A stretch of DNA of 64,000 nucleotides, taken from NCBI GenBank assembly GCA_016794225.1, contig JAEUKQ010000001.1, forward strand, positions 2,062 through 66,061, in the 5' to 3' direction. The notes under the pieces were generated by a model. It was given only the letters and a program-made list of their open reading frames with translations. It was not told the DNA's origin and ran no database searches. The position numbers and the translations under genes are program-made. This document shows, one piece after another, positions 1-64,000 of this stretch. The stretch comes from Alphaproteobacteria bacterium (GTDB lineage: Bacteria > Pseudomonadota > Alphaproteobacteria > JAEUKQ01). Every line of letters starts with the position of its first letter. The first letter of the stretch is position 1.

Positions 1-575
1 ATATACCCGAAATTAGCCAGGGATTGGTTGAATTGAATGTGGAAGGTTATCCACGCCCCGAATTGTTGGCTGCTGCAAAAGCAGCAAAAGTGCAGCAATT
101 TACCATTGTACCCTCGGACCCAGGCGAATTAACAAGTACCCGGGGTTGGCAAGACCGCGATGGTGAGGAATTATTGAAAAAAACACTGGAATTTCTAAGT
201 GGATTTACCAAAACATCGGTTTTCATTGACGTCAATAACCAGGGGGTTGATTTAGCCGCCCGTCTAAAAGCCCAAGCGGTTGAGATCATCACCCAAGATT
301 ACAGCCTATGCACCGGCAAAGACCGTTTAAAACATCTGAATCAAATCGTTTCTGTTGCCAATTATGCACGCGCAAAAGGCTTACGGGTTCATTTAGGGCA
401 TGACCTAAATGCTGAAAATTTACCGCGCTTGATTCAAGCCGTGCATCCCGACGAAGTGTCGATTGGCCATGCAATTGTGTCCGAGGCAGTAATGTTGGGT
501 CTGCCCCAAATCGTTCGGGACTATGCCCAAATCATTCAACAACAACCCGTTGGTCATGATTCGCCGCTGAATTAA
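1..575 (+). CDS. pdxJ: pyridoxine 5'-phosphate synthase PdxJ (5' end lies outside window)
   Basis: ORF 24..575 is open to the window edge. The C-terminal block 'VSIGHAIVSEAVMLGL' matches the PdxJ 'NIGHAIIGRAVMTGL' region. 'SVFIDVN' matches the PdxJ 'SLFIDAD' block. Confidence 0.85.
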   Translation, partial: IPEISQGLVELNVEGYPRPELLAAAKAAKVQQFTIVPSDPGELTSTRGWQDRDGEELLKKTLEFLSGFTKTSVFIDVNNQGVDLAARLKAQAVEIITQDYSLCTGKDRLKHLNQIVSVANYARAKGLRVHLGHDLNAENLPRLIQAVHPDEVSIGHAIVSEAVMLGLPQIVRDYAQIIQQQPVGHDSPLN

Positions 576-578
576 TAC

Positions 579-1514
579 TTATAGGCCTAGGCTGGTAATA
601 GCCCGCTTTAAAATTTCAGCACTTCGACGTAACAATGGTTTTTCTGTTTGATCCAGGATTGGAATAATCGTTTTTTGCACCCCATGGGCTGTAATAATTT
701 GTGGCAAAGACAGGGTAACATCGCTAATTCCCTCAACTTCTGGCATTCGCATACAACAGGTTAAAATGGCATGTTCATTTTGTAAAATGGCTTGTGCCAA
801 CCGCGCCATACCCGCACCAATACCGAACCAGGTTGCACCTTTTCCCTGGATAATTTTATAAGCGGCACGACGTACTTCTTCATCCATTTGCTGACATAGA
901 GACTGAGTTATCGGCGAAGCCAATTGGGCGGCCGCTGCGGGCAACGGCATATTCGCCACCGTTACACCGGACCAATGCAAAACCTCGGAATCGCCATGCT
1001 CACCCAAAACATAGGCCTGTACCGAATGGCTTGAAACTCCTAAATGTTGGCCTAACAAGGCACGAAAGCGTGCTGTATCCAAAATAGTGCCCGAACCAAG
1101 GACACATCCTGGCTTAGGCTTGTTGGCCAAATGATCTATTAAATGCGTTATTACATCAACTGGATTGGTTGCGTTTAATAAGATAGCTTGTGGGGCGGCT
1201 TTAATAATCTTGGGGATAATGTCGGCAAAAACATCGGCATTACGTTTCAGTAAATCAAGGCGGGTTTCCCCTGGTTGCTGGTTAACACCAGCCGCAATCA
1301 TAATTAGCCCTGTATCTTCCAAATCATCAAGTGATCCAGCACGAACCGGGATTGGCGCAGCAAAAGGGGTAGCATGTAAAATATCACCCGCTTGCGCCAT
1401 CGCCAATGCGTGATTTTTATCAACCAAAACAAGTTCGGTGCCCAACCCTTTTAAGGCACAGGCATAGGCGGTTGCTGAACCCACATTTCCACAACCAACA
1501 ATTCCTATTTTCAT
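579..1514 (-). CDS. ldh: L-lactate dehydrogenase (LDH/MDH superfamily)
   Basis: N-terminal Rossmann motif 'GIVGCGNVGSA'. 'GVNQQPGETRLDL' has Gln at the substrate-specificity position, which is LDH-type rather than the Arg of MDH. Catalytic 'LGEHGDS'. Confidence 0.75.
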   Translation of the reverse strand: MKIGIVGCGNVGSATAYACALKGLGTELVLVDKNHALAMAQAGDILHATPFAAPIPVRAGSLDDLEDTGLIMIAAGVNQQPGETRLDLLKRNADVFADIIPKIIKAAPQAILLNATNPVDVITHLIDHLANKPKPGCVLGSGTILDTARFRALLGQHLGVSSHSVQAYVLGEHGDSEVLHWSGVTVANMPLPAAAAQLASPITQSLCQQMDEEVRRAAYKIIQGKGATWFGIGAGMARLAQAILQNEHAILTCCMRMPEVEGISDVTLSLPQIITAHGVQKTIIPILDQTEKPLLRRSAEILKRAITSLGL

Positions 1515-1617
1515 GTATGAATAACCCCTGCAAGAATGTGTTAATCAAAATTAAAAACGATGGATTAGCGCAAGATAAGAAAAGCCCTGTTCAAAATTTA
1601 TCTTATCTAACAAAAGC

Positions 1618-1653
1618 TTGACGCTTTCTGGCTAAATTCATAGCATAGCTATG
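1618..1653 (+). promoter_or_regulatory. candidate sigma70-type promoter (TTGACG-N17-TAGCAT) overlapping a 10-bp perfect palindrome CATAGCTATG upstream of cbtBA
   Basis: Read directly from the sequence. The palindrome at 1644..1653 overlaps the putative -10. No B12-box was seen. Confidence 0.25.
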
Positions 1654-1693
1654 TTATAAAAAATTTTTAACTTCAACAAGGGTTAAGTACCGC

Positions 1694-1882
1694 ATGTTAA
1701 CCGCAAAGGTTTCACCAACACCTACCATTTCAGACAAGATGCTTGTGCAAAAACGCCTAATTGGTGGCAGCATGATTGTCTTGGGCTTGTTGTTTATTGC
1801 TATTGTTGGTTTTTTGCCAACCCATGCTGTTCATAACGCCGCTCATGACACCCGCCATCTTTCTGGCTTTCCTTGTCACTAA
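1694..1882 (+). CDS. cbtB: cobalt transporter subunit CbtB-like small membrane protein
   Basis: 62 aa with a single TM helix and a His-rich C-terminus (HAVHNAAHDTRH). It lies immediately upstream of cbtA. The stop is 1 nt before the cbtA ATG. Confidence 0.55.
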   Translation: MLTAKVSPTPTISDKMLVQKRLIGGSMIVLGLLFIAIVGFLPTHAVHNAAHDTRHLSGFPCH

Positions 1883-1883
1883 C

Positions 1884-2597
1884 ATGTATAAAATCTTATT
1901 GAAGGCTATTTTTGCTGGTTGTATTGCTGGAACAGTTGTTTTCGGCGTGCAAGTTTTTAAATTAATTCCGCTTATTTTAACTGCTGAAACCTATGAAACA
2001 GGGATGGCAGACCATCATGGTACAGCAACCACTGCTGAAGCTGAACACGCCCATAGTGCAGATCACACACACGACCACGAAGCTTGGCAACCACAAAACG
2101 GCCTAGAGCGCTATACCTATACTTTCTTCAGCAATATCGGCATGGGCATTGGGTTTGCTTTATTATTGATGGGGATATGGATGTGGCGGAATCAGGCCGT
2201 CAATACCACAGCCGGTTTGCTATGGGGATTGGCTGGTTTTATTGCGTTCTCGCTTGCCCCAAGTTTTGGTTTGCCACCAGAATTACCAGGAACCCAAGCA
2301 GCAGCCATAGAGAACCGTCAAGTATGGTGGTTGGCAACTGTGCTGGCAACTTCCATTGGGTTAGGAATGTTGTTTCTTTATCATCATCTGGCCACCAAAA
2401 TAGGTGGTGTTGTGTTCATTGCTTTACCGCATATTATTGGACATCCTCAAGGGCCAACAGGTGGCGCGGTACCGCCAGAATTAAACGCGCATTTTACGGC
2501 AGCCTCAATAGCCGTTATGGCCTTGTTCTGGGTGGTTTTAGGTTCCAGTTGCGGCTGGCTTTACGGCCATTCTGATCAAAAGCCTGAAGTAACATAA
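1884..2597 (+). CDS. cbtA: cobalt transporter subunit CbtA-like membrane protein
   Basis: Multi-TM protein with a His-rich loop (ADHHGTATTAEAEHAHSADHTHDHE) typical of CbtA. The start is taken at ATG 1884 rather than ORF-track 1776 because 1776 overlaps cbtB. Confidence 0.6.
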   Translation: MYKILLKAIFAGCIAGTVVFGVQVFKLIPLILTAETYETGMADHHGTATTAEAEHAHSADHTHDHEAWQPQNGLERYTYTFFSNIGMGIGFALLLMGIWMWRNQAVNTTAGLLWGLAGFIAFSLAPSFGLPPELPGTQAAAIENRQVWWLATVLATSIGLGMLFLYHHLATKIGGVVFIALPHIIGHPQGPTGGAVPPELNAHFTAASIAVMALFWVVLGSSCGWLYGHSDQKPEVT

Positions 2598-2598
2598 A

Positions 2599-2808
2599 TT
2601 ACTGCCCTTCTATTGGCGAATTGCGAAACTTAGGTGGCTGATCCCCAAATAACAGCCACATGGGACTAACATTTAAAACTTTAGCAAAAGCAACAAGCTC
2701 GGTATCTTTAACGGTGCGTTTGCCAAGCTCAATATCAGATAACGCCCGTTGGGTGATATCAATTTTATAATCAACTGATAAAGCTGCTATAAGATCGATC
2801 TGCTTCAT
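2599..2808 (-). CDS. XRE-family HTH transcriptional regulator (69 aa)
   Basis: Cro/C1-type HTH pattern: 'ITQRALSDIELGKRTVKDTELVAFAKVLNVSPMWLL'. Confidence 0.55.
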   Translation of the reverse strand: MKQIDLIAALSVDYKIDITQRALSDIELGKRTVKDTELVAFAKVLNVSPMWLLFGDQPPKFRNSPIEGQ

Positions 2809-2847
2809 CTCGCTGCTGACACGGGCAGATTTTATTAAATAGACATA

Positions 2848-2920
2848 TGGCTGGGGCGCTAGGATTCGAACCTAGGGTCACGGGACCAAAACCCGTTGCC
2901 TTACCGCTTGGCCACGCCCC
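2848..2920 (-). tRNA. tRNA-Gln (anticodon UUG)
   Basis: The reverse complement folds as a cloverleaf: GGGGCGTGGCCAAGCGGTAAGGCAACGGGTTTTGGTCCCGTGACCCTAGGTTCGAATCCTAGCGCCCCAGCCA. Anticodon loop TTTTGGT. TΨC motif GGTTCGAATCC. 3' CCA encoded. Confidence 0.85.
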
Positions 2921-3067
2921 AAAAGCCTGCATTATACCTACAGCAACACTGTAGAGGTATTAACGGAGTGAGAACATACTCTAAGCTTCCTATTTCGGCA
3001 AGCAAAAAGATAACATGAACGCCCACCCTTTAAAGAATAACAACAATAACGCGTACCCAATCCCCCA

Positions 3068-4054
3068 TTACGTCACAACATGACCATTATTATAGGAATT
3101 ACCAAGTATTTCCAGCGGCTGTTCCTTCTTTAACACCGGTGCTGCGGCTACCCACCAATCGGGGCGTTGTTGTGATAAAAGTTGTGCCGCTTGGCGCGCT
3201 TGGCGTTCGTGCGCGAACATTGCCCAACAAGTTGCCCCGCTACCTGACATGCGAACTAATAGCTGATCTTTAAGAAGTTTAAGGGTTTCTAGCACAATTT
3301 TAATTGCTGGTTGCAGCTGTTGGGCTGGTTCCGTTAGATCATTTTGACAGTTGTTTAAGTAACTGGCCAAATCCTCAACGGTTTTCCACCCACCCGCTGG
3401 AAAAGCAGGTGCTGGCTTGGAAAAAACAACTCCTTGTCGCTGTTTAAAAACCGCAGCCGTCGGAACGGCCAATAACGGGTTAACCAGAACAAGCCAAAAA
3501 TTAGGAAATTGCGGCACGGGGAACAATAATTCCCCTATTCCTTGCATCCGGCGTGGTTCACCCATAAGACAAACAGGTACATCTGCGCCTAATCGAAGCC
3601 CCAGTTGCAGCCATTCAGGGGGGCTTAGATGTATCTGCCATAAATGAGCACATAATTTCATTGCAGCAGCAGCATCAGCAGATCCACCCCCAATACCCGA
3701 AGAAACAGGCAATTTTTTGGTAAGAGTAATCTTAGCACCACGCATTAAACGCCCTGGCAAAAGATGCTTTTGCAGTGCTTCAACTGCCCTAAGGACAATG
3801 TTATTTGACTCGTGCTGAAGCTGGTGGGCAAATGGCCCTTCCACTTTTAAGCTTAGCATAGGGTTCGAACTTAGGGATAACGTGTCACCAATACCGGCAA
3901 ACACCACAAGGCTATCTAATACATGATAACCATCAGGTCTTTTACCTACCACGTGCAGAAAAAGATTAACTTTGGCAAAGGCATGAATTTGCTTTGGGTC
4001 TTCTAGGGTTTGCATAGGCTCTAAAACCTGCTGTGTTTTCATATCTGTTGTCAT
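3068..4054 (-). CDS. ispE: 4-diphosphocytidyl-2-C-methyl-D-erythritol kinase IspE
   Basis: GHMP-kinase ATP motif 'PVSSGIGGGSADAAAA'. Overall IspE-like sequence. Overlaps the upstream TPR gene by 4 nt (ATGA), consistent with an operon. Confidence 0.9.
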   Translation of the reverse strand: MTTDMKTQQVLEPMQTLEDPKQIHAFAKVNLFLHVVGKRPDGYHVLDSLVVFAGIGDTLSLSSNPMLSLKVEGPFAHQLQHESNNIVLRAVEALQKHLLPGRLMRGAKITLTKKLPVSSGIGGGSADAAAAMKLCAHLWQIHLSPPEWLQLGLRLGADVPVCLMGEPRRMQGIGELLFPVPQFPNFWLVLVNPLLAVPTAAVFKQRQGVVFSKPAPAFPAGGWKTVEDLASYLNNCQNDLTEPAQQLQPAIKIVLETLKLLKDQLLVRMSGSGATCWAMFAHERQARQAAQLLSQQRPDWWVAAAPVLKKEQPLEILGNSYNNGHVVT

Positions 4055-5793
4055 GGTTGCCCCAGCTTTAAAATTTTTTCCTGAATTAGAGGTATTGTTT
4101 CTGGTTGCGGGTTAAGGCGCAAAGCACGTTGCCACTGAAATAGCGCTTCGCGTTTACGTCCAACTGCTAGATAAACATCACCCAAATGATCATTAATTTC
4201 TGCTTCACCCGGGTCTAGAACAATCGCTTTTTCCATATATTGAATGGCTTTATCATATTGTTTTAAACGGTAATATGCCCAACCAATACTGTCTAAAATA
4301 TACCCTTGATTTGGAGTTAGCCTGTCTGCCTGCAATAACATTTCTAATGCTTGATCCAGCTTAATGCCCTGATCTACCCAGGTATAGGCAAGATAATTCA
4401 TAACGGGGGCTTGTTGGGGCTGTAAGGCAAGCGATTTTAAGAAACTTGCTTCAGCTTTTGGCCATTGTTTTGTTCGCTCATAGGCGATACCCAGTACAAA
4501 ATACTGCCCCGCTATTTGGTTTTTTAATGACACTGAACCTGGGACAGTTTTTAAATTTGCCTCAAGTAAAACAAGTGCTTGTTGATAAAAAGGCAAAGCC
4601 TGTTCGAACTTTTTTTGACTACGTAACACGTCACCAGCTGCTTGATGCAAAAGAATCCAATCGGGATATTGTTGTACCATCCCCTGAAATGCAGCAAGTG
4701 CTTGTTCAAGCTGTCCCTGCCGTTGGTCTATATCTGCCAGCTGGATGCGCGCTGATGGCGTTAAATAATTAGGTGCTAGAAGCTGAGATAATATGGTACG
4801 GGCTTCTTCATAACGCCCCATTCCAACCAAATTCATTGCAAGACCAAGTCGAGCCACTGTAAGGTTAGAGTTTAATTTTAAAGACATCCAATAAAGTGGG
4901 ATCGCTTGCGTATATTCTTGTTGACTTGACATAATGTTGGCAAAATTAAAGAAAATTTCGGCCATGCCTTGCTGACCAGATTGAATAATTTTGCTGGGCA
5001 AACTGCCTGGGTTCTGAAATAGCTTGATCAGTTCTAAAATTCTTTGGTCATTGTTAAATTCAACATACTGACTTTGTAAAATATTTAATATGGGGTTTGC
5101 TTGGGGTGCTGTTTTTGCATAAAAAACACCTACAATCTCTAACGTCCGCAAGGATGGATTAGGTACCGTTTGCAATAATTGTTTATAGTATATTTCTGCC
5201 TGTGCTGGCTGATTCAGCAAATCGGCAATCATTCCCAAATTTAACCAATAAAATTCTGCAAGTCCTTGACGTTGGCTTATTTGTTGTAGTTTTTGTTCAA
5301 ATATTTTTAGGTCTGTTTGTGGTTGCGATAACTGTTCAAGCTCGATGACCGTTTGCCACAATAGTAAAAATTGTGTAAATGCTTGGTAAAATTGGTCTGT
5401 TTGGTTACCAAGGCTTTTAAATTCTGCATCAGCAATAACGTTGCGTTGGCCTGCAACTTTGTTGCTTAGATTATGCACGCCAGCCAACAAATGTAACAAA
5501 GGAAAATCAACCTTTTGTTGACGCAGCTGTTCAATTTGCCCAACCGCCTGATCTAAATCGCCAATTTGCACGAGTGCTTGAAAGTATAGGCTGCGAATAT
5601 TCAGATCGGTGTTTTGCTGAATTAACGTGCGCAGGTAGCTTGCCGCCGTTAGATAATCTTGACGTTGTATTGCATGGTAAGCGGGCAAATAACCTTCGGT
5701 TACTGGCCTGAAGGCTGATTCTGTTTGGGTAAAACCGCTATTGATGCCAAGAATACTAATTAACCCTATCATTCCTAATATTTTTTTGATCAT
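4051..5793 (-). CDS. secreted TPR-repeat protein (580 aa)
   Basis: N-terminal signal peptide (MIKKILGMIGLISILGINSG). Many TPR-like repeats. Translationally coupled to ispE. Confidence 0.7.
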   Translation of the reverse strand: MIKKILGMIGLISILGINSGFTQTESAFRPVTEGYLPAYHAIQRQDYLTAASYLRTLIQQNTDLNIRSLYFQALVQIGDLDQAVGQIEQLRQQKVDFPLLHLLAGVHNLSNKVAGQRNVIADAEFKSLGNQTDQFYQAFTQFLLLWQTVIELEQLSQPQTDLKIFEQKLQQISQRQGLAEFYWLNLGMIADLLNQPAQAEIYYKQLLQTVPNPSLRTLEIVGVFYAKTAPQANPILNILQSQYVEFNNDQRILELIKLFQNPGSLPSKIIQSGQQGMAEIFFNFANIMSSQQEYTQAIPLYWMSLKLNSNLTVARLGLAMNLVGMGRYEEARTILSQLLAPNYLTPSARIQLADIDQRQGQLEQALAAFQGMVQQYPDWILLHQAAGDVLRSQKKFEQALPFYQQALVLLEANLKTVPGSVSLKNQIAGQYFVLGIAYERTKQWPKAEASFLKSLALQPQQAPVMNYLAYTWVDQGIKLDQALEMLLQADRLTPNQGYILDSIGWAYYRLKQYDKAIQYMEKAIVLDPGEAEINDHLGDVYLAVGRKREALFQWQRALRLNPQPETIPLIQEKILKLGQP

Positions 5794-5856
5794 GTGCTAT
5801 ACTACCTGGTTGATAAATATTTACCAAGATTTACCTGTTATAGTTGTCCACCAATT

Positions 5857-6096
5857 TTATGCTTTTTCAAGAAATATTAAAATTTTATCGGCCTGTGTTT
5901 CTACCTTCAATAACCTATTCCCTGTTTGCTGGCAAAGATATTCCATGTCCTTGGGTGCTTCAGGATCGGTTACCACAACAGTTAATTGATCACCTGGGGA
6001 TAATGTTTTTAAATGTCGTCTTGTATGTAAAACAGGCATAGGACATTTTAATCCAGACAAATCAAGGTTTTTTGGCATTCTTTGCCCCCTGTGCAA
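5857..6096 (-). CDS. TusA/SirA-family sulfurtransferase-like protein
   Basis: Conserved 'CPMP' active-site motif (LSGLKCPMPVL). 79 aa. Confidence 0.8.
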   Translation of the reverse strand: MHRGQRMPKNLDLSGLKCPMPVLHTRRHLKTLSPGDQLTVVVTDPEAPKDMEYLCQQTGNRLLKVETQADKILIFLEKA

Positions 6097-6231
6097 AATA
6101 TTTTTGGAACTCAGTCTAGTATTTTACAACGAAATGTAAATGCTGCATGATCCGGCTTGCAAAAACACGCTTTTTCCATAAACTACAACCGTTTTTAATT
6201 ATTTGATCAAATCCTAACTAAGGAAATCGTC

Positions 6232-7914
6232 GTGGCAGCATATCAATATGTATACGTTATGAAAGGGATGAGCAAGGTTTATCCCGGTGGTCGTAAGGTT
6301 ATGGATAATGTTTGGCTTTCATTCTTGCCTGGCGCCAAAATTGGTGTTTTGGGTGTGAACGGCGCTGGCAAATCAACTTTGCTTAAGATAATGGCTGGCC
6401 TTGACAAGGATTTTGGTGGTGAGGCTTGGGTTGCCAACGGAGCAACAGTTGGTTATTTGCCACAAGAACCAACTTTGAATCCCTCTAAAAACGTTCAGGA
6501 AAATATCATGGAGGGTGCAGCAGCCATCAAACAATTGCTCGATCGTTTTGATTGGGTTAGCAACCGATTGGGCGCTGATATTACTTCAGAAGAGATGGAC
6601 AAGCTTATTGAAGAGCAAAGCGATTTACAAAGCAAAATTGATGCTGTTGATGGATGGAATTTAGAGCGTACAATTGATATTGCAATGGATGCCTTGCGCT
6701 GTCCGGCTGCTGATGCTGATGTAACAAAATTAAGCGGCGGGGAACGCCGACGCGTTGCCCTGTGTCGTTTGCTTTTACAAAAGCCTGATCTTCTGTTGCT
6801 TGATGAACCCACCAACCATTTAGATGCAGAATCAGTTGCTTGGTTGGAAATATTCTTAAAGGATTATACAGGAACAGTCGTTGCAGTTACACATGACCGC
6901 TATTTCCTAGATAATGTAGCGGGTTGGATTCTAGAGCTTGATCGCGGCCACGGAATTCCATGGCAAGGTAATTATTCATCCTGGCTTGACCAAAAGCAAA
7001 AACGCCTAGCACAGGAAGCAAAGCAGGAAATCGCACGTCAGCGCACATTACAAAACGAGCTTGAATGGATCAGACAATCCCCCAAAGCACGCCAAAGTAA
7101 AAGTAAAGCACGTATTACAGCGTATGAAACGTTATTGCAGCAAGCAGCCCAAGCAGCGCCTGAAAATGCACAAATTATTATTCCAGCAGGACCACGTCTT
7201 GGCGACCTGGTGATTGAAGCCAATCATCTAAGTAAAGCTTTTGATCAGCAATTATTAATTGACGACCTAAGCTTTAAATTGCCTGCAGGGGGAATTGTTG
7301 GTGTGATTGGCCCCAATGGTGCCGGTAAAACAACACTTTTTAGAATGATCACAGGCCAAGAAAAACCCGATGGTGGAAATCTTAGAATCGGTGAGTCGGT
7401 TAAATTAGGGTATGTAGATCAAAGCCGGGATACTCTATCAGCCAACAAAACGGTCTGGGAAGAAATTAGCGGAGGATTGGATGAAATTGAATTGGGTAAG
7501 AAAAAATGGCCAAGCCGCAGCTATGTAGCCGCCTTTAATTTTAAAGGCACAGACCAGCAAAAGAAAGTTGGTCAATTATCTGGGGGTGAACGCAATCGGG
7601 TTCATTTAGCTAAAATGCTAAAATCTGGTGCGAATGTCTTACTTCTCGATGAACCCACCAACGACCTGGACGTTGATACTTTGCGCGCGCTTGAAGAGGC
7701 TTTAAGCAACTTTGCCGGTTGCGTTGTCGTGATTAGCCATGATCGGTGGTTTCTGGACCGAATCGCAACACATATTATTGCCTTTGAAGGAGATAGTAAG
7801 GTTGTGTGGTTTGAGGGAAACTACGCTGACTATGAGCAAGATAGAAAACGACGTCTTGGCCACAAAGCCGATCAACCACATCGACTAAGATACAAGCCAT
7901 TGCAGCGGGCATGA
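6232..7914 (+). CDS. ettA: ABC-F family translation factor EttA (energy-dependent translational throttle)
   Basis: Two ABC cassettes with Walker A motifs (GVNGAGKST; GPNGAGKTT) and signature motifs (LSGGERRRV; LSGGERNRV). The N-terminus aligns to EttA ([15 protein letters not shown]). GTG start preceded by AAGGAAA. Confidence 0.9.
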
Positions 7915-7949
7915 ATGAAATAAGGCCTTTTGTAATAAAAGTTCTATTG

Positions 7950-9068
7950 TTATTGTGGATTGGTTTTTTCCAGCTCGGAATAAAACTTTGCAGCGCCAGG
8001 ATGGATTGGAATTGGAATACCACTTAGGGCTGTTTCAAAACGCATCCTTCGTACAATTGGGTTATTACTGTCGGTCAGTTTCTTGGTTGTTGTATTCCAA
8101 AGCGCCCTGGTAATTTTATAAATTAAATCATCTGGGACTTCAGCACTTGTAACCCACAACGTGCTAATACCCAATGTTACCGCATTATTGACATCCCGGT
8201 AGCTACCTTCTGGAATGACATCTATTCCCAAAAAAGGATATTTTTGTCTAAGAATAGTAGCCCCCTCCCCATCAATCTGTAGAAGACGGATGCTGGCCGT
8301 TTGGGTGTAGTCGACCAGTGCTGGCAATGGATAACTACCCACTACAAAGATTGCATCCAACGAACCACCGCGAAGTGATTCAAGGGCAGAACGCAGGTTA
8401 TCATTTGAAAAATTTGCTTTCTTATCATCAATGCCATAAGCTTCTAGAACAGCAAGGGCTGTGGCATTTGTTCCACTATCTTTTTCACCCAATGAGATAC
8501 GCTTTCCAATCAATTGCTGAATATTTCTAATGGGCGAATCAGCAGCAACAACGACGTGAAGGCTTTCTTGATACAAGCTGGCAATGACCCGCAAGTTTTC
8601 AAGGGGGGTTTTACCCTTAAATATGTGCTCAGCACGAAATGCCCATAAGGCAACGTCTGCTTGGGATAAGCCTGATTCAAACTGCTGGGTTGCTACAGCC
8701 ATAACATTAAGAACGGAACCCTGGGTTGTCTGGGCAACAGCAACCAAACCAGGTACGCCACAGTTTCCACCCTGTTCACAACCACGTGCACCAGCTGGAT
8801 TACTAATTGCCGTTGCAATAACACCCCCCAAAGGAAAGAAAGTTGTTCCAACGCTACCAGTGGCTATACGAAAAAAATGTACATCCTGAGCAACAAGAGT
8901 TGCAGCGGTTGTAAACAACCAACCGGTTAAAAGAAAAATATTTCTTATAGCCACCCTAAAAGGCTTGGAAAGGTTAGAAAAAAATTGGCACAAAGCTTTC
9001 CACCCTGCCCCCAATCTTGATAAACACCTTCCCCAATATGTTACAACCCACGTCATTTTTATTATCAT
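7950..9068 (-). CDS. TAXI-family TRAP transporter solute-binding protein (orphan; no permease adjacent)
   Basis: Signal peptide followed by a TAXI/immunogenic-protein-like periplasmic binding fold. No DctQM genes nearby. Confidence 0.65.
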   Translation of the reverse strand: MIIKMTWVVTYWGRCLSRLGAGWKALCQFFSNLSKPFRVAIRNIFLLTGWLFTTAATLVAQDVHFFRIATGSVGTTFFPLGGVIATAISNPAGARGCEQGGNCGVPGLVAVAQTTQGSVLNVMAVATQQFESGLSQADVALWAFRAEHIFKGKTPLENLRVIASLYQESLHVVVAADSPIRNIQQLIGKRISLGEKDSGTNATALAVLEAYGIDDKKANFSNDNLRSALESLRGGSLDAIFVVGSYPLPALVDYTQTASIRLLQIDGEGATILRQKYPFLGIDVIPEGSYRDVNNAVTLGISTLWVTSAEVPDDLIYKITRALWNTTTKKLTDSNNPIVRRMRFETALSGIPIPIHPGAAKFYSELEKTNPQ

Positions 9069-9188
9069 ACGAAAAGTAAATCCTAACTGCCACTATACAA
9101 CGTTATAAAATTTTCCGAAAGATAAAATTTGTATTTTTCTTGAAATTTTTTTAATAATCTTATTTTGATGACCATGTTTGAAGAATTT

Positions 9189-10575
9189 TTAGTGCCTGCT
9201 CGGTAGTCTTTTGTTTGTTTTATCGGTTATGTGCTGAATATCTTCGCCCGATAACCAACAATCCATACCGATAAACTGTTGTACAAAACGTACTGCAGAT
9301 TCATGTTGTTGCCGACAGGCCGCAAGAATAAAAACTAAAGATTTTTCAGGACTTTGCGGCACCACCAAACCCACTCTCAAATCAAGACCATAGGCATATT
9401 GTGCAGCAGAATTACCGCTGATTGCCTGAACATATCGTTCTATAACACAATCGGGCATACGGTAGGTAGAAGACCATTCTTTGGCTTGCGCTACAAAATC
9501 TACTGAGTTCCCTAAAGGAAGGTTTGGGCCATATTCTTTGATTAAATCTTTAATCTTCGCAGAATCTGGATCTTTTAGCAGTGCAATATTAAGTAAAATC
9601 ATAACTTCATCCGGATCATGGAGCTTCAAGTATATAGGGTTATGTATTTCTTGGTATAGCAAATGTGCCGCTAAAATTGGTGCCTCAGGCTCTCCTTATT
9701 CTGTAGCTTGATATAACCATATTAATGCCTGCAACCACCCTTCCCTAGTTACCACTCCATTTTCTGGCACAGTATTCCGCGCGGCATTCAATCGTGCCCA
9801 AGAGCTGCCCAAATTGGCAGCTTTAACCAATTGCTGATAAGCAGCTTCACGTTCTGATGGGTTACCTTCCCTTAAACTTTGTATTGCTACATCGGTCATT
9901 GCTTCGGGATGCCCTAGTTGGGCAGCTTTTTCAAACCAAGATTGCGATTCACTCAAGTCATTTAGATTAAAATAACTGATTCCAATAAGATATTCGGCCA
10001 TACCACCGGGTTGGTTGGCCAATTTTTGTAATTCATTAATTACACTCTTCCAGGAAGATTTTTGATATGCCTGCAAAGCTGTGCGCCAAAGCTGCAACCA
10101 ATTTGTGCTTTGATGAAGATAAAAACCCTTGGGAGCAAATAATTTCCCTTGATCATAATGATTAACAAATCGTCGTACGGGTCGTACCAGAACCAAACTT
10201 AATCTCGTAAATATCAAGCAGTCCGCTGTCCAAAATTCTATTTGATGTTTTAAAAGGGCAGCATGAATCAACTCGCCGCCAACGGATTGGCGTGTTTACC
10301 ACATCCACAAACATATACTCTTGAATAGGACTTAGCAATTGAAGATATAATGCCAACCGTTTTGACATCGTTAAATTATTATTCTGAAAACCACCTAACA
10401 TCACTGGGTATTCGGGTGCATAACCATATTGCCAATCTGTTGCTTGATCACGAAGGTTATTAAGCTGATCATTTACAGGTTGAGCCAAAACAGAAAATGA
10501 GCCTGTAAGGCTCATCCAAAAAATAACAAGTAAAATAGTGCTGTGAAAGTTATTTCCTATCATTGGCATCATCAT
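9189..10575 (-). pseudogene. candidate frameshifted Sel1-repeat secreted protein (three consecutive minus-strand ORFs in three frames)
   Basis: ORFs 10162..10575 (signal peptide), 9696..10271 (Sel1 repeats) and 9189..9662 (Sel1-like remnant 'AAQYAYGLDLRVG'). The first two overlap by 110 nt in different frames. Confidence 0.35.
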
Positions 10576-10749
10576 GAAGACAAAAAGGTAATGGTATCAA
10601 GGGTAATATAAACGAATGAACATTATAATGCCCATTTGCTAAGGTCATCATGGTTTACGCGTGATCAAAATTCTTGAAAGACATAGGTGTGTAGAATACA
10701 GAAAAAGACTTTTATATTGAGATATAATTGGAAATGTTAATTTATTTTC

Positions 10750-11910
10750 TTAGTTTATGGCTTTTAACATTACTTTAACTTCACCTGTACGCCCGGCACG
10801 AATCTGAAATTGTGCCTCGCCCCGCCAAGAGCCGCTTTGGGCAGTAACAATATAGTTACCCTCTCTTAAAGGAACGCGCGGCATGTGCCCACGCGCCGAG
10901 GCAACCACGCGCGATTTATCGGACCGTGGTCGAATTTCCCAATTTATTGATGATGCATCAATGGTCTGGCTAGGCAAATCCGCAACCAAATTCGCTTCTC
11001 CTGCATAAAAATTAAGAATATATTGGTATACCCCTTTTTCACGAACAGGCACAAGTAAATCGGCCGTCATATTGTTATAAGTAGCCCTGAGAACGTAGTT
11101 ACCAGCCGGAAGTGAAAATTCATGCCGCGCCGAATCAGAACGGCTAAAAATTTTCTGCGCAACTGTTTTTGTAACCGGATCATTTTGATAAACTTCCCAA
11201 ACAACACCTGACGTTACAAAAGGTGCTCCGGTATAGGGGATCATGCTAACTTTAACACGTCCGTTTGTTAGCGAGTCACCCCGGGATTCTGAAAACACTG
11301 GCTGATTCTGCCCCATTATTGCGGCATTTGTGGCTGGAAGATTTGAAACAGGCTGGTTATTCCGACTATTTTGGCTACTCTGACCATTTCTTGCAGTCGG
11401 AGAATTATTGTTTTTTAATATGGGCTTTTGTGGGGGAACATTTATTGAAGACAATAATGTTGGTTGTTCTACTTGCGGTTTCACCGGGGGGAAGGATAAC
11501 CCTGCTAAAGTTACTGAATTTGTCTTATCCTGTTGTGAAACACCTATACCTGAAGACATGCTTATGGTTAGCGGGATTAAACTATACTGACCAACCGATA
11601 AAAAAAGCTTATAGGATGTTTTAGCCACCATAATTTGTGACATTGAGAAACTTTTTACGTAAGTAGGCTGCCCCAAAACATATGGCATAAGCGGCTGAAT
11701 GTAAAAAGCATCGTTCCCATTGGCACTATTGTCGACGTTTTGCGATAAGATTGTTTCTTTAGGTGATAAAACATGGTTTTCTACATGGTTAATATGGTCA
11801 TTTGTCGATACACCTGGCAGATTATCTGTCCAGTTCACCGATAATAAGATGGTCAATAACAGAACAATAGTACAAACTCCCGTTACCAGGTACGTTCTTT
11901 TAAGAGCCAT
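10750..11910 (-). CDS. hypothetical secreted/anchored protein with an N/Q/S-rich low-complexity linker and two tandem beta-rich C-terminal repeats
   Basis: N-terminal TM/signal (VTGVCTIVLLLTILLSV). Internal repeat '...AGNYVLRATY...' / '...EGNYIVTAQS...'. Confidence 0.5.
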   Translation of the reverse strand: MALKRTYLVTGVCTIVLLLTILLSVNWTDNLPGVSTNDHINHVENHVLSPKETILSQNVDNSANGNDAFYIQPLMPYVLGQPTYVKSFSMSQIMVAKTSYKLFLSVGQYSLIPLTISMSSGIGVSQQDKTNSVTLAGLSFPPVKPQVEQPTLLSSINVPPQKPILKNNNSPTARNGQSSQNSRNNQPVSNLPATNAAIMGQNQPVFSESRGDSLTNGRVKVSMIPYTGAPFVTSGVVWEVYQNDPVTKTVAQKIFSRSDSARHEFSLPAGNYVLRATYNNMTADLLVPVREKGVYQYILNFYAGEANLVADLPSQTIDASSINWEIRPRSDKSRVVASARGHMPRVPLREGNYIVTAQSGSWRGEAQFQIRAGRTGEVKVMLKAIN

Positions 11911-12220
11911 AAGACAAAACCTATATCTAAAATATTTCGACAGTTGCAGAGGACATTAGGTAACGTAATTTACAAATTACATAATTTTATTGTCACTTTA
12001 CAAAAAGCTTTATACATAATTCTTACAACAAAATGAAGATATTTCTTGATAATAGCCTTAAAAAATGTATCCCATCCAAAAAAACCAAAGCTATTCAATA
12101 GCACGTTTTGCTGTCTTTCAGCCCCTAAATTACATACTAACTTTACCTGCGCATTGTTCTTTGCTAGCATTCTTACTGCACTTGATATTGTAAAAAATGT
12201 GAAGAATAGTGAGGTTTATT

Positions 12221-13270
12221 ATGCGCTATAAACAACAAAGACCAATCAATTTTATCAAAAAATCTATGCTTGGTATCGCTTCCTTTATATTGTCAGCATT
12301 TTTAATATCAGGTGGGTATGCCCAAACGCAAACAATACTGAATGTGTCTTATGACCCCACCCGTGAAATGTACAGGGCTTATAACGATCTTTTTGCAAAT
12401 TACTGGCTCAATACAACTGGTAGAAAAGTGCGCATTACCATGTCTCATGGGGGTTCAGGCGCACAAGCACGTGCAGTAATTGATGGGTTACAAGCCGATG
12501 TTGTAACTTTAGCCCTTTCCTACGATATTGATATTATCGCTGAAAAAACCAATCTAATTCCGGTGGGTTGGCAGAAACGCTTAAACCACCAAAGCGCACC
12601 TTATGTTTCAACGATTGTCTTTCTCGTTCGTCAAGGTAATCCAAAAAATATCCGTGATTGGAATGATTTGATTCGCCCAGGCGTCAGTGTGATTACCCCT
12701 AACCCAAAAACATCTGGGGTCGCGCGTTGGAACTATTTAGCTGCTTGGGGCTACGCCCTGCTGCAACCGGATGGAAGCGATGAGAAAGCAAAAAGCTTTA
12801 TTGGCAAGCTTTTTGCTAATGTACCAATACTTGATACCGGTGCTCGGGATGCAACCAACACCTTTATCCAACGTGGAATTGGTGATGTGTTAGTTACATG
12901 GGAAAATGAAGCTTTACTTGCCCTGCAACGCTTGGGTAAAAATCAATATGAAGTTGTAATACCTTCAATGAGTATTTTAGCAGAACCAACCGTTGCACTT
13001 GTAGATGGAAACGTTGATAAAAAAGGTACTCGGGCAGTTGCACAAGCTTATTTAGAATATTTGTATAGCCCCGAGGCCCAAGAATTATTGGCGCAACATT
13101 ATTATCGGCCAACGCTTGAGTCCGTAGCTAAGAAACATCAAAATCGCTTTCCAAATTTACAATTATTTACAATTGATCAAATATTTGGCGGATGGCACAA
13201 AGCAACATATCAACATTTTGTTGAAGGGGGCATTTTTGACCAGCTATACACACCACAAAAACAAAAATAA
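12221..13270 (+). CDS. sbp: sulfate/thiosulfate-binding periplasmic protein Sbp/CysP
   Basis: Signal peptide plus a sulfate-binding-protein fold. Followed by cysT-cysW-cysA. ATG 12221 is preceded by GAGG. Confidence 0.9.
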
Positions 13271-13304
13271 CATTAATCAAAACATCCCCCAAAAAGGAAA
13301 TATC

Positions 13305-14144
13305 ATGGCGCGTCTTATCCAAAATCGGCAGCGACATATATTACCTGGTTTTGGTTTGAATATGGGGGTTATGTTATTTTTTGTTGGGTTGTTGATTGTA
13401 TTACCACTTGCCGCACTTTTTATGCACACAACAAATATTAGTTGGTCAAAATTCGTAGATATTGCTCAAGACGAACGTGTACAGTCAGCCCTAAAGTTAA
13501 GTTTTTCATCCGCAATTATTGCAGCTTTGATCAATTTATTTGCGGGCATTATGGTTGCTTGGGTCCTGGTACGTTACGATTTTATCGGCAGGCGGTTGTT
13601 TGATTCGCTTATTGATTTTCCGTTTGCTTTGCCAACGGCCGTAGCGGGTATGACCTTAGCCAGCCTATACGACCATAATGGTTGGCTAGGTGGATTATTG
13701 AAAAGTGTAGGGGTTCAAGTTGTGCAAACACAAGCAGGAATAGTTTTAGCACTTGTTTTTATTGGTTTTCCATTTGTTGTAAGATCGGTGCAACCCGTTC
13801 TTGCCGATATGAATCAAGAAATTGAGCAGGCGGCCAAAAGCCTTGGGGCAAATGGTCGCCAGTTTTTCTGGCGCATAGTGTTACCGACGATTTTACCCGC
13901 AGCCTTTACTGGATTTAGCCTGGCGCTGGCACGTGGTATTGGCGAATATGGCTCCGTAATTTTTATTGCAGGTAATATTCCTTATGTTTCAGAAATTGCC
14001 CCGTTGTTGATTGCAATTCGTGTTGATGAAGAATCTGGCTACGAAAGTGCAGCAGTTATTGCCATTTTAATGATGATTATTGCTTTTATATTATTACTGT
14101 TGGGCAATGTATTACAACGATGGACACGTTTTTACCAAAAATAA
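13305..14144 (+). CDS. cysT: sulfate ABC transporter permease CysT
   Basis: ATG with an AAGGAAA RBS. Multi-TM protein with a permease EAA-like loop. Position in the operon. Confidence 0.85.
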   Translation: MARLIQNRQRHILPGFGLNMGVMLFFVGLLIVLPLAALFMHTTNISWSKFVDIAQDERVQSALKLSFSSAIIAALINLFAGIMVAWVLVRYDFIGRRLFDSLIDFPFALPTAVAGMTLASLYDHNGWLGGLLKSVGVQVVQTQAGIVLALVFIGFPFVVRSVQPVLADMNQEIEQAAKSLGANGRQFFWRIVLPTILPAAFTGFSLALARGIGEYGSVIFIAGNIPYVSEIAPLLIAIRVDEESGYESAAVIAILMMIIAFILLLLGNVLQRWTRFYQK

Positions 14145-14209
14145 TAAAAAAGCTTTTCTAATAACCAAACATATCGTTATGATGTTTTTTTGACTTTCTG
14201 GAAACGCCT

Positions 14210-15037
14210 ATGGGCCGTATATTATTAATTACTGTTACCGTTATATTTTTACTGTTTTTGTTGATAATGCCGATTGCTTTTATTATGATCGAGGCAGTTG
14301 GGAGTGGTTTGCAACCTTATGCTCAAGCAATCGGCAATCAAGCAACACTACATGCCATATTGCTAACCATCTTGGTGACGGCGGTCACAATTGTCATTAA
14401 TATTATAATTGGGCTAAGTGGTGCGTGGTTAATTAGCAAATTTTCGTTTCGTGGCAAAGCCTTTTTAACTACATTAATCGAATTACCTTTTTCCATCTCA
14501 CCTGTTGTGGTCGGTTTTCTATTTATCTTGCTTTTTGGATATAATGGATGGTTTGGCAAGTTGCTTGATAACTACGGCATTCAAATAGCCTTTGCCGTTC
14601 CAGGAATTATTCTTGTTACCGTTTTTGTGACTTTTCCCTTTATTATTCGTGAATTAATCCCATTAATGCAAGAACAGGGAAAGGATGAAGAAGAAACAGC
14701 CTTATCACTTGGTGCCAGGGGTTGGAGTATTTTCTGGCACATTACGCTGCCAAATATTAAGTGGGGGCTGTTGTACGGCGTTGTTTTGTGCCTGGCACGC
14801 GCCATGGGAGAATTCGGTGCAGTTAGCATTATTTCCGGAAATATCCAGGGCGAAACAGACACCTTAACGTTACACATTAAAAATTTATATGATGGATATT
14901 ATTATAACGAAGCTTTTGCCGTATCGTCTTTACTTCTGATCGTGGCTTTAGCAACTTTGTTGATAAAATCCTTTTTAGAATGGTCATTTAAGCCCAAAAC
15001 CAAATATAAAACCAAAACCACCTTGAAAAAAACATGA
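14210..15037 (+). CDS. cysW: sulfate ABC transporter permease CysW
   Basis: Paralogous permease immediately downstream of cysT. Overlaps cysA by 4 nt. Confidence 0.85.
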
Positions 15038-16137
15038 TTAATATTGAACGGATAAATAAAAGTTTTGATCATGGCCGCATTCGCATCTTAGAAGATGTTA
15101 ATTTTTCAGTTCCCAAAGGCCAGCTAGTTGCCTTACTTGGTCCATCAGGTTCTGGAAAAACCACTCTGCTTCGATTAATTGCAGGGTTAGAAAACGCAGA
15201 CAGTGGAACTATAGAGCTTGAAGGCAAGCCTGCCCAGTCCAAAACGATTCAGCAACGCCAAGTTGGCTTTGTTTTTCAGCATTACGCATTATTTAGGCAT
15301 ATGAATGTTTTTAACAATGTGGCCTTTGGTTTGCGTGTAAAACCCTGGTTCAAACGCCCAAAACGCAAAATTATTCAGCAAAAAGTTCAAGAATTACTGG
15401 AACTTGTCCAAATTAATGAACTGGCGAAACGTTATCCATCACAACTATCTGGCGGGCAACGACAGCGGGTGGCACTTGCACGGGCACTAGCGATCGAGCC
15501 AAAAATTCTGCTACTTGATGAACCTTTTGGTGCTTTAGATGCCAATGTACGGCAAGAATTGCGAATCTGGCTGCGCAAATTACATGATCGGATGCAACTA
15601 ACAACCCTTTTTGTAACACATGATCAACAAGAAGCTATGGATTTAGCCGACCGGATTATTTTGCTTCAGAAGGGCAAATTACAACAAATAGATACACCGG
15701 AAAACATTTATGAAAAACCAGCAAACCTGTTTGTCTACCAATTTCTAGGTTCTTTTAACACTATTCGTCTACCCGTCAATAACTCGAGCATTAAAATCGG
15801 CCACCATGTTTTTCAAACTGACCGACAAATTGCCAACGCTGATATGGGGATATTTTATATCCGTCCCTATCATTTACGCCTTTTATCGCAAAACCAAGCC
15901 ACCACGGCACATTTTTATGCTTCTGTTCAAGGTATTTTATTTAATGGTTCAATCATTAAACTACAAATACAGCCCATAGACTATCTTAGCGGTATTTATG
16001 AAGTAACAATTTCACCATCCGACTATCATGCCCATCATGTTAAGAATGGGGCAATATACCCGTTTTCCATTCAAGAACTTGCCTTTTTTATCACACCACA
16101 GCAACCGCCAATCACTTTTAAAACAAGTGAATCATAA
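15034..16137 (+). CDS. cysA: sulfate/thiosulfate import ATP-binding protein CysA
   Basis: Walker A 'GPSGSGKTT'. Signature 'LSGGQRQRV'. Walker B 'LLLDEP'. C-terminal TOBE-like extension. Confidence 0.9.
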
Positions 16138-16153
16138 TATCCTAATCATGAAA

Positions 16154-19100
16154 CTAATCTGATCCTTGCGCCAACAGCCCATGGTTTCCGCCGGCCGCTG
16201 TAATATCAACACTAACAAGACGCTCGGTTGCGAAGCGCAACAAATAGTTAGGGCCACCAGCTTTAGGCCCCGTGCCCGACAACCCCTCACCCCCAAAAGG
16301 ATGAACACCTACTACCGCACCAATCATACTCCGATTAACATAAATATTTCCAACACGACAATGTTCCTGTATGTAATCGATGGTACTTTGAATACGACTG
16401 TGAATACCTAATGTCAGACCATAACCTGTTGCGTTAATGTCTTTTATCACATGGTCCAGTTGGCTTTTATTCCAAGATACCAAATGCAAAATAGGTCCAA
16501 ATACTTCACTTTGTAATATATCAGCCTTTGACAGTTCCGCCAGGGTTGGTGGGAAAAAATGTCCCTTAGGTAAATCTTTTTGTATGTCGCACGAATACAA
16601 AATATGTGCACTTTTTTCTAAGTAATGAAAATGTTGGTTCAATTTGTTGATCGCAATTTCATCAATCACGGGGCCTACATCTGTAGTTAAATAGGCAGGA
16701 TGGCCAATACGCAATTCCTTCATAGCACCGGTCAGCATAGTAATTAAACGTTCTTTAAGTTCTTCCTGAACAAAAACCACCCGGCATGCTGAACAACGCT
16801 GTCCGCTTGACTGAAAAGCAGAAACAAGCAAATCACGAACCACTTGTTCAAGCAAGGCCGACGAATCAACAATCATGGCATTAATACCACCCGTTTCAGC
16901 AACCAGTGGAACAATTGCACCACCACGATTTGCCAAACTACGATTAATTGCTTGTGCCGTCGCCGTTGACCCAGTAAAAACAACCCCGTTGACCAGCGGA
17001 TCTGCCACCAACCTTGCACCGATATCGGCGCCACCAATGATAAGGTGCAGGATTGAACGGGGGACACCAGCTTGATACAACAAATTTACCGCAGCATAAG
17101 CAATTAATGGTGTCTGGGGAGCAGGTTTAGCAAGCACTGCATTACCGGCGGCGAGCGCAGCAGTAACCTGTCCCATAAAAATAGCTAGGGGAAAATTCCA
17201 AGGCGAAATGGCAACAAAAACCCCCCTACCATGTAATGATAGCTCGTTCCTCTCACCAGTTGGGCCTGGCATTAATTGTGATTTGGCAAACAACCGACGC
17301 GCTTGGTTAGCATAATACCGACAAAAATCGATCGCTTCCCTCCATTCAGCAATCGCATCAACCATGGTCTTGCCAGCTTCATAAACTAATAGTCCAATCA
17401 GCTGTGGTGCTTGCTCCTCTAGAAGATGGGCTGTTTTTTCTAAATAAACTGCCCGCGCTTCTGCGCCCTGCCTGCTCCAGCTTATTTGTGCATGATGTGC
17501 TATATGGAAGGCTTGCTGAATTTCGTGTTCTTGTTGTTGCTTCGCATAACCTAATAAATGCTGAACATCAGCAGGACTAAAAACCTTGCTAGCTCCTGAT
17601 TGAGAAGAAAAATGAGCATTTAAGGGAAAAGAATTTGCAAAATGAGCAATCTTTTTTTCTAGATCTTGGCTAACAATTGTATTTGTCACATCAATTCCTT
17701 TCGCATTTAAACGCTCTGATCCGTAAATAAGACGTGGTATTGGCAATTTGGGGCTTCTTTTTTTATCCCAGGCACGAATTTGCTGGATCGGGTCAGAAAC
17801 AAGCTGCATGGCCTTGCGATCTCGATCAAAAATTTGGTTCACAAAAGAACTATTAGCTCCATTCTCAAGCATACGGCGAACCAGGTAAGGCAACAAATCT
17901 TGATGTGAACCAACTGGCGCATAAATACGCACGGGAATCTTTGGGTAATCTTGGCGTACGCCGTGATAAAGGCTTTCGCCCATACCCTCTAGCCGCTGAA
18001 ATTCGTATGATTCGGTTCTCTTAAGCTGTGCGAGATGAATAATAAAAGCTACTGTATGTGCATTATGGGTTGCAAATTGGGGAAAAATGCAATCTTGTGC
18101 AGCAAGTAATTTTTCGGCACACACCTGATATGATAAATCCGTTGCTGCTTTACGGGTAAAAACAGGGTAATCGCTGACACCCTTTTCCTGCGCGCGTTTA
18201 ATTTCTGTATCCCAGTAAGCACCCTTAACAAGCCGAACCATTATTTTGCGACCAGCCATGCGTGCATTCTCGATAAGCCATTCTATTGTTGGCAAAGACC
18301 TTTTTTGATATGCTTGAACAGCCAACCCCAATCCTTCCCATCCCTGAAGATCTGGGTGATGGATCAAGTGCTGAAATATCAGCAACGATAATTCTAAACG
18401 ATCGGCTTCCTCGGCATCAAAAGTTACGTGAATTTGTGCGGCCTTGGCGCTAGAGCAAAGATTCAGTACTATTGGTATCAATTCATGCTGTATGCGTTGT
18501 ATTTGACTTATTTCATAGCGAGGATGCAAGGCTGATAGTTTAATGGAAATACCCGGAGCTTTCTGACAACCCTGACCGGTAGATACTTTTGCAATTGCGT
18601 CAATTGCGTGTTGATAAGCTTTTTTATAACGCTCTGCATCAGCAGCTGTTTTTGCTCCCTCGCCAAGCATATCGTAGCTATAGCGATCACCCGCCCGAAT
18701 ATAGGTCACAGCCCTTTTTAACGCGTCATGAATATGATGTCCCATAATAAATTGTTGACCTAATACACGCATTGCTTGTTGCAAGCCAAATCGAATTAAT
18801 GGTTTTATCAACTGCGCTACAGTAAGCCTTACTAAACCCAACGGGATGAGGTTGAATTTTTTTTGATGAATCGGTCGATAATTTAAACAACTTGCCATCG
18901 CCAGACCAAGACTAGCGATATTTACAAGCGCTGATCTGGATTTACCAATATGGCTCTGCCAATTGCCTTGTTGCAACTTGTCATAAATAAGCAAATTGGC
19001 TGTAGAACTATCTGGTATACGCAACAAAGCTTCAGCTAATGACAGCAAAATAACGCCGTCAACATCAGCAATTCTATATTCTTGTAAGAAAGCACGGTAG

Positions 19101-19297
19101 CCCTTTGTCTCTATCCGGTGTTTGCGAATGAAATCAACCCATTTTGCTGCTAAGGTTGTCGCTTGATCGCTGATTGGTTGCCATGTTTTTGTATATTCAA
19201 GCAGGTCGTGGACAACCCCTTCTTCATCAGCATCATACAAAGACTGTAGGTGGTTAAAGATATCTTTTACTCTATAATGAACTGCATTTCCTGACAT
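16154..19297 (-). CDS. putA: bifunctional proline dehydrogenase / delta-1-pyrroline-5-carboxylate dehydrogenase PutA
   Basis: 1047 aa with an N-terminal PRODH domain and a C-terminal aldehyde-dehydrogenase domain. Its size fits the bifunctional form without a DNA-binding domain. Confidence 0.9.
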   Translation of the reverse strand: MSGNAVHYRVKDIFNHLQSLYDADEEGVVHDLLEYTKTWQPISDQATTLAAKWVDFIRKHRIETKGYRAFLQEYRIADVDGVILLSLAEALLRIPDSSTANLLIYDKLQQGNWQSHIGKSRSALVNIASLGLAMASCLNYRPIHQKKFNLIPLGLVRLTVAQLIKPLIRFGLQQAMRVLGQQFIMGHHIHDALKRAVTYIRAGDRYSYDMLGEGAKTAADAERYKKAYQHAIDAIAKVSTGQGCQKAPGISIKLSALHPRYEISQIQRIQHELIPIVLNLCSSAKAAQIHVTFDAEEADRLELSLLIFQHLIHHPDLQGWEGLGLAVQAYQKRSLPTIEWLIENARMAGRKIMVRLVKGAYWDTEIKRAQEKGVSDYPVFTRKAATDLSYQVCAEKLLAAQDCIFPQFATHNAHTVAFIIHLAQLKRTESYEFQRLEGMGESLYHGVRQDYPKIPVRIYAPVGSHQDLLPYLVRRMLENGANSSFVNQIFDRDRKAMQLVSDPIQQIRAWDKKRSPKLPIPRLIYGSERLNAKGIDVTNTIVSQDLEKKIAHFANSFPLNAHFSSQSGASKVFSPADVQHLLGYAKQQQEHEIQQAFHIAHHAQISWSRQGAEARAVYLEKTAHLLEEQAPQLIGLLVYEAGKTMVDAIAEWREAIDFCRYYANQARRLFAKSQLMPGPTGERNELSLHGRGVFVAISPWNFPLAIFMGQVTAALAAGNAVLAKPAPQTPLIAYAAVNLLYQAGVPRSILHLIIGGADIGARLVADPLVNGVVFTGSTATAQAINRSLANRGGAIVPLVAETGGINAMIVDSSALLEQVVRDLLVSAFQSSGQRCSACRVVFVQEELKERLITMLTGAMKELRIGHPAYLTTDVGPVIDEIAINKLNQHFHYLEKSAHILYSCDIQKDLPKGHFFPPTLAELSKADILQSEVFGPILHLVSWNKSQLDHVIKDINATGYGLTLGIHSRIQSTIDYIQEHCRVGNIYVNRSMIGAVVGVHPFGGEGLSGTGPKAGGPNYLLRFATERLVSVDITAAGGNHGLLAQGSD

Positions 19298-19527
19298 TTA
19301 AGCCGCCTTAAACCAGACTTACGAATTTGACGATTAGGGCAAGACACCAGAATCAGATATAAACATTATTACAGAAGAAGGATCAACTCTTAAAAAGAAT
19401 TTTAATTATGCAGCTAAAATTGTTTTTCAGCAATATCAAAGGATCAGCTTGCCTGTTTTACTTTTTTTGGCTAAGGTAAAGCACATTTGGTATCAAAATA
19501 AGTTTTTAGTCAGCTAAAGGCAAATAT

Positions 19528-20295
19528 GTGATGAATTGGCGTTTTATGCAAGGCCGATCTTACCAATTAGACAAGATGGGTCTTAGGGATTTATTTAAAG
19601 CTTTTTTTACCTATCCTACAATTTTAGTTTATTTGGGCCTTGCCATATTGATGATTTATTTAGCATCGCAGGCAGAAGGATCAGGGTGGATGGTTTTTAC
19701 GCCAATTTTGGCGACAGTTCTTATTTATCCCCTTGCCTGGTATCTGATCCACCGTTTTATCCTGCATGGACGTTACCTGTATAAAATCCGCCTCACTGCC
19801 ACTGCTTGGAAAAGAATTCATTTTGATCATCACCAAGATCCACATAACCTGCATGTCCTGTTCGGGGCATTATACACAACCCTACCAACAATTTTTATTA
19901 TCACTGTTACAACTGGCTGGCTGATTGCAGATGAAATGGGAATTTATATAGCCTGTGCCAGTGGTCTAATCATGACCTGTTTTTATGAATTTTGTCATTG
20001 CATTCAACATCTTAATTATCAACCACGAACGGCGTTTATTCAGAAAATAAAAAAATGGCATCTAGCCCACCATTTTCATAACGAACAGGGTAATTATGGG
20101 ATCACCAACTATTTTTGGGATCGGCTGTTTAAAACTTTCTACCACCGTCCCCACGACGTGCCCCGCAGCAAAACTGTTTTTAATCTCGGTTACACCGCCG
20201 AAGAAGCTGATCTCTACCCTTGGGTTTTACAAAAATCGCATGGCATACGCCGCGATGATGGACCAGGTAAAACCCGCCAAAAGCCTAGCGAATAA
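19528..20295 (+). CDS. fatty acid hydroxylase / sterol desaturase superfamily membrane protein
   Basis: Histidine boxes 'HFDHHQDPH' and 'HLAHHFHNEQ' in a multi-TM protein. Confidence 0.7.
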   Translation: MMNWRFMQGRSYQLDKMGLRDLFKAFFTYPTILVYLGLAILMIYLASQAEGSGWMVFTPILATVLIYPLAWYLIHRFILHGRYLYKIRLTATAWKRIHFDHHQDPHNLHVLFGALYTTLPTIFIITVTTGWLIADEMGIYIACASGLIMTCFYEFCHCIQHLNYQPRTAFIQKIKKWHLAHHFHNEQGNYGITNYFWDRLFKTFYHRPHDVPRSKTVFNLGYTAEEADLYPWVLQKSHGIRRDDGPGKTRQKPSE

Positions 20296-20357
20296 TTGTC
20301 AAGAGTAGAATAGACGTTTAATTTATTACTCAAAATAAATTGGAAATTTTTGAAAAA

Positions 20358-21503
20358 ATGATTGATATTACAGCCGTACAATCAAGATCAGAGCTTCGTC
20401 AGTTTGCAATTCTGCCGCGGTTGTTGTACAAAGATTATCGCGGTTTTTGCCCAAATCTTGATACAGAAAATATCAAAATACTGCGCCCAGATAAAAACCC
20501 CTTTTTTGCACACGCCAAGGCTCGCTTCTTTGTTGCCCGAAAAAACGGACGAATTGTTGGGCGTATTGGGGCAATTATCGATGAAGGTTTTATTCAGCAA
20601 TATAAAGAAAACACGGGTTATTTTGGCTTTTTTGACTGTATTCATGACATTCAGGTCTGTCAATTGTTACTACAAGCGGCAGAAAATTGGCTTAAAGATA
20701 ACAAAATGGAAAAAGTCATTGGCCCACTCAGCCCATCAACTGCCGGGGAAGTTGGCTTAATGACCAGTGGGTTTGATGAAGCACCAATGTTAATGATGCC
20801 TTTCCATCCCCCCTACATGATGCAGATGATGGAACAATTATCGGCGTATAAGCCCATTAAAAACCTATATTCCTACTATTATGATGTTCTAAAAGCCCCT
20901 AAAATCGATCGTTACCAGTTAGCCGAACGTTTTGCGAATTACGGTGATCTAAAATTACGACCCTTTAATATGGCTTCTATGAAGTCAGAAATAAATCTTT
21001 TGATTGATGTTTATAACGATGCTTGGTCGAATAATTGGGGTTTTGTCCCATTTACAGCAGCCGAGATTGACCATCTTGGGCAATCTATAAAACCGTTATT
21101 GATTCCGGATTTAATATGGTTCGTTGAACTTAGTGGCCAGCCTGTGGGCATTATCTTGGGATTGCCTAACTTATACCAAATAATTTCCGATTTTAATGGG
21201 CGGCTACTCCCCCTAAATTGGTTGAAATTATTATGGCGCTTAAAAGTAAGCTATTCGATTACCAAAGGGCGTCTTGCCCTTTTTGGTGTTCGTAAACAAT
21301 ATCAACGCTCGCGCCTTGGTTCGCTCATCGCAGCTCTGTTATTGGAAGCCATTCGGGAAAATGGCAAAAAACTTGGTTTTGTCAGCGCTGAACTGGGATG
21401 GGTTCTCGAGGATAATAGCGCACTAAACCTGTTGCTTAAAAATATTGGCGGTAGCTATATCTGTAAAACTTTTCGTATTTACCAGAAAGAAATTTTATCT
21501 TGA
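20358..21503 (+). CDS. GNAT-fold N-acyltransferase-like protein (about 380 aa)
   Basis: C-terminal GNAT motif-A-like block 'VRKQYQRSRLGSLIAALLLEAIRENGKKLGFVSAELGWVLEDNSALNLL'. The ORF-track start 20340 is a TTG, so the first ATG at 20358 is used. Confidence 0.5.
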   Translation: MIDITAVQSRSELRQFAILPRLLYKDYRGFCPNLDTENIKILRPDKNPFFAHAKARFFVARKNGRIVGRIGAIIDEGFIQQYKENTGYFGFFDCIHDIQVCQLLLQAAENWLKDNKMEKVIGPLSPSTAGEVGLMTSGFDEAPMLMMPFHPPYMMQMMEQLSAYKPIKNLYSYYYDVLKAPKIDRYQLAERFANYGDLKLRPFNMASMKSEINLLIDVYNDAWSNNWGFVPFTAAEIDHLGQSIKPLLIPDLIWFVELSGQPVGIILGLPNLYQIISDFNGRLLPLNWLKLLWRLKVSYSITKGRLALFGVRKQYQRSRLGSLIAALLLEAIRENGKKLGFVSAELGWVLEDNSALNLLLKNIGGSYICKTFRIYQKEILS

Positions 21504-22327
21504 CCCCAACAAAATTCTATCATGCCCTAGTGTTAGCTGGAAACCGAAACGAAGACGATCCTATCGTCAAATACCGCGGTACCGCCAACAAAGCAATGAC
21601 ACCTATTTTGGATGTTCCAATGCTTATCAGGGTTCTAGACACCTTGCTTAGCTGCGGCGAGATTCATCAAATTACGGTTTGTTTTGATGAACCTGAACTA
21701 ATACAATCATATGATCTAGTTCAGAAGGCAGTAAAGCAACAAAAATTACACTTTATAAATACCGCTGCAACACCCGCAAGCAGCGTTCAGGCATTTTTGA
21801 AGGCTTATCCAAATGGATATCCCTTTTTACTAACAACAGCTGACCACCCTTTATTAACCTCTAGTATGGTTACAAACTTTATTAAAAACAGCGACCCTTA
21901 TGCTGATTTATCTGTTGGCTTGGCAACGGAAAAGGTTATTCAGAGTACCTACCCACAATCTGTTCGCACATATTACCGGATGCGTGACGGCGGATTCTCG
22001 GGATGTAATTTATATATTATTCGCTCTCGCGTAGCCGAAAAAGTGATTGTTTTTTGGCAAAAGATGGAACGATATCGAAAGAAACCTTTGCGTTTAATTG
22101 CGCAAATAGGTTGGTGGTCGGTTATTCGTTTTCGTTTGTTTGGCTTGACCATTAACCAAGCCTTTAAAATATTGTCTAAACGCTTGGGTGTCAATGCTCA
22201 ACCAACAATTATTCCTTATGCGGAAGCTGCAATTGATGTTGATAAACCAAGTGATTTTGATTTGGCAACCCAGATTCTTCAAAATCGTCTTGCGTCAGAC
22301 CCCAAAAACAGTTCCAGGCCTTATTAA
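21500..22327 (+). CDS. MobA-like nucleotidyltransferase family protein
   Basis: N-terminal 'ALVLAGNRNED...' matches the NTP-transferase (NTP_transf_3-like) glycine-rich loop. Overlaps the upstream gene by 4 nt. Confidence 0.55.
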   Translation: MTPTKFYHALVLAGNRNEDDPIVKYRGTANKAMTPILDVPMLIRVLDTLLSCGEIHQITVCFDEPELIQSYDLVQKAVKQQKLHFINTAATPASSVQAFLKAYPNGYPFLLTTADHPLLTSSMVTNFIKNSDPYADLSVGLATEKVIQSTYPQSVRTYYRMRDGGFSGCNLYIIRSRVAEKVIVFWQKMERYRKKPLRLIAQIGWWSVIRFRLFGLTINQAFKILSKRLGVNAQPTIIPYAEAAIDVDKPSDFDLATQILQNRLASDPKNSSRPY

Positions 22328-22388
22328 GCGCAAACCATGCCTTGAACAATCTCTTTTATAAAAGCCTAAATTAGTATAATATTAGCTT

Positions 22389-23126
22389 TTATTTTTTGCG
22401 TCCCCAATTTTTAACCAATATCTCTGCTTTGGTTAAATCTGCTGGGAAATCAACTTCCCCCCATTGTAGCCCATGAATCAGACATGTTTCAACAGTTTTA
22501 CGCTGTGCGATGAGACCGATGATACGCAAATACCACCATTTCAATCCTTCTTGGCTGCGCATACTTTGATCTACCTGACTGCTAAAATCAACACCTCCCT
22601 GGCCACGAAACAGCAACATGCCAATTGATTCGGCATTAACCTGGTCTAACGGTAATGTTTTACCTATTTCCAACAAACGGCTACCTTGGCGTTTAACTTT
22701 CATGTCATCTGCATCATAGGAATCCTTGGTATCAACCGTAACCGTAATATCAGACTTCGGGTTATTTAAAAGGCGTCGTGCGACCTCGATTTCAAAAAGG
22801 GTATCCCCGTTAACAATCATAAAATCTTCTGTCATTTCAGATCTTGCCAACCAACAGCTGCCTAAATTATCAGCTACTTTGTAAAATGGGTTAAATAAGG
22901 TGCGAATCTGAACGCCAGGATACTGTATTTTCTTCAATTGGGCTTCTACCTCTTCGGCAAAAAACCCAACAACGATAACAAAATTTTTAACACCTGCTTG
23001 AACCAAATGGTCTATTTGCCACTCAAGCAAAGTTTTACCGCCAATAGGCAGCAAACATTTTGGTTTTTTTTCGGTTAACGGTAAAAGCCTTGAACCCTGT
23101 CCAGCGCTTAAGATAATTGCTTTCAT
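22389..23126 (-). CDS. sugar/alcohol-phosphate nucleotidyltransferase (LicC/IPCT-like cytidylyl/guanylyltransferase fold)
   Basis: 'MKAIILSAGQGSRLLPLTEKKPKCLLPIGGK' is the classic NTP_transferase N-terminal motif. The start is trimmed to this Met. Confidence 0.7.
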   Translation of the reverse strand: MKAIILSAGQGSRLLPLTEKKPKCLLPIGGKTLLEWQIDHLVQAGVKNFVIVVGFFAEEVEAQLKKIQYPGVQIRTLFNPFYKVADNLGSCWLARSEMTEDFMIVNGDTLFEIEVARRLLNNPKSDITVTVDTKDSYDADDMKVKRQGSRLLEIGKTLPLDQVNAESIGMLLFRGQGGVDFSSQVDQSMRSQEGLKWWYLRIIGLIAQRKTVETCLIHGLQWGEVDFPADLTKAEILVKNWGRKK

Positions 23127-23312
23127 ATGCAATGGTTTCCCAATATGTCTGTGAAAATACCGGCACAGCATGATCAAAATGCCATAAGAAGTCAACCGCC
23201 CTCTATCAAGCATGGCTTACCCCCTAAAGAAATAACCCGGCAAGAAAAATTTTTCTGCCGGGCTTTATCATTTACCTGTGTAACTTATCTGTGTGTAAAA
23301 ATGTCAAATTTT

Positions 23313-24320
23313 CTATTTTACAACAACTGTTTGCAAATGGTGCTGAAACAAATTGCTTGACGTATGATCGCGCCGCCAAGCATTTTTAACACGCTCGACT
23401 TGTCCGCTACCCATAGACACAACATTAGCATTAGAAAATGTCTGGCTTTTACCAGAAATATTACCCCCAGCGCTATTTAAAAATGCCTTAACATGTTTCT
23501 GCTCGGTCATTGATTTGAGTGTTACGATGTAACCCGATAATTGTTGTTTGATTCCTGTTACCTCTAAAGCAACCACACGCTGATCTTCAATTGGTTCGGT
23601 ACCAATAACAATACCCACCCCAAAACCACCGGCAACTGCATGACAAACAGCATCCCTACTACCCATCTGCATAGTGGGTTGTACTATTTTATCATTACTT
23701 TGCAGTTCCTGATCAATAATGGTTTGAATAATCGATCCCTGATCGTAAATTAAATTGGTAATATTAACCAAATCCGCAATGGAAATTGTTTTTTGTTTTG
23801 AAAGGCTATGATGTCTGGGCAACAGTACCATTAATTTTTGTTCATCGAGTGCCTGAACATGTAGGCGACTATCCTGGGTTGGCGTAGCGGTTATAAAAAC
23901 ATCAATACCGCTGTTAAATAACTCGCGATAACCAGAATCGGTTGAGAATTGATTAAAAGACAAAAAACTACCTGGGTGTTGTGATAACCAACGTGTTACT
24001 AGCCCACTTGCAACTGATTGACAATCGCTACCTATTTTCAGTTTTTCTTGCCCAACTGTGGCACTTTTATTTTTTAAAAACAAATGGACTTGCTCTTCCA
24101 TTTTAAAAATCCGCTGGGTCATTTGAAAAAGTTGTTCCCCCATCTGGGTTGGAATAACCCCACGTCCGCGTCTGGCAAAAAGTTTGGTTCCATAATCGCG
24201 CTCAAGCGATTTTACCTGAATTGTAATTGCTGGCTGGGTCAAGCCCAGACGTAGTCCAGCTTTTGAAAAACTTCCTTCGCGAACAACGGCGTCAAATGCT
24301 TTTAATTGTGTATGATTCAT
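23313..24320 (-). CDS. LysR-family transcriptional regulator
   Basis: N-terminal HTH 'LKAFDAVVREGSFSKAGLRLGLTQPAITIQVKSLE'. About 335 aa. Confidence 0.85.
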   Translation of the reverse strand: MNHTQLKAFDAVVREGSFSKAGLRLGLTQPAITIQVKSLERDYGTKLFARRGRGVIPTQMGEQLFQMTQRIFKMEEQVHLFLKNKSATVGQEKLKIGSDCQSVASGLVTRWLSQHPGSFLSFNQFSTDSGYRELFNSGIDVFITATPTQDSRLHVQALDEQKLMVLLPRHHSLSKQKTISIADLVNITNLIYDQGSIIQTIIDQELQSNDKIVQPTMQMGSRDAVCHAVAGGFGVGIVIGTEPIEDQRVVALEVTGIKQQLSGYIVTLKSMTEQKHVKAFLNSAGGNISGKSQTFSNANVVSMGSGQVERVKNAWRRDHTSSNLFQHHLQTVVVK

Positions 24321-24591
24321 GATTTAGCCTCTTCTATTTTTATTTATTATTTTTTTGAAGGCCTTGTCCCCCTGGAAAACTCTAGTTTTTTGGGACTCCG
24401 CTCAACTAGCTTCGACTAAGTTATAATGTATTACATCAGAAAATACAACTAAAAATATATATTTTAATGATTTTTACAACTTTTAATATATATTAATTGT
24501 TTAAGTTATTGATTATAAACAATTAAATATTTATGGAAGTTTTTCTTGCCACTGAAAAATATTTTTTGTATAAAGTTGATAATTGTCATGT

Positions 24592-24666
24592 TCCTCGGTA
24601 GCTCAGTGGTAGAGCAAGCGGCTGTTAACCGCTTGGTCGCTGGTTCGAATCCGGCCCGGGGAGCCA
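24592..24666 (+). tRNA. tRNA-Asn (anticodon GUU)
   Basis: TCCTCGGTAGCTCAGTGGTAGAGCAAGCGGCTGTTAACCGCTTGGTCGCTGGTTCGAATCCGGCCCGGGGAGCCA. Anticodon loop CTGTTAA. Followed by a T-run. Confidence 0.9.
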
Positions 24667-24954
24667 TTTTTTTATCTGCCCTAATCTGCACATGTTTATT
24701 TGCTAAACCAAATAATTCTTAAGTTTTTGGTTATTCACTTTAGATAAAAGCTATAAATTTGAATGTCTGGGTCTGGCTTTATGTAGCCATAACCGCCGGC
24801 TAGTCCTGCCTACTTAGGCGATGTGTTCATGTAGAATCTAGCGAATATGGCACAACCATCAGTTGTGTTGTCAGTGCTTTTTATTGTATGGGCTTTCAAT
24901 AAAACTTGGTATATAATAGGGCATGACTATGCTAGAAAAACAAAGGATCAACTA

Positions 24955-26328
24955 ATGCTTGAAACGTTTTGGGTTAAAGCCAATCGCCATTTCACTACTT
25001 TCATTGGCTGTCTTATTCTATTGTTATTAACCCAACATGCTACGGCACAATCATCAAACCCTGTTTTTATCCGTGACGCCGAAATAGAACAGCTGGTTTC
25101 AAATTATGCAAAACCCATTTTCCGTGCGGCAAATTTACCAGCAGATAATATACCAATTTATATCATTGCCGATGACACTCTTAACGCTTTTGTAACATCT
25201 GGCCGTGGCGTTTTTATTAATATGGGGCTATTAATTCGCAGCCGCAGCCCTAACCAAGTTATTGGCGTTATCGCCCACGAAACTGGACATATTTTAGGGG
25301 GACATTTTGCCCGCCTTGAAGATAAACTTAAAAAAGCCACTTTAGAACAGATTTTAGGCTTTATTCTTGGGATTGCGGCGGGGGCAGTTGCAAATGACCC
25401 TAATGTCACAGCTGCTGTTATAGCATTTGTTAATAGTACAGGCCAATTATCTTTATTATCATTCAGTCGCGGACAAGAAGCTTCTGCTGATCAGGCTGCC
25501 TTAAGCTTGCTCGATAAAACAGGACAATCATCGCGTGGATTGCTCGAGTTTTTTGAAATTATGCAACAACAGGAACGGTTGATCGGCTTTCAAATTGACC
25601 GCTACCTTAGCACGCACCCCTTAACAGCTGAACGCATTCGTACGGTACGTGATCATGTGGCTAAATCCCCCTTCGCTAATCGTTTAGATCCGCCCGAGTT
25701 GGTTCTATCTCATCAACGGATGCAAGCAAAACTAATTGGTTATTTTTATCCCTTGTCTCAGGTTTTAAGCATATATCCAGAAACTGACCAAAGTCTTGTC
25801 GCGCGTTATGGACGGGTTTTTGCCTACTACAAAACCAAACAGATTGATAAAGCTATGTCGATTCTGGACGGACTGTTGAAAGAATACCCTAATGACCCAT
25901 TTTTTTACGAATTCAAAGGGCAAATGCTACTTGAATCAGGCAAGGTTGAAATTGCTGTTGCTGCTTATCAACAAGCTGTACGCTTAGCTCCTAATTTATA
26001 TTTGATTCGTTATGATCTAGCTAGGGCTATGCTTGCAGCAAACGACCCAACCTTATTAGCAGACGCAATAAAAAATATTGAGGGATTTTTACAAAATGAG
26101 CCAAGAAACGCACAAGGATGGAGGCAGCTAGCTATCGCCTACGGTAAGAAAGGTGATCAGGGTATGACATCCCTGGCAATGGCCGAGTATGCTGTTAATA
26201 GTGGTAAATATCAAGAAGCTATTAGGCATGCCGAAAAAGCCACAAAAATTTTGCCCTACGGTTCACCCAAATGGCAACGCGCCGATGACATACAGAATTT
26301 TGCACGTACGATGATCAAGCAACGCTAG
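24955..26328 (+). CDS. M48-family zinc metalloprotease with C-terminal TPR repeats (BepA-like periplasmic protease/chaperone)
   Basis: HEXXH 'IAHETGHILGGH'. Signal peptide. C-terminal TPR repeats. The start is taken at the Met preceding the signal peptide. Confidence 0.75.
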   Translation: MLETFWVKANRHFTTFIGCLILLLLTQHATAQSSNPVFIRDAEIEQLVSNYAKPIFRAANLPADNIPIYIIADDTLNAFVTSGRGVFINMGLLIRSRSPNQVIGVIAHETGHILGGHFARLEDKLKKATLEQILGFILGIAAGAVANDPNVTAAVIAFVNSTGQLSLLSFSRGQEASADQAALSLLDKTGQSSRGLLEFFEIMQQQERLIGFQIDRYLSTHPLTAERIRTVRDHVAKSPFANRLDPPELVLSHQRMQAKLIGYFYPLSQVLSIYPETDQSLVARYGRVFAYYKTKQIDKAMSILDGLLKEYPNDPFFYEFKGQMLLESGKVEIAVAAYQQAVRLAPNLYLIRYDLARAMLAANDPTLLADAIKNIEGFLQNEPRNAQGWRQLAIAYGKKGDQGMTSLAMAEYAVNSGKYQEAIRHAEKATKILPYGSPKWQRADDIQNFARTMIKQR

Positions 26329-26626
26329 CAAATATAACCTAGGAATAAGACAAACAACAACATTATAGAATAAATTAAAGCTATTCTGGCAACGAATATT
26401 TTAGGCACATGCCATGTTTTTTCCTAAAGACTTTCTTGTTGTTGGCAGAGTGCAAACTTAGACCCAATTATAGCTCTTAGGACAGATAATAGAATTCTTG
26501 CCAATATTAAATCTTCATTTTACCAACTGTGCGGGTAAAATAAGTGGTGTGTCGTGTTAATAAGTTTGTTTATTTTGATCGTTTAATGATAAAGTATTCT
26601 TCATAATAATTATTCCGAGGTTATCA

Positions 26627-27385
26627 ATGAAAGGTTTATGTATTCGTCTGTTATTGCTGCTGCATGTTTTTATTACTATCTTTTTCGATATATCTCCTGC
26701 CAACGCCGACGTTTTTAATCAAGCCCAACGCAGTGAAATTGAAAAATTAATTAAGCAGTACTTAATCGAAAATCCTGAAATTGTTGTTCAAGCCTTGGAA
26801 GAAATGCGGCAGCGGCAGCAAAAACTTGAAGAAGAACGGGTCAGGCAGGAGATTAAGCGTCATTCGGCAGATTTGTTTTCAAGTGCAACATCACCCATTC
26901 TTGGTAACAATAGTGGCAAAATTAATCTTGTCTTTTTCTTTGACTATCAATGTACTTATTGCAAACAGATTGCAGGGACATTAATTGATCGTTTAAAACA
27001 AGAACGTGACGTCAAGTTGATAATGAAAGAATTACCCATTTTAGGCCCCGAATCTTTTATGATGGCACAAGCAGCCCTTGCTGCGCGCAAACAGGGAAAA
27101 TATGAAGTTTTTCATATGGCCCTTATGGCTAGCCGTTCGCGTTTATCATCGGAACAAGTGCAAAAAATTGCCGAAGGACTAGGTTTGAACCTTAAACAGT
27201 TAAGCCAGGATATGCAAAGCCTTGAAGTTTTGCAGGAGCTGGATAAAAATAGGTCTTTGGCAACGATTCTTAACATTCACGGAACACCAGCCTTTATTGT
27301 AGGTTCACAACTTGTTGTTGGTGCGCCGGAACCGGATGATTTAATTAAAGCCTTAAAAGAATTAGCACGCCCAGTAAATCGCTAG
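26627..27385 (+). CDS. DsbA-family thiol:disulfide oxidoreductase
   Basis: Signal peptide. Thioredoxin-fold CxxC active site 'FDYQCTYCKQ'. Confidence 0.8.
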   Translation: MKGLCIRLLLLLHVFITIFFDISPANADVFNQAQRSEIEKLIKQYLIENPEIVVQALEEMRQRQQKLEEERVRQEIKRHSADLFSSATSPILGNNSGKINLVFFFDYQCTYCKQIAGTLIDRLKQERDVKLIMKELPILGPESFMMAQAALAARKQGKYEVFHMALMASRSRLSSEQVQKIAEGLGLNLKQLSQDMQSLEVLQELDKNRSLATILNIHGTPAFIVGSQLVVGAPEPDDLIKALKELARPVNR

Positions 27386-27553
27386 AGACTATTGGTCGTT
27401 GGTCTCGTAATAATTTCTAGTTAACGTATGTTTTTGGTGTTGTTATTCTAGAACAACTTGCTTGCTGTTAAAAGTTACAGTATTGATGTGTATTGATTGA
27501 TAATAAACATTTTGGGGTGATAGATTGATTGGAATTTCCAAGAAGGATAAGAA

Positions 27554-28024
27554 ATGGTAGCAAAAAAATTTGATGTTGATGTGAATCTTGTCAAGAAATT
27601 AGCTAAATTGCTTGATGAAAGTAATTTAGGAGAAATTGAATATGAAAAAGGTGATGAAAGAATACGCCTTAGTAAAAATAGCTCAGCCATATTCCAATCT
27701 TCACCACCTGTCTCCCACAACATATCAAACATGTCTGGTACAGGTAACACTAAACCCGCCGAGCAAAAAAATACTTCAAATGCTTCAACCGAGGGTTCTA
27801 TACCATCACCAATGGTAGGCACAGCATATTTATCATCCCAACCAGGTTCTGCACCCTTTGTTAGCGTTGGTGACCGGGTTAACAAGGGGCAAACGATCTT
27901 GATTATTGAAGCCATGAAGGTTATGAACCCAATCCCGGCCCCCCAAAGTGGCATTGTTCAATCGATCCTTATTCATGACGGACAGCCAGTAGAATTTGGT
28001 CAGTCACTGATGACAATTGTTTAA
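27554..28024 (+). CDS. accB: acetyl-CoA carboxylase biotin carboxyl carrier protein AccB
   Basis: Biotinyl-lysine motif 'EAMKVMN'. Pro/Ala-rich linker. Followed by accC. Confidence 0.9.
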   Translation: MVAKKFDVDVNLVKKLAKLLDESNLGEIEYEKGDERIRLSKNSSAIFQSSPPVSHNISNMSGTGNTKPAEQKNTSNASTEGSIPSPMVGTAYLSSQPGSAPFVSVGDRVNKGQTILIIEAMKVMNPIPAPQSGIVQSILIHDGQPVEFGQSLMTIV

Positions 28025-28034
28025 AGGGGTTTGA

Positions 28035-29381
28035 ATGTTTAAAAAAATCCTAATTGCTAACCGTGGGGAAATTGCCTTACGAATTTTAAGAGCCTGTCGC
28101 GAGATGGGTATTCAAGTAGTTGCGGTACATTCAAGCGCTGACGCCACAGCCAAACATGTTTTATTAGCAGATGAAGCCGTTTGTATTGGCCCAGCCTTGG
28201 CAAAAGACAGCTACCTTAACATGCCAGCAATTATCTCGGCCGCCAGTATTACTGGGGCTGAAGCTATTCACCCGGGTATTGGCTTTTTATCACAAAATGC
28301 AAAATTTGCTCAAATGGTTGAAGAACACGGTTTTGTATTTATTGGCCCATCTGCTGAACATTTATCGCTGATGGGTGATAAAGTAAAAGCCAAGGAAGCC
28401 GCACAAAAATTTGGTCTTCCAATTGTTCCTGGTTCAGATGGCGCTGTACATGATGATGCGCAAGCAATAAAAATTGCAGAAAAAATCGGTTACCCTGTTT
28501 TGGTTAAAGCCGCGGCAGGCGGTGGGGGTAAGGGTATGAAGGTTGCTCATTCCAGTAAAGATATGATTATGGCTTTAAGCTTGGCGCGCGCCGAAGCTAA
28601 AGCCAGTTTTGGCAATGATACCGTCTATTTAGAAAAATACTTATCACACCCACGACATATCGAAATACAGGTTTTAGCAGACAATCACGGCAACGTTGTC
28701 CATCTGGGGGAACGGGATTGCTCATTGCAACGCAGACACCAAAAACTGCTTGAAGAAGGCCCATCACCTTGTTTAAATACTGATGAACGCAATAAACTTG
28801 GTGAATTAGTATGCAAAGCCATGCGTAAAATGGGGTACCGTAGTGTTGGAACCGTTGAATTTTTATACCAAGATGGACAGTTTTATTTCATTGAAATGAA
28901 TACACGCTTGCAGGTTGAGCATCCAGTAACCGAAATGATTACTGGGATTGACCTTGTGCGCGAACAAATTCTGGCAGCGGCCGGCGAGAAACTATCTTTC
29001 AATCAGCAAGATATTCGCTTTCACGGCCATGCTATCGAATGCCGTATTAATGCCGAAGACCCAGAAAACTTTCAACCATCACCAGGACTGGTTAAAGATT
29101 TTCATGCCCCAGGTGGTCTTGGTGTGCGCGTTGACTCGGCAATATATGCTGGATATACCGTTCCTCCCCATTATGACAGTTTGGTTGCCAAGGTTATTGT
29201 ACATGGGCGTAATCGCCAGGAGGCAATAATGCGGCTGCGTCGGGCGCTTGAAGAATTACATATTGGAGGCATTAAAACAACTGCCGCACTTCACCGCCGC
29301 CTTGTTGCAGCGGCTGACATTGTGAACGGTACCTATGATATCCGCTGGCTTGAAAATTTTGTTGCTGAGACCAGTGCCTAA
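28035..29381 (+). CDS. accC: acetyl-CoA carboxylase biotin carboxylase subunit AccC
   Basis: ATP-grasp biotin carboxylase hallmarks ('[10 protein letters not shown]', '[14 protein letters not shown]'). Confidence 0.95.
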
Positions 29382-29394
29382 AGGCTTAGCCTGA

Positions 29395-30045
29395 ATGAAG
29401 TCAATACCTGTTGAATTACTATTGTCTGCCTATGAAGTTGGCGTTTTTCCGATGGCGGCAAGTAGAAATAGTTCAACTGTTAAATGGGTTGAACCCAAGA
29501 AACGCGGACTTATTTTTGTTGACCAATTTTATGTACCGGGACGTTTGCGGCGTTTAGCGCGGAAGGGTTTGTTTAACGTTTCTTGCAACCGTAATTTTCG
29601 AGAGGTTGTCCGGGCATGTGCGGCACCAACTGAAACACGTAATGAAACGTGGATTAATGAAGTTATTGAAGAGTCGTATTATCAGCTTCATCTTTCGGGA
29701 TATGCGCATTCGCTTGAATGTTGGCAAGGAAACGATTTAGTTGGCGGTCTTTATGGCGTAAGCCTTGGTGCCATTTTTTTTGGGGAAAGTATGTTTAGTC
29801 GTACTGATAACAGCAGTAAAATTGCCTTATGCCACCTAGCTGCTCGGTTAAAAATTGCCAATTATTATATATTGGACATGCAATTTCTAACCAAACACCT
29901 ACGCCAATTTGGTGGCACCGAAATTGATCAATCTGAATATCGCAAACTGTTGCCAACATATTTAAAGATAAAAACTAACTTCCCCTATCTAATTTCTGAA
30001 TCATCCTTTATGGGCTGGCTGCAATCAAGCAACCAGAAATCATAA
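29395..30045 (+). CDS. aat: leucyl/phenylalanyl-tRNA--protein transferase Aat
   Basis: 216 aa. Aat-like N-terminus 'LLLSAYEVGVFPMA'. Confidence 0.8.
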   Translation: MKSIPVELLLSAYEVGVFPMAASRNSSTVKWVEPKKRGLIFVDQFYVPGRLRRLARKGLFNVSCNRNFREVVRACAAPTETRNETWINEVIEESYYQLHLSGYAHSLECWQGNDLVGGLYGVSLGAIFFGESMFSRTDNSSKIALCHLAARLKIANYYILDMQFLTKHLRQFGGTEIDQSEYRKLLPTYLKIKTNFPYLISESSFMGWLQSSNQKS

Positions 30046-30389
30046 ACAGGGTGATCCAATGCCGACAATGCGGGACTGGATGCAAAAAACCAACCAGCAA
30101 ATCGCCGGCTTGAGGCTGATGCACCAAATAATTCATCAATTTCTACATAAGCTGCTGTTTCTGGTGTCTCTTCGGGAAGGGTTTTTTGACATTTTTTTAA
30201 GGTGATTAGCAACGTACCAAATTGCACTGGTTTATCAATCTCTATCTCTAGGGTAGAAATGCGGGTTGTAACTTTGTCTAAAGCCTGAATAGATGCTTTT
30301 CCAAGATTTTGGGCAGCAAACGTTTTAAAAGCACCTATGAATCCAAGGGGTAAAACAAGACAAAAAATTGTTAATAACCGACGCATCAT
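29985..30389 (-). CDS. DUF2155-like periplasmic protein
   Basis: Signal peptide. Its position next to the NDUFA12-like and MlaD-like genes is a conserved alphaproteobacterial neighbourhood. The family assignment is from memory. Confidence 0.5.
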   Translation of the reverse strand: MMRRLLTIFCLVLPLGFIGAFKTFAAQNLGKASIQALDKVTTRISTLEIEIDKPVQFGTLLITLKKCQKTLPEETPETAAYVEIDELFGASASSRRFAGWFFASSPALSALDHPVYDFWLLDCSQPIKDDSEIR

Positions 30390-30395
30390 GTGATC

Positions 30396-30602
30396 CTACC
30401 GATCAATAATTTGATTAATCAAGTCGTGAATAATTTGCCGTACCGATTGCGGGCTACACCCCATAACTAGGGAATCTTGCCAAAGATCATCCAGTACAAC
30501 GCTTAATTCGTGATAGTTTTCGTTTAAAACTTTCAGTTTTTCACGACAACTAACTGGCTGGCCATTTTCTAAAAGCCAAAGAGGTTTTGGCATATCATGC
30601 AT
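30396..30602 (-). CDS. small hypothetical protein (68 aa)
   Basis: ORF only. Tightly spaced within the minus-strand operon. Confidence 0.35.
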   Translation of the reverse strand: MHDMPKPLWLLENGQPVSCREKLKVLNENYHELSVVLDDLWQDSLVMGCSPQSVRQIIHDLINQIIDR

Positions 30603-30656
30603 CAGAAAGCACCTTTTTGAATGAAATAGTTCGTCTCAAGATGGGTTTTATCTTGG

Positions 30657-31124
30657 TTATTTTCCTCTAATCTTGGCCAATTCGTCGGATGACAAAATAG
30701 CCTTGGCTAACAAATCTAAGATATCAACTGAACCTTGAGTATATAATATAAAATTTCCTGGTTGTAACGTCCGATCTTCAGCCCCAGGCTGTATATCAAT
30801 GTAGGCTTTCCCGCCTAGTCCATCGGTTAAAATACGGGCGTTCGAATCAATTGGCAGCACAATATTTTCAGAAATTATAAATCCTATTTTTACCTGAAAA
30901 TCGCTAGGATTAAGCTTAATTGAACGAACGGTTCCAATACGAAAACCCGCCAATCTAACTTCAGAACCAACTTTCATGCCTGTAACCTGACGAAAGACAG
31001 CATAAAACTCGCTTGGCTGTTTGCTTGAAAAGGTAAACATTCCATTCGCATACAGAACAAATAACACAGCGGCCAACAAAGCTATAAAGCCTATCATGAA
31101 ATTTGCTCTGCGCGATTGATCCAT
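30657..31124 (-). CDS. small MCE/MlaD-domain membrane protein (paralog 1)
   Basis: N-terminal TM followed by an MCE core 'GMKVGSEVRLAGFRIGTVRSI'. Confidence 0.65.
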   Translation of the reverse strand: MDQSRRANFMIGFIALLAAVLFVLYANGMFTFSSKQPSEFYAVFRQVTGMKVGSEVRLAGFRIGTVRSIKLNPSDFQVKIGFIISENIVLPIDSNARILTDGLGGKAYIDIQPGAEDRTLQPGNFILYTQGSVDILDLLAKAILSSDELAKIRGK

Positions 31125-31136
31125 TATTATCCCCGC

Positions 31137-31604
31137 TTAACGATTCACGTCGCTAGAATTTTTCTCTGCAGCTTTAAAAATAGCTTGCCCAACCAAATCA
31201 ATAAAATTGATACCTGCCTGTGTATTTGTAATAATCTGCCCATCGGCTAAATAAACCTGTTCTTTACCTGGGCTAAAACTAAGGTATGAATCGCCAAAAA
31301 TGCCATCACTAGTAATGCGCAAAAGGCTGTCTTTTGGAATTTTGATATTTATATCAACCGAGAATTCTAAAATCGCTTCATAGTTTTTGGGATCGAGCGA
31401 TTTTTTATTAACCTGACCGATCTTTACACCAGCCAACCGTACATCGCTACCAACCTGCACACCTTCTGCCTTTGCAAAAAGGCCAATCAAGGTGTATTGT
31501 GACGATGTTTGTCGGTCACGCTGATGAAAAACAAAATAAGCAAATACGATTGCAGCAGCGAGTACAAAAAAACCGGTTGCTGTTTCAATAATATTCTTGT
31601 TCAT
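31137..31604 (-). CDS. small MCE/MlaD-domain membrane protein (paralog 2)
   Basis: N-terminal TM followed by an MCE core 'GVQVGSDVRLAGVKIGQVNKK'. Tandem to paralog 1. Confidence 0.65.
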   Translation of the reverse strand: MNKNIIETATGFFVLAAAIVFAYFVFHQRDRQTSSQYTLIGLFAKAEGVQVGSDVRLAGVKIGQVNKKSLDPKNYEAILEFSVDINIKIPKDSLLRITSDGIFGDSYLSFSPGKEQVYLADGQIITNTQAGINFIDLVGQAIFKAAEKNSSDVNR

Positions 31605-31975
31605 TTACCCGTCCGAAGCAAATCATGACTGGGTTTAACAGATGGATCCCATGGTTTATAAGCATCCATTGCCTGCGTAAGGCCTGTTACATGAGCGGGT
31701 TTGTGGGCGTGAACTGTACCAGTCAAGTTGGGTACGTGGCTTTGCTGCCATTCGTGGCCTTGTATCTCTTCTGGGGTGGGTATGTGATTTGTTATATGGT
31801 GCAACCAACTATGCCACAAAGCTGGAATTTTTGATGGCTCAACAATACCACGATATACAACCCAACGTTTTTCATAACCGTTTCGCAAACGACGGTAATA
31901 ATATTTGTTACCAAAAGCATCAGCCCCTGCTCTCTTGGCAAATAATCTGGAAATAAACCCAAGCCTAAAGTTCAT
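31601..31975 (-). CDS. NDUFA12-like (NADH:ubiquinone oxidoreductase 17.2 kDa subunit family) protein
   Basis: 'GNKYYYRRLRNGYEKRWVVY' is the NDUFA12 signature region. Confidence 0.7.
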   Translation of the reverse strand: MNFRLGFISRLFAKRAGADAFGNKYYYRRLRNGYEKRWVVYRGIVEPSKIPALWHSWLHHITNHIPTPEEIQGHEWQQSHVPNLTGTVHAHKPAHVTGLTQAMDAYKPWDPSVKPSHDLLRTGK

Positions 31976-32198
31976 ATCGGCCTCTAAAATAAATTTTTAA
32001 TTTTTAACAAACTGATCTTAGTTTTTTTCCGGCAAAACATCAACTAGCTTTCATCGATCTTCTTTGTCGGCAGCTATTTTAGGAATAAAATATTTCATAT
32101 CACACAAAAATCACTGTGTTTATTGTCTATATTTATTATACTTGTTCGATATGCTGCTGTTTTGTATCGTTCAGTAACATTAACCTTTAGGAGAAACC

Positions 32199-32675
32199 AT
32201 GTCCGACAGCCTTATTGAAAAGAACTTGCTGCGTTTGGGGCTAGAGTTACCCAAAGCAGCCGCACCGGTTGCTAATTATGTACCTGTGGTTATCAGTGGT
32301 AATTGTGCTTACGTCGCTGGCCAGATTCCAATCAGCAACGGCGAAATTAAGTTTTCTGGTAAAGTTGGTAAAGATTTGACCATTGAACAGGGACAGCAGG
32401 CAGCCCGTCTTTGTGGTTTAAATATGGTGGCACAACTTAAATTAGCCCTAGCAGGAAAATTAAACCGTGTTGTTCGCTGTCTTAAGCTGGGTGTTTTTGT
32501 ACAATGCCCTGATGGATTTGCGGATCAGCCTAAGGTTGCCAATGGTGTATCTGATCTTATGGTTGCTATGTTGGGTGATGCCGGCAAGCATGCACGTTCA
32601 GCTGTAGGTGTTAATGCTTTACCATTGAATGTTGCGGTCGAGGTTGATGGTTTTTTTGAGATTAGTGTTTCATAA
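32199..32675 (+). CDS. RidA/YjgF-family reactive-intermediate deaminase-like protein
   Basis: Rid-family size and motifs ('CAYVAGQIP', 'AVGVNALPLNVAVEVD'). Confidence 0.75.
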   Translation: MSDSLIEKNLLRLGLELPKAAAPVANYVPVVISGNCAYVAGQIPISNGEIKFSGKVGKDLTIEQGQQAARLCGLNMVAQLKLALAGKLNRVVRCLKLGVFVQCPDGFADQPKVANGVSDLMVAMLGDAGKHARSAVGVNALPLNVAVEVDGFFEISVS

Positions 32676-32704
32676 CGATCATTATTTATGCAACGCCAAA
32701 TGGG

Positions 32705-33556
32705 CTATGAAATTGGTTGCAGACAATCGTAACGTGCAGCGCCGGGGGGTATGACCTTATCTATCCCATGTCGCTGTAACCGTTCAGCAATTGTCTGCTG
32801 CCAGTTTTGAAGCCCCTGTCCATCAACATACTCTTTTGATTCATCTGTCATAAGATGAAGCATTTCGGCAAACGAAATTCCTTGCTGCCATTCCTGTTGG
32901 GCTTTGTTTTTTAAGCCAAGTTCCCAATATACATCCCCCAAATGAAGACGTAATTCTGGGTCACCTGGTTTACCTAACACTGCTTTGCATATAAAATCAA
33001 AAGCCTGGTCGTACTGCTTCATTTGATAAAGAATCCAGCCTTTTGTATCTAACATCTCGGGATCGTCTTTATCAAATGCCAATGCAATATCAATATATTC
33101 AAGTGCTTTTGGTAAATTTTCTCCCTGAATAGCCCAAACATAGGCAACACCATTATATCCCGCAAAAGAACCGCTCTCAAGCGCTTGAGAATACCAATAT
33201 TCCGCTTTCGTTAAATCAACATATCCGGCAACCCCGTACAAATAAATATACCCAAGACCAATTTGTGCGCCTATATGGCCTTCCTGCGCTGATTTTGTCA
33301 GCCATTCAACAGCCTGCTGCATATCACGATCTGGCGATAACCCACGCCAATGCAAATAACCCAAACCATACTCTGCCTCAATATCTCCTGCTTGGGCAAG
33401 TTTTTCAAAGATATGCCGTGCTTCTTCGTAACTTTGATTTTCTAAGGCTTGCCAACCCTGACTTACAGTTTGTGCCGTAAGCCTAGTTGCATATATACTT
33501 GCCATCGTGGACAAAAGTAATAACAAATTTATATAGGATTTTATTTTATTAATCAT
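32705..33556 (-). CDS. secreted Sel1/TPR-repeat protein (tandem paralog A)
   Basis: Signal peptide. Sel1 repeats ('EAEYGLGYLHWRG', 'GAQIGLGYIY'). C-terminal TPR block 'DTKGWILYQMKQYDQA...HLGDVY'. Confidence 0.7.
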   Translation of the reverse strand: MINKIKSYINLLLLLSTMASIYATRLTAQTVSQGWQALENQSYEEARHIFEKLAQAGDIEAEYGLGYLHWRGLSPDRDMQQAVEWLTKSAQEGHIGAQIGLGYIYLYGVAGYVDLTKAEYWYSQALESGSFAGYNGVAYVWAIQGENLPKALEYIDIALAFDKDDPEMLDTKGWILYQMKQYDQAFDFICKAVLGKPGDPELRLHLGDVYWELGLKNKAQQEWQQGISFAEMLHLMTDESKEYVDGQGLQNWQQTIAERLQRHGIDKVIPPGAARYDCLQPIS

Positions 33557-33600
33557 GTGATACCCTATTAATTCTTATGCACCAACACACCACCTCTGTT

Positions 33601-34368
33601 TTATGAAAATGGGTTGGTGCATGGCTTGGCTTTAACCTCTGGAAGGGTACTTTCTAAAGCTTGATCAGCCTTAATGATGAGTTTTTTTAATTCTTCACGC
33701 CAGGCTTTTAGGTTCTGAACCGATAAATAATCTTCCGGATTTCCTTCGGCTAATAAAAAGCGGCGTTCCTCTAGGTCTAAGGCCATTAACCACTCGTTGC
33801 GCGCCTCATAATATAAACCCAACGCAAAATATATGTGGCCAAGATGCAATCTGTCTTCTGGATGACCTGGTAAAAGTTTGACGGAACGACACATAGGTTC
33901 AAGCGCCTCTTCATAACGCTTCATTTGATATAAAACCCACGCATGCGTATCAAGATAATAAGGATTATCCGGGTCGATTGTTAAGGCTTTTGTAATCAAG
34001 CTTAAGGCCTGATCAAGATTTTCTCCCTTAAGTGCTAAATCATAGGCAACACCATTCATACCGCTGACGCTACCATTATTCGCAGCAGTTAACATCCAGG
34101 TTGAACCCAATTCTTCGTTTTGCTCAACCCCTTTACCGTAACTGAAATAATACCCAACCATATACTGGGCTTCAGCATCACCCTGCTGTGCTAAACTCCA
34201 AATTTCCTGAAAAGCTGCCTGATAATCTTTTCTGTCAACTGCCGCACGCCAACGATCCCAGTCCGCCCAAGCCAAATTATGTGCTAAATAAAAAAGGATT
34301 ATTGTTGTAAGAAATAGGACAAATAAAAGTTTTAAAAAAATACTTTTGGTAAAATTGATAAAAATCAT
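33601..34368 (-). CDS. secreted Sel1/TPR-repeat protein (tandem paralog B)
   Basis: Signal peptide. 'EAQYMVGYYFSYGKG'. 'DTHAWVLYQMKRYEEA...HLGHIY'. Paralogous to A and C. Confidence 0.7.
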   Translation of the reverse strand: MIFINFTKSIFLKLLFVLFLTTIILFYLAHNLAWADWDRWRAAVDRKDYQAAFQEIWSLAQQGDAEAQYMVGYYFSYGKGVEQNEELGSTWMLTAANNGSVSGMNGVAYDLALKGENLDQALSLITKALTIDPDNPYYLDTHAWVLYQMKRYEEALEPMCRSVKLLPGHPEDRLHLGHIYFALGLYYEARNEWLMALDLEERRFLLAEGNPEDYLSVQNLKAWREELKKLIIKADQALESTLPEVKAKPCTNPFS

Positions 34369-34395
34369 CGTCTTTTCCTTTAGCCACTGAATGAA

Positions 34396-35133
34396 TTACG
34401 ATATAGGACGCAGACAAACAATTTCTTTATCCAACGTGCGTGGGGTCGATTGACTTTTCAAAGTACGAATTTCAGCAATTTTTTTCTCTATGGTCACCCG
34501 CCAGGATTCGATGTTTTGCATTTGCAAATAATCCTCAGATGTCCCATCGCTTAGAAAATCGCGGTTCGTTTCAAGATCTAACACCGACTGCCATTCCATG
34601 ATCGCCTGATCATATAAACCAAACTGTTGATAAATATCTGCAAGATGGCGGCGTACTTCTATTGCTCCAGGCTCTATCAATGATGCTTTACATGTATAAG
34701 TGAAAGCCTCTTCATATTTTTGTTGTTGATAGAGAATCCACCCCATTGTATCAATAAAAGAAGCTTCATTCGGGTGGGCTTTTAGAACTTGTTCCATCAA
34801 CTGAATTGCCTCGTCCAAACGTATTCCCTGTTCGCTCCACCCATAAGCCAAGTTGTTCATCGCAACAATATGACCACTTAGTGCTGCTAATTGATACCAA
34901 TACTCTGCTTGGTTACGATTTTGGGGCGCTCCTAGGGCAAAATCATACATATAGCCAACCCGGAACTGTGCATCTACATCTCCCTGCTGTGCTAACATTA
35001 GGTACTCACGCAGGGCTGTAACATAATCACCACGTTCATAGGCATCTTCGGCTTCTTGTTGCCCTGCTACAAGAACCAGCGGTCTTACAATAAAAAAAAT
35101 GACCATACTAAAAAATATCAACTTTTGTTTCAT
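34396..35133 (-). CDS. secreted Sel1/TPR-repeat protein (tandem paralog C)
   Basis: Signal peptide (MKQKLIFFSMVIFFIV). 'DAQFRVGYMYDFALG'. 'DTMGWILYQQQKYEEA...HLADIY'. Confidence 0.7.
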   Translation of the reverse strand: MKQKLIFFSMVIFFIVRPLVLVAGQQEAEDAYERGDYVTALREYLMLAQQGDVDAQFRVGYMYDFALGAPQNRNQAEYWYQLAALSGHIVAMNNLAYGWSEQGIRLDEAIQLMEQVLKAHPNEASFIDTMGWILYQQQKYEEAFTYTCKASLIEPGAIEVRRHLADIYQQFGLYDQAIMEWQSVLDLETNRDFLSDGTSEDYLQMQNIESWRVTIEKKIAEIRTLKSQSTPRTLDKEIVCLRPIS

Positions 35134-35318
35134 AGCCTTACCATTATATTTACATATTATTATAGTATAATATCTCACATACATAATAGCTGATAAAACT
35201 TTGTTTGGAAATGAAGTTCTTTTTCCATTGAAAAAGAATATATCATCTTTAGAGTGTTTTCGTTAACTTGTAAAAAAAATTATTATTCATCAAGTTTTTT
35301 GTTTATGACGAGGACTAG

Positions 35319-36062
35319 GTGTTTGTTAGAAGTAAAATAATTAATAATAGTAGGGTTGTATTAAGACCAGATAATATCTTTTGGCGCTATGCTGCAGAGC
35401 TTAGACAAAAAAAAGCTAGGCAATACCTAAAGAATTTTGGTATTATAGAGTTGCTACAAAGCCAAGTATCAACAGAAATAGCCCCTCAATTTTATGATCT
35501 TTATAACCTACACCAACATATTTGTCGCTTTAAACCCAGTATCTGTCTTGAGTTTGGGGTTGGTTTCTCGACAATAGTTATTGCTCATGCGCTATCTGTA
35601 AATGGATTTGGCAAGGTTTACACTGTCGACAGTAATCAATACTGGCTCGATAACACTTTAAAAAAGATTCCCGCTAATCTAGCCCCCTACACTGAGCTTA
35701 ACTTTAGCGAAGCAACTATCGACATATATAATGGGTCATTATGCCATTTTTATACAGAACTACCTAATATTGTACCAGATTTTATTTATCTAGATGGACC
35801 TGATGCTAATGATGTCAAAAACAGCTTCCGTGGCTTACGTTTCGGTGAAATGATAGGGCAAAAAAAAGAACGTCCATCAGTTGCAGCCGATATTTTGCTT
35901 TATGAGAGTACATTGCGTATATCAACAGGATTCTCGATGATTGTAGATGGGCGATCAGTAAATATTGATTTTTTAATACGCCATCTTAGAAGAAACTATC
36001 ATGTTCTAGTCGACCGGGTTTTGCAATACGCATTATTTAAACTAGATTATCCTTTTTTTTAA
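35319..36062 (+). CDS. class I SAM-dependent methyltransferase-like hypothetical protein in an AT-rich segment
   Basis: Motif I-like 'CLEFGVGFST'. Acidic end of beta-2 'VYTVD'. Motif 'FIYLDGPD' resembles the O-methyltransferase family-3 / Methyltransf_24 pattern. Confidence 0.45.
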   Translation: MFVRSKIINNSRVVLRPDNIFWRYAAELRQKKARQYLKNFGIIELLQSQVSTEIAPQFYDLYNLHQHICRFKPSICLEFGVGFSTIVIAHALSVNGFGKVYTVDSNQYWLDNTLKKIPANLAPYTELNFSEATIDIYNGSLCHFYTELPNIVPDFIYLDGPDANDVKNSFRGLRFGEMIGQKKERPSVAADILLYESTLRISTGFSMIVDGRSVNIDFLIRHLRRNYHVLVDRVLQYALFKLDYPFF

Positions 36063-36129
36063 ATACTATATAAATAGTTGTTGTATATTAACTAAACACG
36101 CAAAGATATACAGTAAAGTTGATAGATAA

Positions 36130-37857
36130 ATGACCTTAAAACTTACCCCAAGCACTAATGATAACCTTCGGTTTAACCAAGGAAATTTTAGTAATTTAGC
36201 TGATGCACTTGATTATGCTGCGGCCGGGAGTACTGGCTTTAATTTTTATGATGGCCGTGGACAATTACATCATGTCTTGACTTATCAAAAACTACACATG
36301 CTTGCAACCAACGTTGCCCGCGGATTAATTGCCCAAAAGTTGCCTGTCGGTTCAAGGTTTTTGCTGATTGCTGACACTGTTCCTGAGTTTATGATTCTTT
36401 TTTTTGCATGCCAGTATGCCTCTCTAATTGCCGTACCGGTTGCCCTGCCAGTTGGTCTTGGTAGTAAAGAATCTTATACCGAAGGCCTAAGGCGACAGTT
36501 GCAAGATTGTGGTGCTATTGTAGCGGGTGCGCCAAAAGAGTTGTTAGATTTTTTAATAGCTGCTTCAGCTGGACTAGACTTAAAGTTATTAGGGTCATTT
36601 CAGTCAATTATTGACCTAGCTCAACCCCATGGCAATATAAGACCATGGCGTCAGGCTGATGATCCTTGCTATTTGCAATATTCATCTGGCAGCACCCGCT
36701 TCCCACGTGGCATTGATTTACGTCAATCGACCGTGATGTCCAACTTGCATGCGATTAGCAAATATGGCGTTCGCATGGGTGCTGAAGATCGCATAACATC
36801 TTGGCTGCCATTATACCATGATATGGGTTTAGTTGGATGTACCCTAACCCCCTTTGCTAACCAGCTATCAGTTGATTTTATGGCAACACGGGATTTTGCC
36901 AAAAGGCCTATGTTATGGCTTGAATTGGTTTCTAGGAATAGGTCAACCATTACCTACGGACCAAGTTTTGCATATAACCTTTGTGCCAGACGGGCATCGT
37001 CTGCAATTCTTGATGACCTTAAGCTTGATTTAACGCCCCTGCGTGTTGCTGGCATTGGCGCGGATATGATCCAGGCAAAGGTACTGGGTGAATTCGCTCA
37101 GGTATTTGCCAGGTCTGGTTTCAACAAAACGGCTTTTTTGGCAAGTTACGGTATGGCAGAAGCAGCTCTAGCCCTGACTTTTGCAAAATTAGGTACAGGC
37201 ATCGGGACAGATTATGTTGATCGGGAAAAGTTGGTGCGTACTTCTGTTGCTGAAGCAGTTAATCACGAACACCCTAATTGTCAGGTTTTTGTTACATGTG
37301 GACACTTATTGCCGGGATACCAGATGGAAATACGTAGCGAGGATGGCCAGGTTTTAGGAACGCGTCGGCAAGGAAAAATATATGTTAAAGGTCCAAGCAT
37401 TATGAAAGGGTATTTTAATCAACCCGAAGCAACCCTGGCTGTTCTTAGCCCTGATGGTTGGTTAGATACAGGTGATTTAGGTTACAAACTAGCTTCAGAA
37501 GAAATTGTCATTACTGGACGTAGTAAAGACTTAATTATTATCAATGGACGCAATATTTGGCCGCAGGATATTGAATGGACGCTGGAAGAGTTACCAGAAA
37601 TCCGTAAGGGCGATGCTGCTGCGTTTGCCGTGAATAAAAATGATGAAGAAAAAATTATTATTCTGGTTGAGTGCCGATTAAAGGAATCAACACAACGACA
37701 AAAATTGGTTCAAGAGGCTGAGGCAGCTGTGCGACGGGCACATGGTGTAGAAACGCAAGTTGTTTTAGTACCGGTTCGTAGCCTACCTTACACATCATCG
37801 GGCAAATTAAGCCGTTCCAAGGCTAAAGCAGCGTACCTTGCCGGCCAATATTCATAG
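36130..37857 (+). CDS. fatty acyl-AMP ligase / acyl-ACP synthetase (AMP-binding superfamily)
   Basis: AMP-binding motif 'YSSGSTRFPRGI'. About 575 aa FAAL-like. Linked to the dedicated ACP and Spt. Confidence 0.8.
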   Translation: MTLKLTPSTNDNLRFNQGNFSNLADALDYAAAGSTGFNFYDGRGQLHHVLTYQKLHMLATNVARGLIAQKLPVGSRFLLIADTVPEFMILFFACQYASLIAVPVALPVGLGSKESYTEGLRRQLQDCGAIVAGAPKELLDFLIAASAGLDLKLLGSFQSIIDLAQPHGNIRPWRQADDPCYLQYSSGSTRFPRGIDLRQSTVMSNLHAISKYGVRMGAEDRITSWLPLYHDMGLVGCTLTPFANQLSVDFMATRDFAKRPMLWLELVSRNRSTITYGPSFAYNLCARRASSAILDDLKLDLTPLRVAGIGADMIQAKVLGEFAQVFARSGFNKTAFLASYGMAEAALALTFAKLGTGIGTDYVDREKLVRTSVAEAVNHEHPNCQVFVTCGHLLPGYQMEIRSEDGQVLGTRRQGKIYVKGPSIMKGYFNQPEATLAVLSPDGWLDTGDLGYKLASEEIVITGRSKDLIIINGRNIWPQDIEWTLEELPEIRKGDAAAFAVNKNDEEKIIILVECRLKESTQRQKLVQEAEAAVRRAHGVETQVVLVPVRSLPYTSSGKLSRSKAKAAYLAGQYS

Positions 37858-37867
37858 ATAAACGCCT

Positions 37868-38809
37868 ATGAAGCAAAAGATTATTGCAATCACTGGCGGC
37901 ACTGGTTTTATCGGTAGCCACCTTGTTCAACGATTGGCACAAGATGGGTGGCACATTAGACTTCTTTGTCGGCGTTTCCCAATTCATCCGCTTTGGTATA
38001 ATAGTAAATTTGAGGTTGTTATTGGTGACTTAACAGACCACCGTGCATTGCACAAACTAATCGATAACAGCCAAGTGGTAATTCATGCCGCAGGCCTTAT
38101 AAAGGCGGCACAAGCCGACGATTTTTACAAAATTAATAGCAAGTTCACCGAGAATATCGCCAACATCGTTTTACAGCGAGCACCAAGCAGTCACTTTATT
38201 TTTATGTCTTCTCTAGCAGCACGTGAAGGTTTATCCATTTATGGCCGAAGCAAGAAGATGGCTGAAGATTGTTTACAAAACAAACAACTTCATTGCAGCG
38301 TTATTCGCGCCCCCGCGGTATATGGCGAGCTCGATCGGGAGGTATTTCCAGTAATTAAATTGTTAAAATATGGCTTTGGTTTGGCAGTAGGTAATCCACT
38401 TGCCCGATTTTCACTTATTCATGCTGCCGATTTAAGTGATTTTATTTGCTACCTTTCTCAGAAAAAAAGTGAATCATTCACCATATATGAACCACATGAT
38501 GGTAAAACAACAGGATATAGCTGGACCGAATTTCTTGAAGAACTAAGACAAACACTTGGTAAAAGGTATTTTATTCGTATTAATTGTAATCGCTTTATAC
38601 TAAGATTTTATGATTATCTTCAATCAATCCGACAGATATTAACACCCAATTTTGTTAACATTCTGGGTCATGGTAAGATAGATGAAATCCTTCACCCCAA
38701 CTGGGTCTGTGACACAAAATCGATGCCCAACGATTGGCACCCTTCCCTCAATCTCAACCAAGGGCTATCAAGAACTATTAAGGGTTATCAAATGGCAGGT
38801 TGGCTTTAA
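37868..38809 (+). CDS. NAD(P)-dependent epimerase/dehydratase-family reductase (CerR-like candidate 3-ketodihydrosphingosine/ceramide reductase)
   Basis: Rossmann 'ITGGTGFIGSHL'. Catalytic YxxxK 'IYGRSKK'. Its position in the spt cluster parallels Caulobacter CerR. Confidence 0.65.
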   Translation: MKQKIIAITGGTGFIGSHLVQRLAQDGWHIRLLCRRFPIHPLWYNSKFEVVIGDLTDHRALHKLIDNSQVVIHAAGLIKAAQADDFYKINSKFTENIANIVLQRAPSSHFIFMSSLAAREGLSIYGRSKKMAEDCLQNKQLHCSVIRAPAVYGELDREVFPVIKLLKYGFGLAVGNPLARFSLIHAADLSDFICYLSQKKSESFTIYEPHDGKTTGYSWTEFLEELRQTLGKRYFIRINCNRFILRFYDYLQSIRQILTPNFVNILGHGKIDEILHPNWVCDTKSMPNDWHPSLNLNQGLSRTIKGYQMAGWL

Positions 38810-38833
38810 TTTTTGTAAACTTTTCAATCGTAG

Positions 38834-40060
38834 TTAGGCAACAGCAAACTTTTGCTGGGTATGTATTGCAAAATAGCCAACTTCTTCAGCGGTCTTTTTT
38901 AAGATATCAACCACCTTTTGCAGTTGCTGGCGTTCATGAGCACTACATATACTGCAACGCAACAAAACCGTGCCCATTGGTGTCGCAGGTGGCATCACAA
39001 TATTGGCATAAACACCATTTTTTAATAGATTCTGCCAAAAAAGAGTTCCAACCTCGACATTTGGTAAATAGATTGGAACAACTGGACTTTTGTTTTTACC
39101 TAACCTAAAACCAAGCTGTGCCAATTGATTATAAAAGAATTCAACATTTTGCCATAAGCGGTATCTTAGCTGCGGTTCCTGTTGAATAATTCTTAGCGCT
39201 GTCTTCACAGATGCAATGGTTGCTGGTGGTAGAGATGCGGTAAACATATATGGCCGGCATACGAGCCGAAGTAGATCAAATTCCGGGGAGTCTGAAACAC
39301 AAAATCCACCGACAGCTCCTAGGCTTTTGCTAAATGTACCCACAATAAAATCAATATCGGCCTCAACGTTTTCTTCTTGACACAGACCACGTCCAGTCTG
39401 TCCCAAAACACCCATTGAATGGGCTTCATCAAGAACGATATACGCATTGGCATACTTCTTTTTAACCGCAACAAAATCGGTTAGAGGTGCCTTATCACCT
39501 AGCATGCTATAAATGCCCTCAAGCACGATAATTTTGTTACCAGGTTTATCCTGCAGAGCATTTAATCGACGATCTAAATCGTTGGGATCATTATGGCGAA
39601 AACGAATAACCGTAGCTGTACCCAGTTTCGCACCGTCATATATGCTGGCATGCGAATCAGCATCAAGTAATAAAAAATCGTCTGGCCCGGCTATTGTTGA
39701 AATAATTCCTAAATTTGCCTGATAGCCAGTTGAAAAAACCATGGCTTGTTTTTTACCATAAAAATCTGCCAAGTCTGATTCTAAAGTGGTATGCTCGGCA
39801 TAGCTACCGTTGGCAATGCGTGAACCGGTTGTTCCAGTACCTGAGAGATAAGCGGTTTCGGCTGAAGCGGCCTGACAACGCGGATCAAATGTTAAGCCCA
39901 AATAATTGTTGGTACCTATTAAAATAGTCTTACGCCCATTGATAATAGCTTCGGTTGGGGATAGAAGTTTCTCCATTTTAATACCAAAAGGGTCGACACC
40001 CAAAGACTTCATGTGTTCATATTGGCGACGAACCGTTTGAAACCGTTTTAACAAAGCCAT
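38834..40060 (-). CDS. spt: serine palmitoyltransferase (alpha-oxoamine synthase family)
   Basis: PLP-lysine motif 'GTFSKSLG'. AOS-family architecture. Clustered with a dedicated ACP and acyl-ACP synthetase, which is the hallmark of bacterial Spt rather than BioF/Kbl. Confidence 0.75.
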   Translation of the reverse strand: MALLKRFQTVRRQYEHMKSLGVDPFGIKMEKLLSPTEAIINGRKTILIGTNNYLGLTFDPRCQAASAETAYLSGTGTTGSRIANGSYAEHTTLESDLADFYGKKQAMVFSTGYQANLGIISTIAGPDDFLLLDADSHASIYDGAKLGTATVIRFRHNDPNDLDRRLNALQDKPGNKIIVLEGIYSMLGDKAPLTDFVAVKKKYANAYIVLDEAHSMGVLGQTGRGLCQEENVEADIDFIVGTFSKSLGAVGGFCVSDSPEFDLLRLVCRPYMFTASLPPATIASVKTALRIIQQEPQLRYRLWQNVEFFYNQLAQLGFRLGKNKSPVVPIYLPNVEVGTLFWQNLLKNGVYANIVMPPATPMGTVLLRCSICSAHERQQLQKVVDILKKTAEEVGYFAIHTQQKFAVA

Positions 40061-40080
40061 TTTATTAGACCTTCTTTGCT

Positions 40081-40338
40081 TTATACCGAAGCAAGCTTCG
40101 TAATTGTTGAGGTTAAATCACCCGCTGTTTTAATTTCTGACATCACGTTCATGGGTATTGAAATATTAAATTCCTGTTCCAAATCCATGATCAAATCCAT
40201 TACAGTAAGCGAATCAAGGTTTAAATCAGAAGACAAATCGGTCTGCATACTGATATGGACATTACTACCCGACTTATTATAGCGCTGCAATATAGCGATA
40301 ACCTTCGGGAAAACCTGGCTTATCTGTAAAGTTGACAA
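40081..40338 (-). CDS. dedicated acyl carrier protein
   Basis: 85 aa. Phosphopantetheine attachment motif 'LDSLTVMDL'. Confidence 0.85.
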   Translation of the reverse strand: MSTLQISQVFPKVIAILQRYNKSGSNVHISMQTDLSSDLNLDSLTVMDLIMDLEQEFNISIPMNVMSEIKTAGDLTSTITKLASV

Positions 40339-40405
40339 TTTTCTACCCTTAAAAACATCTTTATTCTACTTATAACAAAGATCGCCCTACAGCAGAAATA
40401 ACAAT

Positions 40406-40424
40406 TTGTAACAATTTGTTACAA
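40406..40424. promoter_or_regulatory. 19-bp palindrome TTGTAACAA-T-TTGTTACAA (also a 10-bp tandem direct repeat ACAATTTGT[AT]) upstream of acp-spt
   Basis: Read directly from the sequence. It lies in the 131-nt gap between the Tam41-like gene and acp on the transcribed (minus) side. Confidence 0.3.
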
Positions 40425-40469
40425 ACTGATGGTTTCATAACTAAAAATTATATTTGCTATTTAAAATCG

Positions 40470-41486
40470 TTAAAGAATCTTTGATTGTTGTCTATGCCGG
40501 GCTTGGTAATAACGCCATACAAAAACCGGTATTGCGAGAACTGGATGCCGATAACACCACGCCGGAATGCTAATTTTTTGTCCCGTATGACGTTGCATTT
40601 TCCAAACAGCATAAGCGACAGCATCTTGAAAAGTAAAAAGGGCTTTGATAAGGCGCATGAAATTTAAAAATTTTCCTGCCATCCGCCGCCCTAACCATGT
40701 TAAGCCTGCATTGTACCGTTTAATTATCAACGAAAAATAATTGATATTGCGGATAAAAGTTACCTCGGAGTTAGTGTTGGTATCAGTGATATTAAAGTGA
40801 GCTGGTTTATTACCTAATATTGCCAGGGCAGTTTGCTGGTAGTAGCGTTCCGATCTGCGATATAGTTCGACAATCCGCGCTGTTTTCTCAACACGAATTT
40901 CTGCCTTATAGGTTTCTTGGAAAGCCCTAACCCAAATATCATGGGCGGTAAACTGGCTACCCAAAAGGGGAAATGTCTGACTGAGCATCGTTGTAACAGC
41001 CTGTGATAATATTTGGACAATTGAATACCGATCACGTTCATGATGCACAAAAACCAGCCGTACAGGCTGTGAGAACCTTGCCCAAATTGCTGGCTGTAAG
41101 CTGCTGCCTGAAGAGCCCTTGCGGAATTGATCAATACTTATAAGCGCATATTTCGCCTGCCGAACCTTTTCTTTATCATTGGTCTGTACATAATATACAT
41201 TTGGTGGCAATAGCCAATTCAAAACGCTTTTTAAAATTGATTGATTATCCTGCTGATAGCTGGGTACGATAACATAAAAATCAAAAAGCTGATCATCTTT
41301 TACCAGCATTTGTTGTTCAAAATTCCACAAACAAGACCCATAAAATAAAATTGCGATTGCGGCAGGGTGTCGACGGCGCAACATATCGACAAAGGCATTG
41401 ACAGTTTCAGAGTATGGTTTGGCAATTTCATCTTGTATTAGTTGATGTAAAGATGGATGCGTTGCCAACATGACGACCTCTAACAA
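40470..41486 (-). CDS. Tam41/Mmp37-family protein (homolog of mitochondrial CTP:phosphatidate cytidylyltransferase)
   Basis: Conserved blocks match my recollection of Tam41. 'LFYGSCLWNFEQ' corresponds to 'FGYGSGVFEQ'. 'LFDFYVIV' corresponds to 'IDIILGV'. 'PPNVYYVQTN' corresponds to 'GAGVYFNPF'. 'AKYALISIDQF' corresponds to 'VKYGVVSMETL'. 'W.ARFSQPVRLV' corresponds to 'W..YLAGRLQKPVKIL'. The family call is inference and needs HMM confirmation. Confidence 0.55.
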   Translation of the reverse strand: MLEVVMLATHPSLHQLIQDEIAKPYSETVNAFVDMLRRRHPAAIAILFYGSCLWNFEQQMLVKDDQLFDFYVIVPSYQQDNQSILKSVLNWLLPPNVYYVQTNDKEKVRQAKYALISIDQFRKGSSGSSLQPAIWARFSQPVRLVFVHHERDRYSIVQILSQAVTTMLSQTFPLLGSQFTAHDIWVRAFQETYKAEIRVEKTARIVELYRRSERYYQQTALAILGNKPAHFNITDTNTNSEVTFIRNINYFSLIIKRYNAGLTWLGRRMAGKFLNFMRLIKALFTFQDAVAYAVWKMQRHTGQKISIPAWCYRHPVLAIPVFVWRYYQARHRQQSKIL

Positions 41487-42478
41487 ACAATAAAATTAAA
41501 TTTTGGTGTTGTCGCGAATCGCAGTGGTTGATCCATTGAATCTGGCATGTCCTCTCCATCCAAAAAAGCGGTGCTATTAAAATTAATTCCTAAATTGCTA
41601 GCCGTTCCACTACAATAACCATGATCGATCATCCAGGATGAAGGTCGCCCTAATAGCAGCAAAGGTATAGCTTTAAAAAACTGATACGGTGGGTAACTAA
41701 CGGATAAATAACGAATTGCTGATTGCTCTTGCCCCCAAAATACCTTTAAACCCAAAGGTAGCTTATTTAAGGTTGTCGCCAGAAATAATAAATAATCCTG
41801 CTCTTTAATCATGTGCTGATCAAGTTGAATCACCCCTCGGTAGCCTTGATATAAACCAAAATTATCTACCTTGATATTGTTTTTGCGGCCAAATTGATTT
41901 TTAAAAGCACCATAGACGCTTTTTACAAGTGGCAAAAGTATCGATAAAATACCACGCATTTTCTGCGCACGCAGTTGTTGCCGGCTTAAATCTGTTGCCC
42001 GAGCAAATGCACCTGTTCCAAAAAAGAATCCTATTTGGGGTTTTGGAAAAGAAGGATGCTCAATAACCATCGCCGGTTTTGATAAAATTGTTGTGTACTC
42101 TAATCCAAATTGCATCATTTCGTCTAAAAGACGAACCAATGATATTCTCATACCAAGCTCATGGGCAATAAGATTCGTCGTACCGCCCCGGATAAGACCA
42201 AATATAGGAAATTTAATGTCTAAGCGGTACTGCCAAAGCAGGGTTAAAATACGATGGATTGTTCCATCGCCGCCATTGATAAACAAAAAATCTGGCATGT
42301 TATGCACCAGTTTCTTTAAAAGATCCTCTAATTCCTGAAGATTAGCGGGAACATAATGTTGTACATTAGGATAACAGCGCATGGCCCGCTTTATACCATC
42401 CAGCAGGCGTGATGAATGATTGAGCCAGCTTCTAGGGTTGCTGATAACAGCAACCGCGGGGGTTATTGGGAAAGCCAA
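41480..42478 (-). CDS. DAGK_cat-family lipid kinase (sphingosine/ceramide/diacylglycerol kinase-like)
   Basis: 'FINGGDGTIHRIL' is the GGDG motif of the DAGK catalytic domain. Overlaps the Tam41-like gene by 7 nt. Confidence 0.7.
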   Translation of the reverse strand: MAFPITPAVAVISNPRSWLNHSSRLLDGIKRAMRCYPNVQHYVPANLQELEDLLKKLVHNMPDFLFINGGDGTIHRILTLLWQYRLDIKFPIFGLIRGGTTNLIAHELGMRISLVRLLDEMMQFGLEYTTILSKPAMVIEHPSFPKPQIGFFFGTGAFARATDLSRQQLRAQKMRGILSILLPLVKSVYGAFKNQFGRKNNIKVDNFGLYQGYRGVIQLDQHMIKEQDYLLFLATTLNKLPLGLKVFWGQEQSAIRYLSVSYPPYQFFKAIPLLLLGRPSSWMIDHGYCSGTASNLGINFNSTAFLDGEDMPDSMDQPLRFATTPKFNFIVC

Positions 42479-43665
42479 GATACCAACTTACCATTCTTTC
42501 TTTTGTATTGAATGGCCTGCAAAAGCTGTACAATATGAAAAAGAAGAGACACAACCGTCCAAATACCTACAACAGCCAATCCCCACCCAGGAAATCCCAA
42601 TATAATAGCAATCGTAAGAATCACAAGGTTTGGATTTCGTCTGGCGGTTATAAGGCGGAATAAGGTATCAATACGCCGCCATACATGAATATGCATACCA
42701 TGAACCCGCGAAAAATAACCTTCAATAAGCCTTTGAATAATATAGCCAATTAAGATAATACCCAACAAATAATTAGGATTGAACATATTAAATTCATAAG
42801 CGCTTGTCTGAAGAACACCATACCACCATGCCCACCACCAGAATGGCGGATGAACAAGATCGGTTCCATGATCGAGGACGTTTCCAAGTGTTGACGACGT
42901 TAAGGTAACGCGAGCCAATTTGCCATCAACCGTATCAAGTAATGTCATAACCCAAGCAGCAACCAATCCCCAAGCAAAATAACTTTTATAAAACAACCAC
43001 GTTGCTACAAGCATTATAATAAAACCTATGATTGTAACCATATTGGGGCTTAGCCTTAGAAAGGCAGCTAACCTTGTTAAAGGTAAAGCGATAGGCGGCC
43101 AAACATACTTGGTAATAATATCCGTGACCCCCTTGTAAGAACCATCAAACATAACTTTTTCAATATCACGTTGGTTTGTACTACTAATATCGAAAACATA
43201 GGGTTTGTACCTCTTGCGTAGTTTTGCATGATAGTTGCTTGCCAAATCCCCTGCCTCGCAGACAGATATTCCTAGTTTTTTTGCAGAGAAAATAAGATTC
43301 TCTGGGCTACCCCCCCAAAGCGCAGTAATGTTGTTTACAGAAATTTTTTGAAATAATCCGGCAATAACTCGTCCTTCAGTTTTGTGATTAACTAAAACTG
43401 TATCTGGCTTAGCAGAAAGGTTACGTACCGTTACCTCATCCACAATATAAGAACCATGGACTACGAAAATTTTGCTTGGCACAACAGGCAAATTACCAAG
43501 CACTTGGGGTAATTCGTGCGGAGTTGCAACCTGAAAAACATAATGATAGCCAAGAGTTTTCTTAAAAATTCTTTGCCATCGGTCTGATGGGGTCTGTTGC
43601 CAGACCTTAATAGCACTATGGCCAATAATAACGGCTACAGCGGTATTAGGTTGAGATAAGTTCAT
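42463..43665 (-). CDS. CDP-alcohol phosphatidyltransferase with an N-terminal soluble domain of about 180 aa
   Basis: Perfect signature D-x2-DG-x2-AR-x8-G-x3-D-x3-D in 'LLDTVDGKLARVTLTSSTLGNVLDHGTDLVHP'. Multi-TM C-terminal half. Overlaps the kinase gene by 16 nt. Confidence 0.8.
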   Translation of the reverse strand: MNLSQPNTAVAVIIGHSAIKVWQQTPSDRWQRIFKKTLGYHYVFQVATPHELPQVLGNLPVVPSKIFVVHGSYIVDEVTVRNLSAKPDTVLVNHKTEGRVIAGLFQKISVNNITALWGGSPENLIFSAKKLGISVCEAGDLASNYHAKLRKRYKPYVFDISSTNQRDIEKVMFDGSYKGVTDIITKYVWPPIALPLTRLAAFLRLSPNMVTIIGFIIMLVATWLFYKSYFAWGLVAAWVMTLLDTVDGKLARVTLTSSTLGNVLDHGTDLVHPPFWWWAWWYGVLQTSAYEFNMFNPNYLLGIILIGYIIQRLIEGYFSRVHGMHIHVWRRIDTLFRLITARRNPNLVILTIAIILGFPGWGLAVVGIWTVVSLLFHIVQLLQAIQYKRKNGKLVSWLSQ

Positions 43666-43783
43666 CGATCAAAGCTTGTCTAACATTGGTTAAAGTTATA
43701 TTTTTTACCCGCGTAAAGTAAATCATATACTTCTGTTTGACAATCAAATAATATTTTTAAAACTTCATTGACCGAGAACCACA

Positions 43784-44707
43784 ATGACATTCCGTTTAGC
43801 CCATTTATCAGATGTACATTTACCTTTTCAACTAACAAATCCTTGGTTATTACTTAACAAAAGGCTTATTGGTTTTTTGTCTTGGCGTTTTAAACGCCGT
43901 CATATTCATCTTTCTCAGGTATTAGACGCTCTTGCAATTGATCTAAAATCAATTAAGCCAGACCATACAGTAATTACGGGCGATATCGTTAACATTTCCC
44001 TACCAACAGAATATCGACAAGCCGCTTTGTGGCTTAAAGAATTAAGTGACACAGAGCATCTCAGTATTGTACCAGGAAACCATGATGCTTACGTCAATGT
44101 GCGCCCAGACCGTGGTTTAGGATTATGGCAGCCTTACATGAACAATGAACCAGGCGACACCTTGGTAAATATTATGGATTTTCCCTATGTCCGCTACCGC
44201 GGCCCTATAGCCATTATTGGGCTATCTACTGCCTGTCCTGTTCCATTATTTAGTGCTGCTGGTTACTTGGGTGATAAACAAATTCAGAAATTAGACCACA
44301 TATTAACTACCCTTAATAAGCGCGATCACTGTCGGATTATCCTGATGCACCACCCACCATTTGCCAGTGATCGACACCGCCGCAAGCAATTGCGCGATAT
44401 AAACCCTTTCACTAACGTCATTAGTAAACATGGCGTTGAATTAATTTTACACGGACATTTGCACATACCCTCGCTACGAAGCATTGAGGGACCAGACGGG
44501 GTTGTTGCAGTTATAGGGGTATCTTCCGCATCGGCCAGTCATCACAACCATAAAAGCCCGTCAAGGTATCATGTTTATTCTATTGCTAAACAACCATCTG
44601 GTTGGTTAATTACAACTGAAATCAGAGAGCTAGATCATACCCCATCATTTCATTACAAAAAAGCTGGTCTTTTCGACTTAACAATTCCTTTTTCTCGTGA
44701 TACATAG
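43784..44707 (+). CDS. calcineurin-like metallophosphoesterase
   Basis: Motifs 'LSDVHL' (D-x-H), 'GDIVN' and 'GNHD'. Confidence 0.75.
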   Translation: MTFRLAHLSDVHLPFQLTNPWLLLNKRLIGFLSWRFKRRHIHLSQVLDALAIDLKSIKPDHTVITGDIVNISLPTEYRQAALWLKELSDTEHLSIVPGNHDAYVNVRPDRGLGLWQPYMNNEPGDTLVNIMDFPYVRYRGPIAIIGLSTACPVPLFSAAGYLGDKQIQKLDHILTTLNKRDHCRIILMHHPPFASDRHRRKQLRDINPFTNVISKHGVELILHGHLHIPSLRSIEGPDGVVAVIGVSSASASHHNHKSPSRYHVYSIAKQPSGWLITTEIRELDHTPSFHYKKAGLFDLTIPFSRDT

Positions 44708-44743
44708 ATTGAACTCTTGATGATAAATCGTTAATATATTCTT

Positions 44744-45178
44744 ATGCCCAATTCAACATTACAAAAATTTGCTTTCCCTTCTCTTCAGATTGCCCAGAAT
44801 GATCACTGGATTGTGTTGTTACGACGTCCACAAATAACACTTGGCAGCCTAGTTATTGTTACCCGGCATGAGGAAACGGCTTTATCTGAAATTCGCAAGA
44901 CTGCTTTCCAAGATTTAAGCCCAATTATCCAAAGTATTGAGAAAACCCTTAAAAAACTTTGGCAATATGATAAGATAAACTATTTAATGCTGATGATGGT
45001 TGATCCGCATGTTCACTGGCATGTAATTCCCAGATACCAGAATAATCGCCAATGGAAAAACCAATCTTTTGTCGACTTAAATTGGCCTAAAGCTCCAGAC
45101 CTTGCCAAAGCTATTCATCTCTCCAGTGAAATCGAGGCAGAATTATTAGCAACTCTTAAGAATAACTGGGATCACTAA
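44744..45178 (+). CDS. HIT-family nucleotide hydrolase/transferase
   Basis: Histidine triad 'HVHWHVIPR'. Confidence 0.7.
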   Translation: MPNSTLQKFAFPSLQIAQNDHWIVLLRRPQITLGSLVIVTRHEETALSEIRKTAFQDLSPIIQSIEKTLKKLWQYDKINYLMLMMVDPHVHWHVIPRYQNNRQWKNQSFVDLNWPKAPDLAKAIHLSSEIEAELLATLKNNWDH

Positions 45179-45180
45179 TC

Positions 45181-46440
45181 TTGGCATCGGATAATATTTC
45201 ATCCACATCCCATATTAATAATTCTTTTTCTTCTGGATCTTCTTTAATACTGACAACCTTAATACTGCGTTATTTGTGTTGGCCTTTGCTGGCTTGTCTT
45301 GGTGTTGCACTTGTGACCTTGTTGCTTGAGCGATTATTGCGCCTTGTCGATATGGTACTAACCAAGGCAGGTCCCTTGCATATTGTAGTTCAGATGTTGG
45401 GTAATTTGATACCCCATTATTTGGGTATAGCTATTCCAATTGCTTTTTTTATTGCTATTATTTTTACGGTAATCAAATTAAGCCAATCAAGCGAATGGGA
45501 TGCAGCACAATCCCTTGGTTTTGGATTAGTCAAGCTTTTAAAACCACTGCTTGTTGTTGCGGCAGGACTAACGCTGCTAACCTTTTTTATAACAGGCTAT
45601 CTGCAACCCCATACACGTTATGCCTATCGTGCCCTAGTTCACCTTATTAACGAAACAGCCTGGAACGCAACCCTAGAACGCGGCAGTTTTTTCTTTGGGC
45701 TACCTAATACGGTTATTAGTATTGATGGTACCCGGAAAGTTTATGATGATTTAGGCGTTGGACAAGAAATTACTGGAATTTTTATTCAGCAAACGCCTCC
45801 AAACGGCAATGAAATAACCATTGCGGCCGAAAAAGCACAAATAATCCGCGCGAACAGTGATGACCAGTTGGTAATTATTTTAGAAAATGGGTTAAGACTT
45901 GAAAAACGCCAAAACGGTCAATCAAGCATAGCTAGTTTTCAAGAATTCAGATTACCTATCGATTTTTCCGCCCTAGACAAGCAATTTCGTGATCGCGGCG
46001 TTGAGGGGGGCGAGCGTGAGCTAACTTTTGTTGAGCTTATCAAATTGTCTAAAAATCCCCCTGCTCTTCTATCAGAAGATAAAATATTGGCTGAAATTCA
46101 TGGGCAACTCGTGCGTAATTTAAGCATTCTTGCCCTTCCATTCTGGGCCATAGCGCTTGGGATCGTCCCACGGCGGCGTCAGGCCGGTTTGGGGATTGCT
46201 GCGGGGTTGATTGTCATTGTCACCTATCACCAAATGATACAACTGGGACACAGCCTAGTAGGTAATGGCGAGATATCACCCGTAATCGCCCTTTGGCTAC
46301 CCTTTATATGTTTCAGTGCGATTGGCTATTTTTTATTTCATCTAACCGCAACAAGGCCAGGGTTTAATGCGGTTGAATGGTTATCGGCGCACACACCATT
46401 TCTTAACCGGTACAAAAGTTTTAACAGGGGCAAGTCATGA
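45181..46440 (+). CDS. lptF: LPS export ABC permease LptF
   Basis: LptF/LptG-family architecture. N-terminal 'ILRYL' TM block. Overlaps lptG by 4 nt. Confidence 0.75.
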   Translation: MASDNISSTSHINNSFSSGSSLILTTLILRYLCWPLLACLGVALVTLLLERLLRLVDMVLTKAGPLHIVVQMLGNLIPHYLGIAIPIAFFIAIIFTVIKLSQSSEWDAAQSLGFGLVKLLKPLLVVAAGLTLLTFFITGYLQPHTRYAYRALVHLINETAWNATLERGSFFFGLPNTVISIDGTRKVYDDLGVGQEITGIFIQQTPPNGNEITIAAEKAQIIRANSDDQLVIILENGLRLEKRQNGQSSIASFQEFRLPIDFSALDKQFRDRGVEGGERELTFVELIKLSKNPPALLSEDKILAEIHGQLVRNLSILALPFWAIALGIVPRRRQAGLGIAAGLIVIVTYHQMIQLGHSLVGNGEISPVIALWLPFICFSAIGYFLFHLTATRPGFNAVEWLSAHTPFLNRYKSFNRGKS

Positions 46441-47549
46441 CCCTAAAAACACTAGGACGACACCTGTTTCATCAACATCTGAAATATATCGTTATCACAC
46501 TGTTGTTTCTATCAGGTTTATTACTGATATTGGATCTGCTAAACAATATCGACGACATTCTGTCAACCAAAAATAATATTGTCTGGGCAACCATTGAATA
46601 TGCTTTATTACGCTTGCCAAGTATTATGCTTCTGATGATGCCTTTTGCCATCTTGCTGGCTAGCTTGCTTTTTTTATCACGTTTGTCACAAACGCAAGAA
46701 ATTCTTGCTATAAAAGCTATTGGGGTACCCTTTTACCGTTTTTTGTTTTGTTTATTGCCGGCCGGTCTGTCAATGTGTCTTCTGTTTTTTACAACCAGCG
46801 AGTGGCTGATTCCATATACAATGGTTAAGCTACAAAATTGGGAACAGCAATCAACCGGAACAGACCCTAAAAAACAACCAGACCCTATATCTAAAACAGC
46901 ACACAGTCTATGGTTAAAAGAAGATAACGATTTTATTGCAATAGATTCCGTTAGATATGACGGAAAAATTCTTGATGGTGTGCGCATTTTTATCCGCGAT
47001 CCAAACAATATCATTACACAGCAAATAACCGCCCAAAAGGCTGAATGGCTAAATAATGATTGGACTTTACAGCAAGGACAGGTTGTTCACATATCCCAAA
47101 CTAATTTGGGTAGCTTTTCACTATCCGTCGAAAATTTTGTCGATCGTTTATGGAAGACATCCCTAAGGCCAGATTATATTGTTCAATCATCATTAGGGGC
47201 TGAGTATTTAAGCTTATTGGAATTATCTGATTTTAGTAAACCGGATTTCGTTGGTGCAAACTCAAAATATTATTATGAAAGTTGGTTTTACCGACGCATT
47301 TTTGCGCCGTTATCATGTTTAATTATGATTTTACTGGCAAGTCCCAATGCCCAATTAATCCCGCGCAGGACAACCTTAAGTCATAATATATTAATTAGCA
47401 TAGGTCTTGGGTTTTTATATTTTGTACTTGATGGTATTTTGCTAACTTTTGGACAAACCGGAATTTTACAGCCCTTGTTAGCCGCCATTGCCCCTTTGCT
47501 CATCTTTACTGCTGTCGGTTTTTGGGGTTTAATAAGAAGCGATGAATAA
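46437..47549 (+). CDS. lptG: LPS export ABC permease LptG
   Basis: Paralogous permease with a periplasmic beta-jellyroll insert. Coupled to lptF. Confidence 0.8.
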   Translation: MTLKTLGRHLFHQHLKYIVITLLFLSGLLLILDLLNNIDDILSTKNNIVWATIEYALLRLPSIMLLMMPFAILLASLLFLSRLSQTQEILAIKAIGVPFYRFLFCLLPAGLSMCLLFFTTSEWLIPYTMVKLQNWEQQSTGTDPKKQPDPISKTAHSLWLKEDNDFIAIDSVRYDGKILDGVRIFIRDPNNIITQQITAQKAEWLNNDWTLQQGQVVHISQTNLGSFSLSVENFVDRLWKTSLRPDYIVQSSLGAEYLSLLELSDFSKPDFVGANSKYYYESWFYRRIFAPLSCLIMILLASPNAQLIPRRTTLSHNILISIGLGFLYFVLDGILLTFGQTGILQPLLAAIAPLLIFTAVGFWGLIRSDE

Positions 47550-47572
47550 TCAAAACAGGTTGGTGATGAAAT

Positions 47573-47974
47573 ATGATACCCCACAATCAAAATTATAATG
47601 AGTGGCTTGGGCATCAAATTACAAGATGGGATCCGGGTTCTGTTGAACTTACCTTATCTATAAGGCCCGATCACTTAAATACCCTTGGTATTCTACATGG
47701 CGGTGTTTTATGTTCTCTATTGGATATTGCAGGTGGTTTAGCTGGGCTTTTCCATGATCATCATCAGCAGGCAAAGACAGAACGGCGTCGAGCGGTTACC
47801 ATTTCGTTGACAACCCATTTTATTCATCAATCCCCTTCCCAAGGAATTTTAAAAATTACTGGTCAGCAATTAGGGGGAGGACGCAGGGTTTATTTTAGCA
47901 CAGCACAAATTCTATCCGAAGAAAACAAGCTTTTGGCTAAAGGCGATGGCACTTACCGCTATCTTGATAGTTAG
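47573..47974 (+). CDS. PaaI/YbgC-like hotdog-fold thioesterase
   Basis: 133 aa. 'LNTLGILHGGVLCSLLD' is typical of PaaI-type thioesterases. Confidence 0.7.
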   Translation: MIPHNQNYNEWLGHQITRWDPGSVELTLSIRPDHLNTLGILHGGVLCSLLDIAGGLAGLFHDHHQQAKTERRRAVTISLTTHFIHQSPSQGILKITGQQLGGGRRVYFSTAQILSEENKLLAKGDGTYRYLDS

Positions 47975-47980
47975 AAGCCA

Positions 47981-48004
47981 CCGTTTTTCTTCTATAAAAA
48001 ACGG
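47981..48004. terminator. candidate bidirectional intrinsic terminator (CCGTTTTT-loop-AAAAACGG)
   Basis: 8-bp perfect stem flanked by T/A runs in both orientations. It lies between convergent genes. Confidence 0.35.
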
Positions 48005-48012
48005 CAAAAAGC

Positions 48013-49155
48013 TTAAGATGATGAAACCGTTTCTGACATCTCTGTTACTGGTGCTGGATTTGCAAAATCAAGCAATTGCTGGCACAAATGCCTTAGGGCT
48101 GAACGATTGGATTGGATAACATGCTCGGCCAGCAATTTTAATTCCCGAATATTTTCGGGGCTGGCATCATCAAGGTCTTCATTATTATCTAACCTGGCCT
48201 GAAACCGGTAATACTGACGACGTCCATTAGTTTGCGGTTGCAATAAAATGCCCAGCTGATGATCAACCATGTCACTGCTACCATCGCACATCAGGGTAAA
48301 CACCTGCTGCCCCCAATGCGCAGCGCCCCAGTCTTTCGCTTTATCATAGGGTAATCTGCGTGTAAGCTCGCCGGTTCCCAATGATAGCATCAAAAAACTT
48401 TCGTTTTCTGGGTAACGTTGTTTCGCCTCTATATAAGCACACATAGCAGGATTATTGGCAAAAACTCCACCATCGATAAGAGCGTAATAATCACCAGGGC
48501 CATCAACCTGCAACAAAGCTGGTTCAAAATATGTTGGTGCAGCGGTAGCGGCGCGAATAACGTGCTTGGCCGCAAAATCATATTGGGTATTTTGCCGGGC
48601 TAGACTGCTTTTGAAGAACAAGGGCAATCGACGTTCAATTTCATAAGAAGCAATCATGACATCTGTTAACATATCACTAATTTTCGCGGGTCCAAAATAT
48701 TCTTCCAAAACACTTTCAAGGCCCGCCGCCGAATATTTACCTTCGGCAAGATTGCCAACTGCCCGGATTTTTTTCCAAATTGTTCGGGAAAAAACCCTTT
48801 TTCCATCTGCCTCATAAAACTGGATAATATCCTTGGCTTGATATCTATTCTTTTTTTCGGCATTTGGCAAACAAAGACCCATAGCAACAATAGCACCCGT
48901 TGATGTACCAGCGATCAGGTCAAAAAGCTGTGAAATAGGCTTGCCCGTACGTTGCTCAATTTCGGCTAATATTAAAGCTGGAATAATACCACGAATGCCG
49001 CCACCATCGATTGATAATATTCGAACAGGCCTTCTTTCAGTTGGGGCTTGTAAAGTGCTTGCATTTGATGATCCGGCCATTAACGGCCAGGTTGTCGAAC
49101 GCGACATGGTCTCCGAATCCCGAAATGTTTTGTGAAGCAACGCATCTATTGACAT
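48013..49155 (-). CDS. patatin-like phospholipase
   Basis: Oxyanion 'DGGGIRG'. Nucleophile 'GTSTGA'. Downstream 'DGG' aspartate motif. Confidence 0.8.
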   Translation of the reverse strand: MSIDALLHKTFRDSETMSRSTTWPLMAGSSNASTLQAPTERRPVRILSIDGGGIRGIIPALILAEIEQRTGKPISQLFDLIAGTSTGAIVAMGLCLPNAEKKNRYQAKDIIQFYEADGKRVFSRTIWKKIRAVGNLAEGKYSAAGLESVLEEYFGPAKISDMLTDVMIASYEIERRLPLFFKSSLARQNTQYDFAAKHVIRAATAAPTYFEPALLQVDGPGDYYALIDGGVFANNPAMCAYIEAKQRYPENESFLMLSLGTGELTRRLPYDKAKDWGAAHWGQQVFTLMCDGSSDMVDHQLGILLQPQTNGRRQYYRFQARLDNNEDLDDASPENIRELKLLAEHVIQSNRSALRHLCQQLLDFANPAPVTEMSETVSSS

Positions 49156-49387
49156 AAATTTTTAAGCTCGTATTCAGTTTTTTTAATCAATTTTTTAAAA
49201 CAGTTTTTTCTTTAATCATTTTAATCGTCCGACATATTACTATATTTAATGGAAATAATAAACTATTCTTTTTAAATAAGATACCATACACGTTCAAATA
49301 TATGCCTTGTGAACAGCTTTTAAGCTGTTATTGAGCATAAGTGAGATTGCTAAGAAATATAAAAACATCCTACAAGGGTTTAACGCA

Positions 49388-50614
49388 ATGTTCAAAAAAT
49401 TGGCTTTTATGATTATGGGCGAATATGTTGTAAATTTTTCAAGATTGTTTTTGTTTGCTTTAGTATCATTGACCCTGGTTTTCGGATCACCTGCCGTTAT
49501 TCAGGCTGATCAACCCAAAAAAAACTTGTATATAGGTATTTTAGTGCCGCTAACTGGTTTTCTGGCTTTGGAAGGTGAGAGCCAGCGTAATGGGGCTTTA
49601 TTGGCATTAGAAAACCCGCCTGCTGTTCTAAGACAAGCCAATATTAGCATTGAATACGAGGTTTTCGATACAGGAACAACACCAGAAGGTGCTACCTTGG
49701 CCTTTAACAGGTTGCTGCGTCGTGACAATCTTGTTGCGATTAGCGGGCCAATTCTTGGCACACAAATGCTTGCCTTGTTACCCCTAGCGCAAAAGTCAGA
49801 AATTCCCTTAACAACCATATCTGGAACATCAAGCCTAACTGAACAGGGTAATAGATGGTTATTCCGCTTTTTTCCAAATGACTCGGTTGTAAAAAAAGCC
49901 CAAACCCTTTATGCCGCTAACTTTAGAAAAGTTCAGCGTCCAATCATTTTTTACCAAACAACAGCTTATGGTCAAAGTGGATTACAATATTTGCAGCAGT
50001 ACCTTGCTGATCTTAAGATTGATCCCATCGAATCAATATCAATTGATCCAAATATTCGTGATCTAGCACCAATTTTACTGAGAGTTATGCAAAAAAATCC
50101 CGATGGTTTCCTTTTGCAATTGCATGCCCCTTCGACAGCGCTATTAATCCAACAAGCACGTCAGTTAAATATTGAATTACCAATCATTGCCGGGTCTGCT
50201 ATGCACCAACCAAGTACAGCAAAACTTTTATCTGCAGCAGAATTGAAGAATGTTTGCGCCGAGACCAGTGCTGCACCTGTTGTCGATTCTAACCCAACCA
50301 TGCGCGCTTTCGTTGTACATTATCAGCAACGTTTTGGCAAAGAACCTGATGCCTTTGCAGTAGCACAATATGATGCGATGAACATGTTAATGCAGGAAAT
50401 TGCCCGCGCAGTAGAAAATCACCATGATCAGGCATTGATGACGATAGCCACATTACGCAACCAGCTAAGATTGGGGTTATCACAACAACCATTTAATGGA
50501 TTAGCGATGCATTATCAGGCAGATACCAAAGGAAATATGGCACATTCAGCGATTATTATCTGTTATAATGGGTATAACCACCAATCAGAAATTGTAGAAC
50601 GGTATAATCCTTAA
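49388..50614 (+). CDS. ABC transporter periplasmic substrate-binding protein (LivK/branched-chain amino acid-binding family)
   Basis: Signal peptide. Type I periplasmic binding fold. First gene of the liv-like operon. The start is set at the Met before the signal peptide. Confidence 0.75.
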   Translation: MFKKLAFMIMGEYVVNFSRLFLFALVSLTLVFGSPAVIQADQPKKNLYIGILVPLTGFLALEGESQRNGALLALENPPAVLRQANISIEYEVFDTGTTPEGATLAFNRLLRRDNLVAISGPILGTQMLALLPLAQKSEIPLTTISGTSSLTEQGNRWLFRFFPNDSVVKKAQTLYAANFRKVQRPIIFYQTTAYGQSGLQYLQQYLADLKIDPIESISIDPNIRDLAPILLRVMQKNPDGFLLQLHAPSTALLIQQARQLNIELPIIAGSAMHQPSTAKLLSAAELKNVCAETSAAPVVDSNPTMRAFVVHYQQRFGKEPDAFAVAQYDAMNMLMQEIARAVENHHDQALMTIATLRNQLRLGLSQQPFNGLAMHYQADTKGNMAHSAIIICYNGYNHQSEIVERYNP

Positions 50615-50635
50615 TAACAATATCGTAACATAAAA

Positions 50636-51502
50636 ATGGTAACCGGGCTTTTTTTTAATATTGTAACTCTTGGATGTATCTATGTGTTAGCTGCGCTTGG
50701 CTTTGTTTTTTTGCTGAACGCCGCCCGCAGTATTAATTTTGCTTATGGTGAATTGCTGTTGGCCAGCGGTCTGATAAACGCCTGGTTACTGCCTATCAAT
50801 AAATCACTAACACTACTATTAGCACCCGTAGTTATTCTGGGGATGAGTATCGTTTTGGTTGTTTTATCATTTATTTTTTACTGGCCATTACGCAATAGAC
50901 CGATAGAAACTATTTTCCTAAGCAGTATTGGGCTTGGATTAGTTATTCAAAATTTATTAGTACTTTTTTTGGGATCAGCTCCAGTACAGCTTCGGTTATT
51001 TGTCGATCCATATTTCGAATTGTGGAATATCCTGATTCCCAAGCTGTTATTATGGCTTGCTCCAATCACAACTTTTACTGTTCTTGTATTATTTTGTTTT
51101 CTTCATTTTACCAAAACTGGCCTACGTCTTCAGGCGAGTGTACAAAATCCATTGCTTGCAGCCATATATGGCATAAGGCTTGAAACAACAACCATCATCT
51201 GCTTTCTAATTGCTGGATGTTTAATAGCCACTGCTGGACTATTCCTGAGTCAACAATATTATTTATCGGCCGATCAGGGTAATGATCTGCTACTTAAAAC
51301 ATATATCTTAACTATTATTGGTGGATGGGGGCGTCTATCTGGCTTAATTTTTGGTGCTTTTCTGCTTGGTTTTTTGGATGTATTGCTGGCATTTATTTTT
51401 TCCTATCCTTTAGCATCAATTATTATATACGGCTTATTATTAGTATTGATGCTGTTGCGACCAAAAGGCCTAATTCAAGATATCCAAGGTCAACGTGTTT
51501 AA
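50636..51502 (+). CDS. branched-chain amino acid ABC transporter permease (LivH-like)
   Basis: Multi-TM permease. Its position in the operon. Confidence 0.8.
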   Translation: MVTGLFFNIVTLGCIYVLAALGFVFLLNAARSINFAYGELLLASGLINAWLLPINKSLTLLLAPVVILGMSIVLVVLSFIFYWPLRNRPIETIFLSSIGLGLVIQNLLVLFLGSAPVQLRLFVDPYFELWNILIPKLLLWLAPITTFTVLVLFCFLHFTKTGLRLQASVQNPLLAAIYGIRLETTTIICFLIAGCLIATAGLFLSQQYYLSADQGNDLLLKTYILTIIGGWGRLSGLIFGAFLLGFLDVLLAFIFSYPLASIIIYGLLLVLMLLRPKGLIQDIQGQRV

Positions 51503-53315
51503 TATGAACAATAAATTACCTAAAACTGGTCAATATTTTATTATTGCGGGACTCGTTTTTTATTTTATTGTTTCAGTAGTGGACATTGGTTGGAATGATT
51601 ATCTTTTTTTGTTGCTAACTATTGCTGGTTGCCAAAGCTTACTGGCTCTTAGTTTTCAGTTCAACTATGGACTGGCCGGATTGCTATCATTGGCACAGGT
51701 TGCTTTTTTTGGCCTTGGCGCTTATATATCTGCTCTTTTGGGGACATATATTACAACTGAATTTTTCGTGCATTTGTTGCTGCAAATTATTGTTATCCTG
51801 CCGATTGCCTATTTAGTTATTAGACTGGTTATTGTTCTCAATTCGCATGCTTTTGCACTGGCCACACTTATTTTTAGCGAGTTTTTGTATCTCATTGTTG
51901 TACATCAACCAGAGTGGCTTGGTGGTGCAAACGGTTTATATAATTTCCCTTCTCTAACTTTCTTGACAATACATATTGATCATCAGTTGTACCTATTATT
52001 GATTGTTTGGACACTAGTTGCTACCACCATTACCCTTGCACATGCGTTACAATTTGGACTTAAATATTTTTTATGGCGATGGTTAACGTACGACCCTGTT
52101 GGGGCTGATGGGCTTGGAATACCTGGACGATCCTTGAAAATAATTGTCTTCACCTTGGGTGCCATCATTGCTGGGATTGCTGGGATGATTCAAGGGCAGA
52201 GTTTAAAAGTTATTTCACCCCACCTGTTTCAATTACCCGGTATGGTTTTCTGTTTATTAAGTGTTGTGCTTGGTGGTAAAAGCAGCCCTCTCGGTACTAT
52301 TATGGCAGTATTATTTTTGTCTTTCACATCTGAATGGTTGCGCGATTTTGAACAATATCATACCGGTCTTTATGGTTTATTGCTGATATTGACCGTTATC
52401 CTATTGCCAAACGGTTTATTAACTAAACGACCCTTTAAAGGGCAAATGGTAAATAATATCTCCCGTGAACAAGTCCCGAAACAGCCAATACATCAAGATA
52501 TACCAGCTACACCCTTAAGAAGCCTTCTTAAGGTTCAAGATGTAACCAAAAATTATCATGGTATCCAGGCTTTAGCTTCTATCAATTTTAAATTAGAATC
52601 CGGGAATATTTTAGGCATCATTGGGGCTAATGGGTCGGGCAAAACAACACTAATTAATATACTAAGCGGTATTGAACCGACCCACTCAGGGACAATTTTT
52701 TGGAATAAGAAAAATATAAAATCCTTAAGCGTACGACAGCGATTGCATCATGGTATCATCCGCAATTTTCAGTCCAGCAGAACTTTGCCGGAAATTTCGG
52801 TTTTATCCTATTTGGCACTTTCTTTTCGGTTAGTTCGACCGCATTGGTGGCGCTGGGAATCCCTTATAAGCAAGAAAATGAGGCTGCAAGAAGATATTAT
52901 TGATAGCCAAAAAGCGCTAGAACTTTTAATAAAATGGGGTATTCAAGATTGGGGTTTTTACCAAATTACAGACATAACAGTCAGCCAATTACGGTTGCTG
53001 GAAATTTTGCGAACCAGTATTTTTATGCCCCAGCTACTGCTGTTAGATGAACCGATGGCCAATCTTGAAATCAAGGAACAAGTAATTCTCGAACGTTACT
53101 TGAAAGAACAACAGGAAAAAGGTTGTATCATTATTATTGCCGACCATCACTTAAATTGGCTATTGCGTCATGCGCACAAAATTTTATGGCTACACGAAGA
53201 ATATACACAGCAAAATATAACCTACCTTGCAACACCAGACCAAATTCTGGTTAACCCATTATTCAAGGATTTTTTCCCATCAGTGCGTGTGAAGGACATA
53301 GGTTATGAACCTTAA
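51495..53315 (+). CDS. fused LivM-like permease / LivG-like ATPase
   Basis: N-terminal multi-TM permease fused to an ABC domain with Walker A 'GANGSGKTT', Walker B 'LLLLDEP' and an H-loop His. The signature motif is degenerate ('VSQLRL'). Confidence 0.8.
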   Translation: MFNMNNKLPKTGQYFIIAGLVFYFIVSVVDIGWNDYLFLLLTIAGCQSLLALSFQFNYGLAGLLSLAQVAFFGLGAYISALLGTYITTEFFVHLLLQIIVILPIAYLVIRLVIVLNSHAFALATLIFSEFLYLIVVHQPEWLGGANGLYNFPSLTFLTIHIDHQLYLLLIVWTLVATTITLAHALQFGLKYFLWRWLTYDPVGADGLGIPGRSLKIIVFTLGAIIAGIAGMIQGQSLKVISPHLFQLPGMVFCLLSVVLGGKSSPLGTIMAVLFLSFTSEWLRDFEQYHTGLYGLLLILTVILLPNGLLTKRPFKGQMVNNISREQVPKQPIHQDIPATPLRSLLKVQDVTKNYHGIQALASINFKLESGNILGIIGANGSGKTTLINILSGIEPTHSGTIFWNKKNIKSLSVRQRLHHGIIRNFQSSRTLPEISVLSYLALSFRLVRPHWWRWESLISKKMRLQEDIIDSQKALELLIKWGIQDWGFYQITDITVSQLRLLEILRTSIFMPQLLLLDEPMANLEIKEQVILERYLKEQQEKGCIIIIADHHLNWLLRHAHKILWLHEEYTQQNITYLATPDQILVNPLFKDFFPSVRVKDIGYEP

Positions 53316-53940
53316 CATAAAAGATCTACGCCTTGAGATAGGGTCAGCGGTGATTAATTTTTCTTGTGAATCACCTGCTTTAATCTTGATTCAAGATGAT
53401 CGGGCAACATTTCTGTTTCAAACTTTAATGGGTCTAACACGCCCCCAACAAGGACAAATTACATTTGGTAAACACATCTTAACTTCATCAACAGGCAAGC
53501 AACTTGATATTTGGCAAAAAGGTCGACTAGGCGTACAGTATTTACCAAGTCCTCGCATCACTTTTCCATCGTTAACCACCGCACAAACTTTAAAGTTAGT
53601 GGCTCAAAATAATCTTAAACATCGGATATCTCTAGAATCCTTATACCGAGAAATACCCCTACTAAGCGATATCCGCAACCGGCGTATTTGGCAATTATCT
53701 GGGGGACAACAACAAATATTATCGTTAATTTGCTGCTTTACAGCCCAATCGCGGCTACTGATGTTGGAAGAACCATTTGTTGGCATTAGCCTTCCTATGC
53801 AAAAGGTAATATCGGCCAAATTAATTGCCCACCTTTTGACAACACCTGCAATAGCTTTATATTATACAACGCAACCGCTACCTAGTTTCTTACTAGAAAA
53901 TTTACAGGGAATTTTTCTACATCACCTAAGACTTGTATGA
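53305..53940 (+). CDS. LivF-like ABC ATPase with a degenerate Walker A
   Basis: Signature 'LSGGQQQ' and Walker B 'LLMLEEP' are present. The P-loop position reads 'IQDDRATFLF' (no GxxGxGK[ST]). Confidence 0.7.
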   Translation: MNLNIKDLRLEIGSAVINFSCESPALILIQDDRATFLFQTLMGLTRPQQGQITFGKHILTSSTGKQLDIWQKGRLGVQYLPSPRITFPSLTTAQTLKLVAQNNLKHRISLESLYREIPLLSDIRNRRIWQLSGGQQQILSLICCFTAQSRLLMLEEPFVGISLPMQKVISAKLIAHLLTTPAIALYYTTQPLPSFLLENLQGIFLHHLRLV

Positions 53941-54037
53941 TAGTTCCACAAGTTAGATATGTAGTGCCATTCCCTGAAAATCGTGTGTGGACAAAGCCCC
54001 TAAGGTGCGTTACAAAAAACAGAAAATAGAGGTATCT

Positions 54038-54712
54038 ATGGAAAGCCAATCCTTAATCACCAGCCTAAATCAAATGACTGCTCGTATTCTGCTTGAGGTT
54101 GAAGCCGTTTACCTAAGACCACAGCAACCTTTCATTTTAACATCAGGCCGGGCCAGTCCCGTTTACGTCGATTGTCGCAAATTAATTGCTTTTCCAAGAG
54201 CGCGGCGGAAAATTATTCAAATGGCTGTTGAATTATTGGCACTGAAGGTTGGGGTCGAAAGTTTAGATATTATTGCAGGTGGTGAAACAGCTGGCATTCC
54301 TTACGCCGCATGGATAGCTGAAGAAATGGGCTTGCCCATGGCTTACGTACGCAAACAACCCAAAGGTTTTGGCCGCCAATCACAAATTGAAGGGGTCATT
54401 CGTCCTGGTGATCGCTGTTTGCTAGTTGAAGACTTGGCAACGGATGGCAGTAGCAAGGTTAATTTTATCCACGCCCTGCGTAAAGCCGAAGCCCAGATTC
54501 ATCATACATTAGTGATCTTTCACTATGGTATATTTCCTGAAAGCCGTTCTGTTCTTGCTAATTTACAAGTTCAGCTTCATGAATTGGCGACCTGGTGGGA
54601 TATTTTGGCAATTGCCGAAAAAGATGGGCGGTTAACCGGAGATGATAGTCAAATAGTTAGGGATTTTCTTGAAAACCCAGAGGGTTGGTCAACCCGAAAT
54701 GGTGGTAAATAA
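54038..54712 (+). CDS. pyrE: orotate phosphoribosyltransferase PyrE
   Basis: PRPP-binding motif 'CLLVEDLATDGSS'. Size about 224 aa from Met 54038. Confidence 0.85.
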   Translation: MESQSLITSLNQMTARILLEVEAVYLRPQQPFILTSGRASPVYVDCRKLIAFPRARRKIIQMAVELLALKVGVESLDIIAGGETAGIPYAAWIAEEMGLPMAYVRKQPKGFGRQSQIEGVIRPGDRCLLVEDLATDGSSKVNFIHALRKAEAQIHHTLVIFHYGIFPESRSVLANLQVQLHELATWWDILAIAEKDGRLTGDDSQIVRDFLENPEGWSTRNGGK

Positions 54713-54808
54713 CCTTAGTTAATTTGCAGATATATTTTTGCTTTCTTAGTCTGTAATAGACTATGCTATTTATGATATGCACATGAAGCTTGTGATATAG
54801 GTTGGTTA

Positions 54809-55699
54809 TTATATACCCAACCGCTCCCACCACCAGCGCTCTTCAAGAGATTGTAATAATTCCTCACTTAAGCCAAGCCGATGGCGAGAAGAACCAACAT
54901 AACGCTGAATAAAGCCTTTTTTGGCCTCAATACGGATAAATTTGGCTTTCTTTCCTAATTTTTTTTGTAAAACATCTTCGATTCCACCAATCCCGTCGAT
55001 AAGGCCTTTTTCAACCGCCTGCTGGCCGGTCCATATATCTCCATTGAAAATATCAGCATTATGTGCCGAAATTCGGCTGCCGCGACGGCTTACAACATAG
55101 TCCTTAAATATTTGGTGTATAGATTGCTGTAATGATTTAACTTTTTCCTGATCCTCATTTTTTAGTGGTGCAAACGGATCTAGCATCATTTTTCGGTCAC
55201 CAGCTGTAAAAACTCTACGCTCAATTCCAATTTTTCGAATAAGTTCAGTAAAACCAAATCCAGAGCTAATAACGCCAATCGACCCGATTAACGAGGAAGG
55301 ATTGGCGTAAATCTCATCCCCAATGCAAGCTAACCAATAACCACCAGAAGCAGCAACATCTTCAACAAAAGAAAATATGGGAATTTTATGTTCATCTGCT
55401 CTCTGCCTAATTGCCTGAGCAATCAGAGCTGACTGTGTCGGCGACCCGCCAGGCGAATTAATAAGCAGCGCCAAGGCTGGTATTTTAGGATTCTGAAAGG
55501 CTTGTTCAATTAAACGATGTATTCCTAAATAAGATAAGCCCTGTTGGAAACGTCCATAACGACCAATAACACCTGATAACACCAACATTGGGACTTCAAC
55601 CTGACGCGATTTCCAAAAAAACATTTTTTTTCCTTTTGCAATCGTTCCTAAAATACACATGTCACTTTCATGAAAATCTAAGATAACATGACAAGACAA
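54809..55699 (-). CDS. sppA: signal peptide peptidase SppA (S49 family, 36K type)
   Basis: S49 ClpP-like fold blocks ('INSPGGS', 'AASGGYWLA'). Confidence 0.8.
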   Translation of the reverse strand: MSCHVILDFHESDMCILGTIAKGKKMFFWKSRQVEVPMLVLSGVIGRYGRFQQGLSYLGIHRLIEQAFQNPKIPALALLINSPGGSPTQSALIAQAIRQRADEHKIPIFSFVEDVAASGGYWLACIGDEIYANPSSLIGSIGVISSGFGFTELIRKIGIERRVFTAGDRKMMLDPFAPLKNEDQEKVKSLQQSIHQIFKDYVVSRRGSRISAHNADIFNGDIWTGQQAVEKGLIDGIGGIEDVLQKKLGKKAKFIRIEAKKGFIQRYVGSSRHRLGLSEELLQSLEERWWWERLGI

Positions 55700-55727
55700 T
55701 CAAGTATACTTATGGTTTTTCACCAGA

Positions 55728-56495
55728 TTATTTCCATGAAATGGGCTGGGCGTGGCGTAAAATGTTTTCTGCTGCCACACTATAATGGCCATTTTCCTGA
55801 TGTAAAACGAGCCCTCGGCATATTTCGAATGGACTTTTACGTCCTTTGATAATTTGAATAATAAGACGTTTTGCCTGTGTATGTGGATTTGTCCATAACG
55901 GATAAACTTTAATACTGCAGGTTTTTTGATCAAAAAAATGAAAAATGTCTGGCAGACGGTGGGTTAAGTGGATTAGGGTGATGATTCCGTTGCTTTTCAC
56001 ACAATTCCAGGCTATTTTCAACCAATCATCCAAGATAAGGTCGTTTTCATATAATGCTTGCTGCCGCAATAGATTTGAACTTCTGCGACCAATTTGGTTT
56101 TGTTTAAAATAGGGCGGGTTCATCATCACCTGGTCAAACAAACGGTCTGATGGCATTATAATTTGATCTCGGATATCAGCTTCAAGAACATATACTTGTT
56201 CAGCAACTGAATTGATTAAGGCATTTTTTCTAGCTAAACTACATAGATGACTGTTTTGCTCAACACCGATAATCGATCCAACATTTTTTTGCCGTGCAAC
56301 TAAACAAAGCCCAACCGTACCTACCCCTGCTCCCAGGTCAAGTATCTTGGATTTTGGCGTAGCATCTACTGCTGCTGCCAGAAGAATTCCATCGATTGCC
56401 GTGCGATAACCCTGTGATGGTTGCAACAGGCGCACTCTACCGCCTAAGATCTGATCTTCTGTTACATCCACCGTTTGGATATTTATTTCTGTCAT
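55728..56495 (-). CDS. class I SAM-dependent methyltransferase (tRNA m6A37 TrmN6/YfiC-like)
   Basis: 'LDLGAGVGTVGL' motif I. 'MMNPPYF' N6-adenine/amino-MTase motif IV. Confidence 0.75.
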   Translation of the reverse strand: MTEINIQTVDVTEDQILGGRVRLLQPSQGYRTAIDGILLAAAVDATPKSKILDLGAGVGTVGLCLVARQKNVGSIIGVEQNSHLCSLARKNALINSVAEQVYVLEADIRDQIIMPSDRLFDQVMMNPPYFKQNQIGRRSSNLLRQQALYENDLILDDWLKIAWNCVKSNGIITLIHLTHRLPDIFHFFDQKTCSIKVYPLWTNPHTQAKRLIIQIIKGRKSPFEICRGLVLHQENGHYSVAAENILRHAQPISWK

Positions 56496-56624
56496 CCATT
56501 AAGCTTTGAATTAAAACAACCGAGCGTAAAAATAAATGCGTCAACAGGGTGCTTGACCCAATTTTGTTTCTGTTTATGCTGGTGCAATGACTTGTTTTCG
56601 TCAAGGAAAATTAAGGGAAAAATA

Positions 56625-57650
56625 ATGGCAAGATTGGCCTCTGCAAAAACCCACTCTTTTGATGTTTTTCAAAAGTTGCGTCAGGCATTGCAAGAAGAAT
56701 TAACGGCAGTGGACCAGATTATTCTGAACCAATTAAAGAACCGTGTTGCCTTAATCCCTGAATTGGCACAGCATATTATCAGTGCCGGTGGAAAAAGATT
56801 GCGTCCTATTTTAACCCTTGCTAGCAGCCGTCTTTGTGGGTATCAGGGACAACATCACTTGTCCTTGGCAGCTTGTGTTGAGTTTATCCACACAGCAACT
56901 TTATTACATGATGACGTTGTTGATAACAGTCAGTTGCGTCGCGGTACGTCAACGGCTAATACACTTTGGGGCAATCAAGCAAGTGTATTAGTTGGAGATT
57001 TTTTATTTAGCAAGGCTTTTCAACTTATGGTTGAAAGCGGTAACCTTGAGATTTTGCATATACTTTCCACAGCAGCAGCCACAATCGCTCAGGGCGAAGT
57101 TTTGCAATTAATGAACATTCATGATCTTTCTTTAAATCAAACTGTATACCTTGAGGTTATCGAAGCCAAAACCGCAGCCCTTTTTGCCGCTGCTTGTGAA
57201 ATTGGTGGGGTTTTAGCAAACAAAAGTAAAGCTGAAACTACCGCTTTGCGTAATTATGGCATTAATTTAGGAATTCTTTTCCAGCTTGTTGATGACGCCC
57301 TTGATTATCTGCCTTCACATTCAGAGCATCTTGGAAAAGTTACTGGCGATGATTTTCGTGAAGGAAAAATGACGTTACCGGTTATCTATGCTTTACAGCA
57401 AGCAGATCAACCCGAAAGACTTTTCTGGAAACGCACTATGGCCGATAGCCAGCAGGAAGAAAATGATCTTAATTCTGCTATCGCTATATTAAAGCGTCAT
57501 GATGCAATCGCAAAAACATTGAAGCTGGCACAAAATTATTGCGACCGTGCATTAGGTAGTCTTGAGCTTTTTCCAAACTCGCCTTGGCGGACTATTTTTA
57601 GCGAATTGGCGTTTTATTGCATATCAAGGGCTAACAGCCCTAAAAACTAG
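56625..57650 (+). CDS. ispB: octaprenyl/polyprenyl diphosphate synthase IspB
   Basis: First and second aspartate-rich motifs 'LLHDDVVD' and 'FQLVDDALD'. ATG 56625 is preceded by AAGGGAAA. Confidence 0.85.
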   Translation: MARLASAKTHSFDVFQKLRQALQEELTAVDQIILNQLKNRVALIPELAQHIISAGGKRLRPILTLASSRLCGYQGQHHLSLAACVEFIHTATLLHDDVVDNSQLRRGTSTANTLWGNQASVLVGDFLFSKAFQLMVESGNLEILHILSTAAATIAQGEVLQLMNIHDLSLNQTVYLEVIEAKTAALFAAACEIGGVLANKSKAETTALRNYGINLGILFQLVDDALDYLPSHSEHLGKVTGDDFREGKMTLPVIYALQQADQPERLFWKRTMADSQQEENDLNSAIAILKRHDAIAKTLKLAQNYCDRALGSLELFPNSPWRTIFSELAFYCISRANSPKN

Positions 57651-57736
57651 CAGCTACTAATTTCCCTGTTTTGCTTATTCAGTTCTTGCAAAATTATTAT
57701 AGCTATTCGTATAATACCAGGGTGCAGGTTTGTTTT

Positions 57737-57813
57737 CGGAGTGTAGCTCAGCCTGGTAGAGCACTACGTTCGGGACGTAGGGGCCGGAGGTTCAAATCCT
57801 CTCACTCCGACCA
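57737..57813 (+). tRNA. tRNA-Pro (anticodon CGG)
   Basis: CGGAGTGTAGCTCAGCCTGGTAGAGCACTACGTTCGGGACGTAGGGGCCGGAGGTTCAAATCCTCTCACTCCGACCA. Anticodon loop TTCGGGA. Confidence 0.9.
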
Positions 57814-57923
57814 ATCTAACCATCACACATTTTATGTGTAATTCTACAGAAAGCCATAGATTGTCTTTGTGGCTAAGACGCCAAAGCCTTCAAGGTTAAT
57901 ATTAAGTATTTTGATTGACTAAT

Positions 57924-59513
57924 ATGCAGCAAGCAAAAAATTTCTTTACAATTAGAGAGGCAAGCCAATGGGCAAGCGCTTTTTTAAAACGAGATGTTAG
58001 CGAGGCAAATATCTCATACCTGTTACAGTACGGGAAAGTCAAAAAGCACAACAGTGAAAGTACGGTGCTCATAGACGTTGATGATTTAAAAAAGTACTAT
58101 GAATCTTATCGTGGTTGGCGCGAAATAAACTATAAGAACCGACTCGGGGACGATTTGAATTGGGCTTTGTCCTTTGACCATTTGCGCGAAAAAGATACCA
58201 CGAAACATGTTCATCGTTTGCATCCCTATAAAGGTAAATTTATACCCCAACTTGTCCAGTATTTTATTGATAATCACACCGACAATTTTAAAAATGATAT
58301 CTATTTCAAAGCAGGTGATATAGTTCTTGACCCATTTTCAGGTTCTGGAACAACACTTGTACAAGCACACGAAATGGGCATGCACTCAATAGGCATAGAC
58401 ATATCAAATTTTAACTGCATGATTGCTGAGGCAAAACTGCTAGATTACAATTTTACTTCTCTTGACAACGAAATAAAAAAGATAAAGCAACTTATTACTG
58501 GATACGAAACAGATAGCAATATAAGTGCTTTTGAAGACGAGTTGTTAGCTTGCTTGTCTGATTTTAACAACTGTCATTTCCCCAGCCCTGAATATAAATA
58601 TAAAATACAAACAAAACAGATAAGCGAGGAAAAGTATTCTATAGAAAAAGAAAAAGAATTTTTGAAAATATACGACGCGCTTGTTAAAAAACATTGTATT
58701 GAGCTTAACCATGCGTCTGCCGAAAACTTTTTAGATAAGTGGTATATAAAAAATATTAAAAAAGAGATCGATTTTGCCTTTGAACAAATAAAGAGGGTCG
58801 AAGATATTAAAAATAAAAAGATTTTGGCGGTGATTTTAAGCCGCACAATTAGATCGTGCCGTGCAACAACGCACTCAGATTTAGCAACACTCAAAGAACC
58901 GCAAATAACAACGTATTATTGCTGGAAGCATAAAAAGATTTGCAAGCCTCTTTTCTCAATAAAAGTATGGTTTGATCGATACACAGCAGATACTCTTTAC
59001 AGGCTAAAAACTTTTGCAAAATTAAAAACAGATTCCTATTATTCAGTGATTTCGGCCGATTCGCGCTCGATTGATATTTTCAAAGAGGTAGAAAAACGAA
59101 ATAATGAATTTTATAAGATTTTAGCAACACAAAAAATTAGAGGTATTTTCACTTCACCACCTTATGTTGGACAAATTGATTATCATGAACAACACGCTTA
59201 TGCTTACGATCTCTTTGGTTTTGAGCGTAATGATGGGCTTGAAATAGGGCCACTTTATAAAGGACAGGGGGCAGAAGCACGCGCCTCTTATGTCGACGGC
59301 ATCGTAAAGGTTTTATTGAATTGTAGAAGATTCTTAACAGATGATTTTGATGTATTTTTGGTAGCGAATGATAAATATAACCTTTATCCCACAATTGCCA
59401 ATCAAGCTAATATGAGGATTGTTGATCGATTTAAACGGCCAGTATTAAATAGAACGGAACGAGATAAAGCCCCTTATTCGGAAATAGTTTTTCATTTAAA
59501 AGATGGAATGTGA
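57924..59513 (+). CDS. type II DNA amino-methyltransferase (N6-adenine or N4-cytosine; alpha-class motif order)
   Basis: Motif I 'LDPFSGSGTTLV' lies N-terminal to motif IV 'TSPPYVGQIDY'. AT-rich codon usage. It sits directly after tRNA-Pro. Confidence 0.8.
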   Translation: MQQAKNFFTIREASQWASAFLKRDVSEANISYLLQYGKVKKHNSESTVLIDVDDLKKYYESYRGWREINYKNRLGDDLNWALSFDHLREKDTTKHVHRLHPYKGKFIPQLVQYFIDNHTDNFKNDIYFKAGDIVLDPFSGSGTTLVQAHEMGMHSIGIDISNFNCMIAEAKLLDYNFTSLDNEIKKIKQLITGYETDSNISAFEDELLACLSDFNNCHFPSPEYKYKIQTKQISEEKYSIEKEKEFLKIYDALVKKHCIELNHASAENFLDKWYIKNIKKEIDFAFEQIKRVEDIKNKKILAVILSRTIRSCRATTHSDLATLKEPQITTYYCWKHKKICKPLFSIKVWFDRYTADTLYRLKTFAKLKTDSYYSVISADSRSIDIFKEVEKRNNEFYKILATQKIRGIFTSPPYVGQIDYHEQHAYAYDLFGFERNDGLEIGPLYKGQGAEARASYVDGIVKVLLNCRRFLTDDFDVFLVANDKYNLYPTIANQANMRIVDRFKRPVLNRTERDKAPYSEIVFHLKDGM

Positions 59514-59514
59514 T

Positions 59515-60297
59515 ATGGCACTTACACCACAACAAAGTTACCAAATAAAGGATTATTTGATTAAAAAGGTCCAAGATAAATTGGCAACTTATAATCCAGA
59601 AACCAATTCCATGCCTTTTCATTTTCGTTTGCTCGGCAAGGATAGGATGGCATTATTTTCTTTTATTCAATCGCTCAATACAATGCTTGGTACTTCAATT
59701 TTTGAACAAGTTGGTAAAATGATTGCTGAACCAAGAGCAAATCGAGCTATTGGTCAATATAAAGAATTTGAAGGTTATATAAGCAGTGAGGCGGCTTTAA
59801 GAATTGATAACATCATGCGTGATTTGTGTTCGGGTTCACGAGACCCAGATAAAGATAAGGAAGTGAATGAAATTTTGGCCGTTGCTGACAAGGGCGATTT
59901 GGGAAACAAGCTCAAGAAACGTGTTGACCTTTTTGTAGAAATGAAAGATGGATCAGAATACTATTTTGAAGTGAAAACGGCTAAACCCAACATTAACGAA
60001 TTTACTAGTATTAAGAAGCAAATGCTTGATTGGATTGCGATGCGTGGAAGCACAAAATTTAAAACAGTTATCAAAACTATAGTTGCCATTCCATATAATC
60101 CTTATGAACCCAAACCTTATCAACGCTGGACTTTGCGAGGATTGCTTGATGTGCACCAAGAACTTTTAGTTGGGTCAGAATTTTGGGATTTGCTGGGTGG
60201 AAAGAATGCCTATGTGGATTTGCTAAACGTTTTTGAGGAAGCTGGCTTAGAGCTCTACGAGGAAATAGACAAAAAAATGAAGAATCTAAAAAACTGA
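59515..60297 (+). CDS. putative type II restriction endonuclease (PD-(D/E)xK fold)
   Basis: 'VDLFVEMKDGSEYYFEVKTAKP' fits D-x(13)-E-V-K. The start is 2 nt after the MTase stop (or overlapping if ATG 59503 is used). Confidence 0.5.
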   Translation: MALTPQQSYQIKDYLIKKVQDKLATYNPETNSMPFHFRLLGKDRMALFSFIQSLNTMLGTSIFEQVGKMIAEPRANRAIGQYKEFEGYISSEAALRIDNIMRDLCSGSRDPDKDKEVNEILAVADKGDLGNKLKKRVDLFVEMKDGSEYYFEVKTAKPNINEFTSIKKQMLDWIAMRGSTKFKTVIKTIVAIPYNPYEPKPYQRWTLRGLLDVHQELLVGSEFWDLLGGKNAYVDLLNVFEEAGLELYEEIDKKMKNLKN

Positions 60298-60575
60298 TAG
60301 AAACACCCCCAATATGTGAAAAATTTTAAAAGTCACAATAGACAGTTATAAAAAGTGTTAATTACCTTTTGAGTTTGAACTGCAATCTCGCTCAAGTTTT
60401 CTTAGCTAAATGAATAGTACAGAGCAGGTTAGAATTTTTGAAGCTATCAATCATCTCTTAGTAGCAGTTTGTGTATTTTTTAGTTCTACAAAAAAGAAAC
60501 CCGTTGATGTTTGATATCGGCACTAGAAATGATACAGTTTCTCTTAAAGTCGATTTTAATATACAATCTATATAA

Positions 60576-61193
60576 TTAACGTTTTCCAGTTTGTTCGTTT
60601 ATCTGTTCGGCGATGTCAGCCAAAATTATGGTTATGTTTTGCTGAAAAGCTTCGACTATCATATTAATCCCCGTACCTTCAGCCAATTGTTGTCGCCGAA
60701 ATGTTTTGGTGAATAGCAGGTGGCGTTTATCAATATCAATGTAATTAACCCGAATTTCGATTGTAACAGTTGGTTTAGTAGGCCAGTTGGCGACATAAAA
60801 AGCTCTGATGTCTGTTTGTACCAAGTAGGTTGCTCTTAACCCCGAGCCTTCCCGGCTAACTGGAACAAACTTTTGGTAGCCTTGAAGACGCTCAACCAAT
60901 AAATCTTGTATTATCTGGGGAATTGTATCAGCCCAGCTAGCCCCCTTCAGGGGTATGATTTCTTGTGATGCTTGGGTCAATAGTATTTTATTGGTATTCA
61001 ATGGATTGACGGCTGTTGACCGTTCTACAACCACAATCGGCACTTCACCTGCAATATGGACCGATTTTCTATTAACTGTTAGGAAATATTGCTGTTCTGG
61101 CTCGGCTTTGGGAAGAATTGAGCACCCTGCTGTGATGCTCAACAGCACCAATCCCAAAAAACATATTCTTTTGCGCATAAAACCTCCTAACAT
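60576..61193 (-). CDS. ABC-transport auxiliary lipoprotein (PqiC/YmbA-like, DUF330-type)
   Basis: Lipobox 'LSITAGCS'. Immediately downstream of the MCE protein gene. Confidence 0.55.
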   Translation of the reverse strand: MLGGFMRKRICFLGLVLLSITAGCSILPKAEPEQQYFLTVNRKSVHIAGEVPIVVVERSTAVNPLNTNKILLTQASQEIIPLKGASWADTIPQIIQDLLVERLQGYQKFVPVSREGSGLRATYLVQTDIRAFYVANWPTKPTVTIEIRVNYIDIDKRHLLFTKTFRRQQLAEGTGINMIVEAFQQNITIILADIAEQINEQTGKR

Positions 61194-61195
61194 GG

Positions 61196-62059
61196 TTACC
61201 GTGGCCCTAGTATTAATTGCGATGGGTCACGCTCTAGTTTTTCGGCAAAACGTTTAAAACTTGCCATAAAATCACGTGCATCGCCAACCAATCCGTTAAT
61301 CTGGCGTAAAATTGACGGCACAAACGCGTCAACTGGATTAAGAACGCTTGTCAGCAGCTGATTAAAATTATTACTAATCTGCTCGACCGTTAGCAAGGTA
61401 TTATGCAAAGCTTGAAGCGACTGATTAATTTGCTGGCTATTCGACAGCTGCATAAGATTATGTGAAAAACCTTTCAAGTCACTTGAAACTTGCTGTAAAT
61501 TTTGCACCAAAGCACCAACCGCCACAGCATTATCCTGGGTTAGCAGTTGGGGAATAAAGCGCCGGAATTCACCCGATATTTCTTTAAAATCTTCGACAAC
61601 AACACTAACATCGTTAATAACTTGCAAAACTTCCTGAAGGCGACCTGGTTTTGCCGTAATTATTGGATAAGGTGTTATGATTGTTGTGGGTAAAAGCTTT
61701 TTACCGTCCGATCCACCTTGCAACAAAATATATGCTATACCGGTTATGCCCTGACTTTCTAGCGAAGCTGTTGCATCTTCATAAAGCGGGGTGCTTGATG
61801 CAATCTTAATCGTAACGCGCACCTTATCAATCTGATTTGGATCAATGCGTACATTATCAACCCGGCCAACCTCAACCCCTCGATACCGAACAACCCCACC
61901 TATTTGCAATCCAGTTACATCCTCCGAAAACAAAATATCGTAATAAGCACTATCACGATCATTTTGTCGGCTGGCTACCCAAAGAAAAGCCATAATCAAG
62001 GCCAAGGAAAGACCAATCACAAAAAAGCCTACAATAACATATCTGGCACGTATTTCCAA
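61196..62059 (-). CDS. MCE/MlaD-family periplasmic substrate-binding protein
   Basis: N-terminal TM. MCE core 'GLQIGGVVRYRGVEVGRVDNVRI'. Long helical C-terminus. Confidence 0.75.
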   Translation of the reverse strand: MEIRARYVIVGFFVIGLSLALIMAFLWVASRQNDRDSAYYDILFSEDVTGLQIGGVVRYRGVEVGRVDNVRIDPNQIDKVRVTIKIASSTPLYEDATASLESQGITGIAYILLQGGSDGKKLLPTTIITPYPIITAKPGRLQEVLQVINDVSVVVEDFKEISGEFRRFIPQLLTQDNAVAVGALVQNLQQVSSDLKGFSHNLMQLSNSQQINQSLQALHNTLLTVEQISNNFNQLLTSVLNPVDAFVPSILRQINGLVGDARDFMASFKRFAEKLERDPSQLILGPR

Positions 62060-62061
62060 AA

Positions 62062-62829
62062 TTACTGCTCCTGATGCAACATGCGGGCTCTATCACCATG
62101 AAAATACTGCCTAATCCATGGGTGCGAGTCTTGTAATAATTCTTTTAAGATACCTACCCGAATTTTTTTATCAACCAAAACACCTATACGATCACAAACT
62201 GTTTTTAGGGAATCCAAATCATGGGTAATCATAAAGACCGTTAAAGACAAGCTTTTTTGCAAGCTAACAATTAATTGATCAAATAGGTTTGCACTAATTG
62301 GATCCAAACCCGAAGTGGGTTCATCTAAAAAAAGAATGGGTGGATCCAAAGCCAACGCCCTTGCTAAGGACGTTCTTTTCCGCATTCCACCTGAAATTTG
62401 AGAGGGCAATTTTTGCAAATCATCCTCATGAAGTCCAACCATCATCAATTTTAGCCTGGCTATTTCCTTAATCTTACTTGCCGGCAAGCGGCTATATTCA
62501 AGCAGTGGCGTCTCAACATTTTCAAGCAGGCTTAGGGAACTAAAAAGTGCCCCATTTTGAAACATAACCCCCCAAGGACGTTTTCCATCTCGCTTAAGTA
62601 AATCGTTTATCGGTTGACCTAAAATTTTGATTTCACCTGCATATGGCGGCTGAAGACCAATAATTGTTCTAAGCAACACAGATTTGCCCGATCCGGAACC
62701 ACCAACAATACCAAGTATTTCACCTTTTTCAACCTGTAGGTCTAAATGATCATGGATTAGTTTACTGCCAAAGCCGGTAACGAGACCTTGAATATCAATT
62801 GCATATGTTTCGATATTATCAGACACCAT
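62062..62829 (-). CDS. MlaF-like ABC transporter ATP-binding protein
   Basis: Walker A 'GGSGSGKSV'. Signature 'ISGGMRKRT'. Walker B 'ILFLDEP'. Confidence 0.85.
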   Translation of the reverse strand: MVSDNIETYAIDIQGLVTGFGSKLIHDHLDLQVEKGEILGIVGGSGSGKSVLLRTIIGLQPPYAGEIKILGQPINDLLKRDGKRPWGVMFQNGALFSSLSLLENVETPLLEYSRLPASKIKEIARLKLMMVGLHEDDLQKLPSQISGGMRKRTSLARALALDPPILFLDEPTSGLDPISANLFDQLIVSLQKSLSLTVFMITHDLDSLKTVCDRIGVLVDKKIRVGILKELLQDSHPWIRQYFHGDRARMLHQEQ

Positions 62830-62841
62830 AACCGCCAGGCA

Positions 62842-63993
62842 TTAAACTTTAAGGATTGAAAAAATAACTGAAAAAACAGCATCAAGCATAATAACATAAA
62901 AAATGCTTTCAACAACAGCCCTAGTTGTATTAAGACCAACTTCCTCTGTACTGCCACGAACACGCATACCATGAAAACAACTGACCAAGCCAATAAAGAA
63001 CGCAAATACCGGGGCTTTGATAATCCCTAGCCAAAAACCAGTTGTTGAAACCGCCTGCTGCACCAAATTAACATATTGACCGGGTTCAATATCTAAAATT
63101 ACCCATAACATCAACCCGCCACCCATAATACCCATAAAATTGGCAAAGAAAGTTAACAATGGCAAAACGATAATTAGGGCCAGTATTCTTGGTACAACCA
63201 AAACATCTATCGGATTTAGACCCAAGGTTCGGATTGCGTCAACCTCTTCATTAATTTTCATCGCACCAATTTCTGCTGTAAACGAACTGCCAGATCGCCC
63301 CGCAATAAGAATTGCTGTTATTAAAACCCCCATCTCGCGGGTCATAGACAAAGCAACCAGATTGACCGTAAATATTTCGGCACCAAACTGTGTTAATTGG
63401 TCTACACCTTGGAAAGATAAAACGATCCCGATCAGAAAAGAAAGTAATCCAACAATGGGAAGTGCTTGAATACCACTGCGATCAAGGTGGCTAATTAATG
63501 ATGTCCAGCGTAAGGAAAGTGGTCGAATAAATAGCCTGGTCAGACGGGTTGTAACATAACCCAAAAACCCAAGCAGGTTTAAACTTTGACCGAATAGTTG
63601 AAAAATTTGATAACCAGCCTGATTGATCAGCATGGCAAGCTGCCCTGCTGATTGCGTCACTTGCCTGGAAGGAGGAATGTTTTGCTTAAGATATGCAATA
63701 TTGTTCATTAAATTTCTATGCGTTTCATTTAATCCAATCAACTCCATTTTTTTGGTTTGATCAGATACTTGTGCGCTAATCTTAGATAGTAACAAAACCC
63801 CTGCAGTATCCAACCGATATATCCGCGCACAGTCAATGCCAGTAATATCGTTAAGTGCTAGATGCTTAATTTTGGCCTCGACACGAGCTATTACTGATGT
63901 TGAAAGGCTTTCAATTGTCCAATCACCTATTAAATGAAGCTTGGATTGTTCCAAGCAACAATCGGCCAGTTCAATCTTGGGCTGGCTGCGCAT
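62842..63993 (-). CDS. MlaE-like ABC permease with a fused N-terminal STAS (MlaB-like) domain. The start is near the window edge.
   Basis: The N-terminal 110 aa resemble a STAS/anti-sigma-antagonist fold. The C-terminal part is a multi-TM MlaE-type permease. ATG at 63993. The reading frame is open to the window end. Confidence 0.7.
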   Translation of the reverse strand: MRSQPKIELADCCLEQSKLHLIGDWTIESLSTSVIARVEAKIKHLALNDITGIDCARIYRLDTAGVLLLSKISAQVSDQTKKMELIGLNETHRNLMNNIAYLKQNIPPSRQVTQSAGQLAMLINQAGYQIFQLFGQSLNLLGFLGYVTTRLTRLFIRPLSLRWTSLISHLDRSGIQALPIVGLLSFLIGIVLSFQGVDQLTQFGAEIFTVNLVALSMTREMGVLITAILIAGRSGSSFTAEIGAMKINEEVDAIRTLGLNPIDVLVVPRILALIIVLPLLTFFANFMGIMGGGLMLWVILDIEPGQYVNLVQQAVSTTGFWLGIIKAPVFAFFIGLVSCFHGMRVRGSTEEVGLNTTRAVVESIFYVIMLDAVFSVIFSILKV

Positions 63994-64000
63994 CAATAAC

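Follow-up and report, generated by a model that had tools for sequence, protein, structure and literature searches.

Three adjoining minus-strand genes in the window (the whole 64,000-nucleotide stretch of DNA that was analysed) are, as judged by reciprocal matches and gene order, orthologs of Caulobacter cpgA-cpgB-cpgC, the ceramide phosphoglycerate head-group genes. They probably form part of a near-complete locus for Caulobacter-type ceramide (poly)phosphoglycerate synthesis and export, and we favor a two-module model in which CpgC would make CDP-ceramide. The locus is thus a new example of an already published pathway.

Organization of the trio and its locus

The three open reading frames were confirmed on the minus strand at 43665..42463 (400 aa, transferase), 42478..41480 (332 aa, kinase) and 41486..40470 (338 aa, Tam41-like). 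Their length, together with homologs whose E values run from 1e-26 to 1e-100, puts them well outside what chance would produce. The genes had been described as all overlapping: this is so for the transferase and kinase genes, which share 16 nt, as do their counterparts in L081, a Caulobacteraceae locus. For the Tam41-like gene, ATG 41471 is the most likely start, which leaves an 8-nt gap between it and the kinase gene. The predicted protein would be 333 aa, the length of its closest homologs, and the GAGG Shine-Dalgarno before this ATG shares bases with the kinase stop (TAGAGG). Between the trio and acp-spt lies a 131-nt spacer with an AT-rich 12-bp hairpin/palindrome (40402..40428, minus strand; core GTAACAA-A-TTGTTAC) and, after it, a T-rich tail. 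This terminator-like element, read from the sequence, could be a putative weak terminator or operator.

Orthology was assessed by reciprocal BLAST against L081, which has the published CC_1152-CC_1168 layout. One-to-one reciprocal matches in identical gene order were obtained for 11 contiguous genes, with bCerS, CC_1153-like and CpgD-like genes matching elsewhere in the window. The trio neighborhood corresponds gene for gene, in order, to CC_1155-CC_1165, and the three genes are therefore cpgA, cpgB and cpgC, which settles a question that the earlier note had raised. In C. crescentus these genes are CCNA_01217-01219 (CC_1159-1161), and together with CpgD they make up the ceramide diphosphoglycerate (CPG2) pathway. 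Window proteins are 25-55% identical to those of the Caulobacteraceae locus.

The sphingolipid context claimed for the trio was correct. Adjoining it are genes for an AcpR-type dedicated acyl carrier protein (40081..40338, minus strand; PP-binding E 2e-10, 48% identity to the CC_1163-position gene), serine palmitoyltransferase (SPT; 38834..40060, minus; NCBIfam NF047599 630.7 bits, cutoff 500; 55% to CC_1162), a CerR-type SDR reductase (37868..38809, plus; Epimerase family E 3.5e-21; 31%, E 3e-43, to CC_1164) and an AasR-type fatty acyl-AMP/ACP ligase (36130..37857, plus; NF006624 741.6 bits; 49% to CC_1165). On the other side, divergent from the trio, are plus-strand orthologs of CC_1158, a metallophosphoesterase (43784..44707; Metallophos E 3.7e-14; 39.7%), and of CC_1157, a HIT-family protein (44744..45178; HIT E 8e-8; 47%). 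These are followed on the plus strand by a pair of ABC permease paralogs, LptF2 and LptG2 (45181-46440 and 46437-47549; PF03739 E 1e-59 and 5e-73; 33% and 25% to the CC_1156- and CC_1155-position genes).

Unlike the Caulobacter cluster, the locus lies in two blocks 17 kb apart. The second block, 17-20 kb from the trio, holds a bCerS-like N-acyltransferase orthologous to CC_1154 (20340..21503, plus; 35.9% identity, E 6e-68; GNAT match), a CC_1153-like MobA/CofC-type nucleotidyltransferase (21500..22327, plus; 32%, E 2e-44; NTP_transf_3 E 2.6e-10) and a CpgD ortholog (22389..23213, minus; 52.9%, E 9e-83, to the CC_1152-position gene; NTP_transferase E 5e-15). By analogy with Caulobacter, the CpgD ortholog would be a CTP:2-phosphoglycerate cytidylyltransferase making CDP-glycerate. 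The CC_1166 flippase, CC_1167 and LptC2 were not found within the window. The host also differs: it is an uncultured alphaproteobacterium of roughly 40% GC, represented by a MAG.

Kinase and transferase families

All three family assignments made in the earlier note were borne out, the kinase and transferase by Pfam and the Tam41-like protein via its homologs and profile. The kinase passed DAGK_cat (PF00781; 40.2 bits, cutoff 23.6) and carries the GGDG motif at residue 69, as had been proposed. From end to end it was 29.8% identical to the L081 gene in the CC_1160 position (E 5e-26). We infer that this CpgB ortholog is a ceramide kinase; Caulobacter CpgB is reported to phosphorylate ceramide and also diacylglycerol.

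The transferase passed CDP-OH_P_transf (PF01066; 37.4 bits, cutoff 22). The catalytic signature called perfect in the earlier note is indeed complete: D244-x2-D-G-x2-A-R-x8-G-x3-D-x3-D269. Compared with the L081 gene in the CC_1159 position, this CpgA ortholog showed 42.6% identity across 376 aa (E 1e-100). It has two domains: roughly the first 165 residues form a cytosolic domain that resembles a cytidylyltransferase, and the C-terminal domain is transmembrane and catalytic. The best folds for its AF2 model (pLDDT 89.6) were the Archaeoglobus proteins AF2299 (TM 0.71) and IPCT-DIPPS (4O6M/4O6N, 4MND), which share the two-domain plan and full motif (TM-score 0.59-0.71 overall). Identity to them is 11-14%, the N-terminal domain of the window protein does not have the GxGxR-type nucleotide loop, and its proposed acceptor is a sphingolipid. 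IPCT-DIPPS by name transfers a soluble CDP-alcohol, CDP-inositol, comparable to the CDP-glycerate proposed for CpgA.

When its sequence profile was compared with the PDB, choline/ethanolamine phosphotransferases of the CHPT1/CEPT1 type (8ERO, 8GYW) matched best (E 2.6e-9), with PIP synthase scoring about equally. CHPT1/CEPT1 are Kennedy-type enzymes that take the phospho-alcohol of a soluble CDP-alcohol and attach it to the hydroxyl of a lipid, a polarity equal to that of the CpgD/CpgA model. The match, however, is confined to some 110 residues surrounding the motif, and these eukaryotic enzymes differ in TM count and lack the cytosolic N-terminal domain. Neither sequence nor fold distinguishes a CDP-diacylglycerol-type from a CDP-alcohol-type donor.

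Relationship of CpgC to Tam41

The 338-aa protein had no match in Pfam or NCBIfam even at E<=0.1, the outcome that the earlier note had named as evidence against a Tam41 relationship. We attribute this to a failure of sensitivity rather than a true negative, because 19 of 47 homologs individually matched the Tam41/Mmp37 family (PF09139) and the best PDB match of the family profile was S. pombe Tam41 (E 3.5e-4). Orthology to the L081 counterpart was supported by reciprocal BLAST (30.2% identity, E 1e-35).

Alignment with the CDP-diacylglycerol synthase Tam41/Mmp37 (S. pombe 6IG2/6IG4; Firmicutes 7ECD) matched the YGS, K-Y and R-F-x-x-P blocks. A single nucleotidyltransferase (NTase) Asp (D69) is invariant, as are K112 and R137, which align with Tam41 K150 and R174. 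Where canonical NTases have a DxD pair, the family retains only D-x-Y, in which Y71 is invariant. This pattern fits the style of active site reported for Tam41, one acidic residue with basic CTP ligands. The C-terminal 92 residues have a net charge of +14 and include an amphipathic helix; Tam41 likewise has a basic amphipathic C-terminus, which is a membrane anchor. Across the CpgC-like family no other block beyond the NTase core is conserved as well as this basic region, which, unlike that of Tam41, equals the catalytic core in conservation; it is missing from the Tam41 crystal constructs. The relationship is remote (12-16% identity), and the substrates differ by genetics: ceramide-1-phosphate for CpgC, phosphatidate for Tam41. 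A bacterial Tam41 homolog is not in itself unusual, contrary to an earlier suggestion: such homologs have been known since 2022. The structure of one from a Firmicutes bacterium has been solved (PDB 7ECD), and this protein is reported to make CDP-diacylglycerol.

Conservation of the pair across 80 loci

Genes were scored within +-10 kb in 80 loci from several phyla. The kinase and Tam41-like genes were adjacent in 70 of these and are fused in one natural 662-aa protein (P0346). A transferase gene was present in 37 loci, contiguous and tightly packed with the pair in the same order, and 20 fully flanked loci had the pair without it. The pair is therefore the conserved core and the transferase is optional. 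CpgD-like genes occurred in 24 of 37 loci with the transferase versus none of 43 without it (Fisher p 2e-11, a value that overstates independence because the loci are phylogenetically related). In full-flank loci the counts were 18 of 24 versus 0 of 20. In both comparisons some 'absent' calls may be false, since scoring ended at +-10 kb and CpgD here sits 20 kb from cpgA. HIT-family genes occurred only alongside the transferase (19/37 versus 0/43), and a metallophosphoesterase was found in 47 of the 80. Genes for SPT, ACP, CerR, AasR or bCerS accompanied the pair in most loci with enough flank. No gene dedicated to transferring ceramide-phosphate from CDP-ceramide to glycerate was conserved beside the pair in the surveyed loci.

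Proposed pathway

CpgB would first phosphorylate ceramide, a step shown biochemically for the Caulobacter ortholog. CpgC, as a peripheral-membrane protein, would then act on ceramide-1-phosphate; in Caulobacter it is needed for the first glycerate, and its deletion leaves ceramide phosphate to accumulate (Zik 2022). Most likely CpgC would use CTP to activate the lipid phosphate, in the way that Tam41 activates phosphatidate, making CDP-ceramide a plausible product. The earlier note regarded a CDP-activated ceramide as undescribed: we found no demonstration of CDP-ceramide, nor the term in the literature searched, but Olea-Ozuna et al. 2024 had already suggested that CC_1161 produces an 'NDP-activated ceramide'. 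A CpgC that makes CDP-ceramide would require a further activity to move ceramide-phosphate to glycerate; candidates are the highly conserved basic C-terminal region of CpgC and a housekeeping CDP-alcohol phosphatidyltransferase.

It is possible, if rather unlikely, that the Tam41-like protein is no lipid-phosphate cytidylyltransferase and that CDP-ceramide does not exist. CpgC might instead condense ceramide-1-phosphate with an activated glycerate donor, use a different nucleotide, or be a non-catalytic scaffold for another transferase. Direct glycerate addition was proposed from lipid profiles (Zik et al.), and the reduced D-x-Y pair, the conserved basic C-terminus and the lack of a conserved partner transferase nearby are consistent with a CpgC of this other kind. 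Yet a single acidic residue suffices in Tam41 itself, and the residues that align the family with Tam41 are the invariant ones. Joining a phosphate monoester to glycerate also needs activation, the unactivated route being energetically unfavorable (Olea-Ozuna et al.). Caulobacter cpgD and CC_1153 mutants still make ceramide phosphoglycerate (CPG), so the first step needs no NDP-glycerate from those enzymes.

In the two-module model, CpgA would not consume the CpgC product; it would add a further phosphoglycerate to CPG, using soluble CDP-glycerate from the CpgD ortholog. This step is drawn from Caulobacter genetics and CpgD biochemistry (Caulobacter CpgD makes the CDP-glycerate that CpgA is thought to use) and from the co-occurrence in surveyed loci. 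The earlier note had proposed a linear route, a sphingolipid copy of the CDP-diacylglycerol pathway, in which the adjoining transferase moves ceramide-phosphate from CDP-ceramide to an alcohol, giving ceramide-phospho-X. Glycerate, glycerol-3-phosphate or inositol could be the alcohol. This route shares the logic of CdsA-PgsA/PssA (phosphorylated lipid, CMP activation, transfer to an alcohol), although CdsA is unrelated to Tam41-like proteins. The packed gene order in 37 loci and the intact transferase motif are compatible with it, as are the structural relatives of the transferase that use CDP-lipid donors (PIP synthase and PgsA-type enzymes) and the contig L082, where a transferase precedes the kinase-Tam41 fusion and CpgD was not found within 8 kb. 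Deletion of cpgA in Caulobacter, however, removes only CPG2 and spares CPG (Zik 2022), so the transferase is dispensable for the first head group, and the cpgC phenotype likewise contradicts the linear route. The 20 loci without the transferase, the restriction of CpgD-like genes to loci with it and the presence of CpgD in the window further make this route quite improbable.

A glycerophospholipid bypass, with the kinase acting on diacylglycerol, the Tam41-like protein replacing CdsA and the transferase completing a glycerophospholipid, would accord with the reported diacylglycerol activity of CpgB and the CDP-diacylglycerol reportedly made by one bacterial Tam41, but is very hard to credit given the sphingolipid genes around the pair, the sphingolipid-specific losses in Caulobacter mutants and the remoteness of the family from bona fide Tam41.

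In the last step of the two-module model, the anionic lipid would be exported by LptF2/LptG2, whose function in Caulobacter is described as sphingolipid-specific in a 2026 preprint.

The locus differs from that of Caulobacter in one further respect, a fatty-acid hydroxylase gene beside bCerS (19528..20295, plus strand; PF04116 E 9e-19), which probably encodes a ceramide hydroxylase. The same hydroxylase family recurs next to bCerS in related loci.

Gene organization and correspondence with the Caulobacter cpg cluster

The three genes lie in tandem on the minus strand and are tightly packed: CpgA, a CDP-alcohol phosphotransferase of 400 aa (43665..42463), CpgB, a DAGK_cat kinase of 332 aa (42478..41480), and CpgC, a Tam41-like protein of 338 aa (41486..40470), as given by the ORF listing. 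The earlier note had described all three as overlapping. The sequence showed an overlap of 16 nt between the transferase and kinase genes, and this part of the description stands; overlap of cpgC with its neighbour is unlikely. The kinase stop codon is the TAG within TAGAGG, and an ATG is found 5 nt past the GAGG. The start of cpgC is therefore most likely 41471, which gives a product of 333 aa and so matches its closest homologs in length.

A spacer of 131 nt parts cpgC from the genes downstream, which encode an 85-aa ACP and a 408-aa protein of aminotransferase fold. The 408-aa gene (38834-40060) is a serine palmitoyltransferase by NCBIfam, scoring 630.7 bits and passing the cutoff of the betaproteobacterial model. 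The alphaproteobacterial model gave 491.7 bits, below its cutoff of 670, and the MAG is labelled Alphaproteobacteria. On the plus strand, the block is neighboured by genes for a fatty acyl-AMP ligase and an SDR reductase.

The Caulobacter cluster comprises 17 genes, CC_1152-CC_1168, in which CC_1159 (CpgA) is a PF01066 transferase, CC_1160 (CpgB) a demonstrated ceramide kinase and CC_1161 (CpgC) a protein with an InterPro Tam41 signature. These are flanked by phosphoesterase, HIT and LptF2/LptG2 genes on one side and by Spt, AcpR, CerR and AasR genes on the other. Searching for homologs of the 400-aa protein returned full-length relatives in Phenylobacterium and Caulobacter. One of these relatives is encoded in L081, a locus of a Caulobacteraceae chromosome of 4.3 Mb where the gene calls show the published layout, and we used this locus for reciprocal BLAST. 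Genes of the window and of this locus paired one to one at 25-55% identity. CpgA, CpgB and CpgC paired over nearly their full lengths with the genes at the CC_1159 (42.6% identity, E 1e-100), CC_1160 (29.8%, E 5e-26) and CC_1161 (30.2%, E 1e-35) positions, and all eight neighbours (Spt, AcpR, CerR and AasR; metallophosphoesterase, HIT, LptF2 and LptG2) were present with their relative order kept.

A second sphingolipid block (19528-23213), 17 kb from the first, carries a bCerS ortholog (20340-21503, plus strand; 35.9% identity in BLAST to L081), a CC_1153-like NTase (21500-22327, plus strand; 32%) and a CpgD-like (CC_1152) cytidylyltransferase (22389-23213, minus strand; 52.9%), with a plus-strand fatty-acid hydroxylase gene just upstream of bCerS. 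BLAST within the window found no counterpart of the CC_1166 flippase, CC_1167 or LptC2. The gene families named in the earlier note were borne out, and the match to the Caulobacter cpg genes, which it could not verify, is now given by reciprocal BLAST and synteny.

Judged by sequence, the window carries the known cpg pathway of Caulobacter, here in a further host, and the uncultured organism behind this MAG is predicted to make ceramide phosphoglycerate (CPG) and ceramide diphosphoglycerate (CPG2) by means of these genes. The value for the window is one of correct annotation. Several of its genes are named by generic family only, or are "hypothetical" in close relatives, and these would belong to one system of anionic-sphingolipid synthesis and export. 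The Caulobacter system supports the outer membrane upon LPS loss and sets polymyxin sensitivity.

Kinase and transferase

The kinase scored 40.2 bits on DAGK_cat (cutoff 23.6) and has its GGDG nucleotide loop at residue 69, in agreement with the first description. It resembles the CpgB-position gene of the Caulobacteraceae locus from end to end, and it is syntenic in 70 of the 80 loci surveyed below. Similarity to the YegS type was weak (25 bits against a model cutoff of 118; PDB sequence match, E 0.08), and the comparisons relate the protein to CpgB specifically, not to YegS/DgkB-type kinases. The PDB sequence search with the kinase returned weak YegS matches alone, and no structural inference on its substrate was therefore made. 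Ceramide phosphorylation, demonstrated for Caulobacter CpgB only, would by analogy be the reaction of the window kinase.

The transferase likewise has the perfect catalytic signature first ascribed to it. It matched Pfam PF01066 (CDP-OH_P_transf) at 37.4 bits (gathering cutoff 22), and residues 244-269 hold the complete D-x2-DG-x2-AR-x8-G-x3-D-x3-D motif, DTVDGKLARVTLTSSTLGNVLDHGTD, the residues of which are invariant across 50 homologs. An AF2 model (pLDDT 89.6) placed six long helices over residues 183-391, a polytopic membrane domain around the motif. The model matched the folds of AF2299, PIPS and IPCT-DIPPS and has the two-domain architecture of AF2299 and IPCT-DIPPS; in a PDB profile search, the transferase profile also matched cholinephosphotransferase. 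This architecture and the cholinephosphotransferase match fit a soluble CDP-alcohol donor, and do not prove one. Fold and profile matches were dropped as a discriminator of the donor, as they do not separate users of soluble CDP-alcohols from users of CDP-lipids.

Several loci surveyed below carry two paralogous CpgA-like transferases (L005, L016, L020, L030, L036, L049, L058 and L059, from Dongia, Reyranella, Rhodospirillaceae and one Nitrospirales). The second copy follows LptG2 in every case except the Nitrospirales locus, L016, and in several of these loci no CpgD-like gene was seen within 10 kb.

Relationship of CpgC to Tam41

The PF09139 search that the earlier note proposed as the check on Tam41 kinship gave no match for the 338-aa ORF itself, and matches for a part of its homologs. 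The ORF had no Pfam or NCBIfam match even at E<=0.1, and did not reach the PF09139 gathering threshold. It has many full-length homologs, some with a precomputed PF09139 match; individually, 19 of 47 aligned homologs matched PF09139 at E<=0.01 (best 2e-9) and the others did not. One homolog, P0256, scored 34.3 bits against the cutoff of 24. The best PDB match of the family profile was S. pombe Tam41 (E 3.5e-4), with the conserved K-Y, R-F-x-x-P and Y-x-x-[DE]-x-R blocks lined up. An AlphaFold model from the 47-homolog alignment (pLDDT 85.9, pTM 0.86) showed the NTase domain and winged-helix domain fold of the S. pombe (6IG2) and Firmicutes bacterium (7ECD) Tam41 structures. The top five Foldseek matches in the PDB were all Tam41 (E 5e-9 to 2e-7), followed by generic aminoglycoside nucleotidyltransferases at E values of at least 3e-4. 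With profile and fold tests positive, the missing Pfam match was not read as a refutation. Bacterial Tam41 homologs, which the note had considered unusual, are already known (7ECD).

Residues G50, S51, D69, K112 and R137 are invariant in the family alignment. D69 is the sole invariant acidic residue of the NTase strand and is accompanied by the invariant basic residues; the active site of Tam41 is described likewise, as one acidic NTase residue with basic residues for CTP. K112 and R137 align with Tam41 K150 and R174, in keeping with a putative active site of this kind.

The last 92 residues of the protein (247-338) carry a net charge of +14 and include an amphipathic helix at about 265-285, and a hydrophobic-window scan of the protein found no TM helix. 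This tail resembles the C-terminus of Tam41, which is basic, amphipathic and membrane-binding. Across the family, conservation of the basic region equals that of the catalytic core, unlike in a simple anchor. The nearest relatives of the window CpgC were metagenome protein clusters only, and none of the genome matches listed exceeded 38% identity.

Distribution of the kinase/CpgC pair

A family-profile search of species-representative genomes gave at least 589 matches to CpgC-like proteins in several phyla, and 80 loci with a CpgC-like gene were surveyed from these. The family also comprises at least 1,674 clusters at 50% identity. Among the hosts are Nitrospirales, Marinimicrobia, Rokubacteria, Myxococcota and Desulfobacterales, and in most cases a gene of ceramide synthesis is close by. 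The pair of kinase and Tam41-like genes is thus far wider spread than the range first reported for it, "Caulobacterales and Sphingomonadales".

The kinase gene adjoined the Tam41-like gene in 70 of the 80 loci, many of the remainder being on short contigs, and a transferase was present in 37. A CpgD-like gene was found in 24 of the 37 loci with a transferase versus none of the 43 without (Fisher p 2e-11, with related loci treated as independent). When both 10-kb flanks were complete, the counts were 18/24 versus 0/20. Co-occurrence was scored within +-10 kb; the window's own CpgD sits 20 kb from cpgA. This strict co-occurrence points indirectly to CDP-glycerate as the probable donor of CpgA, in place of CDP-ceramide or CDP-DAG.

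The HIT gene (CC_1157 ortholog, 44744-45178) was present in 19 of 37 loci with a CpgA-like transferase versus 0 of 43 without. In the 2024 paper, CC_1157 was termed "probably unrelated" to the pathway; because it co-occurs as CpgD does, our counts suggest that it is part of the CPG2 module.

One homolog, P0346, is a natural fusion of 662 aa joining a CpgB-like DAGK_cat kinase to a CpgC-like Tam41 relative (contig L082, 4390-6378). A 412-aa CDP-OH transferase gene lies directly upstream of it, and no SPT or CpgD gene was among the called genes of this 14-kb locus.

Pathway order and the CpgC step

Published lipid profiles of Caulobacter deletion strains bear on the order of the three enzymes. 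The cpgB deletion is without ceramide phosphate, CPG and CPG2; the cpgC deletion keeps ceramide phosphate and loses CPG and CPG2; the cpgA deletion keeps CPG and loses CPG2 alone. CpgD produces CDP-glycerate, the proposed donor of CpgA. From these profiles and the role of CpgD, it follows that the adjacent transferase is not the consumer of the CpgC product. Two modules are supported by the lipid profiles, the role of CpgD, the counts from the 80 loci, the fusion, and the architecture and profile of the transferase. In the first, the kinase and the Tam41-like enzyme would attach the first head group; in the second, CpgD and CpgA would attach further phosphoglycerate. A single linear route from kinase through Tam41-like enzyme to transferase, as first proposed, is contradicted at the transferase step, since CPG is kept when cpgA is deleted. 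As for the substrate of the window CpgC, Caulobacter genetics would by analogy point to ceramide-1-phosphate instead of the phosphatidate of a CTP:phosphatidate cytidylyltransferase.

Within the first module, the Tam41 fold and conserved residues make CTP:ceramide-1-phosphate cytidylyltransferase the most economical chemistry that we can infer for CpgC. A CDP-ceramide intermediate is plausible, and as a hypothesis it is already in print: Olea-Ozuna et al. (2024) drew attention to the Tam41 signature and put forward an NDP-activated ceramide. The term "CDP-ceramide" occurred in no paper of the collection searched; the key idea of a nucleotide-activated ceramide, which the earlier note took to be undescribed, is in the literature, and Caulobacter is the better test system for it. 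As late as 2025-2026, the mechanism of CpgC was described as unidentified by the Klein and Airola groups, and our literature search on Tam41 and ceramide in bacteria found no study resolving it.

The weak point of CDP-ceramide is the second activity needed to move ceramide-phosphate to glycerate, for which clustering gave no conserved neighbour as a candidate: apart from shadow ORFs belonging to known genes, label-free clustering of all neighbouring ORFs in search of a hidden partner transferase brought up nothing but a fatty-acid hydroxylase. The search for an answer to the CpgC step is narrowed by the conserved and sometimes fused kinase/Tam41-like pair, by the presence of CpgD-like genes only alongside the transferase in the loci surveyed, by the lack of a dedicated transferase conserved beside the pair, and by a C-terminal basic block as conserved as the core.

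We tentatively entertain, at somewhat under even chances, a joint reading in which CpgC-type Tam41 relatives make CDP-ceramide, a sphingolipid liponucleotide not known to have been observed, from ceramide-1-phosphate and CTP and form, with the ceramide kinase, a self-sufficient two-gene core across Alpha-, Gamma- and Delta-type proteobacteria, Nitrospirales, Marinimicrobia and Rokubacteria. Resolution of the CDP-ceramide would fall either to the enzyme itself, through its conserved basic C-terminal region, or to housekeeping CDP-alcohol phosphatidyltransferases. If true, CDP-ceramide made by CpgC could account both for CPG and for the ceramide phosphoglycerol that reportedly builds up in a Zymomonas mutant.

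Other features of the locus

The spacer between cpgC and acp contains an AT-rich hairpin of 12 bp on the minus strand (40402-40428). It includes a perfect palindrome, GTAACAA-A-TTGTTAC, and repeats of the half-site AAATTGTTA, and a T-rich tail comes after it. Ahead of acp-spt, this element could act as an operator or else as a weak terminator/attenuator. A promoter scan gave 11 sites versus 15.6 in shuffles; as this is fewer than in the shuffles, no conclusions on promoters were drawn.

Housekeeping genes, among them PutA, an ABC importer and AccC, stand between the two sphingolipid blocks, and a LysR-family regulator (23313-24320) adjoins the second block. The Caulobacter map lacks some of the neighbours seen here: a methyltransferase of the Methyltransf_24 family (35319-36062) sits just before the acyl-AMP ligase, and LptG2 is directly followed by a 4HBT thioesterase (47573-47974) and then by a patatin-like phospholipase (48013-49155). 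Immediately before the sphingolipid block come two small MlaD-domain genes in tandem and three Sel1/TPR-repeat genes, also in tandem (30657-31604 and 32705-35184).
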